A DNA stretch of 64,000 nucleotides from Eledone cirrhosa (lineage: Eukaryota): positions 122,512,001-122,576,000 of the forward strand of contig OZ024744.1 of the NCBI GenBank assembly GCA_964016885.1. Reading direction: 5' to 3'. Position numbers and translations under genes: made by a program. The notes beneath the pieces were generated by a model. It worked only from the letters and a program-made list of their open reading frames with translations, made no database searches and was not told the origin of the DNA. Shown in pieces: positions 1 to 64,000 of the stretch (positions are counted from its first letter, which is position 1; every line of letters begins with the position of its first letter).

Positions 1-3000
1 GTAGTTGGGTTTAGGGTTCTATACTGTAGTTAGGTTTAGGGTTCAGTAGTGTATTTAGGTTTAGGATTCTGTAGTGTAGTTAGGTCTAGGGTTCTATACT
101 GTAGTTAGGTCTAGGGTTCTATACTGTAGCTAGGTGTAGGGTTCTATACTGTAGTTAGGTTTAGGGTTCTGTAGTGTAGTTAGGTTTAGGGTTCTATACT
201 GTAGTTAGGTCTAGGGTTCTATAGTGTAGTTAGGTCTAGGGTTCTATACTATAGTTAGGTCTAGGGTTTTATACTGTAGCTAGGTGTAGGGTTCTATACT
301 GTAGTTAGGTCTAGGGTTCTATACTGTAGTGAGGTTTAGGGTTCTGTACTATAGTTAGATCTAGGGTGCTATACTGTAGTTAGGTTTAGGGTTCTGTACT
401 GTAGTTAGGTTTAGGGTTCTATATTGTAGTTAGGTTTAGGGTTCTGTAGTGTAGTTAGGTTTAGGGTTCTATATTGTAGTTAGGTTTAGGGTTCTGTAAT
501 ATAGTTAGGTTTAGGGTTCTATATTGTAGTTAGGTTTAGGGTTCTGTAATATAGTTAGGTTTAGGGTTCTGTACTGTAGTTAGGTTTAGGGTTCTGTACT
601 GTAGTTAGGTCAAGGGTTCTATACTGTAGCTGGATTTAGGGTTCTAAACTGTAGCTAGGTGTAGGGTTCTATACTGTAGTGAGGTTTAGGGTTGTGTACT
701 GTAGTTAGGTCTAGGGGTCTATACTGTAGTTAGGGTTAGGGTTCTGTAGTTTAGTTAGGTCTAGGGTTCTGTACCGTAGTTAGGTTTAAGGTTCTATACT
801 GTAGTTAGGTTTAGGGTTCTGTACTGTAGTGAGGTCTAGGTTTCTATACCGTAGTTAGGTTTAGGGTTCTATACTGTAGTTAGGTTTAGGGTTCTATACT
901 GTAGTTAGGTTTAGGGTTCTGTACTGTAGTTAGGTCTAGGGTTGTATACTGTAGTGAGGATTAGGGTTCTATACTGTAGCTAGGTTTAGGGTTCTATACT
1001 GTAGTTAGGTTTAGGGTTCTGTACTGTAGTTAGGTCTAGGGTTGTATACTGTAGTGAGGTTTAGGGTTCTGTAGTGTAGTTAGGTCTAGGGTTCTATACT
1101 GTAGTTAGGTTTAGGGTTCTACACTGTAGTTAGTTCTAGGGTTCTGTAGTGTAGTTAGATTTAGGGTTCTATACTGTAGGTAGGTGTGGGGTTCTATACT
1201 GCAGTTTGGTCTAGGGTTCTATACTGTAGTTAGGTTTAGGGTTCTATACTGTGGTTAGGTCTAGGGTTCTATACTGTAGCTAGGTCTAGGATTCTATATT
1301 GTAGTTAGGTTTAGGGTTCTGTAGTGTAGTTAGGTTTAGGGTTCTATACTGTAGTTAGGTTTAGGGTTCTGTACTGTAGTTAGGTTTAGGTTCCTATACT
1401 GTAGTTAGGTTTAGGGTTCTGTACTGTAGTTAGGTCTAGGGTTCTATACTGTAGCTAGGCCTAGGGTTCTATACTGTAGTTAGATTTAGGGTTCTGTACT
1501 GTAGCTAGGTCTAGGATTCTATACTGTAGTTAGGTTTAGGATTCTGTACTGCAGTTAGGTTTAGGGATCTATACTGTAGTTAGGTTTAGGGTTCTATACT
1601 GTAGTTAGGTTTAGGGTTCTATACTGTAGTTAGGTCTAGGGTTCTATACTGTAGTTAGATCTAGGGTTTTAAACTGAGTTAGGTTTAGGGTTCTAAACTG
1701 TAGTGAGGTTTAAGGTTCTATACTGTAGTTAGGTTTAGGGTTCTGTACAGTAGTTAGGTTTAGGTTTCTGTAGTGTAGTTAGGTTTAGGGTTCTGTAGTG
1801 TAGTTAGGTCTAGGGTTCTATACTGTAATTAGGTCTAGGGTTCTATATTGTAGTTAGGTGTAGGGTTGATAGTGTAGTTAGGTCTAGGGTTCTATACTGT
1901 AGTTAGGTCTAGGGTTCTATACTGTAGGTAGGTGTAGGGTTCTATACTGTAGTTAGGTCTAGGGTTCTATACTGTAGTTAGGTCTAGGGTTCTATAGTGT
2001 AGTTAGGTTTAGGGTTTTGTACTGTAGTTAGGTTTAGGGTTCTATATTGTAGTTAGGTTTAGGGTTCTGTAGTGTAGTTAGGTTTAGGGTTCTATATTGT
2101 AGTTATGTTTAGCGTTCTGTAATATAGTTAGGTTTAGGGTTCTGTACTGTAGTTAGGTTTAGTGTTGTGTACTGTGGTTCAGTCTAGGGTTTTATACTGT
2201 AGTTAGGTTTAGGGTTCTGTAGTGTAGTTAGGTCTAGGTTTCTGTAGTGTAGTTAGGTTTAGGGTTCTATACTGTAGTTAGGTTTAGGGTTCTGTACTGT
2301 AGTTAGGTCTAGGGTTCTATACTGAAGTTAGGTCTAGGGTTCTATACTGTGGTTAGGTCTAGGGTTCTATACTGTAGTTAGGTCTAGGGTTCTATACTGT
2401 AGCTAGGTGTAGGGTTCTATACTGCAGTTATGTCTAGGGTTCTATACTGTAGTGAGGTTTAGGGTTCTATAGTGTAGTTAGGTTTAAAGGTTCTATACTA
2501 TAGTTAGGTCTAGGGTGCTATACTGTAGTTAGGTTTAGGGTTCTATACTATAGTTAGGTTTAAGGTTCTATACTGTAATTAGGTTTAGGGTTCTATATTG
2601 TAGTTAGGTTTAGGGTTCTGTAGTGTAGTTAGGTCTAGGGTTCTGTACAGTAGTTAGGTCTAGGATTCTATACTGTAGCTAGGTCTAGGGTTCTATACTG
2701 TAGTTGGGTTTAGGGTTCTATACTGTAGTTAGGTTTAGGGTTCTGTAGTGTAGTTAGGTTTAGGATTCTGTAGTGTAGTTAGGTCTAGGGTTCTATACTG
2801 TAGTTAGGTCTAGGGTTCTATACTGTAGCTAGGTGTAGGGTTCTATACTGTAGTTAGGTTTAGGGTTCTGTAGTGTAGTTAGGTTTAGGGTTCTATACTG
2901 TAGTTAGGTCTAGGGTTCTATAGTGTAGTTAGGTCTAGGGTTCTATACTATAGTTAGGTCTAGGGTTTTATACTGTAGCTAGGTGTAGGGTTCTATACTG

Positions 3001-5293
3001 TAGTTAGGTCTAGGGTTCTATACTGTAGTGAGGTTTAGGGTTCTGTACTATAGTTAGATCTAGGGTGCTATACTGTAGTTAGGTTTAGGGTTCTGTACTG
3101 TAGTTAGGTTTAGGGTTCTATATTGTAGTTAGGCTTAGGGTTCTGTAGTGTAGTTAGGTTTAGGGTTCTATATTGTAGTTAGGTTTAGGGTTCTGTAATA
3201 TAGTTAGGTTTAGGGTTCTATATTGTAGTTAGGTTTAGGGTTCTGTAATATAGTTAGGTTTAGGGTTCTGTACTGTAGTTAGGTTTAGGGTTCTGTACTG
3301 TAGTTAGGTCAAGGGTTCTATACTGTAGCTAGATTTAGGGTTCTAAACTGTAGCTAGGTGTAGGGTTCTATACTGTAGTGAGGTTTAGGGTTCTGTAGTG
3401 TAGTTAGGTTTAGGGTTGTGTACTGTAGTTAGGTCTAGGGGTCTATACTGTAGTTAGGGTTAGGGTTCTGTAGTTTAGTTAGGTCTAGGGTTCTGTACCG
3501 TAGTTAGGTTTAAGGTTCTATACTGTAGTTAGGTTTAGGGTTCTGTACTGTAGTGAGGTCTAGGTTTCTATACCGTAGTTAGGTTTAGGGTTCTATACTG
3601 TAGTTAGGTTTAGGGTTCTATACTGTAGTTAGGTTTAGGGTTCTGTACTGTAGTTAGGTCTAGGGTTGTATACTGTAGTGAGGATTAGGGTTCTATACTG
3701 TAGCTAGGTTTAGGGTTCTATACTGTAGTTAGGTTTAGGGTTCTGTACTGTAGTTAGGTCTAGGGTTGTATACTGTAGTGAGGTTTAGGGTTCTGTAGTG
3801 TAGTTAGGTCTAGGGTTCTATACTGTAGTTAGGTTTAGGGTTCTACACTGTAGTTAGTTCTAGGGTTCTGTAGTGTAGTTAGATTTAGGGTTCTATACTG
3901 TAGGTAGGTGTGGGGTTCTATACTGCAGTTTGGTCTAGGGTTCTATACTGTAGTTAGGTTTAGGGTTCTATACTGTGGTTAGGTCTAGGGTTCTATACTG
4001 TAGCTAGGTCTAGGATTCTATATTGTAGTTAGGTTTAGGGTTCTGTAGTGTAGTTAGGTTTAGGGTTCTATACTGTAGTTAGGTTTAGGGTTCTGTACTG
4101 TAGTTAGGTTTAGGTTCCTATACTGTAGTTAGGTTTAGGGTTCTGTACTGTAGTTAGGTCTAGGGTTCTATACTGTAGCTAGGCCTAGGGTTCTATACTG
4201 TAGTTAGATTTAGGGTTCTGTACTGTAGCTAGGTCTAGGATTCTATACTGTAGTTAGGTTTAGGATTCTGTACTGCAGTTAGGTTTAGGGATCTATACTG
4301 TAGTTAGGTTTAGGGTTCTATACTGTAGTTAGGTTTAGGGTTCTATACTGTAGTTAGGTCTAGGGTTCTATACTGTAGTTAGATCTAGGGTTTTAAACTG
4401 AGTTAGGTTTAGGGTTCTAAACTGTAGTGAGGTTTAAGGTTCTATACTGTAGTTAGGTTTAGGGTTCTGTACAGTAGTTAGGTTTAGGTTTCTGTAGTGT
4501 AGTTAGGTTTAGGGTTCTGTAGTGTAGTTAGGTCTAGGGTTCTATACTGTAATTAGGTCTAGGGTTCTATATTGTAGTTAGGTGTAGGGTTGATAGTGTA
4601 GTTAGGTCTAGGGTTCTATACTGTAGTTAGGTCTAGGGTTCTATACTGTAGGTAGGTGTAGGGTTCTATACTGTAGTTAGGTCTAGGGTTCTATACTGTA
4701 GTTAGGTCTAGGGTTCTATAGTGTAGTTAGGTTTAGGGTTTTGTACTGTAGTTAGGTTTAGGGTTCTATATTGTAGTTAGGTTTAGGGTTCTGTAGTGTA
4801 GTTAGGTTTAGGGTTCTATATTGTAGTTATGTTTAGCGTTCTGTAATATAGTTAGGTTTAGGGTTCTGTACTGTAGTTAGGTTTAGTGTTGTGTACTGTG
4901 GTTCAGTCTAGGGTTTTATACTGTAGTTAGGTTTAGGGTTCTGTAGTGTAGTTAGGTCTAGGTTTCTGTAGTGTAGTTAGGTTTAGGGTTCTATACTGTA
5001 GTTAGGTTCAGGGTTCTGTACTGTAGTTAGGTCTAGGGTTCTATACTGAAGTTAGGTCTAGGGTTCTATACTGTGGTTAGGTCTAGGGTTCTATACTGTA
5101 GCTAGGTGTAGGGTTCTATACTGCAGTTATGTCTAGGGTTCTATACTGTAGTGAGGTTTAGGGTTCTATAGTGTAGTTAGGTTTAAAGGTTCTATACTAT
5201 AGTTAGGTCTAGGGTGCTATACTGTAGTTAGGTTTAGGGTTCTATACTATAGTTAGGTTTAAGGTTCTATACTGTAATTAGGTTTAGGGTTCT
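1..5293 (+). repeat. Higher-order repeat of the 25-bp satellite, period 2699 bp (108 monomers), two copies
   Basis: Rare variants recur in order: GTAGTTGGGT at 1 and 2700 (offset 2699), AAACTGAGTT at 1671 and 4395 (offset 2724, one extra monomer), GGTTTAAAGG at 2481 and 5180 (offset 2699). Confidence 0.95.
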
Positions 5294-5502
5294 GTAGTGT
5301 AGTTAGGTTTAGGGTCCTGTACTGTAGTTAGGTCTAGGGTTCTATAATGTAGTTAGGTTTAGGGTTCCGTACTGTAGTTAGGTTTAGGGTTCTATACTGT
5401 AGTGAGGTTTAGGGTTCCGTACTGTAGTGAGGTTCAGGGTTCTATACTGTAGTTAGGTTTAGGGTTATATACTGTAGTTAGGTCTAGGGTTCTGTAGTGT
5501 AG
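1..5502 (+). repeat. 25-bp telomere-like satellite array, about 220 monomers, open at the window start
   Basis: Continuous 25-bp periodicity with consensus GTAGTTAGGT(T/C)TAGGGTTCT(A/G)TACT. Each unit has TTAGGT followed by TTAGGG or CTAGGG. The consensus is 18/25 G+T on the + strand. There are no ORFs in the track. Confidence 0.98.
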
Positions 5503-5531
5503 TTAGGGTTAGGGTTAGTACTTAGGGTTAG
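5503..5531 (+). repeat. Short telomeric (TTAGGG)n remnant at the junction of the two satellites
   Basis: Reads TTAGGG TTAGGG TTAGTA C TTAGGG TTAG. TTAGGG is the established telomeric hexamer of vertebrates and many other animals. Confidence 0.8.
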
Positions 5532-7149
5532 TCTTGTACTCTGTCACTTAACACCAATGACACTAAGACAGACTTTATCCATGTAATGGACTGGTGTCCT
5601 GTCCAGGGGGAAGTCTTGTACTCTCAACCACTTAACACTAATGACACTAAGACAGAATTTAGCCTTGTGATGCACTGGTGTCCTCTCCAGGGACAGGTCT
5701 TGTACTCTGTCACTTAACACCAATGACACTAAGACAGGCTCTAAAGATGTGATGGACTGGTGTCCTGTCCAGGGGGAAGTCTTGTACTCTGTCACTTAAC
5801 ACTAATGACACTAAGACAGACTTTAACCTTGTGATGGACTGGTGTCCTGTCCAGGGACAAGTCTTGTACTCTGTCACTTAACACCAATGACACTAAGACA
5901 AACTCTAAACATGCAATGGACTGGTGTCTTGTCCAGGGGGAAGTCTTGTACTCTGTCACTTAACACCAATGACACTAAGACAGACTTTAACCTTGTGCTA
6001 GACTGGTGTCCTGTCCAGGGACAGGTCTTGTACTTTGTCACTTAACACCAATGACACTAAGACAGACTTTATCCATGTGATGCACTGGTGTCCTATCCAG
6101 GAGAAGTCTTGTACTCTCCGTCACTTAACACCAATGACACTAAGACAGACTTTAACCTTATGATGCACTGGTGTCCTGTCAAGGAGGAAGTCTTGTACTC
6201 TGTCACTTAAGACCAATGACACTAAGACAGACTTTAACCTTGAGATGCACTGGAGTCCTGTCCAGGAGAAGTCTTGTACTCTGTCACTTAACACCAATGC
6301 CACTAAGACAGACTTTAACCATGTGATGGACTGTTGTCCTGTCCAGGGCCAAGTCTTGTACTCTCCGTCACTTAACACGAATGACACGAAGACAGACTTT
6401 ATCCATGTGATGCACTGGTGTCCTGTCGAGGGAGAAGTCTTGTACTCTGTCACTTAACACCAATGACACTAAGACAGACTTTAACCTTGTGATGCACTGG
6501 TGTCCTGTCCAGGGACAAGTCTTGTAATCTGTCACTTAACACCATGACACTAAGACAGACTTTAGCCTTGTGATGCACTGGTGTCCTGTCCAGGGACAGG
6601 TCTTGTACTCTGTCACTTAACACCAATGACACTAAGACAGGCTCTAAAGATGTGATGGACTGGTGTCCTGTCCAGGGGGAAGTCTTGTACTCTGTCACTT
6701 AACCCCAATGACACTAAGACAGACTTTAACCATATGATGGACTGGTGTCCTGTCCAGGGGGAAGTCTTGTACTCTGTCACTTAACACCAATGACACTAAG
6801 ACAGACTTTAACCATGTGATGGACTGGTGTCCTGTGCAGGGGGAAGTCTTGTTTTCTGTCACTTAACCCCAATGACACTAAGACAGACTTTAACCATGTG
6901 ATGGACTGTTGTCCTGTCCAGGGGGAAGTCTTGTACTCTGTCACTTAACACCAATGACAATAAGTCAGACTTTAACCATGTGATGGATTGGTGACCTGTC
7001 CAGGGACAAGTCTTGTACTCTCAGTCACTTAACACCAATGACACTAAGACAGACTTTAACCATGTGATGGACTGGTGTCCTGTCCAGGGGGAAGTCTTGT
7101 ACTCTGTCACTTAACACCAATGACACTAAGACAGACTTTAACCATGTGA

Positions 7150-10100
7150 TGGACTGGTGTCCTGTCCAGGGGGAAGTCTTGTACTCTCAGCCACTTAACA
7201 CTAATGACACTAAGACAGACTTTAACCTTGTGATGGACTGGTGTCCTGTCCAGGGGGAAGTATTGTACTCTCAGTCACTTAACACCAATGACACTAAGAC
7301 AGACTTTAACCATGTGATGGACTGGTGTCCTGTCCAGGAGAAGTCTTGTACTCTCAGTCACTTAACACCAATGACACTAAGACAGACTATAACCATGTGA
7401 TGGATTGGTGACCTGTCCAGGGACAAGTCTTGTACTCTGTCACTGAACACCAATGACACTAAGACAGACTTTAACCTTTTGATGGACTGGTGTTCTGTCC
7501 AGGAGAAGTCTTGTACTCTCAGTCACTTAACACCAATGACACTAAGACAGGCTCTAAAGATGTGATGGACTGGTGTCCTGTCCAGGGGGAAGTCTTGTAC
7601 TCTGTCACTTAACACTAATGACACTAAGACAGACATTAACCTTGTGAAGGACTGGTGTCCTGTCCCGGGGGAAGTATTGTACTCTCAGTCACTTAACCCC
7701 AATGATACTAAGACAGACTTTAACCTTGTGATAGACTGGTGTCCTGTCCAGGGGGAAGTATTGTACTCTGTCACTTAACACCAATGACACTAAGATAGAC
7801 TGTAACCTTGTGATGGACTGGTGTCCTGTCCAGGGGGAAGTCTTGTACTCTGTCACTTAACACCAATGACACTAAGATGGACTGGTGTCCTGTCCAGGGG
7901 GAAGTCTTGTACTCTGTCACTTAACACTAATGACACTAAGATAGACTTTAACCTTGTGATGGACTGGTGTCCTGTCCAGGGGCAAGTCTTGTACTCTTTC
8001 ACTTAACACTAATGACATTAAGACAGACTTTAACATTGTGATGGACTGGTGTCCTGTCCCGGGGGAAGTATTGTACTCTCAGTCACTTAACACCAATGAC
8101 ACTAAGACAGACGTTAACCATGTGATGGACTGGCGTCCTGTCCAGGAGGAAGTCTTGTACTCTGTCACTTAACACCAATGACAATAAGACAGACTTTAAC
8201 CTTGAGATGCACTGGAGTCCTGTCCAGGAGAAGTCTTGTACTCTGTCACTTAACACCAATGACACTAAGACAGACTTTAACCATGTGATGGACTGGTGTC
8301 CTGTCCAGGGGCAAGTCTTGTACTCTCCGTCACTTAACACGAATGACACGAAGACAGACTTTATCCATGTGATGCACTGGTGTCCTGTCGAGGGAGAAGT
8401 CTTGTACTCTGTCACTTAACACCAATGACACTAAGACAGACTTTAACCTTGTGATGCACTGGTGTCCTGTCCAGGGGGAAGTTTTGTAATCTGTCACTTA
8501 ACACCAATGACACTAAGACAGACATTATCCATGTGATGCACTGGTGTCCTGTCCAGGGGGAAGTCTTGTACTCTCAGCCACTTAACACTAATGACACTAA
8601 GACAGACTTTAAACTTGTGATGGACTGGTGTCCTGTCCAGTGGGAAGTATTGTACTCTCAGTCACTTAACACCAATGACACTAAGATAGACTTTAACCAT
8701 GTAATGGACTGGTGTCCTTTCCAGGGACAAGTCTTGTACTCTGTCACTTAACACCATGACACTAAGACAGACTTTAGCCTTGTGATGCACTGGTGTCCTG
8801 TCCAGGGACAGGTCTTGTACTCTGTCACTTAACACCAATGACACTAAGACAGGCTCTAAAGATGTGATGGACTGGTGTCCTGTCCAGGGGGAAGTCTTGT
8901 ACTCTGTCACTTAACCCCAATGACACTAAGACAGACTTTAACCATGTGATGGACTGGTGTCCTGTCCAGGGGGAAGTCTTGTACTCTGTCACTTAACACC
9001 AATGACACTAAGACAGACTTTAACCATGTGATGGACTGGTGTCCTGTCCAGGGGGAAGTCTTGTACTCTGTCACTTAACCCCAATGACACTAAGACAGAC
9101 TTTAACCATGTGATGGACTGTTGTCCTGTCCAGGGGGAAGTCTTGTACTCTGTCATTTAACACCAATGACACTAAGTAAGACTTTAACCTTGTAATGGAC
9201 TGGTGTCCCGTCCAGGGGGAAGTCTTGTACTCTCAGCCACGTAACACTAATGACACTAAGACAGACTTTAACCTTGTGATGGACTGGTGTCCTGTCCAGG
9301 GGGAAGTATTGTACTCTCAGTCACTTAACACCAATGACACTAAGACAGACTTTAACCATGTGATGGACTGGTGTCCTGTCCAGGGGGAAGTTTTGTACTC
9401 TGTCACATAACACTAATGACACTAAGACAGACTTTAACCTTGTGATGGACTGGTGTCCTGTCCAGGGGGAAGTATTGTACTCTGTCACTTAACACCAATG
9501 ACACTAAGACAGACTTTAACCATGTGATGGACTGGTGTCCTGTCCAGGGGGAAGTAGTTTTGTACTCTGTCACATAACACTAATGACACTAAGACAGACT
9601 TTAACCTTGTGATGGACTGGTGTCCTGTCCAGGGGGAAGTATTGTACTCTGTCACTTAACACCAATGACACTAAGACAGACTTTAACCATGTGATGGACT
9701 GGTGTCCTGTCCAGGGACAAGTCTTGTACTCTGTCACTTAACACCAATGACACTAAGACAAACTCTAAACATGCAATGGACTGGTGTCTTGTCCAGGGAG
9801 AAGTCTTGTACTCTGTCACTTAACACCAATGACACTAAGACAGACTTTAACCTTGTGCTGGACTGGTGTCCTGTCCAGGGACAGGTCTTGTACTTTGTCA
9901 CTTAACACCAATGACACTAAGACAGACTTTATCCATGTGATGCACTGGTGTCCTATCCAGGAGAAGTCTTGTACTCTCCGTCACTTAACACCAATGACAC
10001 TAAGACAGACTTTAACCTAATGATGCACTGGTGTCCTGTCAAGGAGGAAGTCTTGTACTCTGTCACTTAAGACCAATGACACTAAGACAGACTTTAACCT

Positions 10101-13100
10101 TGAGATGCACTGGAGTCCTGTCCAGGAGAAGTCTTGTACTCTGTCACTTAACACCAATGCCACTAAGACAGACTTTAACCATGTGATGGACTGGTGTCCT
10201 GTCCAGGGCCAAGTCTTGTACTCTGTCACTTAACACGAATGACACGAAGACAGACTTTATCCATGTGATGCACTGGTGTCCTGTCGAGGGAGAAGTCTTG
10301 TACTCTGTCACTTAACACCAATGACACTAAGACAGACTTTAACCATATGATGGACTGGTTTCCTGTCCAGGGGGAAGTCTTGTTCTCTGTCACTTAACCC
10401 CAATGACACTAAGACAGACTTTAACCATGTGATGCACTGGTGTCCTGTCCAGGGGGAAGTTTTGTAATCTGTCACTTAACACCAATGACACTAAGACAGA
10501 CATTATCCATGTGATGCACTGGTGTCCTGTCCAGGGGGAAGTCTTGTACTCTCAGCCACTTAACACTAATGACACTAAGACAGACTTTAACCTTGTGATG
10601 GACTGGTGTCCTGTCCAGGGGGAAGTATTGTACTCTCAGTCACTTAACACCAATGACACTAAGACAGACTTTAACCATGTGATGGACTGGTGTCCTGTCC
10701 AGGAGAAGTCTTGTACTCTCAGTCACTTAACACCAATGACACTAAGACAGACTATAACCATGTGATGGATTGGTGACCTGTCCAGGGACAAGTCTTGTAC
10801 TCTGTCACTGAACACCAATGACACTAAGACAGACTTTAACCTTTTGATGGACTGGTGTTCTGTCCAGGAGAAGTCTTGTACTCTCAGTCACTTAACACCA
10901 ATGACACTAAGACAGGCTCTAAAGATGTGATGGACTGGTGTCCTGTCCAGGGGGAAGTCTTGTACTCTGTCACTTAACACTAATGACACTAAGACAGACA
11001 TTAACCTTGTGAAGGACTGGTGTCCTGTCCCGGGGGAAGTATTGTACTCTCAGTCACTTAACCCCAATGATACTAAGACAGACTTTAACCTTGTGATAGA
11101 CTGGTGTCCTGTCCAGGGGGAAGTATTGTACTCTGTCACTTAACACCAATGACACTAAGATAGACTGTAACCTTGTGATGGACTGGTGTCCTGTCCAGGG
11201 GGAAGTCTTGTACTCTGTCACTTAACACCAATGACACTAAGATGGACTGGTGTCCTGTCCAGGGGGAAGTCTTGTACTCTGTCACTTAACACTAATGACA
11301 CTAAGATAGACTTTAACCTTGTGATGGACTGGTGTCCTGTCCAGGGGCAAGTCTTGTACTCTTTCACTTAACACTAATGACATTAAGACAGACTTTAATA
11401 TTGTGATGGACTGGTGTCCTGTCCCGGGGGAAGTATTGTACTCTCAGTCACTTAACACCAATGACACTAAGACAGACGTTAACCATGTGATGGACTGGCG
11501 TCCTGTCCAGGAGGAAGTCTTGTACTCTGTCACTTAACACCAATGACAATAAGACAGACTTTAACCTTGAGATGCACTGGAGTCCTGTCCAGGAGAAGTC
11601 TTGTACTCTGTCACTTAACACCAATGACACTAAGACAGACTTTAACCATGTGATGGACTGGTGTCCTGTCCAGGGGCAAGTCTTGTACTCTCCGTCACTT
11701 AACACGAATGACACGAAGACAGACTTTATCCATGTGATGCACTGGTGTCCTGTCGAGGGAGAAGTCTTGTACTCTGTCACTTAACACCAATGACACTAAG
11801 ACAGACTTTAACCTTGTGATGCACTGGTGTCCTGTCCAGGGGGAAGTTTTGTAATCTGTCACTTAACACCAATGACACTAAGACAGACATTATCCATGTG
11901 ATGCACTGGTGTCCTGTCCAGGGGGAAGTCTTGTACTCTCAGCCACTTAACACTAATGACACTAAGACAGACTTTAAACTTGTGATGGACTGGTGTCCTG
12001 TCCAGTGGGAAGTATTGTACTCTCAGTCACTTAACACCAATGACACTAAGATAGACTTTAACCATGTAATGGACTGGTGTCCTTTCCAGGGACAAGTCTT
12101 GTACTCTGTCACTTAACACCATGACACTAAGACAGACTTTAGCCTTGTGATGCACTGGTGTCCTGTCCAGGGACAGGTCTTGTACTCTGTCACTTAACAC
12201 CAATGACACTAAGACAGGCTCTAAAGATGTGATGGACTGGTGTCCTGTCCAGGGGGAAGTCTTGTACTCTGTCACTTAACCCCAATGACACTAAGACAGA
12301 CTTTAACCATGTGATGGACTGGTGTCCTGTCCAGGGGGAAGTCTTGTACTCTGTCACTTAACACCAATGACACTAAGACAGACTTTAACCATGTGATGGA
12401 CTGGTGTCCTGTCCAGGGGGAAGTCTTGTACTCTGTCACTTAACCCCAATGACACTAAGACAGACTTTAACCATGTGATGGACTGTTGTCCTGTCCAGGG
12501 GGAAGTCTTGTACTCTGTCATTTAACACCAATGACACTAAGTAAGACTTTAACCTTGTAATGGACTGGTGTCCCGTCCAGGGGGAAGTCTTGTACTCTCA
12601 GCCACGTAACACTAATGACACTAAGACAGACTTTAACCTTGTGATGGACTGGTGTCCTGTCCAGGGGGAAGTATTGTACTCTCAGTCACTTAACACCAAT
12701 GACACTAAGACAGACTTTAACCATGTGATGGACTGGTGTCCTGTCCAGGGGGAAGTTTTGTACTCTGTCACATAACACTAATGACACTAAGACAGACTTT
12801 AACCTTGTGATATGACTGGTGTCCTGTCCAGGGGGAAGTATTGTACTCTGTCACTTAACACCAATGACACTAAGACAGACTTTAACCATGTGATGGACTG
12901 GTGTCCTGTCCAGGGGGAAGTAGTTTTGTACTCTGTCACATAACACTAATGACACTAAGACAGACTTTAACCTTGTGATGGACTGGTGTCCTGTCCAGGG
13001 GGAAGTATTGTACTCTGTCACTTAACACCAATGACACTAAGACAGACTTTAACCATGTGATGGACTGGTGTCCTGTCCAGGGACAAGTCTTGTACTCTGT

Positions 13101-13950
13101 CACTTAACACCAATGACACTAAGACAAACTCTAAACATGCAATGGACTGGTGTCTTGTCCAGGGAGAAGTCTTGTACTCTGTCACTTAACACCAATGACA
13201 CTAAGACAGACTTTAACCTTGTGCTGGACTGGTGTCCTGTCCAGGGACAGGTCTTGTACTTTGTCACTTAACACCAATGACACTAAGACAGACTTTATCC
13301 ATGTGATGCACTGGTGTCCTATCCAGGAGAAGTCTTGTACTCTCCGTCACTTAACACCAATGACACTAAGACAGACTTTAACCTAATGATGCACTGGTGT
13401 CCTGTCAAGGAGGAAGTCTTGTACTCTGTCACTTAAGACCAATGACACTAAGACAGACTTTAACCTTGAGATGCACTGGAGTCCTGTCCAGGAGAAGTCT
13501 TGTACTCTGTCACTTAACACCAATGCCACTAAGACAGACTTTAACCATGTGATGGACTGGTGTCCTGTCCAGGGCCAAGTCTTGTACTCTGTCACTTAAC
13601 ACGAATGACACGAAGACAGACTTTATCCATGTGATGCACTGGTGTCCTGTCGAGGGAGAAGTCTTGTACTCTGTCACTTAACACCAATGACACTAAGACA
13701 GACTTTAACCATATGATGGACTGGTTTCCTGTCCAGGGGGAAGTCTTGTTCTCTGTCACTTAACCCCAATGACACTAAGACAGACTTTAACCATGTGATG
13801 CACTGGTGTCCTGTCCAGGGGGAAGTTTTGTAATCTGTCACTTAACACCAATGACACTAAGACAGACATTATCCATGTGATGCACTGGTGTCCTGTCCAG
13901 GGGGAAGTCTTGTACTCTCAGCCACTTAACACTAATGACACTAAGACAGA
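7150..13950 (+). repeat. Tandem duplication, period 3365/3366 bp (about 41 monomers)
   Basis: ORF-track pairs 7821/11186, 8083/11448 and 9195/12560 (offset 3365), and 9702/13068 (3366). The 3-bp insertion GAAGTAGTTTTG is seen only at 9551 and 12917. Confidence 0.95.
7223..7306 (+). mobile_element. Representative monomer, probably derived from a SINE central domain (MetaSINE-like; the same motif occurs in fish V-SINE/Mermaid 3' regions). Not an intact element.
   Basis: TAACCTTGTGATGGACTGGTGTCCTGTCCAGGGGGAAGTATTGTACTCTCAGTCACTT is collinear with my recollection of the Meta domain (approximately TAACCCTGCGATGGACTAGCATCCCATCCAGGGGGAGTAGAAATACTCCTAGTCGCTT). This is from memory with no database search. 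No tRNA-derived head or A/B boxes are present. Confidence 0.6.
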
Positions 13951-16900
13951 CTTTAAACTTGTGATGTACTGGTGTCCTGTCCAGTGGGAAGTATTGTACT
14001 CTCAGTCACTTAACACCGATGACACTAAGATAGACTTTAACCATGTAATGGACTGGTGTCCTTTCCAGGGACAAGTCTTGTACTCTGTCACTTAACACCA
14101 TGACACTAAGACAGACTTTAGCCTTGTGATGCACTGGTGTCCTGTCCAGGGACAGGTCTTGTACTCTGTCACTTAACACCAATGACACTAAGACAGGCTC
14201 TAAAGATGTGATGGACTGGTGTCCTGTCCAGGGGGAAGTCTTGTACTCTGTCACTTAACCCCAATGACACTAAGACAGACTTTAACCATATGATGTACTG
14301 GTTTCCTGTCCAGGGGGAAGTCTTGTTCTCTGTCACTTAACCCCAATGACACTAAGACAGACTTTAACCATGTGATGGACTGTTGTCCTGTCCAGGGGGA
14401 AGTCTTGTACTCTGTCACTTAACACCAATGACACTAAGTCAGACTTTAACCTTGTAATGGACTGGTGTCCTGTCCAGGGGGAAGTCTTGTACTCTCAGCC
14501 ACTTAACACTAATGACACTAAGACAGACTTTAACCTTGTGATGGACTGGTGTCCTGTCCAGGGGGAAGTATTGTACTCTCAGTCACTTAACACCAATGAC
14601 ACTAAGACAGACTTTAACCATGTGATGGACTGGTGTCCTGTCCAGGAGAAGTCTTGTACTCTCAGTCACTTAACACCAATGACACTAAGACAGACTTTAA
14701 CCATGTGATGGATTGGTGACATGTCCAGGGACAAGTCTTGTACTCTGTCACTGAACACCAATGACACTAAGACAGACTTTAACCTTTTGATGGACTGGTG
14801 TTCTGTCCAGGAGAAGTCTTGTACTCTCAGTCACTTAACACCAATGACACTAAGACAGGCTCTAAAGATGTGATGGACTGGTGTCCTGTCCAGGGGGAAG
14901 TCTTGTACTCTGTCACTTAACACTAATGACACTAAGACAGACATTAACCTTGTGAAGGACTGGTGTCCTGTCCCGGGGGAAGTATTGTACTCTCAGTCAC
15001 TTAACCCCAATGATACTAAGACAGACTTTAACCTTGTGATAGACTGGTGTCCTGTCCAGGGGGAAGTATTGTACTCTGTCACTTAACACCAATGACACTA
15101 AGATAGACTGTAACCTTGTGATGGACTGGTGTCCTGTCCAGGGGGAAGTCTTGTACTCTGTCACTTAACACCAATGACACTAAGATGGACTGGTGTCCTG
15201 TCCAGGGGGAAGTCTTGTACTCTGTCACTTAACACTAATGACACTAAGATAGACTTTAACCTTGTGATGGACTGGTGTCCTGTCCAGGGGCAAGTCTTGT
15301 ACTCTTTCACTTAACACTAATGACATTAAGACAGACTTTAACATTGTGATGGACTGGTGTCCTGTCCCGGGGGAAGTATTGTACTCTCAGTCACTTAACA
15401 CCAATGACAATAAGACAGACGTTAACCATGTGATGGACTGGCGTCCTGTCCAGGAGGAAGTCTTGTACTCTGTCACTTAACACCAATGACACTAAGACAG
15501 ACTTTAACCTTGAGATGCACTGGAGTCCTGTCCAGGAGAAGTCTTGTACTCTGTCACTTAACACCAATGACACTAAGACAGACTTTAACCATGTGATGGA
15601 CTGGTGTCCTGTCCAGGGGCAAGTCTTGTACTCTCCGTCACTTAACACGAATGACACGAAGACAGACTTTATCCATGTGATGCACTGGTGTCCTGTCGAG
15701 GGAGAAGTCTTGTACTCTGTCACTTAACACCAATGACACTAAGACAGACTTTCACCTTGTGATGCACTGGTGTCCTGTCCAGGGGGAAGTTTTGTAATCT
15801 ATCACTTAACACCAATGACACTAAGACAGACATTATCCATGTGATGCACTGGTGTCCTGTCCAGGGGGAAGTCTTGTACTCTCAGCCACTTAACACTAAT
15901 GACACTAAGACAGACTTTAAACTTGTGATGGACTGGTGTCCTGTCCAGTGGGAAGTATTGTATTCTCAGTCACTTAACACCAATGACACTAAGATAGACT
16001 TTAACCATGTAATGGACTGGTGTCCTTTCCAGGGACAAGTCTTGTACTCTGTCACTTAACACCATGACACTAAGACAGACTTTAGCCTTGTGATGCACTG
16101 GTGTCCTGTCCAGGGACAGGTCTTGTACTCTGTCACTTAACACCAATGACACTAAGACAGGCTCTAAAGATGTGATGGACTGGTGTCCTGTCCAGGGGGA
16201 AGTCTTGTACTCTGTCACTTAACCCCAATGACACTAAGACAGACTTTAACCATGTGATGGACTGGTGTCCTGTCCAGGGGGAAGTCTTGTACTCTGTCAC
16301 TTAACACCAATGACACTAAGACAGACTTTAACCATGTGATGGACTGGTGTCCTGTCCAGGGGGAAGTCTTGTACTCTGTCATTTAACACCAATGACACTA
16401 AGTAAGACTTTAACCTTGTAATGGACTGGTGTCCTGTCCAGGGGGAAGTCTTGTACTCTCAGCCACGTAACACTAATGACACTAAGACAGACTTTAACCT
16501 TGTGATGGACTGGTGTCCTGTCCAGGGGGAAGTATTGTACTCTCAGTCACTTAACACCAATGACACTAAGACAGACTTTAACCATGTGATGGACTGGTGT
16601 CCTGTCCAGGGGGAAGGTTTGTACTCTGTCACATAACACTAATGACACTAAGACAGACTTTAACCTTGTGATGGACTGGTGTCCTGTCCAGGGGGAAGTA
16701 TTGTACTCTGTCACTTAACACCAATGACACTAAGACAGACTTTAACCATGTGATGGACTGGTGTCCTGTCCAGGGGGAAGTTTTGTACTCTGTCACATAA
16801 CACTAATGACACTAAGACAGACTTTAACCTTGTGATGGACTGGTGTCCTGTCCAGGGGGAAGTATTGTACTCTGTCACTTAACACCAATGACACTAAGAC

Positions 16901-17019
16901 AGACTTTAACCATGTGATGGACTGGTGTCCTGTCCAGGGACAAGTCTTGTACTCTGTCACTTAACACCAATGACACTAAGACAGACTTTAACCTTATGAT
17001 GCACTGGTGTCCTGTCAAG

Positions 17020-20000
17020 GAGGAAGTCTTGTACTCTGTCACTTAAGACCAATGACACTAAGACAGACTTTAACCTTGAGATGCACTGGAGTCCTGTCCA
17101 GGAGAAGTCTTGTACTCTGTCACTTAACACCAATGCCACTAAGACAGACTTTAACCATGTGATGGACTGGTGTCCTGTCAAGGGCCAAGTCTTGTACTCT
17201 GTCACTTAACACGAATGACACGAAGACAGACTTTATCCATGTGATGCACTGGTGACCTGTCGAGGGAGAAGTCTTGTACTCTGTCACTTAACACCAATGA
17301 CACTAAGACAGACTTTAACCTTGTGATGCACTGGTGTCCTGTCCAGGGGGAAGTTTTGTAATCTGTCACTTAACACCAATGACACTAAGACAGACATTAT
17401 CCATGTGATGCACTGGTGTCCTGTCCAGGGGGAAGTATTGTACTCTCAGCCACTTAACACTAATGACACTAAGACAGACTTTAAACTTGTGATGGACTGG
17501 TGTCCTGTCCAGTGGGAAGTCTTGTACTCTCAGTCACTTAACACCGATGACACTAAGATAGACTTTAACCATGTAATGGACTGGTGTCCTTTCCAGGGAC
17601 AAGTCTTGTACTCTGTCACTTAACACCATGACACTAAGACAGACTTTAGCCTTGTGATGCACTGGTGTCCTGTCCAGGGACAGGTCTTGTACTCTGTCAC
17701 TTAACACCAATGACACTAAGACAGGCTCTAAAGATGTGATGGACTGGTGTCCTGTCCAGGGGGAAGTCTTGTACTCTGTCACTTAACCCCAATGACACTA
17801 AGACAGACTTTAACCATATGATGGACTGGTGTCCTGTCCAGGGGGAAGTCTTGTACTCTGTCACTTAACACCAATGACACTAAGACAGACTTTAACCATG
17901 TGATGGACTGGTGTCCTGTCCAGAGGGAAGTCTTGTACTCTGTCACTTAACACCAATGACACTAAGACCAACTTTAACCATGTGATGGACTGGTGTCCTG
18001 TCCAGGGGGAAGTCTTGTTCTCTGTCACTTAACCCCAATGACACTAAGACAGACTTTAACCATGTGATGGACTGTTGTCCTGTCCAGGGGGAAGTCTTGT
18101 ACTCTGTCACTTAACACCAATGACACTAAGTCAGACTTTAACCTTGTAATGGACTGGTGTCCTGTCCAGGGGGAAGTCTTGTACTCTCAGCCACTTAACA
18201 CTAATGACACTAAGACAGACTTTAACCTTGTGATGGACTGGTGTCCTGTCCAGGGGGAAGTATTGTACTCTCAGTCACTTAACACCAATGATACTAAGAC
18301 AGACTTTAACCATGTGATGGACTGGTGTCCAGTCCAGGAGAAGTCTTGTACTCTCAGTCACTTAACACCAATGACACTAAGACAGACTATAACCATGTGA
18401 TGGATTGGTGACCTGTCCAGGGACAAGTCTTGTACTCTGTCACTGAACACCAATGACACTAAGACAGACTTTAACCTTTTGATGGACTGGTGTTCTGTCC
18501 AGGAGAAGTCTTGTACTCTCAGTCACTTAACACCAATGACACTAAGACAGGCTCTAAAGATGTGATGGACTGGTGTCCTGTCCAGGGGGAAGTCTTGTAC
18601 TCTGTCACTTAACACTAATGACACTAAGACAGACTTTAACCTTGTGATGGACTGGTGTCCTGTCCCGGGGGAAGTATTGTACTCTCAGTCACTTAACCCC
18701 AATGATACTAAGACAGACTTTAACCTTGTGATAGACTGGTGTCCTGTCCAGGGGGAAGTATTGTACTCTGTCACTTAACACCAATGACACTAAGATAGAC
18801 TGTAACCTTGTGATGGACTGGTGTCCTGTCCAGGGGGAAGTCTTGTACTCTGTCACTTAACACCAATGACACTAAGATGGACTGGTGTCCTGTCCAGGGG
18901 GAAGTCTTGTACTCTGTCACTTAAGACCAATGACACTAAGACAGACTTTAACCTTGAGATGCACTGGAGTCCTGTCCAGGAGAAGTCTTGTACTCTGTCA
19001 CTTAACACCAATGCCACTAAGACAGACTTTAACCATGTGATGGACTGGTGTCCTGTCAAGGGCCAAGTCTTGTACTCTGTCACTTAACACGAATGACACG
19101 AAGACAGACTTTATCCATGTGATGCACTGGTGTCCTGTCGAGGGAGAAGTCTTGTACTCTGTCACTTAACACCAATGACACTAAGACAGACTTTAACCTT
19201 GTGATGCACTGGTGTCCTGTCCAGGGGGAAGTTTTGTAATCTGTCACTTAACACCAATGACACTAAGACAGACATTATCCATGTGATGCACTGGTGTCCT
19301 GTCCAGGGGGAAGTATTGTACTCTCAGCCACTTAACACTAATGACACTAAGACAGACTTTAAACTTGTGATGGACTGGTGTCCTGTCCAGTGGGAAGTCT
19401 TGTACTCTCAGTCACTTAACACCGATGACACTAAGATAGACTTTAACCATGTAATGGACTGGTGTCCTTTCCAGGGACAAGTCTTGTACTCTGTCACTTA
19501 ACACCATGACACTAAGACAGACTTTAGCCTTGTGATGCACTGGTGTCCTGTCCAGGGACAGGTCTTGTACTCTGTCACTTAACACCAATGACACTAAGAC
19601 AGGCTCTAAAGATGTGATGGACTGGTGTCCTGTCCAGGGGGAAGTCTTGTACTCTGTCACTTAACCCCAATGACACTAAGACAGACTTTAACCATATGAT
19701 GGACTGGTGTCCTGTCCAGGGGGAAGTCTTGTACTCTGTCACTTAACACCAATGACACTAAGACAGACTTTAACCATGTGATGGACTGGTGTCCTGTCCA
19801 GGGGGAAGTCTTGTACTCTGTCACTTAACACCAATGACACTAAGACAGACTTTAACCATGTGATGGACTGGTGTCCTGTCCAGGGGGAAGTCTTGTTCTC
19901 TGTCACTTAACCCCAATGACACTAAGACAGACTTTAACCATGTGATGGACTGTTGTCCTGTCCAGGGGGAAGTCTTGTACTCTGTCACTTAACACCAATG

Positions 20001-20800
20001 ACACTAAGTCAGACTTTAACCTTGTAATGGACTGGTGTCCTGTCCAGGGGGAAGTCTTGTACTCTCAGCCACTTAACACTAATGACACTAAGACAGACTT
20101 TAACCTTGTGATGGACTGGTGTCCTGTCCAGGGGGAAGTATTGTACTCTCAGTCACTTAACACCAATGACACTAAGACAGACTTTAACCATGTGATGGAC
20201 TGGTGTCCTGTCCAGGAGAAGTCTTGTACTCTCAGTCACTTAACACCAATGACACTAAGACAGACTATAACCATGTGATGGATTGGTGACCTGTCCAGGG
20301 ACAAGTCTTGTACTCTGTCACTGAACACCAATGACACTAAGAGAGACTTTAACCTTTTGATGGACTGGTGTTCTGTCCAGGAGAAGTCTTGTACTCTCAG
20401 TCACTTAACACCAATGACACTAAGACAGGCTCTAAAGATGTGATGGACTGGTGTCCTGTCCAGGGGGAAGTCTTGTACTCTGTCAGTTAACACTAATGAC
20501 ACTAAGACAGACTTTAACCTTGTGATGGACTGGTGTCCTGTCCCGGGGGAAGTATTGTACTCTCAGTCACTTAACCCCAATGATACTAAGACAGACTTTA
20601 ACCTTGTGATAGACTGGTGTCCTGTCCAGGGGGAAGTATTGTACTCTGTCACTTAACACCAATGACACTAAGATAGACTGTAACCTTGTGATGGACGGGT
20701 GTCCTGTCCAGGGGGAAGTCTTGTACTCTGTCACTTAACACCAATGACACTAAGATGGACTGGTGTCCTGTCCAGGGGGAAGTCTTGTACTCTGTCACTT
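17020..20800 (+). repeat. Tandem duplication, period 1878 bp (about 23 monomers)
   Basis: Pairs 17405/19283, 17534/19412, 18149/20027 and 18821/20699. Marker ACTTAAGACC at 17041 and 18919. Confidence 0.93.
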
Positions 20801-22004
20801 AACACTAATGACACTAAGATAGACTTTAACCTTGTGATGGACTGGTGTCCTGTCCAGGGGCAAGTCTTGTACTCTTTCACTTAACACTAATGACATTAAG
20901 ACAGACTTTAACATTGTGATGGACTGGTGTCCTGTCCCGGGGGAAGTATTGTACTCTCAGTCAATTAACACCAATGACAATAAGACAGACGTTAACCATG
21001 TGATGGACTGGCGTCCTGTCCAGGAGGAAGTCTTGTACTCTGTCACTTAACACCAATGACACTAAGACAGACTTTAACCTTGTGATGGACTGGTGTCCTG
21101 TCCAATGGGAAGTATTGTACTCTGTCACTTAACACTAATGACATTAAGACAGACTTTAACATTGTGATGGACTGGTGTCCTGCCCCAGGGGAAGTATTGT
21201 ACTCTCAGTCACTTAACACCAATGACACTAAGACAGACTTTATCCATGTGATGCACTGGTGTCCTATCCAGGAGAAGTCTTGTACTCTCCGTCACTTAAC
21301 ACCAATGACACTAAGACAGAGTTTAACCATGTGATGGACTGGTGTCCTGTCCAGGGGGAAGTCTTGTACTGTATCACTTAACACCAATGACACTAAGACA
21401 GAGTTTAACCATGTGATGGACTAGTGTCCTGTCCAGGGGGAAGTCTTGTACTGTATCACTTAACACCAATGCCACTAAGACAGACTTTAACTTTGTGATG
21501 GATTGATGTCCTGTCCAGGGACAAGTCTTGTACTCTGTCACTTAACCCCAATGTAACTAAGACAGACTTTAACCATGTGATGGACTGGCGTCCTGTCAAG
21601 GAGGAAGTCTTGTACTCTGTCACTTAACACCAATGACACTAGGACAGACTTTAAGCTTGTGATGCACTGGTGTCCTGTCCAGGGGGAAGTCTTGTAATCT
21701 GTCACTTAACACCAATGACACTAAGACAGACTTTATCCATGTGATTGACTGGTGTCCTGTCCAGGGGGAAGTCTTGTACTCTGTCACTTAACACCAATGA
21801 CACTAAGACAGACTTTAACCATGTGATGGACTGGTGTCCTGTCCAGCGGGAAGTCTTGTACTCTCAGTCACTTAACACCAATGACACTAAGACAGACTTT
21901 AACAATGTGATGGACTGGTGTCCTGTCCAGGGACAAGTCTTGTACTCTGTCACTTAACACCAATGACACTAAGACAAATTCTAAACATGCAATGGACTGG
22001 TGTC

Positions 22005-25000
22005 TTGTCCAGGGGAAAGTCTTGTACTCTGTCACTTAACACCAATGACACTAAGACAGACTTTATCCATGTGATGCACTGGTGTCCTGTCCAGGAGAAG
22101 TCTTGTACTCTGTCACTTAACACCAATGACACTAAGACAGACTTTAACCATGTGATGGACTGGTGTCCTGTCCAGGGGCAAGTCTTGTACTCTCCGTCAC
22201 TTAACACGAATGACACGAAGACAGACTTTATCCATGTGATGCACTGGTGTCCTGTCCAGGGAGAAGTCTTGTACTCTGTCACTTAACACCAATGACACTA
22301 AGACAGACTTTAACCTTGTGATGCACTGGTGTCCTGTCGAGGGGGAAGTCTTGTACTCTGTCACTTAACACCAATGACACTAAGACAGACTTTAACCTTG
22401 TGATGCACTGGTGTCCTGTCCAGGGGGAAGTTTTGTAATCTGTCACTTAACACCAATGACACTAAGACAGACATTATCCATGTGATGCACTGGTGTCCTG
22501 TCCAGGGGGAAGTCTTGTACTCTCAGCCACTTAACACTAATGACACTAAGACAGACTTTAAACTTGTGATGGACTGGTGTCCTGTCCAGTGGGAAGTATT
22601 GTACTCTCAGTCACTTAACACCAATGACACTAAGATAGACTTTAACCATGTAATGGACTGGTGTCCTGTCCAGGGGGAAGTCTTGTACTCTGTCACTTAA
22701 CACCAATGACACTAAGACAGACTTTAACCATGTGATGGACTGGTGTCCTGTCCAGGGGGAAGTCTTGTACTCTGTCACTTAACACCATGACACTAAGACA
22801 GACTTTAGCCTTGTGATGCACTGGTGTCCTGTCCAGGGACAGGTCTTGTACTCTGTCACTTAACACCAATGACACTAAGACAGGCTCTAAAGATGTGATG
22901 GACTGGTGTCCTGTCCAGGGGGAAGTCTTGTACTCTGTCACTTAACCCCAATGACACTAAGACAGACTTTAACCATGTGATGGACTGGTGTCCTGTCCAG
23001 GGGGAAGTCTTGTACTCTGTCACTTAACACCAATGACACTAAGACAGACTTTAACCATGTGATGGACTGTTGTCCTGTCCAGGGGGAAGTCTTGTACTCT
23101 GTCATTTAACACCAATGACACTAAGTAAGACTTTAACCTTGTAATGGACTGGTGTCCTGTCCAGGGGGAAGTCTTGTACTCTCAGCCACTTAACACTAAT
23201 GACACTAAGACAGACTTTAATCTTGTGATGGACTGGTGTCCTGTCCAGGGGGAAGTATTGTACTCTGTCACTTAACACCAATGACACTAAGACAGACTTT
23301 AACCATGTGATGGACTGGTGTCCTGTCCAGGGGGAAGTCTTGTACTCTGTCACTTAAAACCAATGACACTAAGACAGACTTTAACCATGTGATGGACTGG
23401 TGTCCTGTCCAGGGGGAAGTCTTGTACTCTGTCACTTAACCCCAATGACACTAAGACAGACTTTAGCCATGTGATGGACTGTTGTCCTGTCCAGGGGAAA
23501 GTCTTGTACTCTGTCATTTAACACCAATGACACTAAGTAAGACTTTAACCTTGTAATGGACTGGTATCCTGTCCAGGGGGAAGTCTTGTACTCTCAGCCA
23601 CTTAACACTAATGACACTAAGACAGACTTTAACCTTGTGATGGACTGGTGTCCTGTCCAGGGGGAAGTATTGTACTCTCAGTCACTTAACACCAATGACA
23701 CTAAGACAGACTTTAACCATGTGATGGACTGGTGTCCTGTCCAGGGGAAGTCTTGTACTCTCAGTCACTTAACACCAATGACACTAAGACAGACTATAAC
23801 CATGTGATGGATTGGTGACCTGTCCAGGGACAAGTCTTGTACTCTGTCACTGAACACCAATGACACTAAGACAGACTTTAACCTTTTGATGGACTGGTGT
23901 TCTGTCTAGGAGAAGTCTTGTACTCTCAGTCACTTAACACCAATGACACTAAGACAGGCTCTAAAGATGTGATGGACTGGTGTCCTGTCCAGGGGAAAGT
24001 CTTGTACTCTGTCACTTAACACCAATGACACTAAGACAGACTTTATCCATGTGATGCACTGGTGTCCTGTCCAGGAGAAGTCTTGTACTCTGTCACTTAA
24101 CACCAATGACACTAAGACAGACTTTAACCATGTGATGGACTGGTGTCCTGTCCAGGGGCAAGTCTTGTACTCTCCGTCACTTAACACGAATGACACGAAG
24201 ACAGACTTTATCCATGTGATGCACTGGTGTCCTGTCCAGGGAGAAGTCTTGTACTCTGTCACTTAACACCAATGACACTAAGACAGACTTTAACCTTGTG
24301 ATGCACTGGTGTCCTGTCGAGGGGGAAGTCTTGTACTCTGTCACTTAACACCAATGACACTAAGACAGACTTTAACCTTGTGATGCACTGGTGTCCTGTC
24401 CAGGGGGAAGTTTTGTAATCTGTCACTTAACACCAATGACACTAAGACAGACATTATCCATGTGATGCACTGGTGTCCTGTCCAGGGGGAAGTCTTGTAC
24501 TCTCAGCCACTTAACACTAATGACACTAAGACAGACTTTAAACTTGTGATGGACTGGTGTCCTGTCCAGTGGGAAGTATTGTACTCTCAGTCACTTAACA
24601 CCAATGACACTAAGATAGACTTTAACCATGTAATGGACTGGTGTCCTGTCCAGGGGGAAGTCTTGTACTCTGTCACTTAACACCAATGACACTAAGACAG
24701 ACTTTAACCATGTGATGGACTGGTGTCCTGTCCAGGGGGAAGTCTTGTACTCTGTCACTTAACACCATGACACTAAGACAGACTTTAGCCTTGTGATGCA
24801 CTGGTGTCCTGTCCAGGGACAGGTCTTGTACTCTGTCACTTAACACCAATGACACTAAGACAGGCTCTAAAGATGTGATGGACTGGTGTCCTGTCCAGGA
24901 GGAAGTCTTGTACTCTGTCACTTAACCCCAATGACACTAAGACAGACTTTAACCATGTGATGGACTGGTGTCCTGTCCAGGGGGAAGTCTTGTACTCTGT

Positions 25001-25975
25001 CACTTAACACCAATGACACTAAGACAGACTTTAACCATGTGATGGACTGTTGTCCTGTCCAGGGGGAAGTCTTGTACTCTGTCATTTAACACCAATGACA
25101 CTAAGTAAGACTTTAACCTTGTAATGGACTGGTGTCCTGTCCAGGGGGAAGTCTTGTACTCTCAGCCACTTAACACTAATGACACTAAGACAGACTTTAA
25201 TCTTGTGATGGACTGGTGTCCTGTCCAGGGGGAAGTATTGTACTCTGTCACTTAACACCAATGACACTAAGACAGACTTTAACCATGTGATGGACTGGTG
25301 TCCTGTCCAGGGGGAAGTCTTGTACACTGTCACTTAACACCAATGACACTAAGACAGACTTTAACCATGTGATGGACTGGTGTCCTGTCCAGGGGGAAGT
25401 CTTGTACTCTGTCACTTAACCCCAATGACACTAAGACAGACTTTAGCCATGTGATGGACTGTTGTCCTGTCCAGGGGGAAGTCTTGTACTCTGTCATTTA
25501 ACACCAATGACACTAAGTAAGACTTTAACCTTGTAATGGACTGGTGTCCTGTCCAGGGGGAAGTCTTGTACTCTCAGCCACTTAACACTAATGACACTAA
25601 GACAGACTTTAACCTTGTGATGGACTGGTGTCCTGTCCAGGGGGAAGTATTGTACTCTCAGTCACTTAACACCAATGACACTAAGACAGACTTTAACCAT
25701 GTGATGGACTGGTGTCCTGTCCAGGGGAAGTCTTGTACTCTCAGTCACTTAACACCAATGACACTAAGACAGACTATAACCATGTGATGGATTGGTGACC
25801 TGTCCAGGGACAAGTCTTGTACTCTGTCACTGAACACCAATGACACTAAGACAGACTTTAACCTTTTGATGGACTGGTGTTCTGTCTAGGAGACGTCTTG
25901 TACTCTCAGTCACTTAACACCAATGACACTAAGACAGGCTCTAAAGATGTGATGGACTGGTGTCCTGTCCAGGGG
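22005..25975 (+). repeat. Tandem duplication, period 1980 bp (about 24 monomers)
   Basis: Pairs 22482/24462, 22693/24673, 23102/25082 and 23556/25536. Marker AGGGGAAAGT at 22011 and 23991. Confidence 0.93.
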
Positions 25976-28900
25976 GAAGTCTTGTACTCTGTCACTTAAC
26001 ACTAATGACACTAAGACAGACTTTAACCTTGTGATGGACTGGTGTCCTGTCCCGGGGGAAGTATTGTACTCTCAGTCACTTAACCCCAATGATACTAAGA
26101 CAGACTTTATCCTTGTGATAGACTGGTGTCCTGTCCAGGGGGAAGTATTGTACTCTGTCACTTAACACCAATGACACTAAGATAGACTGTAACCTTGTGA
26201 TGGACTGGTGTCCTGTCCAGGGGGAAGTCTTGTACTCTGTCACTTAACACTAATGACACTAAGATAGACTTTAACCTTGTGATGGACTGGTGTCCTGTCC
26301 AGGGGCAAGTCTTGTACTCTTTCACTTAACACTAATGACATTAAGACAGACTTTAACATTGTGATGGACTGGTGTCCTGTCCCGGGGGAAGTATTGTACT
26401 CTCAGTCACTTAACACCAATGACAATAAGACAGACGTTAACCATGTGATGGACTGGCGTCCTGTCCAGGAGGAATTCTTGTACTCTGTCACTTAACACCA
26501 ATGACACTAAGACAGACTTTAACCTTGTGATGGACTGGTGTCCTGTCCAATGGGAAGTATTGTACTCTGTCACTTAACACCAATGACACTAAGACAGAGT
26601 TTAACCATGTGATGGACTGGTGTACTGTCCAGGGGGAAGTCTTGTACTGTATCACTTAACACCAATGACACTAAGACAGACTTTAACCTTGTGATGCACT
26701 GGTGTCCTGTCCAGGGGGAAGTTTTGTAATCTGTCACTTAACACCAATGACACTAAGACAGACATTATCCATGTGATGCACTGGTGTCCTGTCCAGGGGG
26801 AAGTCTTGTACTCTCAGCCACTTAACACTAATGACACTAAGACAGACTTTAAACTTGTGATGGACTGGTGTCCTGTCCAGTGGGAAGTATTGTACTCTCA
26901 GTCACTTAACACCAATGACACTAAGATAGACTTTAACCATGTAATGGACTGGTGTCCTGTCCAGGGGGAAGTCTTGTACTCTGTCACTTAACACCAATGA
27001 CACTAAGACAGACTTTAACCATGTGATGGACTGGTGTCCTGTCCAGGGGGAAGTCTTGTACTCTGTCACTTAACACCATGACACTAAGACAGACTTTAGC
27101 CTTGTGATGCACTGGTGTCCTGTCCAGGGACAGGTCTTGTACTCTGTCACTTAACACCAATGACACTAAGACAGGCTCTAAAGATGTGATGGACTGGTGT
27201 CCTGTCCAGGGGGAAGTCTTGTACTCTGTCACTTAACCCCAATGACACTAAGACAGACTTTAACCATGTGATGGACTGGTGTCCTGTCCAGGGGGAAGTC
27301 TTGTACTCTGTCACTTAACACCAATGACACTAAGACAGACTTTAACCATGTGATGGACTGTTGTCCTGTCCAGGGGGAAGTCTTGTACTCTGTCATTTAA
27401 CACCAATGACACTAAGTAAGACTTTAACCTTGTAATGGACTGGTGTCCTGTCCAGGGGGAAGTCTTGTACTCTCAGCCACTTAACACTAATGACACTAAG
27501 ACAGACTTTAATCTTGTGATGGACTGGTGTCCTGTCCAGGGGGAAGTATTGTACTCTGTCACTTAACACCAATGACACTAAGACAGACTTTAACCATGTG
27601 ATGGACTGGTGTCCTGTCCAGGGGGAAGTCTTGTACTCTGTCACTTAAAACCAATGACACTAAGACAGACTTTAACCATGTGATGGACTGGTGTCCTGTC
27701 CAGGGGGAAGTCTTGTACTCTGTCACTTAACCCCAATGACACTAAGACAGACTTTAGCCATGTGATGGACTGTTGTCCTGTCCAGGGGAAAGTCTTGTAC
27801 TCTGTCATTTAACACCAATGACACTAAGTAAGACTTTAACCTTGTAATGGACTGGTATCCTGTCCAGGGGGAAGTCTTGTACTCTCAGCCACTTAACACT
27901 AATGACACTAAGACAGACTTTAACCTTGTGATGGACTGGTGTCCTGTCCAGGGGGAAGTATTGTACTCTCAGTCACTTAACACCAATGACACTAAGACAG
28001 ACTTTAACCATGTGATGGACTGGTGTCCTGTCCAGGGGAAGTCTTGTACTCTCAGTCACTTAACACCAATGACACTAAGACAGACTATAACCATGTGATG
28101 GATTGGTGACCTGTCCAGGGACAAGTCTTGTACTCTGTCACTGAACACCAATGACACTAAGACAGACTTTAACCTTTTGATGGACTGGTGTTCTGTCTAG
28201 GAGAAGTCTTGTACTCTCAGTCACTTAACACCAATGACACTAAGACAGGCTCTAAAGATGTGATGGACTGGTGTCCTGTCCAGGGGAAAGTCTTGTACTC
28301 TGTCACTTAACACCAATGACACTAAGACAGACTTTATCCATGTGATGCACTGGTGTCCTGTCCAGGAGAAGTCTTGTACTCTGTCACTTAACACCAATGA
28401 CACTAAGACAGACTTTAACCATGTGATGGACTGGTGTCCTGTCCAGGGGCAAGTCTTGTACTCTCCGTCACTTAACACGAATGACACGAAGACAGACTTT
28501 ATCCATGTGATGCACTGGTGTCCTGTCCAGGGAGAAGTCTTGTACTCTGTCACTTAACACCAATGACACTAAGACAGACTTTAACCTTGTGATGCACTGG
28601 TGTCCTGTCGAGGGGGAAGTCTTGTACTCTGTCACTTAACACCAATGACACTAAGACAGACTTTAACCTTGTGATGCACTGGTGTCCTGTCCAGGGGGAA
28701 GTTTTGTAATCTGTCACTTAACACCAATGACACTAAGACAGACATTATCCATGTGATGCACTGGTGTCCTGTCCAGGGGGAAGTCTTGTACTCTCAGCCA
28801 CTTAACACTAATGACACTAAGACAGACTTTAAACTTGTGATGGACTGGTGTCCTGTCCAGTGGGAAGTATTGTACTCTCAGTCACTTAACACCAATGACA

Positions 28901-31140
28901 CTAAGATAGACTTTAACCATGTAATGGACTGGTGTCCTGTCCAGGGGGAAGTCTTGTACTCTGTCACTTAACACCAATGACACTAAGACAGACTTTAACC
29001 ATGTGATGGACTGGTGTCCTGTCCAGGGGGAAGTCTTGTACTCTGTCACTTAACACCATGACACTAAGACAGACTTTAGCCTTGTGATGCACTGGTGTCC
29101 TGTCCAGGGACAGGTCTTGTACTCTGTCACTTAACACCAATGACACTAAGACAGGCTCTAAAGATGTGATGGACTGGTGTCCTGTCCAGGAGGAAGTCTT
29201 GTACTCTGTCACTTAACCCCAATGACACTAAGACAGACTTTAACCATGTGATGGACTGGTGTCCTGTCCAGGGGGAAGTCTTGTACTCTGTCACTTAACA
29301 CCAATGACACTAAGACAGACTTTAACCATGTGATGGACTGTTGTCCTGTCCAGGGGGAAGTCTTGTACTCTGTCATTTAACACCAATGACACTAAGTAAG
29401 ACTTTAACCTTGTAATGGACTGGTGTCCTGTCCAGGGGGAAGTCTTGTACTCTCAGCCACTTAACACTAATGACACTAAGACAGACTTTAATCTTGTGAT
29501 GGACTGGTGTCCTGTCCAGGGGGAAGTATTGTACTCTGTCACTTAACACCAATGACACTAAGACAGACTTTAACCATGTGATGGACTGGTGTCCTGTCCA
29601 GGGGGAAGTCTTGTACACTGTCACTTAACACCAATGACACTAAGACAGACTTTAACCATGTGATGGACTGGTGTCCTGTCCAGGGGGAAGTCTTGTACTC
29701 TGTCACTTAACCCCAATGACACTAAGACAGACTTTAGCCATGTGATGGACTGTTGTCCTGTCCAGGGGGAAGTCTTGTACTCTGTCATTTAACACCAATG
29801 ACACTAAGTAAGACTTTAACCTTGTAATGGACTGGTGTCCTGTCCAGGGGGAAGTCTTGTACTCTCAGCCACTTAACACTAATGACACTAAGACAGACTT
29901 TAACCTTGTGATGGACTGGTGTCCTGTCCAGGGGGAAGTATTGTACTCTCAGTCACTTAACACCAATGACACTAAGACAGACTTTAACCATGTGATGGAC
30001 TGGTGTCCTGTCCAGGGGAAGTCTTGTACTCTCAGTCACTTAACACCAATGACACTAAGACAGACTATAACCATGTGATGGATTGGTGACCTGTCCAGGG
30101 ACAAGTCTTGTACTCTGTCACTGAACACCAATGACACTAAGACAGACTTTAACCTTTTGATGGACTGGTGTTCTGTCTAGGAGACGTCTTGTACTCTCAG
30201 TCACTTAACACCAATGACACTAAGACAGGCTCTAAAGATGTGATGGACTGGTGTCCTGTCCAGGGGGAAGTCTTGTACTCTGTCACTTAACACTAATGAC
30301 ACTAAGACAGACTTTAACCTTGTGATGGACTGGTGTCCTGTCCCGGGGGAAGTATTGTACTCTCAGTCACTTAACCCCAATGATACTAAGACAGACTTTA
30401 TCCTTGTGATAGACTGGTGTCCTGTCCAGGGGGAAGTATTGTACTCTGTCACTTAACACCAATGACACTAAGATAGACTGTAACCTTGTGATGGACTGGT
30501 GTCCTGTCCAGGGGGAAGTCTTGTACTCTGTCACTTAACACTAATGACACTAAGATAGACTTTAACCTTGTGATGGACTGGTGTCCTGTCCAGGGGCAAG
30601 TCTTGTACTCTTTCACTTAACACTAATGACATTAAGACAGACTTTAACATTGTGATGGACTGGTGTCCTGTCCCGGGGGAAGTATTGTACTCTCAGTCAC
30701 TTAACACCAATGACAATAAGACAGACGTTAACCATGTGATGGACTGGCGTCCTGTCCAGGAGGAATTCTTGTACTCTGTCACTTAACACCAATGACACTA
30801 AGACAGACTTTAACCTTGTGATGGACTGGTGTCCTGTCCAATGGGAAGTATTGTACTCTGTCACTTAACACCAATGACACTAAGACAGAGTTTAACCATG
30901 TGATGGACTGGTGTACTGTCCAGGGGGAAGTCTTGTACTGTATCACTTAACACCAATGACACTAAGACAGACTTTAACCTTGTGATGCACTGGTGTCCTG
31001 TCCAGGGGGAAGTTTTGTAATCTGTCACTTAACACCAATGACACTAAGACAGACATTATCCATGTGATGCACTGGTGTCCTGTCCAGGGGGAAGTCTTGT
31101 ACTCTCAGCCACTTAACACTAATGACACTAAGACAGACTT
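22360..31140 (+). repeat. Tandem duplication, period 4291 bp (about 52 monomers), containing most of the 1980-bp duplication
   Basis: Pairs 22482/26773, 23556/27847, 24673/28964 and 25536/29827. GAATTC at 26472 and 30763. Confidence 0.95.
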
Positions 31141-34100
31141 TAACCTTGTGATGGACTGGTGTCCTGTCCAGGGGGAAGTATTGTACTCTCAGTCACTTAA
31201 CACCAATGACACTAAGACAGACTTTAACCATGTGATGGACTGGTGTCCTGTCCAGGGGAAGTCTTGTACTCTCAGTCACTTAACACCAATGACACTAAGA
31301 CAGACTATAACCATGTGATGGATTGGTGACCTGTCCAGGGACAAGTCTTGTACTCTGTCACTGAACACCAATGACACTAAGACAGACTTTAACCTTTTGA
31401 TGGACTGGTGTTCTGTCTAGGAGAAGTCTTGTACTCTCAGTCACTTAACACCAATGACACTAAGACAGGCTCTAAAGATGTGATGGACTGGTGTCCTGTC
31501 CAGGGGAAAGTCTTGTACTCTGTCACTTAACACCAATGACACTAAGACAGACTTTAACCATGTGATGGACTGGTGTCCTGTCCAGGGGCAAGTCTTGTAC
31601 TCTCCGTCACTTAACACGAATGACACGAAGACAGACTTTATCCATGTGATGCACTGGTGTCCTGTCCAGGAGAAGTCTTGTACTCTGTCACTTAACACCA
31701 ATGACACTAAGACAGACTTTAACCATGTGATGGACTGGTGTCCTGTCCAGGGGCAAGTCTTGTACTCTCCGTCACTTAACACGAATGACACGAAGACAGA
31801 CTTTATCCATGTGATGCACTGGTGTCCTGTCCAGGGAGAAGTCTTGTACTCTGTCACTTAACACCAATGACACTAAGACAGACTTTAACCTTGTGATGCA
31901 CTGGTGTCCTGTCGAGGGGGAAGTCTTGTACTCTGTCACTTAACACCAATGACACTAAGACAGACTTTAACCTTGTGATGCACTGGTGTCCTGTCCAGGG
32001 GGAAGTTTTGTAATCTGTCACTTAACACCAATGACACTAAGACAGACATTATCCATGTGATGCACTGGTGTCCTGTCCAGGGGGAAGTCTTGTACTCTCA
32101 GCCACTTAACACTAATGACACTAAGACAGACTTTAAACTTGTGATGGACTGGTGTCCTGTCCAGTGGGAAGTATTGTACTCTCAGTCACTTAACACCAAT
32201 GACACTAAGATAGACTTTAACCATGTAATGGACTGGTGTCCTGTCCAGGGGGAAGTCTTGTACTCTGTCACTTAACACCAATGACACTAAGACAGACTTT
32301 AACCATGTGATGGACTGGTGTCCTGTCCAGGGGGAAGTCTTGTACTCTGTCACTTAACACCATGACACTAAGACAGACTTTAGCCTTGTGATGCACTGGT
32401 GTCCTGTCCAGGGACAGGTCTTGTACTCTGTCACTTAACACCAATGACACTAAGACAGGCTCTAAAGATGTGATGGACTGGTGTCCTGTCCAGGGGGAAG
32501 TCTTGTACTCTGTCACTTAACCCCAATGACACTAAGACAGACTTTAACCATGTGATGGACTGGTGTCCTGTCCAGGGGGAAGTCTTGTACTCTGTCACTT
32601 AACACCAATGACACTAAGACAGACTTTAACCATGTGATGGACTGTTGTCCTGTCCAGGGGGAAGTCTTGTACTCTGTCATTTAACACCAATGACACTAAG
32701 TAAGACTTTAACCTTGTAATGGACTGGTGTCCTGTCCAGGGGGAAGTCTTGTACTCTCAGCCACTTAACACTAATGACACTAAGACAGACTTTAATCTTG
32801 TGATGGACTGGTGTCCTGTCCAGGGGGAAGTATTGTACTCTGTCACTTAACACCAATGACACTAAGACAGACTTTAACCATGTGATGGACTGGTGTCCTG
32901 TCCAGGGGGAAGTCTTGTACACTGTCACTTAACACCAATGACACTAAGACAGACTTTAACCATGTGATGGACTGGTGTCCTGTCCAGGGGGAAGTCTTGT
33001 ACTCTGTCACTTAACCCCAATGACACTAAGACAGACTTTAGCCATGTGATGGACTGTTGTCCTGTCCAGGGGGAAGTCTTGTACTCTGTCATTTAACACC
33101 AATGACACTAAGTAAGACTTTAACCTTGTAATGGACTGGTGTCCTGTCCAGGGGGAAGTCTTGTACTCTCAGCCACTTAACACTAATGACACTAAGACAG
33201 ACTTTAACCTTGTGATGGACTGGTGTCCTGTCCAGGGGGAAGTATTGTACTCTCAGTCACTTAACACCAATGACACTAAGACAGACTTTAACCATGTGAT
33301 GGACTGGTGTCCTGTCCAGGGGAAGTCTTGTACTCTCAGTCACTTAACACCAATGACACTAAGACAGACTATAACCATGTGATGGATTGGTGACCTGTCC
33401 AGGGACAAGTCTTGTACTCTGTCACTGAACACCAATGACACTAAGACAGACTTTAACCTTTTGATGGACTGGTGTTCTGTCTAGGAGACGTCTTGTACTC
33501 TCAGTCACTTAACACCAATGACACTAAGACAGGCTCTAAAGATGTGATGGACTGGTGTCCTGTCCAGGGGGAAGTCTTGTACTCTGTCACTTAACACTAA
33601 TGACACTAAGACAGACTTTAACCTTGTGATGGACTGGTGTCCTGTCCCGGGGGAAGTATTGTACTCTCAGTCACTTAACCCCAATGATACTAAGACAGAC
33701 TTTATCCTTGTGATAGACTGGTGTCCTGTCCAGGGGGAAGTATTGTACTCTGTCACTTAACACCAATGACACTAAGATAGACTGTAACCTTGTGATGGAC
33801 TGGTGTCCTGTCCAGGGGGAAGTCTTGTACTCTGTCACTTAACACTAATGACACTAAGATAGACTTTAACCTTGTGATGGACTGGTGTCCTGTCCAGGGG
33901 CAAGTCTTGTACTCTTTCACTTAACACTAATGACATTAAGACAGACTTTAACATTGTGATGGACTGGTGTCCTGTCCCGGGGGAAGTATTGTACTCTCAG
34001 TCACTTAACACCAATGACAATAAGACAGACGTTAACCATGTGATGGACTGGCGTCCTGTCCAGGAGGAATTCTTGTACTCTGTCACTTAACACCAATGAC

Positions 34101-34445
34101 ACTAAGACAGACTTTAACCTTGTGATGGACTGGTGTCCTGTCCAATGGGAAGTATTGTACTCTGTCACTTAACACCAATGACACTAAGACAGAGTTTAAC
34201 CATGTGATGGACTGGTGTACTGTCCAGGGGGAAGTCTTGTACTGTATCACTTAACACCAATGACACTAAGACAGACTTTAACCTTGTGATGCACTGGTGT
34301 CCTGTCCAGGGGGAAGTTTTGTAATCTGTCACTTAACACCAATGACACTAAGACAGACATTATCCATGTGATGCACTGGTGTCCTGTCCAGGGGGAAGTC
34401 TTGTACTCTCAGCCACTTAACACTAATGACACTAAGACAGACTTT
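28325..34445 (+). repeat. Duplication at offset 3304 bp (about 40 monomers)
   Basis: Pairs 28753/32057, 29373/32677 and 29827/33131. GAATTC at 30763 and 34067. Confidence 0.92.
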
Positions 34446-37400
34446 AAACTTGTGATGTACTGGTGTCCTGTCCAGTGGGAAGTATTGTACTCTCAGTCAC
34501 TTAACACCGATGACACTAAGATAGACTTTAACCATGTAATGGACTGGTGTCCTTTCCAGGGACAAGTCTTGTACTCTGTCACTTAACACCATGACACTAA
34601 GACAGACTTTAGCCTTGTGATGCACTGGTGTCCTGTCCAGGGACAGGTCTTGTAGTCTGTCACTTAACACCAATGACACTAAGACAGGCTCTAAAGATGT
34701 GATGGACTGGTGTCCTGTCCAGGGGGAAGTCTTGTACTCTGTCACTTAACCCCAATGACACTAAGACAGACTTTAACCATATGATGGACTGGTTTCCTGT
34801 CCAGGGGGAAGTCTTGTTCTCTGTCACTTAACCCCAATGACACTAAGACAGACTTTAACCATGTGATGGACTGTTGTCCTGTCCAGGGGGAAGTCTTGTA
34901 CTCTGTCACTTAACACCAATGACACTAAGTCAGACTTTAACCTTGTAATGGACTGGCGTCCTGTCCAGGGGGAAGTCTTGTACTCTCAGCCACTTAACAC
35001 TAATGACACTAAGACAGACTTTAACCTTGTGATGGACTGGTGTCCTGTCCAGGGGGAAGTATTGTACTCTCAGTCACTTAACACCAATGACACTAAGACA
35101 GACTTTAACCATGTGATGGACTGGTGTCCTGTCCAGGAGAAGTCTTGTACTCTCAGTCACTTAACACCAATGACACTAAGATAGACTGTAACCTTGTGAT
35201 GGACTGGTGTCCTGTCCAGGGGGAAGTCTTGTACTCTGTCACTTAACACCAATGACACTAAGATGGACTGGTGTCCTGTCCAGGGGGAAGTCTTGTACTC
35301 TGTCACTTAACACTAATGACACTAAGATAGACTTTAACCTTGTGATGGACTGGTGTCCTGTCCAGGGGCAAGTCTTGTACTCTTTCACTTAACACTAATG
35401 ACATTAAGACAGACTTTAACATTGTGATGGACTGGTGTCCTGTCCCGGGGGAAGTATTGTACTCTCAGTCACTTAACACCAATGACAATAAGACAGACGT
35501 TAACCATGTGATGGACTGGCGTCCTGTCCAGGAGGAAGTCTTGTACTCTGTCACTTAACACCAATGACACTAAGACAGACTTTAACCTTGAGATGCACTG
35601 GAGCCCTGTCCAGGAGAAGTCTTGTACTCTGTCACTTAACACCAATGACACTAAGACAGACTTTAACCATGTGATGGACTGGTGTCCTGTCCAGGGGCAA
35701 GTCTTGTACTCACCGTCACTTAACACGAATGACACGAAGACAGACTTTATCCATGTGATGCACTGGTGTCCTGTCGAGGGAGAAGTCTTGTACTCTGTCA
35801 CTTAACACCAATGACACTAAGACAGACTTTAACCTTGTGATGCACTGGTGTCCTGTCCAGGGGGAAGTTTTGTAATCTGTCACTTAACACCAATGACACT
35901 AAGACAGACATTATCCATGTGATGCACTGGTGTCCTGTCCAGGGGGAAGTCTTGTACTCTCAGCCACTTAACACTAATGACACTAAGACAGACTTTAAAC
36001 TTGTGATGGACTGGTGTCCTGTCCAGTGGGAAGTATTGTACTCTCAGTCACTTAACACCAATGACACTAAGATAGACTTTAACCATGTAATGGACTGGTG
36101 TCCTTTCCAGGGACAAGTCTTGTACTCTGTCACTTAACACCATGACACTAAGACAGACTTTAGCCTTGTGATGCACTGGTGTCCTGTCCAGGGACAGGTC
36201 TTGTACTCTGTCACTTAACACCAATGACACTAAGACAGGCTCTAAAGATGTGATGGACTGGTGTCCTGTCCAGGGGGAAGTCTTGTACTCTGTCACTTAA
36301 CCCCAATGACACTAAGACAGACTTTAACCATGTGATGGACTGGTGTCCTGTCCAGGGGGAAGTCTTGTACTCTGTCACTTAACACCAATGACACTAAGAC
36401 AGACTTTAACCATGTGATGGACTGGTGTCCTGTCCAGGGGGAAGTCTTGTACTCTGTCATTTAACACCAATGACACTAAGTAAGACTTTAACCTTGTAAT
36501 GGACTGGTGTCCTGTCCAGGGGGAAGTCTTGTACTCTCAGCCACGTAACACTAATGACACTAAGACAGACTTTAACCTTGTGATGGACTGGTGTCCTGTC
36601 CAGGGGGAAGTATTGTACTCTCAGTCACTTAACACCAATGACACTAAGACAGACTTTAACCATGTGATGGACTGGTGTCCTGTCCAGGGGGAAGTTTTGT
36701 ACTCTGTCACATAACACTAATGACACTAAGACAGACTTTAACCTTGTGATGGACTGGTGTCCTGTCCAGGGGGAAGTATTGTACTCTGTCACTTAACACC
36801 AATGACACTAAGGCAGACTTTAACCATGTGATGGACTGGTGTCCTGTCCAGGGGGAAGTTTTGTACTCTGTCACATAACACTAATGACACTAAGACAGAC
36901 TTTAACCTTGTGATGGACTGGTGTCCTGTCCAGGGGGAAGTATTGTACTCTGTCACTTAACACCAATGACACTAAGACAGACTTTAACCATGTGATGGAC
37001 TGGTGTCCTGTCCAGGGACAAGTCTTGTACTCTGTCACTTAACACCAATGACACTAAGACAAACTCTAAACATGCAATGGACTGGTGTCTTGTCCAGGGG
37101 GAAGTCTTGTACTCTGTCACTTAACACCAATGACACTAAGACAGACTTTAACCTTATGATGCACTGGTGTCCTGTCAAGGAGGAAGTCTTGTACTCTGTC
37201 ACTTAAGACCAATGACACTAAGACAGACTTTAACCTTGAGATGCACTGGAGTCCTGTCCAGGAGAAGTCTTGTACTCTGTCACTTAACACCAATGCCACT
37301 AAGACAGACTTTAACCATGTGATGGACTGGTGTCCTGTCAAGGGCCAAGTCTTGTACTCTGTCACTTAACACGAATGACACGAAGACAGACTTTATTCAT

Positions 37401-40400
37401 GTGATGCACTGGTGTCCTGTCGAGGGAGAAGTCTTGTACTCTGTCACTTAACACCAATGACACTAAGACAGACTTTAACCTTGTGATGCACTGGTGTCCT
37501 GTCCAGGGGGAAGTTTTGTAATCTGTCACTTAACACCAATGACACTAAGACAGACATTATCCATGTGATGCACTGGTGTCCTGTCCAGGGGGAAGTATTG
37601 TATTCTCAGCCACTTAACACTAATGACACTAAGACAGACTCTAAACTTGTGATGGACTGGTGTCCTGTCCAGTGGGAAGTATTGTACTCTCAGTCACTTA
37701 ACACCGATGACACTAAGATAGACTTTAACCATGTAATGGACTGGTGTCCTTTCCAGGGACAAGTCTTGTACTCTGTCACTTAACACCATGACACTAAGAC
37801 AGACTTTAGCCTTGTGATGCACTGGTGTCCTGTCCAGGGACAGGTCTTGTACTCTGTCACTTAACACCAATGACACTAAGACAGGCTCTAAAGATGTGAT
37901 GGACTGGTGTCCTGTCCAGGGGGAAGTCTTGTACTCTGTCACTTAACCCCAATGACACTAAGACAGACTTTAACCATATGATGGACTGGTGTCCTGTCCA
38001 GGGGGAAGTCTTGTACTCTGTCACTTAACACCAATGACACTAAGACAGACTTTAACCATGTGATGGACTGGTGTCCTGTCCAGGGGGAAGTCTTGTACTA
38101 TGTCACTTAACACCAATGACACTAAGACAGACTTTAACCATGTGATGGACTGGTGTCCTGTCCAGGGGGAAGTCTTGTTCTCTGTCACTTAACCCCAATG
38201 ACACTAAGACAGACTTTAACCATGTGATGGACTGTTGTCCTGTCCAGGGGGAAGTCTTGTACTCTGTCACTTAACACCAATGACACTAAGTCAGACTTCA
38301 ACCTTGTAATGGACTGGTGTCCTGTCCAGGGGGAAGTCTTGTACTCTCAGCCACTTAACACTAATGACACTAAGACAGACTTTAACCTTGTGATGGACTG
38401 GTGTCCTGTCCAGGGGGAAGTATTGTACTCTCAGTCACTTAACACCAATGACACTAAGACAGACTATAACCATGTGATGGATTGGTGACCTGTCCAGGGA
38501 CAAGTCTTGTACTCTGTCACTGAACACCAATGACACTAAGACAGACTTTAACCTTTTGATGGACTGGTGTTCTGTCCAGGAGAAGTCTTGTACTCTCAGT
38601 CACTTAACACCAATGACACTAAGACAGGCTCTAAAGATGTGATGGACTGGTGTCCTGTCCAGGGGGAAGTCTTGTACTCTGTCACTTAACACTAATGACA
38701 CTAAGACAGACTTTAACCTTGTGATGGACTGGTGTCCTGTCCCGGGGGAAGTATTGTACTCTCAGTCACTTAACCCCAATGATACTAAGACAGACTTTAA
38801 CCTTGTGATAGACTGGTGTCCTGTCCAGGGGGAAGTCTTGTACTCTGTCACTTAACACTAATGACACTAAGATAGACTTTAACCTTGTGATGGACTGGTG
38901 TCCTGTCCAGGGGCAAGTCTTGTACTCTTTCACTTAACACTAATGACATTAAGACAGACTTTAACATTGTGATGGACTGGTGTCCTGTCCCGGGGGAAGT
39001 ATTGTACTCTCAGTCACTTAACACCAATGACAATAAGACAGACGTTAACCATGTGATGGACTGGCGTCCTGTCCAGGAGGAAGTCTTGTACTCTGTCACT
39101 TAATACCAATGACACTAAGACAGACGTTAACCTTGTGATGGACTGGTGTCCTGTCCAATGGGAAGTATTGTACTCTGTCACTTAACACTAATGACATTAA
39201 GACAGACTTTAACATTGTGATGGACTGGTGTCCTGCCCCAGGGGAAGTATTGTACTCTCAGTCACTTAACACCAATGACACTAAGACAGACTTTATCCAT
39301 GTGATGGACTGGTGTCCTATCCAGGAGAAGTCTTGTACTCTCCGTCACTTAACACCAATGACACTAAGACAGAGTTTAACCATGTGATGGACTGGTGTCC
39401 TGTCCAGGGGGAAGTCTTGTACTGTATCACTTAACACCAATGACACTAAGACAGAGTTTAACCATGTGATGGACTAGTGTCCTGTCCAGGGGGAAGTCTT
39501 GTACTGTATCACTTAACACCAATGACACTAAGACAGACTTTAACTTTGTGATGGATTGGTGTCCTGTCCAGGGACAAGTCTTGTACTCTGTCACTTAACC
39601 CCAATGTAACTAAGACAGACTTTAACCATGTGATGGACTGGCGTCCTGTCAAGGAGGAAGTCTTGTACTCTGTCACTTAACACCAATGACACTAAGACAG
39701 ACTTTAAGCTTGTGATGCACTGGTGTCCTGTCCAGGGGGAAGTATTGTACTCTCAGTCACTTAACACCAATGACACTAAGACAGACTTTACCCATGTGAT
39801 TGACTGGTGTCCTGTCCAGGGGGAAGTCTTGTACTCTGTCACTTAACACCAATGACACTAAGACAGACTTTAACCATGTGATGGACTGGTGTCCTGTCCA
39901 GCGGGAAGTCTTGTACTCTCAGTCACTTAACACCAATGATACTAAGACAGACTTTAAACATGTGATGGATTGGTGTCCTGTCCAGGGGGAAGTCTTGTAC
40001 TCTGTCACGTAACACCAATGACACTAAGACAGACTTTAACAATGTGATGGACTGGTGTCCTGTCCAGGGACAAGTCTTGTACTCTGTCACTTAACACCAA
40101 TGACACTAAGACAAACTCTAAACATGCAATGGACTGGTGTCTTGGCCAGGGGAAAGTCTTGTACTCTGTCACTTAACACCAATGACACTAAGACAGACTT
40201 TATCCATGTGATGCAATGGTGTCCTGTCCAGGAGAAGTCTTGTACTCTGTCACTTAACACCAATGACACTAAGACAGACTTTAACCATGTGATGGACTGG
40301 TGTCCTGTCCAGGGGCAAGTCTTGTACTCTCCGTCACTTAACACGAATGACACGAAGACAGACTTTATCCATGTGATGCACTGGTGTCCTGTCCAGGGAG

Positions 40401-43400
40401 AAGTCTTGTACTCTGTCACTTAACACCAATGACACTAAGACAGACTTTAACCTTGTGATGCACTGGTGTCCTGTCCAGGGGGAAGTTTTGTAATCTGTCA
40501 CTTAACACCAATGACACCAAGACAGACATTATCCATGTGATGCACTGGTGTCCTGTCCAGGGGGAAGTCTTGTACTCTCAGCCACTTAACACTAATGACA
40601 CTAAGACAGACTTTAAACTTGTGATGGACTGGTGTCCTGTCCAGTGGGAAGTATTGTACTCTCAGTCACTTAACACCAATGACACTAAGACAGACTTTAA
40701 CCATGTGATGGACTGGTGTCCTGTCCAGGGGGAAGTCTTGTACTCTGTCACTTAACACCAATGACACTAAGACAGACTTTAACCATGTGATGGACTGTTG
40801 TCCTGTCCAGGGGGAAGTCTTGTACTCTGTCATTTAACACCAATGACACTAAGTAAGACTTTAACCTTGTAATGGACTGGTGTCCTGTCCAGGGGGAAGT
40901 CTTGTACTCTCAGCCACTTAACACTAATGACACTAAGACAGACTTTAATCTTGTGATGGACTGGCGTCCTGTCCAGGAGGAAGTCTTGTACTCTGTCACT
41001 TAACACCAATGACACTAAGACAGACTTTAACCTTGAGATGCACTGGAGTCCTGTCCAGGAGAAGTCTTGTACTCTGTCACTTAACACCAATGACACTAAG
41101 ACAGACTTTAACCATGTGATGGACTGGTGTCCTGTCCAGGGGCAAGTCTTATACTCTCCGTCACTTAACACGAATGACACGAAGACAGACTTTATCCTTG
41201 TGATGCACTGGTGTCCTGTCGAGGGAGAAGTCTTGTACTCTGTCACTTAACACCAATGACACTAAGACAGACTTTAACCTTGTGATGCACTGGTGTCCTG
41301 TCCAGGGGGAAGTTTTGTAATCTGTCACTTAACACCAATGACACTAAGACAGACATTATCCATGTGATGCACTGGTGTCCTGTCCAGGGGGAAGTTTTGT
41401 AATCTGTCACTTAACACCAATGACACTAAGACAGACATTATCCATGTGATGCACTGGTGTCCTGTCCAGGGGGAAGTATTGTATTCTCAGCCACTTAACA
41501 CTAATGACACTAAGACAGACTCTAAACTTGTGATGGACTGGTGTCCTGTCCAGTGGGAAGTATTGTACTCTCAGTCACTTAACACCGATGACACTAAGAT
41601 AGACTTTAACCATGTAATGGACTGGTGTCCTTTCCAGGGACAAGTCTTGTACTCTGTCACTTAACACCATGACACTAAGACAGACTTTAGCCTTGTGATG
41701 CACTGGTGTCCTGTCCAGGGACAGGTCTTGTACTCTGTCACTTAACACCAATGACACTAAGACAGGCTCTAAAGATGTGATGGACTGGTGTCCTGTCCAG
41801 GGGGAAGTCTTGTACTCTGTCACTTAACCCCAATGACACTAAGACAGACTTTAACCATATGATGGACTGGTGTCCTGTCCAGGGGGAAGTCTTGTACTCT
41901 GTCACTTAACACCAATGACACTAAGACAGACTTTAACCATGTGATGGACTGGTGTCCTGTCCAGGGGGAAGTCTTGTACTATGTCACTTAACACCAATGA
42001 CACTAAGACAGACTTTAACCATGTGATGGACTGGTGTCCTGTCCAGGGGGAAGTCTTGTTCTCTGTCACTTAACCCCAATGACACTAAGACAGACTTTAA
42101 CCATGTGATGGACTGGTGTCCTGTCCAGGGGCAAGTCTTATACTCTCCGTCACTTAACACGAATGACACGAAGACAGACTTTATCCTTGTGATGCACTGG
42201 TGTCCTGTCGAGGGAGAAGTCTTGTACTCTGTCACTTAACACCAATGACACTAAGATAGACTGTCACCTTGTGATGGACTGGTGTCCTGTCCAGGGGGAA
42301 GTCTTGTACTCTGTCACTTAACACTAATGACACTAAGATAGACTTTAACCTTGTGATGGACTGGTGTCCTGTCCAGGGGCAAGTCTTGTACTCTTTCACT
42401 TAACACTAATGACATTAAGACAGACTTTAACATTGTGATGGACTGGTGTCCTGTCCCGGGGGAAGTATTGTACTCTCAGTCACTTAACACCAATGACAAT
42501 AAGACAGACGTTAACCATGTGATGGACTGGCGTCCTGTCCAGGAGGAATTCTTGTACTCTGTCACTTAACACCAATGACACTAAGACAGACTTTAACCTT
42601 GTGATGGACTGGTGTCCTGTCCAATGGGAAGTATTGTACTCTGTCACTTAACACCAATGACACTAAGACAGAGTTTAACCATGTGATGGACTGGTGTACT
42701 GTCCAGGGGGAAGTCTTGTACTGTATCACTTAACACCAATGACACTAAGACAGACTTTAACCTTGTGATGCACTGGTGTCCTGTCCAGGGGGAAGTTTTG
42801 TAATCTGTCACTTAACACCAATGACACTAAGACAGACATTATCCATGTGATGCACTGGTGTCCTGTCCAGGGGGAAGTCTTGTACTCTCAGCCACTTAAC
42901 ACTAATGACACTAAGACAGACTTTAAACTTGTGATGTACTGGTGTCCTGTCCAGTGGGAAGTATTGTACTCTCAGTCACTTAACACCGATGACACTAAGA
43001 TAGACTTTAACCATGTAATGGACTGGTGTCCTTTCCAGGGACAAGTCTTGTACTCTGTCACTTAACACCATGACACTAAGACAGACTTTAGCCTTGTGAT
43101 GCACTGGTGTCCTGTCCAGGGACAGGTCTTGTACTCTGTCACTTAACACCAATGACACTAAGACAGGCTCTAAAGATGTGATGGACTGGTGTCCTGTCCA
43201 GGGGGAAGTCTTGTACTCTGTCACTTAACCCCAATGACACTAAGACAGACTTTAACCATATGATGGACTGGTTTCCTGTCCAGGGGGAAGTCTTGTTCTC
43301 TGTCACTTAACCCCAATGACACTAAGACAGACTTTAACCATGTGATGGACTGTTGTCCTGTCCAGGGGGAAGTCTTGTACTCTGTCACTTAACACCAATG

Positions 43401-46400
43401 ACACTAAGTCAGACTTTAACCTTGTAATGGACTGGCGTCCTGTCCAGGGGGAAGTCTTGTACTCTCAGCCACTTAACACTAATGACACTAAGACAGACTT
43501 TAACCTTGTGATGGACTGGTGTCCTGTCCAGGGGGAAGTATTGTACTCTCAGTCACTTAACACCAATGACACTAAGACAGACTTTAACCATGTGATGGAC
43601 TGGTGTCCTGTCCAGGAGAAGTCTTGTACTCTCAGTCACTTAACACCAATGACACTAAGACAGACTATAACCATGTGATGGATTGGTGACATGTCCAGGG
43701 ACAAGTCTTGTACTCTGTCACTGAACACCAATGACACTAAGATAGACTGTAACCTTGTGATGGACTGGTGTCCTGTCCAGGGGGAAGTCTTGTACTCTGT
43801 CACTTAACACCAATGACACTAAGATGGACTGGTGTCCTGTCCAGGGGGAAGTCTTGTACTCTGTCACTTAACACTAATGACACTAAGATAGACTTTAACC
43901 TTGTGATGGACTGGTGTCCTGTCCAGGGGCAAGTCTTGTACTCTTTCACTTAACACTAATGACATTAAGACAGACTTTAACATTGTGATGGACTGGTGTC
44001 CTGTCCCGGGGGAAGTATTGTACTCTCAGTCACTTAACACCAATGACAATAAGACAGACGTTAACCATGTGATGGACTGGCGTCCTGTCCAGGAGGAAGT
44101 CTTGTACTCTGTCACTTAACACCAATGACACTAAGACAGACTTTAACCTTGAGATGCACTGGAGCCCTGTCCAGGAGAAGTCTTGTACTCTGTCACTTAA
44201 CACCAATGACACTAAGACAGACTTTAACCATGTGATGGACTGGTGTCCTGTCCAGGGGCAAGTCTTGTACTCACCGTCACTTAACACGAATGACACGAAG
44301 ACAGACTTTATCCATGTGATGCACTGGTGTCCTGTCGAGGGAGAAGTCTTGTACTCTGTCACTTAACACCAATGACACTAAGACAGACTTTAACCTTGTG
44401 ATGCACTGGTGTCCTGTCCAGGGGGAAGTTTTGTAATCTGTCACTTAACACCAATGACACTAAGACAGACATTATCCATGTGATGCACTGGTGTCCTGTC
44501 CAGGGGGAAGTCTTGTACTCTCAGCCACTTAACACTAATGACACTAAGACAGACTTTAAACTTGTGATGGACTGGTGTCCTGTCCAGTGGGAAGTATTGT
44601 ACTCTCAGTCACTTAACACCAATGACACTAAGATAGACTTTAACCATGTAATGGACTGGTGTCCTTTCCAGGGACAAGTCTTGTACTCTGTCACTTAACA
44701 CCATGACACTAAGACAGACTTTAGCCTTGTGATGCACTGGTGTCCTGTCCAGGGACAGGTCTTGTACTCTGTCACTTAACACCAATGACACTAAGACAGG
44801 CTCTAAAGATGTGATGGACTGGTGTCCTGTCCAGGGGGAAGTCTTGTACTCTGTCACTTAACCCCAATGACACTAAGACAGACTTTAACCATGTGATGGA
44901 CTGGTGTCCTGTCCAGGGGGAAGTCTTGTACTCTGTCACTTAACACCAATGACACTAAGACAGACTTTAACCATGTGATGGACTGGTGTCCTGTCCAGGG
45001 GGAAGTCTTGTACTCTGTCATTTAACACCAATGACACTAAGTAAGACTTTAACCTTGTAATGGACTGGTGTCCTGTCCAGGGGGAAGTCTTGTACTCTCA
45101 GCCACGTAACACTAATGACACTAAGACAGACTTTAACCTTGTGATGGACTGGTGTCCTGTCCAGGGGGAAGTATTGTACTCTCAGTCACTTAACACCAAT
45201 GACACTAAGACAGACTTTAACCATGTGATGGACTGGTGTCCTGTCCAGGGGGAAGTTTTGTACTCTGTCACATAACACTAATGACACTAAGACAGACTTT
45301 AACCTTGTGATGGACTGGTGTCCTGTCCAGGGGGAAGTATTGTACTCTGTCACTTAACACCAATGACACTAAGGCAGACTTTAACCATGTGATGGACTGG
45401 TGTCCTGTCCAGGGGGAAGTTTTGTACTCTGTCACATAACACTAATGACACTAAGACAGACTTTAACCTTGTGATGGACTGGTGTCCTGTCCAGGGGGAA
45501 GTATTGTACTCTGTCACTTAACACCAATGACACTAAGACAGACTTTAACCATGTGATGGACTGGTGTCCTGTCCAGGGACAAGTCTTGTACTCTGTCACT
45601 TAACACCAATGACACTAAGACAAACTCTAAACATGCAATGGACTGGTGTCTTGTCCAGGGGGAAGTCTTGTACTCTGTCACTTAACACCAATGACACTAA
45701 GACAGACTTTAACCTTATGATGCACTGGTGTCCTGTCAAGGAGGAAGTCTTGTACTCTGTCACTTAAGACCAATGACACTAAGACAGACTTTAACCTTGA
45801 GATGCACTGGAGTCCTGTCCAGGAGAAGTCTTGTACTCTGTCACTTAACACCAATGCCACTAAGACAGACTTTAACCATGTGATGGACTGGTGTCCTGTC
45901 AAGGGCCAAGTCTTGTACTCTGTCACTTAACACGAATGACACGAAGACAGACTTTATTCATGTGATGCACTGGTGTCCTGTCGAGGGAGAAGTCTTGTAC
46001 TCTGTCACTTAACACCAATGACACTAAGACAGACTTTAACCTTGTGATGCACTGGTGTCCTGTCCAGGGGGAAGTTTTGTAATCTGTCACTTAACACCAA
46101 TGACACTAATACAGACATTATCCATGTGATGCACTGGTGTCCTGTCCAGGGGGAAGTATTGTATTCTCAGCCACTTAACACTAATGACACTAAGACAGAC
46201 TCTAAACTTGTGATGGACTGGTGTCCTGTCCAGTGGGAAGTATTGTACTCTCAGTCACTTAACACCGATGACACTAAGATAGACTTTAACCATGTAATGA
46301 ACTGGTGTCCTTTCCAGGGACAAGTCTTGTACTCTGTCACTTAACACCATGACACTAAGACAGACTTTAGCCTTGTGATGCACTGGTGTCCTGTCCAGGG

Positions 46401-49400
46401 ACAGGTCTTGTACTCTGTCACTTAACACCAATGACACTAAGACAGGCTCTAAAGATGTGATGGACTGGTGTCCTGTCCAGGGGGAAGTCTTGTACTCTGT
46501 CACTTAACCCCAATGACACTAAGACAGACTTTAACCATATGATGGACTGGTGTCCTGTCCAGGGGGAAGTCTTGTACTCTGTCACTTAACACCAATGACA
46601 CTAAGACAGACTTTAACCATGTGATGGACTGGTGTCCTGTCCAGGGGGAAGTCTTGTTCTCTGTCACTTAACCCCAATGACACTAAGACAGACTTTAACC
46701 ATGTGATGGACTGTTGTCCTGTCCAGGGGGAAGTCTTGTACTCTGTCACTTAACACCAATGACACTAAGTCAGACTTCAACCTTGTAATGGACTGGTGTC
46801 CTGTCCAGGGGGAAGTCTTGTACTCTCAGCCACTTAACACTAATGACACTAAGACAGACTTTAACCTTGTGATGGACTGGTGTCCTGTCCAGGGGGAAGT
46901 ATTGTACTCTCAGTCACTTAACACCAATGACACTAAGACAGACTATAACCATGTGATGGATTGGTGACCTGTCCAGGGACAAGTCTTGTACTCTGTCACT
47001 GAACACCAATGACACTAAGACAGACTTTAACCTTTTGATGGACTGGTGTTCTGTCCAGGAGAAGTCTTGTACTCTCAGTCACTTAACACCAATGACACTA
47101 AGACAGGCTCTAAAGATGTGATGGACTGGTGTCCTGTCCAGGGGGAAGTCTTGTACTCTGTCACTTAACACTAATGACACTAAGACAGACTTTAACCTTG
47201 TGATGGACTGGTGTCCTGTCCCGGGGGAAGTATTGTACTCTCAGTCACTTAACCCCAATGATACTAAGACAGACTTTAACCTTGTGATAGACTGGTGTCC
47301 TGTCCAGGGGGAAGTCTTGTACTCTGTCACTTAACACTAATGACACTAAGATAGACTTTAACCTTGTGATGGACTGGTGTCCTGTCCAGGGGCAAGTCTT
47401 GTACTCTTTCACTTAACACTAATGACATTAAGACAGACTTTAACATTGTGATGGACTGGTGTCCTGTCCCGGGGGAAGTATTGTACTCTCAGTCACTTAA
47501 CACCAATGACAATAAGACAGACGTTAACCATGTGATGGACTGGCGTCCTGTCCAGGAGGAAGTCTTGTACTCTGTCACTTAATACCAATGACACTAAGAC
47601 AGACTTTAACCTTGTGATGGACTGGTGTCCTGTCCAATGGGAAGTATTGTACTCTGTCACTTAACACTAATGACATTAAGACAGACTTTAACATTGTGAT
47701 GGACTGGTGTCTTGCCCCAGGGGAAGTATTGTACTCTCAGTCACTTAACACCAATGACACTAAGACAGACTTTATCCATGTGATGGACTGGTGTCCTATC
47801 CAGGAGAAGTCTTGTACTCTCCGTCACTTAACACCAATGACACTAAGACAGAGTTTAACCATGTGATGGACTGGTGTCCTGTCCAGGGGGAAGTCTTGTA
47901 CTGTATCACTTAACACCAATGACACTAAGACAGAGTTTAACCATGTGATGGACTAGTGTCCTGTCCAGGGGGAAGTCTTGTACTGTATCACTTAACACCA
48001 ATGACACTAAGACAGACTTTAACTTTGTGATGGATTGGTGTCCTGTCCAGGGACAAGTCTTGTACTCTGTCACTTAACCCCAATGTAACTAAGACAGACT
48101 TTAACCATGTGATGGACTGGCGTCCTGTCAAGGAGGAAGTCTTGTACTCTGTCACTTAACACCAATGACACTAAGACAGACTTTAAGCTTGTGATGCACT
48201 GGTGTCCTGTCCAGGGGGAAGTATTGTACTCTCAGTCACTTAACACCAATGACACTAAGACAGACTTTACCCATGTGATTGACTGGTGTCCTGTCCAGGG
48301 GGAAGTCTTGTACTCTGTCACTTAACACCAATGACACTAAGACAGACTTTAACCATGTGATGGACTGGTGTCCTGTCCAGCGGGAAGTCTTGTACTCTCA
48401 GTCACTTAACACCAATGATACTAAGACAGACTTTAAACATGTGATGGATTGGTGTCCTGTCCAGGGGGAAGTCTTGTACTCTGTCACGTAACACCAATGA
48501 CACTAAGACAGACTTTAACAATGTGATGGACTGGTGTCCTGTCCAGGGACAAGTCTTGTACTCTGTCACTTAACACCAATGACACTAAGACAAACTCTAA
48601 ACATGCAATGGACTGGTGTCTTGGCCAGGGGAAAGTCTTGTACTCTGTCACTTAACACCAATGACACTAAGACAGACTTTATCCATGTGATGCAATGGTG
48701 TCCTGTCCAGGAGAAGTCTTGTACTCTGTCACTTAACACCAATGACACTAAGACAGACTTTAACCATGTGATGGACTGGTGTCCTGTCCAGGGGCAAGTC
48801 TTGTACTCTCCGTCACTTAACACGAATGACACGAAGACAGACTTTATCCATGTGATGCACTGGTGTCCTGTCCAGGGAGAAGTCTTGTACTCTGTCACTT
48901 AACACCAATGACACTAAGACAGACTTTAACCTTGTGATGCACTGGTGTCCTGTCCAGGGGGAAGTTTTGTAATCTGTCACTTAACACCAATGACACCAAG
49001 ACAGACATTATCCATGTGATGCACTGGTGTCCTGTCCAGGGGGAAGTCTTGTACTCTCAGCCACTTAACACTAATGACACTAAGACAGACTTTAAACTTG
49101 TGATGGACTGGTGTCCTGTCCAGTGGGAAGTATTGTACTCTCAGTCACTTAACACCAATGACACTAAGACAGACTTTAACCATGTGATGGACTGGTGTCC
49201 TGTCCAGGGGGAAGTCTTGTACTCTGTCACTTAACACCAATGACACTAAGACAGACTTTAACCATGTGATGGACTGTTGTCCTGTCCAGGGGGAAGTCTT
49301 GTACTCTGTCATTTAACACCAATGACACTAAGTAAGACTTTAACCTTGTAATGGACTGGTGTCCTGTGCAGGGGGAAGTCTTGTACTCTCAGCCACTTAA

Positions 49401-49870
49401 CACTAATGACACTAAGACAGACTTTAATCTTGTGATGGACTGGCGTCCTGTCCAGGAGGAAGTCTTGTACTCTGTCACTTAACACCAATGACACTAAGAC
49501 AGACTTTAACCTTGAGATGCACTGGAGTCCTGTCCAGGAGAAGTCTTGTACTCTGTCACTTAACACCAATGACACTAAGACAGACTTTAACCATGTGATG
49601 GACTGGTGTCCTGTCCAGGGGCAAGTCTTATACTCTCCGTCACTTAACACGAATGACACGAAGACAGACTTTATCCTTGTGATGCACTGGTGTCCTGTCG
49701 AGGGAGAAGTCTTGTACTCTGTCACTTAACACCAATGACACTAAGACAGACTTTAACCTTGTGATGCACTGGTGTCCTGTCCAGGGGGAAGTTTTGTAAT
49801 CTGTCACTTAACACCAATGACACTAAGACAGACATTATCCATGTGATGCACTGGTGTCCTGTCCAGGGGG
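33760..49870 (+). repeat. About 7.6-kb duplication at offset 8479/8561 bp
   Basis: Pairs 34368/42847, 39800/48279 and 40830/49309 (offset 8479), and 35207/43768 and 37694/46255 (8561, one monomer more). GAATTC at 34067/42546 and AAGCTT at 39706/48185. Confidence 0.93.
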
Positions 49871-52239
49871 AAGTCTTGTACTCTCAGCCACTTAACACTA
49901 ATGACACTAAGACAGACTTTAAACTTGTGATGGACTGGTGTCCTGTCCAGTGGGAAGTATTGTACTCTCAGTCACTTAACACCAATGACACTAAGATAGA
50001 CTTTAACCATGTAATGGACTGGTGTCCTTTCCAGGGACAAGTCTTGTACTCTGTCACTTAACACCATGACACTAAGACAGACTTTAGCCTTGTGATGCAC
50101 TGGTGTCCTGTCCAGGGACAGGTCTTGTACTCTGTCACTTAACACCAATGACACTAAGACAGGCTCTAAAGATGTGATGGACTGGTGTCCTGTCCAGGGG
50201 GAAGTCTTGTACTCTGTCACTTAACCCCAATGACACTAAGACAGACTTTAACCATGTGATGGACTGGTGTCCTGTCCAGGGGGAAGTCTTGTACTCTGTC
50301 ACTTAACACCAATGACACTAATACAGACTTTAACCATGTGATGGACTGGTGTCCTGTCCAGGGGGAAGTCTTGTACTCTGTCATTTAACACCAATGACAC
50401 TAAGTAAGACTTTAACCTTGTAATGGACTGGTGTCCTGTCCAGGGGGAAGTCTTGTACTCTCAGCCACGTAACACTAATGACACTAAGACAGACTTTAAC
50501 CTTGTGATGGACTGGTGTCCTGTCCAGGGGGAAGTATTGTACTCTCAGTCACTTAACACCAATGACACTAAGACAGACTTTAACCATGTGATGGACTGGT
50601 GTCCTGTCCAGGGGGAAGTTTTGTACTCTGTCACATAACACTAATGACACTAAGACAGACTTTAACCTTGTGATGGACTGGTGTCCTGTCCAGGGGGAAG
50701 TATTGTACTCTGTCACTTAACACCAATGACACTAAGACAGACTTTAACCATGTGATGGACTGGTGTCCTGTCCAGGGGGAAGTTTTGTACTCTGTCACAT
50801 AACACTAATGACACTAAGACAGACTTTAACCTTGTGATGGACTGGTGTCCTGTCCAGGGGGAAGTATTGTACTCTGTCACTTAACACCAATGACACTAAG
50901 ACAGACTTTAACCATGTGATGGACTGGTGTCCTGTCCAGGGACAAGTCTTGTACTCTGTCACTTAACACCAATGACACTAAGACAAACTCTAAACATGCA
51001 ATGGACTGGTGTCTTGTCCAGGGGGAAGTCTTGTACTCTGTTACTTAACACCAATGACACTAAGACAGACTTTAACCTTATGATGCACTGGTGTCCTGTC
51101 AAGGAGGAAGTCTTGTACTCTGTCACTTAAGACCAATGACACTAAGACAGACTTTAACCTTGAGATGCACTGGAGTCCTGTCCAGGAGAAGTCTTGTACT
51201 CTGTCACTTAACACCAATGCCACTAAGACAGACTTTAACCATGTGATGGACTGGTGTCCTGTCAAGGGCCAAGTCTTGTACTCTGTCACTTAACACGAAT
51301 GACACGAAGACAGACTTTATCCATGTGATGCACTGGTGTCCTGTCGAGGGAGAAGTCTTGTACTCTGTCACTTAACACCAATGCCACTAAGACAGACTTT
51401 AACCATGTGATGGACTGGTGTCCTGTCAAGGGCCAAGTCTTGTACTCTGTCACTTAACACGAATGACACGAAGACAGACATTATCCATGTGATGCACTGG
51501 TGTCCTGTCCAGGGGGAAGTCTTGTACTCTCAGCCACTTAACACCAATGACACTAAGATAGACTTTAACCATGTAATGGAATGGTGTCCTTTCCAGGGAC
51601 AAGTCTTGTACTCTGTCACTTAACACCATGACACTAAGACAGACTTTAGCCTTGTGATGCACTGGTGTCCTGTCCAGGGACAGGTCTTGTACTCTGTCAC
51701 TTAACACCAATGACACTAAGACAGGCTCTAAAGATGTGATGGACTGGTGTCCTGTCCAGGGGGAAGTCTTGTACTCTGTCACTTAACCCCAATGACACTA
51801 AGACAGACTTTAACCATGTGATGGACTGGTGTCCTGTCCAGGGGGAAGTCTTGTACTCTGTCACTTAACCCCAATGACACTAAGACAGACTTTAACCATG
51901 TGATGGACTGGTGTCCTGTCCAGGGGAAGTCTTGTACTCTGTCACTTAACACCAATGACACTAAGACAGACTTTAACCATGTGATGGACTGGTGTCCTGT
52001 CCAGGGGGAAGTCTTGTACTCTGTCATTTAACACCAATGACACTAAGTAAGACTTTAACCTTGTAATGGACTGGTGTCCTGTCCAGGGGGAAGTCTTGTA
52101 CTCTCAGCCACGTAACACTAATGACACTAAGACAGACTTTAACCTTGTGATGGACTGGTGTCCTGTCCAGGGGGAAGTATTGTACTCTCAGTCACTTAAC
52201 ACCAATGACACTAAGACAGACTTTAACCATGTGATGGAC

Positions 52240-55200
52240 TGGTGTCCTGTCCAGGGGGAAGTTTTGTACTCTGTCACATAACACTAATGACACTAAGACA
52301 GACTTTAACCTTGTGATGGACTGGTGTCCTGTCCAGGGGGAAGTATTGTACTCTGTCACTTAACACCAATGACACTAAGACAGACTTTAACCATGTGATG
52401 GACTGGTGTCCTGTCCAGGGGGAAGTTTTGTACTCTGTCACATAACACTAATGACACTAAGACAGACTTTAACCTTGTGATGGACTGGTGTCCTGTCCAG
52501 GGGGAAGTATTGTACTCTGTCACTTAACACCAATGACACTAAGACAGACTTTAACCATGTGATGGACTGGTGTCCTGTCCAGGGACAAGTCTTGTACTCT
52601 GTCACTTAACACCAATGACACTAAGACAAACTCTAAACATGCAATGGACTGGTGTCTTGTCCAGGGGGAAGTCTTGTACTCTGTCACTTAACACCAATGA
52701 CACTAAGACAGACTTTAACCTTATGATGCACTGGTGTCCTGTCAAGGAGGAAGTCTTGTACTCTGTCACTTAAGACCAATGACACTAAGACAGACTTTAA
52801 CCTTGAGATGCACTGGAGTCCTGTCCAGGAGAAGTCTTGTACTCTGTCACTTAACACCAATGCCACTAAGACAGACTTTAACCATGTGATGGACTGGTGT
52901 CCTGTCAAGGGCCAAGTCTTGTACTCTGTCACTTAACACGAATGACACGAAGACAGACTTTATCCATGTGATGCACTGGTGTCCTGTCGAGGGAGAAGTC
53001 TTGTACTCTGTCACTTAACACCAATGACACTAAGACAGACTTTAACCTTGTGATGCACTGGTGTCCTGTCCAGGGGGAAGTTTTGTAATCTGTCACTTAA
53101 CACCAATGACACTAAGACAGACATTATCCATGTGATGCACTGGTGTCCTGTCCAGGGGGAAGTATTGTATTCTCAGCCACTTAACACTAATGACACTAAG
53201 ACAGACTTTAAACTTGTGATGGACTGGTGTCCTGTCCAGTGGGAAGTATTGTACTCTCAGTCACTTAACACCGATGACACTAAGATAGACTTTAACCATG
53301 TAATGGACTGGTGTCCTTTCCAGGGACAGGTCTTGTACTCTGTCACTTAACACCATGACACTAAGACAGACTTTAGCCTTGTGATGCACTGGTGTCCTGT
53401 CCAGGGACAGGTCTTGTACTCTGTCACTTAACACCAATGACACTAAGACAGGCTCTAAAGATGTGATGGACTGGTGTCCTGTCCAGGGGGAAGTCTTGTA
53501 CTCTGTCACTTAACCCCAATGACACTAAGACAGACTTTAACCATATGATGGACTGGTGTCCTGTCCAGGGGGAAGTCTTGTACTCTGTCACTTAACACCA
53601 ATGACACTAAGACAGACTTTAACCATGTGATGGACTGGTGTCCTGTCCAGGGGGAAGTCTTGTACTATGTCACTTAACACCAATGACACTAAGACAGACT
53701 TTAACCATGTGATGGACTGGTGTCCTGTCCAGGGGGAAGTCTTGTTCTCTGTCACTTAACCCCAATGACACTAAGACAGACTTTAACCATGTGATGGACT
53801 GTTGTCCTGTCCAGGGGGAAGTCTTGTACTCTGTCACTTAACACCAATGACACTAAGTCAGACTTTAACCTTGTAATGGACTGGTGTCCTGTCCAGGGGG
53901 AAGTCTTGTACTCTCAGCCACTTAACAGTAATGACACTAAGACAGACTTTAACCTTGTGATGGACTGGTGTCCTGTCCAGGGGGAAGTATTGTACTCTCA
54001 GTCACTTAACACCAATGACACTAAGACAGACTTTAACCATGTGATGGACTGGTGTCCTGTCCAGGAGAAGTCTTGTACTCTCAGTCACTTAACACCAATG
54101 ACACTAAGACAGACTATAACCATGTGATGGATTGGTGACCTGTCCAGGGACAAGTCTTGTACTCTGTCACTGAACACCAATGACACTAAGACAGACTTTA
54201 ACCTTTTGATGGACTGGTGTTCTGTCCAGGAGAAGTCTTGTACTCTCAGTCACTTAACACCAATGACACTAAGACAGGCTCTAAAGATGTGATGGACTGG
54301 TGTCCTGTCCAGGGGGAAGTCTTGTACTCTGTCACTTAACACTAATGACACTAAGACAGACTTTAACCTTGTGATGGACTGGTGTCCTGTCCCGGGGGAA
54401 GTATTGTACTCTCAGTCACTTAACCCCAATGATACTAAGACAGACTTTAACCTTGTGATAGACTGGTGTCCTGTCCAGGGGGAAGTTTTGTACTCTGTCA
54501 CATAACACTAATGACACTAAGACAGACTTTAACCTTGTGATGGACTGGTGTCCTGTCCAGGGGGAAGTATTGTACTCTGTCACTTAACACCAATGACACT
54601 AAGACAGACTTTAACCATGTGATGGACTGGTGTCCTGTCCAGGGGGAAGTTTTGTACTCTGTCACATAACACTAATGACACTAAGACAGACTTTAACCTT
54701 GTGATGGACTGGTGTCCTGTCCAGGGGGAAGTATTGTACTCTGTCACTTAACACCAATGACACTAAGACAGACTTTAACCATGTGATGGACTGGTGTCCT
54801 GTCCAGGGACAAGTCTTGTACTCTGTCACTTAACACCAATGACACTAAGACAAACTCTAAACATGCAATGGACTGGTGTCTTGTCCAGGGGGAAGTCTTG
54901 TACTCTGTCACTTAACACCAATGACACTAAGACAGACTTTAACCTTATGATGCACTGGTGTCCTGTCAAGGAGGAAGTCTTGTACTCTGTCACTTAAGAC
55001 CAATGACACTAAGACAGACTTTAACCTTGAGATGCACTGGAGTCCTGTCCAGGAGAAGTCTTGTACTCTGTCACTTAACACCAATGCCACTAAGACAGAC
55101 TTTAACCATGTGATGGACTGGTGTCCTGTCAAGGGCCAAGTCTTGTACTCTGTCACTTAACACGAATGACACGAAGACAGACTTTATCCATGTGATGCAC

Positions 55201-56570
55201 TGGTGTCCTGTCGAGGGAGAAGTCTTGTACTCTGTCACTTAACACCAATGACACTAAGACAGACTTTAACCTTGTGATGCACTGGTGTCCTGTCCAGGGG
55301 GAAGTTTTGTAATCTGTCACTTAACACCAATGACACTAAGACAGACATTATCCATGTGATGCACTGGTGTCCTGTCCAGGGAAAAGTATTGTATTCTCAG
55401 CCACTTAACACTAATGACACTAAGACAGACTTTAAACTTGTGATGGACTGGTGTCCTGTCCAGTGGGAAGTATTGTACTCTCAGTCACTTAACACCGATG
55501 ACACTAAGATAGACTTTAACCATGTAATGGACTGGTGTCCTTTCCAGGGACAAGTCTTGTACTCTGTCACTTAACACCATGACACTAAGACAGACTTTAG
55601 CCTTGTGATGCACTGGTGTCCTGTCCAGGGACAGGTCTTGTACTCTGTCACTTAACACCAATGACACTAAGACAGGCTCTAAAGATGTGATGGACTGGTG
55701 TCCTGTCCAGGGGGAAGTCTTGTACTCTGTCACTTAACCCCAATGACACTAAGACAGACTTTAACCATATGATGGACTGGTGTCCTGTCCAGGGGGAAGT
55801 CTTGTACTCTGTCACTTAACACCAATGACACTAAGACAGACTTTAACCATGTGATGGACTGGTGTCCTGTCCAGGGGGAAGTCTTGTACTATGTCACTTA
55901 ACACCAATGACACTAAGACAGACTTTAACCATGTGATGGACTGGTGTCCTGTCCAGGGGGAAGTCTTGTTCTCTGTCACTTAACCCCAATGACACTAAGA
56001 CAGACTTTAACCATGTGATGGACTGTTGTCCTGTCCAGGGGGAAGTCTTGTACTCTGTCACTTAACACCAATGACACTAAGTCAGACTTTAACCTTGTAA
56101 TGGACTGGTGTCCTGTCCAGGGGGAAGTCTTGTACTCTCAGCCACTTAACAGTAATGACACTAAGACAGACTTTAACCTTGTGATGGACTGGTGTCCTGT
56201 CCAGGGGGAAGTATTGTACTCTCAGTCACTTAACACCAATGACACTAAGACAGACTTTAACCATGTGATGGACTGGTGTCCTGTCCAGGAGAAGTCTTGT
56301 ACTCTCAGTCACTTAACACCAATGACACTAAGACAGACTATAACCATGTGATGGATTGGTGACCTGTCCAGGGACAAGTCTTGTACTCTGTCACTGAACA
56401 CCAATGACACTAAGACAGACTTTAACCTTTTGATGGACTGGTGTTCTGTCCAGGAGAAGTCTTGTACTCTCAGTCACTTAACACCAATGACACTAAGACA
56501 GGCTCTAAAGATGTGATGGACTGGTGTCCTGTCCAGGGGGAAGTCTTGTACTCTGTCACTTAACACTAAT
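52240..56570 (+). repeat. Duplication at offset 2224 bp (about 27 monomers)
   Basis: Pairs 52570/54794, 53132/55356 and 53876/56100. Confidence 0.9.
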
Positions 56571-59500
56571 GATACTAAGATAGACTTTAACCTTGTGATG
56601 GACTGGTGTCCTGTCCAGGGGCAAGTCTTGTACTCTTTCACTTAACACTAATGACATTAAGACAGACTTTAACATTGTGATGGACTGGTGTCCTGTCCCG
56701 GGGGAAGTATTGTACTCTCAGTCACTTAACACCAATGACAATAAGACAGACGTTAACCATGTGATGGACTGGCGTCCTGTCCAGGAGGAAGTCTTGTACT
56801 CTGTCACTTAACACCAATGACACTAAGACAGACTTTAACCTTGTGATGGACTGGTGTCCTGTCCAATGGGAAGTATTGTACTCTGTCACTTAACACTAAT
56901 GACATTAAGACAGACTTTAACATTGTGATGGACTGGTGTCCTGCCCCAGGGGAAGTATTGTACTCTCAGTCACTTAACACCAATGACACTAAGACAGACT
57001 TTATCCATGTGATGCACTGGTGTCCTATCCAGGAGAAGTCTTGTACTCTCCGTCACTTAACACCAATGACACTAAGACAGAGTTTAACCATGTGATGGAC
57101 TGGTGTCCTGTCCAGGGGGAAGTCTTGTACTGTATCACTTAACACCAATGACACTAAGCCAGAGTTTAACCATGTGATGGACTAGTGTCCTGTCCAGGGG
57201 GAAGTCTTGTACTGTATCACTTAACACCAATGACACTAAGACAGACTTTAACTTTGTGATGGATTGGTGTCCTGTCCAGGGACAAGTCTTGTACTCTGTC
57301 ACTTAACCCCAATGTAACTAAGACAGACTTTAACCATGTGATGGACTGGCGTCCTGTCAAGGAGGAAGTCTTGTACTCTGTCACTTAACACCAATGACAC
57401 TAGGACAGACTTTAAGCTTGTGATGCACTGGTGTCCTGTCCAGGGGGAAGTCTTGTAATCTGTCACTTAACACCAATGACACTAAGACAGACTTTACCCA
57501 TGTGATTGACTGGTGTCCTGTCCAGGGGGAAGTCTTGTACTCTGTCACTTAACACCAATGACACTAAGACAGACTTTAACCATGTGATGGACTGGTGACT
57601 TGTCCAGGGGGAAGTCTTGTACTCTGTCACTTAACACCAATGACACTAAGACAGACTTTAACAATGTGATGGACTGGTGTCCTGTCCAGGGACAAGTCTT
57701 GTACTCTGTCACTTAACACCAATGACACTAAGACAAACTCTAAACATGCAATGGACTGGTGTCTTGTCCAGGGGAAAGTCTTGTACTCTGTCACTTAACA
57801 CCAATGACACTAAGACAGACTTTATCCATGTGATGCACTGGTGTCCTGTCCAGGAGAAGTCTTGTACTCTGTCACTTAACACCAATGACACTAAGACAGA
57901 CTTTAACCATGTGATGGACTGGTGTCCTGTCCAGGGGGAAGTCTTGTACTCTGTCACTTAACACCATGACACTAAAACAGACTTTAGCCTTGTGATGCAC
58001 TGGTGTCCTGTCCAGGGACAGGTCTTGTACTCTGTCACTTAACACCAATGACACTAAGACAGGCTCTAAAGACGTGATGGACTGGTGTCCTGTCCAGGGG
58101 GAAGTCTTGTACTCTGTCACTTAACCCCAATGACACTAAGACAGACTTTAACCATGTGATGGACTGGTGTCCTGTCCAGGGGGAAGTCTTGTACTCTGTC
58201 ACTTAACCCCAATGACACTAAGACAGACTTTAACCATATGATGGACTGGTGTCCTGTCCAGGGGGAAGTCTTGTACTCTGTCACTTAACACCAATGACAC
58301 TAAGACAGACTTTAACCATGTGATGGACTGGTGTCCTGTCCAGGGGGAAGTCTTGTACTATGTCACTTAACACCAATGACACTAAGACAGACTTTAACCA
58401 TGTGATGGACTGGTGTCCTGTCCAGGGGGAAGTCTTGTTCTCTGTCACTTAACCCCAATGACACTAAGACAGACTTTAACCATGTGATGGACTGTTGTCC
58501 TGTCCAGGGGGAAGTCTTGTACTCTGTCACTTAACACCAATGACACTAAGTCAGACTTTAACCTTGTAATGGACTGGTGTCCTGTCCAGGGGGAAGTCTT
58601 GTACTCTCAGCCACTTAACAGTAATGACACTAAGACAGACTTTAACCTTGTGATGGACTGGTGTCCTGTCCAGGGGGAAGTATTGTACTCTCAGTCACTT
58701 AACACCAATGACACTAAGACAGACTTTAACCATGTGATGGACTGGTGTCCTGTCCAGGAGAAGTCTTGTACTCTCAGTCACTTAACACCAATGACACTAA
58801 GACAGACTATAACCATGTGATGGATTGGTGACCTGTCCAGGGACAAGTCTTGTACTCTGTCACTGAACACCAATGACACTAAGACAGACTTTAACCTTTT
58901 GATGGACTGGTGTTCTGTCCAGGAGAAGTCTTGTACTCTCAGTCACTTAACACCAATGACACTAAGACAGGCTCTAAAGATGTGATGGACTGGTGTCCTG
59001 TCCAGGGGGAAGTCTTGTACTCTGTCACTTAACACTAATGACACTAAGACAGACTTTAACCTTGTGATGGACTGGTGTCCTGTCCCGGGGGAAGTATTGT
59101 ACTCTCAGTCACTTAACCCCAATGATACTAAGACAGACTTTAACCTTGTGATAGACTGGTGTCCTGTCCAGGGGGAAGTTTTGTACTCTGTCACATAACA
59201 CTAATGACACTAAGACAGACTTTAACCTTGTGATGGACTGGTGTCCTGTCCAGGGGGAAGTATTGTACTCTGTCACTTAACACCAATGACACTAAGACAG
59301 ACTTTAACCATGTGATGGACTGGTGTCCTGTCCAGGGGGAAGTTTTGTACTCTGTCACATAACACTAATGACACTAAGACAGACTTTAACCTTGTGATGG
59401 ACTGGTGTCCTGTCCAGGGGGAAGTATTGTACTCTGTCACTTAACACCAATGACACTAAGACAGACTTTAACCATGTGATGGACTGGTGTCCTGTCCAGG

Positions 59501-62500
59501 GACAAGTCTTGTACTCTGTCACTTAACACCAATGACACTAAGACAAACTCTAAACATGCAATGGACTGGTGTCTTGTCCAGGGGGAAGTCTTGTACTCTG
59601 TCACTTAACACCAATGACACTAAGACAGACTTTAACCTTATGATGCACTGGTGTCCTGTCAAGGAGGAAGTCTTGTACTCTGTCACTTAAGACCAATGAC
59701 ACTAAGACAGACTTTAACCTTGAGATGCACTGGAGTCCTGTCCAGGAGAAGTCTTGTACTCTGTCACTTAACACCAATGCCACTAAGACAGACTTTAACC
59801 ATGTGATGGACTGGTGTCCTGTCAAGGGCCAAGTCTTGTACTCTGTCACTTAACACGAATGACACGAAGACAGACTTTATCCATGTGATGCACTGGTGTC
59901 CTGTCGAGGGAGAAGTCTTGTACTCTGTCACTTAACACCAATGACACTAAGACAGACTTTAACCTTGTGATGCACTGGTGTCCTGTCCAGGGGGAAGTTT
60001 TGTAATCTGTCACTTAACACCAATGACACTAAGACAGACATTATCCATGTGATGCACTGGTGTCCTGTCCAGGGAAAAGTATTGTATTCTCAGCCACTTA
60101 ACACTAATGACACTAAGACAGACTTTAAACTTGTGATGGACTGGTGTCCTGTCCAGTGGGAAGTATTGTACTCTCAGTCACTTAACACCGATGACACTAA
60201 GATAGACTTTAACCATGTAATGGACTGGTGTCCTTTCCAGGGACAAGTCTTGTACTCTGTCACTTAACACCATGACACTAAGACAGACTTTAGCCTTGTG
60301 ATGCACTGGTGTCCTGTCCAGGGACAGGTCTTGTACTCTGTCACTTAACACCAATGACACTAAGACAGGCTCTAAAGATGTGATGGACTGGTGTCCTGTC
60401 CAGGGGGAAGTCTTGTACTCTGTCACTTAACCCCAATGACACTAAGACAGACTTTAACCATATGATGGACTGGTGTCCTGTCCAGGGGGAAGTCTTGTAC
60501 TCTGTCACTTAACACCAATGACACTAAGACAGACTTTAACCATGTGATGGACTGGTGTCCTGTCCAGGGGGAAGTCTTGTACTATGTCACTTAACACCAA
60601 TGACACTAAGACAGACTTTAACCATGTGATGGACTGGTGTCCTGTCCAGGGGGAAGTCTTGTTCTCTGTCACTTAACCCCAATGACACTAAGACAGACTT
60701 TAACCATGTGATGGACTGTTGTCCTGTCCAGGGGGAAGTCTTGTACTCTGTCACTTAACACCAATGACACTAAGTCAGACTTTAACCTTGTAATGGACTG
60801 GTGTCCTGTCCAGGGGGAAGTCTTGTACTCTCAGCCACTTAACAGTAATGACACTAAGACAGACTTTAACCTTGTGATGGACTGGTGTCCTGTCCAGGGG
60901 GAAGTATTGTACTCTCAGTCACTTAACACCAATGACACTAAGACAGACTTTAACCATGTGATGGACTGGTGTCCTGTCCAGGAGAAGTCTTGTACTCTCA
61001 GTCACTTAACACCAATGACACTAAGACAGACTATAACCATGTGATGGATTGGTGACCTGTCCAGGGACAAGTCTTGTACTCTGTCACTGAACACCAATGA
61101 CACTAAGACAGACTTTAACCTTTTGATGGACTGGTGTTCTGTCCAGGAGAAGTCTTGTACTCTCAGTCACTTAACACCAATGACACTAAGACAGGCTCTA
61201 AAGATGTGATGGACTGGTGTCCTGTCCAGGGGGAAGTCTTGTACTCTGTCACTTAACACTAATGATACTAAGATAGACTTTAACCTTGTGATGGACTGGT
61301 GTCCTGTCCAGGGGCAAGTCTTGTACTCTTTCACTTAACACTAATGACATTAAGACAGACTTTAACATTGTGATGGACTGGTGTCCTGTCCCGGGGGAAG
61401 TATTGTACTCTCAGTCACTTAACACCAATGACAATAAGACAGACGTTAACCATGTGATGGACTGGCGTCCTGTCCAGGAGGAAGTCTTGTACTCTGTCAC
61501 TTAACACCAATGACACTAAGACAGACTTTAACCTTGTGATGGACTGGTGTCCTGTCCAATGGGAAGTATTGTACTCTGTCACTTAACACTAATGACATTA
61601 AGACAGACTTTAACATTGTGATGGACTGGTGTCCTGCCCCAGGGGAAGTATTGTACTCTCAGTCACTTAACACCAATGACACTAAGACAGACTTTATCCA
61701 TGTGATGCACTGGTGTCCTATCCAGGAGAAGTCTTGTACTCTCCGTCACTTAACACCAATGACACTAAGACAGAGTTTAACCATGTGATGGACTGGTGTC
61801 CTGTCCAGGGGGAAGTCTTGTACTGTATCACTTAACACCAATGACACTAAGCCAGAGTTTAACCATGTGATGGACTAGTGTCCTGTCCAGGGGGAAGTCT
61901 TGTACTGTATCACTTAACACCAATGACACTAAGACAGACTTTAACTTTGTGATGGATTGGTGTCCTGTCCAGGGACAAGTCTTGTACTCTGTCACTTAAC
62001 CCCAATGTAACTAAGACAGACTTTAACCATGTGATGGACTGGCGTCCTGTCAAGGAGGAAGTCTTGTACTCTGTCACTTAACACCAATGACACTAGGACA
62101 GACTTTAAGCTTGTGATGCACTGGTGTCCTGTCCAGGGGGAAGTCTTGTAATCTGTCACTTAACACCAATGACACTAAGACAGACTTTACCCATGTGATT
62201 GACTGGTGTCCTGTCCAGGGGGAAGTCTTGTACTCTGTCACTTAACACCAATGACACTAAGACAGACTTTAACCATGTGATGGACTGGTGACTTGTCCAG
62301 GGGGAAGTCTTGTACTCTGTCACTTAACACCAATGACACTAAGACAGACTTTAACAATGTGATGGACTGGTGTCCTGTCCAGGGACAAGTCTTGTACTCT
62401 GTCACTTAACACCAATGACACTAAGACAAACTCTAAACATGCAATGGACTGGTGTCTTGTCCAGGGGAAAGTCTTGTACTCTGTCACTTAACACCAATGA

Positions 62501-62900
62501 CACTAAGACAGACTTTATCCATGTGATGCACTGGTGTCCTGTCCAGGAGAAGTCTTGTACTCTGTCACTTAACACCAATGACACTAAGACAGACTTTAAC
62601 CATGTGATGGACTGGTGTCCTGTCCAGGGGGAAGTCTTGTACTCTGTCACTTAACACCATGACACTAAAACAGACTTTAGCCTTGTGATGCACTGGTGTC
62701 CTGTCCAGGGACAGGTCTTGTACTCTGTCACTTAACACCAATGACACTAAGACAGGCTCTAAAGACGTGATGGACTGGTGTCCTGTCCAGGGGGAAGTCT
62801 TGTACTCTGTCACTTAACCCCAATGACACTAAGACAGACTTTAACCATGTGATGGACTGGTGTCCTGTCCAGGGGGAAGTCTTGTACTCTGTCACTTAAC
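53480..62900 (+). repeat. Tandem duplication, period 4693 bp (about 57 monomers)
   Basis: Pairs 53876/58569, 54794/59487, 55356/60049 and 57677/62370. AAGCTT at 57414 and 62107. Confidence 0.95.
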
Positions 62901-64000
62901 ACCAATGACACTAAGACAGACTTTAACCATGTGATGGACTGTTGTCCTGTCCAGGGGGAAGTCTTGTACTCTGTCATTTAACACCAATGACACTAAGTAA
63001 GACTTTAACCTTGTAATGGACTGGTGTCCTGTCCAGGGGGAAGTCTTGTACTCTCAGCCACTTAACACTAATGACACTAAGACAGACTTTAATCTTGTGA
63101 TGGACTGGTGTCCTGTCCAGGGGGAAGTATTGTACTCTGTCACTTAACACCAATGACACTAAGACAGACTTTAACCATGTGATGGACTGGTGTCCTGTCC
63201 AGGGGGAAGTCTTGTACTCTGTCACTTAACACCAATGACACTAAGACAGACTTTAACCATGTGATGGACTGGTGTCCTGTCCAGGGGGAAGTCTTGTACT
63301 CTGTCACTTAACCCCAATGACACTAAGACAGACTATAACCATGTGATGGATTGGTGACCTGTCCAGGGACAAGTCTTGTACTCTGTCACTGAACACCAAT
63401 GACACTAAGACAGACTTTAACCTTTTGATGGACTGGTGTTCTGTCCAGGAGAAGTCTTGTACTCTCAGTCACTTAACACCAATGACACTAAGACAGGCTC
63501 TAAAGATGTGATGGACTGGTGTCCTGTCCAGGGGGAAGTCTTGTACTCTGTCACTTAACACTAATGACACTAAGACAGACTTTAACCTTGTGATGGACTG
63601 GTGTCCTGTCCCGGGGGAAGTATTGTACTCTCAGTCACTTAACCCCAATGATACTAAGACAGACTTTAACCTTGTGATAGACTGGTGTCCTGTCCAGGGG
63701 GAAGTATTGTACTCTGTCACTTAACACCAATGACACTAAGATAGACTGTAACCTTGTGATGGACTGGTGTCCTGTCCAGGGGGAAGTCTTGTACTCTGTC
63801 ACTTAACACCAATGACACTAAGATGGACTGGTGTCCTGTCCAGGGGGAAGTCTTGTACTCTGTCACTTAACACTAATGACACTAAGATAGACTTTAACCT
63901 TGTGATGGACTGGTGTCCTGTCCAGGGGCAAGTCTTGTACTCTTTCACTTAACACTAATGACATTAAGACAGACTTTAACATTGTGATGGACTGGTGTCC

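What the first reader, a model, noticed from the sequence alone, without database searches (positions are those of the whole stretch)
7226..7287. Each monomer can form a hairpin plus pseudoknot on the + strand: possible structured or self-processing satellite RNA
Seen in this monomer: stem CCUUG(7226-30)/CAGGG(7251-55) stacked on GAUGG(7232-36)/CUGUC(7246-50), using G-U wobbles that work only on the + strand. The loop hexamer UGGUGU(7239-44) is exactly complementary to downstream ACACCA(7282-87). A small hairpin AGUA/UACU (7259-69) lies between them. A competing pairing GACUGG/UCAGUC (7236-41/7271-76) exists in 84-bp units. In my recollection of the invertebrate Meta domain the same positions read TAGCAT/ATGCTA and GACTAG/CTAGTC, which would be compensatory covariation. 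Established precedent: tandem satellites encoding self-cleaving RNA exist (newt satellite 2, schistosome Sm-alpha hammerheads). No hammerhead core is present here, so any catalytic role is speculation. Variants inside the array (ACCCCA, TGTTGT, TGGAGT) are not compensated, so the fold may be inherited and not under current selection.
Basis: partly seen in the sequence, partly recalled or inferred. Interest (0 to 1): 0.75.

Follow-up and report, generated by a model that had tools for sequence, protein, structure and literature searches.

The report
SINE-derived satellite with inherited pseudoknot
This repeat is a cut-down tail of a small jumping gene (a SINE) copied in tandem; its predicted RNA knot is likely an old feature of that SINE's RNA, but it is broken in most repeat copies and no known self-cutting RNA motif was found.

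Summary
All pairings named are in the sequence. The flagged monomer is a best case: hairpin plus pseudoknot are intact in 82 of 694 monomers, paired columns are not conserved, and the monomer folds no better than shuffles. The 82/84-bp unit is the 3' part of a tRNA-headed, CORE-type SINE with thousands of dispersed copies in this genome; a 34-nt deletion removed the SINE's two last hairpins. The SINE segment has close relatives in coral-type SINEs from public metagenomes. Between the two lineages the pseudoknot shows two compensated pairs (my own null, P about 0.01), so the fold is probably real in SINE RNA and merely inherited by the satellite. It is not the Meta domain. No hammerhead core and no Rfam match; no RNA run was listed. 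The same unit forms at least 31 short arrays, nearly all on three small contigs, many inside older SINE copies, which fits DNA-level spread by homology. Verdict: a SINE-derived satellite (known kind) carrying a decaying fossil of an apparently undescribed SINE pseudoknot; not a satellite ribozyme.

The parts
5530..64000 (+). 82/84-bp satellite array; continues beyond the window to about G000:C28:122,631,750 (about 114 kb in all). Starts mid-unit, directly after the 25-bp repeat, with no SINE head or promoter at this edge
   Evidence: TRF period 82, 708.5 copies; junction; array end in L351
7221..7308 (+). One unit aligned to the SINE 3' part: begins at a TTTAA word and ends at the SINE's 3' terminus, which carries the same TTTA word (likely the microhomology of the first duplication)
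   Evidence: alignment to SINE majority; microhomology role inferred
7226..7255 (+). Predicted hairpin: outer stem 7226-30/7251-55, one bulged base, inner stem 7232-36/7246-50, 9-nt loop
   Evidence: kept in the SINE family majorities, one end pair lost in C2
7239..7244 (+). 5' strand of the predicted pseudoknot helix
7282..7287 (+). 3' strand of the predicted pseudoknot helix
7259..7269 (+). Small hairpin; 6-7 pairs in the SINEs, closed by a GNRA loop in coral-type families; four pairs intact in 134 of 694 monomers
7271..7276 (+). Partner of the competing pairing with 7236-41; broken in two of five SINE family majorities; in the predicted SINE folds O1 and C1 its AGUC pairs with the 3'-terminal GACU instead
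7288..7303 (+). Deletion junction (between 7294 and 7295) where 34 nt of the SINE tail, holding its two last hairpins, are missing; followed by the SINE terminus

Best explanation
The monomer is a shortened 3' segment of a tRNA-headed CORE-type SINE amplified as a satellite, and its predicted hairpin-plus-pseudoknot is likely a structure of the SINE's RNA that the satellite inherited and is now losing. Shown: origin from the SINE, the 34-nt deletion, decay of pairing in the array, and the same unit in at least 31 short arrays, many flanked by SINE heads or tails. Inferred: (1) the fold was kept by selection on actively retrotransposing SINE RNA, most likely as part of the surface that a LINE protein binds; (2) the unit arose in one methylated genomic copy (all four CpGs decayed) by duplication across a TTTA microhomology; (3) it spread as DNA, by ectopic gene conversion, template switching or circle re-insertion seeded by homology to resident SINE copies; (4) the 114-kb array grew by unequal exchange.
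For: Origin: 4859 genome matches to a loose pattern against 0 for the reversed control; CORE-like body upstream in 72 of 84 dispersed copies; unit-to-SINE alignment. Fold in SINEs: the pseudoknot is fully paired in all 7 family majorities; own-genome versus coral-type majorities differ at 8 of 47 columns, 4 of them forming two compensated pseudoknot pairs and 2 being wobble-neutral, P about 0.009 under my null; 91.6% of cells paired against 12-50% for slid controls; GNRA loop variants GAAA 54, GCAA 9, GTAA 7 of 133; sense-strand z of -3.4 for two coral-type tails against -1.7 antisense for one of them. Decay in the array: 44 of 55 single alleles break a pair, no double change in the pseudoknot, paired columns not more conserved. 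DNA spread: 12 of 32 array loci have a SINE head or CORE, 17 a full-type tail, 6 both; median divergence heads 9.6%, tails 21%, units 2.1%; arrays sit on C25-C28 with one on C3 while the SINE is on nearly all contigs; one array ends in an inverted SINE head and two are flanked by long direct duplications.
Against: The covariation rests on essentially two lineages plus the satellite. All compensated changes are transitions, two of the three sit on CpG sites, and the helices were chosen by eye before the null was run. Copy-level double CpG decays show no excess of compensation (2,5,2,6; p=1). The count of pairs with double change does not beat the tool's shuffles (360 of 500). The competing pairing is as well paired in the alignment (92.8%) and has one double change. 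No LINE sharing this segment was found (30 top RT loci; five RTE-tail loci with one full-length element), so the binding role is unproven. Low unit divergence may partly reflect homogenisation inside arrays. Target-site duplications could not be read in TA-rich flanks. The lists of array places were cut at 100 rows.
Confidence: 0.75

Rival explanations
1. The pseudoknot is a coincidence. Only the simple hairpins of the SINE tail are real, and the compensated pairs come from transitions and CpG decay in two lineages.
For: Few independent events; 2.7% of shuffles give such a knot, 25% with relaxed criteria; no copy-level compensation; own-genome SINE and satellite are predicted to close the loop with a 3-pair extension.
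Against: Fully paired in 7 of 7 family majorities; one compensated pair is not at a CpG; P about 0.009; in the three coral-type majorities folded, the 9-nt loop is predicted open; loop lengths fit an H-type knot (established knowledge).
Confidence: 0.15
2. The unit is a self-processing or circular RNA of a new kind. SINE heads would drive multimeric Pol III transcripts, these would be cut and circularised to 84-nt circles, and rolling reverse transcription with template switches to SINE RNA would create head-(unit)n-tail insertions, as retrozymes do.
For: Dozens of short arrays of one young unit at unrelated sites; 6 of 32 loci have both SINE head and tail, and L319's head is 97% identical to the majority; the unit majority has no run of four T; the unit keeps exactly the pseudoknot module, and a coral-type 67-bp tandem unit does so independently; 189 of 301 units in short arrays keep the fold.
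Against: No CUGANGA on either strand; no Rfam ribozyme match; paired columns vary as much as or more than unpaired ones; tails flanking the arrays are old and of several subfamilies; arrays cluster on three small contigs although retrotransposition in this genome is dispersed; a ribozyme inside a SINE would cut its own template (argued in PMC5786205).
Confidence: 0.05
3. The fold matters at DNA level: a single-stranded hairpin stalls replication and so makes this segment duplicate repeatedly, in this genome (84 and 110-113 bp units) and in coral-type genomes (67 bp).
For: Three independent tandem units all contain the hairpin.
Against: Each unit's ends are explained by short direct repeats alone (TTTA; ATGCT); the hairpin relies on G-U pairs that are weak in DNA (established knowledge); DNA folding was not computed.
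Confidence: 0.05

Closest known systems
SINE-derived satellites (sSats) of squamate reptiles, Vassetzky et al. 2023, PMC10702118 (abstract, first part of Results and Discussion read)
   Same: Unit shorter than the SINE and within their 70-290 nt range; a few to hundreds of units per locus; terminal units extend into SINE sequence, sometimes at both ends; one unit variant dominates many loci.
   Different: An invertebrate host; the unit carries an internal deletion and a predicted pseudoknot (a word search for 'secondary structure' in that paper found nothing); flanking SINE parts differ in age and subfamily between loci; one array reaches about 114 kb.
Rsp-like satellite inserting into 1.688 clusters in Drosophila, Sproul et al. 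2020, PMC7403614 (passages read)
   Same: A young repeat seeds new short arrays where a homologous resident repeat already sits; regional clustering; complex junctions; gene conversion or circular DNA proposed.
   Different: Here the resident target is a dispersed SINE and the homology is long (the unit's own parent); no circular DNA data here.
Structured 3' tails of stringent SINE/LINE pairs, e.g. bivalve V- and CORE-SINE tails with compensatory changes (PMC4824008, parts 1-4 of 6 read; PMC5786205, parts 1-3 of 5 read)
   Same: 3' position after a conserved body; conserved stems with compensatory changes; tail swapping (6 of 84 copies carry an extra RTE-type tail).
   Different: Those tails are described as stem-loops; the partner LINE of this segment was not found, so it may be a body module and not a true LINE-derived tail.
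Non-LTR retrozymes, newt satellite 2, schistosome Sm-alpha (PMC7229834, passages read)
   Same: Dispersed short tandem arrays of a structured unit in an animal genome.
   Different: No hammerhead; 84 nt against about 300 nt; clear SINE origin; no evidence of transcripts.
Meta/MESC domain SINEs (PMC4824008; PMC4758252 passages and part 1 of 5 of supplement 4)
   Same: Conserved across distant animal phyla inside tRNA-derived SINEs.
   Different: Different position and, by eye, different sequence.

Membership tests
SINE-derived satellite (sSat) | Tandem unit homologous to part of a SINE of the same genome and shorter than it | tested here: met
SINE-derived satellite (sSat) | Loci with four or more units whose terminal units extend into SINE sequence | tested here: met
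   12 of 32 loci with head/CORE, 17 with tail, 6 both
SINE-derived satellite (sSat) | Homogeneity within and between loci | tested here: met
   301 units from 29 loci average 2.5% from their majority; window 84-bp units 7.1%
SINE-derived satellite (sSat) | Preference for subtelomeric regions | tested here: inconclusive
   Window array lies 14 Mb from the end of a 136-Mb contig beside a telomere-like repeat; short arrays are spread along C25-C27
tRNA-derived CORE-type SINE (parent) | tRNA-like head with Pol III boxes | tested here: inconclusive
   Rfam tRNA matches below the gathering score in 4 of 14 loci, best 28.1 of 29 bits; ARAGORN 0 of 12; A and B boxes recognised by eye
tRNA-derived CORE-type SINE (parent) | CORE domain after the head | tested here: inconclusive
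   A shared body in 72 of 84 own copies and 90 of 132 scorable coral-type copies; naming it CORE is recalled, no reference sequence was aligned
tRNA-derived CORE-type SINE (parent) | 3' tail shared with a partner LINE | tested here: inconclusive
   Not found in 30 RT loci or 5 RTE-tail loci; other LINE families not examined
MetaSINE / Meta domain | 66-bp domain immediately after the tRNA head | tested here: not met
   Segment starts about 165 nt after the SINE's 5' end; definition
MetaSINE / Meta domain | Sequence similarity to the Meta/MESC consensus | tested here: not met
   Compared by eye with sequences; no alignment run; the Meta alignment itself is a figure and was not seen
Hammerhead retrozyme / satellite ribozyme | Hammerhead core and three stems in each unit | tested here: not met
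   0 CUGANGA on either strand of the array; no Rfam match
Hammerhead retrozyme / satellite ribozyme | Monomeric linear and circular transcripts; self-cleavage | not testable with these tools
   No RNA run available; needs bench work
HDV-like, twister, pistol, hatchet ribozymes | Family fold and catalytic residues | tested here: not met
   No Rfam match at E up to 10; recalled short motifs absent from all five SINE majorities (loose motifs matched 17 and 32 times in 58 kb of array); the 9-nt loop leaves no room for the HDV P3 hairpin (inference)

The most novel reading that the evidence does not exclude
The pseudoknot module, conserved between cnidarian-type and cephalopod-type SINEs, is a new self-processing RNA. 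Its minimal 84-nt form became a circular-RNA parasite of its own parent SINE, inserting as rolling-circle multimers between SINE heads and tails, and a 67-bp coral-type unit repeated the feat independently.
Probability: 0.05. Interest if true: 0.85.

Novelty: new member of a known kind. Interest (0 to 1): 0.33.

Why it matters
As a satellite it is ordinary in kind, but it shows the whole path in one genome: dispersed SINE, short arrays inside SINE copies, and a 114-kb block. That makes the mechanism of satellite birth testable at orthologous sites. The more durable point is the SINE segment: why SINE modules stay conserved across phyla is an open question (PMC4824008, PMC5804259), and here a specific pseudoknot with compensated pairs gives a probe-able hypothesis. 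I found no description of it; Repbase, Dfam, most subscription journals and figures were not searchable.

Tried and rejected
Rfam on window 5000-9000: 0 matches at E up to 10; on 14 SINE and array loci: only weak tRNA matches in heads and below-threshold matches elsewhere, mostly in low-complexity flanks. Viral contigs: 3 chance matches. Prokaryote genome contigs: 62 matches, 21 are coral-type host SINE DNA inside assembled bins, 41 look like chance. No vertebrate relative was retrieved; I recall a related segment in teleost SINE tails but could not fetch it, and the V-SINE paper was not held. Partner LINE: the top RT family has a different tail; a full-length RTE-like element L396 has no match to the module's model with filters off. 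A CUGAUGA word in the deleted part of some SINE tails was considered as a hammerhead and rejected: no GAA follows in any of five majorities. Target-site duplication search was uninformative. Segmental duplication as the cause of dispersed arrays was rejected because flanks share only short stretches, up to 321 nt, that look like other repeats (inferred). Supplement searches for the motif found nothing relevant in PMC4824008, PMC4758252, PMC11481361, PMC5786205; file 1 was unreadable for the first two, and alignments held as pictures could hide a prior description. Earlier scan notes near this place or by sequence: none.

Full report
Observation. The window holds a 25-bp telomere-like repeat (1-5516) and an 82/84-bp satellite from 5530 to the end. 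They are modestly unlikely by chance: 40 of 1500 shuffles under strict criteria, 370 of 1500 under relaxed ones. The monomer folds no better than shuffles (z +0.64 and -0.35), and its predicted minimum-energy fold closes the loop that the pseudoknot needs. The flagged copy is a best case. Of 694 monomers (158 distinct; 8 units of 146 bp left out), 82 keep both stems and the loop pairing, and 58 keep all four helices. Paired columns are not more conserved than unpaired ones (1.63 against 1.39 alleles per column, p=0.27), 44 of 55 single alleles break a pair, and the pseudoknot shows no double change. The array is therefore not under detectable selection for this fold.

Origin. A loose pattern from the hairpin matches 4859 places in the own genome and its reversed control none. 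I read 90 of the first 100 places, dropped 6 that belong to the same short tandem arrays, and found a shared body upstream in 72 of 84. The majority element has a tRNA-like head, a body I recognise from recall as CORE, this segment, two more hairpins and a short terminal repeat. Head identity is only weakly confirmed by tools. The host is probably an octopus; this rests on my recall of the SINE type and on genome size, not on a call. The satellite unit runs from a TTTAA word to the SINE's 3' end and lacks 34 nt that hold the two last hairpins. All four CpGs of the SINE segment have decayed in the unit, and the array has 197 CpG against about 2970 expected, so the unit likely came from a methylated genomic copy.

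Not the Meta domain. The Meta domain follows the tRNA head immediately (PMC4824008), and the equivalent MESC sequences (PMC4758252 supplement) share only a short word with the monomer by eye. I call these coral-type from recall.

Is the fold real in the SINE? Majorities of seven groups (own O1 60 and O2 24 copies; coral-type C1 81, C2 34, C3 11, tandem 7; satellite unit) all keep the six pseudoknot pairs. O1 and C1 differ at 8 of 47 columns: four form two compensated pseudoknot pairs, two turn G-U into Watson-Crick pairs, two swap G-U and G-C at the base of the small hairpin. Placing eight transitions at random keeps all 16 pairs with two compensations in about 0.9% of trials. The satellite adds a third compensated pair, of CpG type. 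On a 79-row alignment (2 satellite, 35 own, 41 coral-type, 1 other; 18 rows with evident indels were dropped from a random draw of 94, which favours pairing) the pseudoknot is 91.6% paired against 12-50% when slid, with 3 of 6 pairs changed on both sides. The small hairpin keeps a GNRA loop through three variants in coral-type copies, and the last hairpin has a G-C to U-A variant in 3 copies. Two coral-type tails fold at z -3.4 on the sense strand. Against this: two lineages only, transitions only, post hoc helices, no compensation among double CpG decays in single copies, and 360 of 500 shuffles reach the same number of doubly changed pairs. The competing pairing is equally well paired overall with one double change but is broken in C2 and C3. 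I put the pseudoknot as a real SINE RNA feature at about 80%.

Function in the SINE. By position and by precedent (stems with compensatory changes in bivalve SINE and LINE tails, PMC4824008) the likeliest role is part of the surface that a LINE protein binds. This is inferred. No LINE with this segment was found among 30 top RT loci or five RTE-tail loci, one of them full length. Six of 84 copies have gained an RTE-type tail behind the segment and kept it, so it may act as a body module. Earlier scan notes describe other pseudoknots in RTE elements and SINEs of this genome; my model did not match the one RTE element tested, so I treat them as a parallel only.

How the satellite spread. Two exact junction patterns give 647 and 629 matches; among the first 100 places of each, none lies on C1, C2 or C4-C24, one array is on C3, and the rest are on C25-C28, while the SINE itself is on nearly all contigs. 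I read 32 loci, which are 31 arrays of 3 to more than 40 units. Twelve have a SINE head or CORE on the 5' side, 17 a full-type tail on the 3' side, 6 both; four loci did not reach one end. Heads are a median 9.6% and tails 21% from the SINE majorities, units 2.1% from theirs. One head belongs to another SINE family (L335), one array ends in an inverted SINE head (L336), and two are flanked by long direct duplications (L328, L348). A young unit inside old, varied SINE copies in a few chromosomal regions fits gene conversion, template switching or circular-DNA re-insertion, as proposed for Rsp-like in Drosophila (PMC7403614). The window's own array has no head and runs about 114 kb.

Ribozyme reading. 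No hammerhead core occurs on either strand and Rfam has no match. What keeps the reading alive is that the unit retains exactly the pseudoknot module, that a 67-bp coral-type tandem unit does the same, that 189 of 301 units in short arrays keep the fold, and that L319 has a near-intact Pol III head in front of about 30 units. Short direct repeats explain the unit ends without RNA, and paired columns in short arrays vary more, not less (4.3 against 3.5 events per column, p=0.03). I give it 5%.

Comparison and verdict. [quoted passage not shown] It is a new member of that kind, in an invertebrate. The part not found in print is the covarying pseudoknot in a SINE segment shared by two distant phyla. 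Papers seen: PMC4824008 parts 1-4 and supplement search; PMC5786205 parts 1-3 and supplement passages; PMC4758252 passages and one supplement part; PMC11481361, PMC5804259, PMC7403614, PMC7229834 passages; PMC10702118 abstract, first part of Results, Discussion; all others as search listings only. Interest 0.33.

Noticed in passing
window 1-5516; L317, L357-L359: A 25-bp repeat built on telomere-like TTAGGG words runs at least 60 kb upstream of the satellite, 14 Mb inside the contig; it ends in a few perfect TTAGGG words right at the satellite junction.
   Followed up: partly
G000 C25-C27 and C3; L318-L350: At least 31 short arrays of the same 84-bp unit, many inside different older SINE copies and clustered on three small contigs.
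   Followed up: yes
L016-L023 (C1:18.28 Mb and 20.43 Mb): A second tandem family of 110-113 bp units covering the whole SINE tail, near-identical at two sites 2 Mb apart.
   Followed up: no
L056, L079, L084, L124, L149, L151, L153: Coral-type 67-bp tandem units that contain only the pseudoknot module, bounded by an ATGCT direct repeat.
   Followed up: partly
L031, L036, L243, L244, L263, L264; L370-L394: A SINE subfamily with an extra tail of about 115 nt shared with another CORE-type SINE and, in its last part, with an RTE-like LINE (L396); this tail seems to hold its own hairpin with a loop pairing, seen by eye only.
   Followed up: partly
L112: A metagenome SINE with a different head and body but the same 3' segment; its pseudoknot and small hairpin carry mismatches (single copy).
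   Followed up: no
L173-L223 (21 loci): Animal SINE DNA inside prokaryote genome bins, 16 loci in one bin: host contamination of these assemblies.
   Followed up: no
window 7812-7947 and seven other places: A 146-bp variant (one unit plus an 18-bp-deleted unit) recurs at multi-kb spacing, marking higher-order duplication in the array.
   Followed up: no
L336: A short array ends in an inverted SINE head, a fold-back junction.
   Followed up: no
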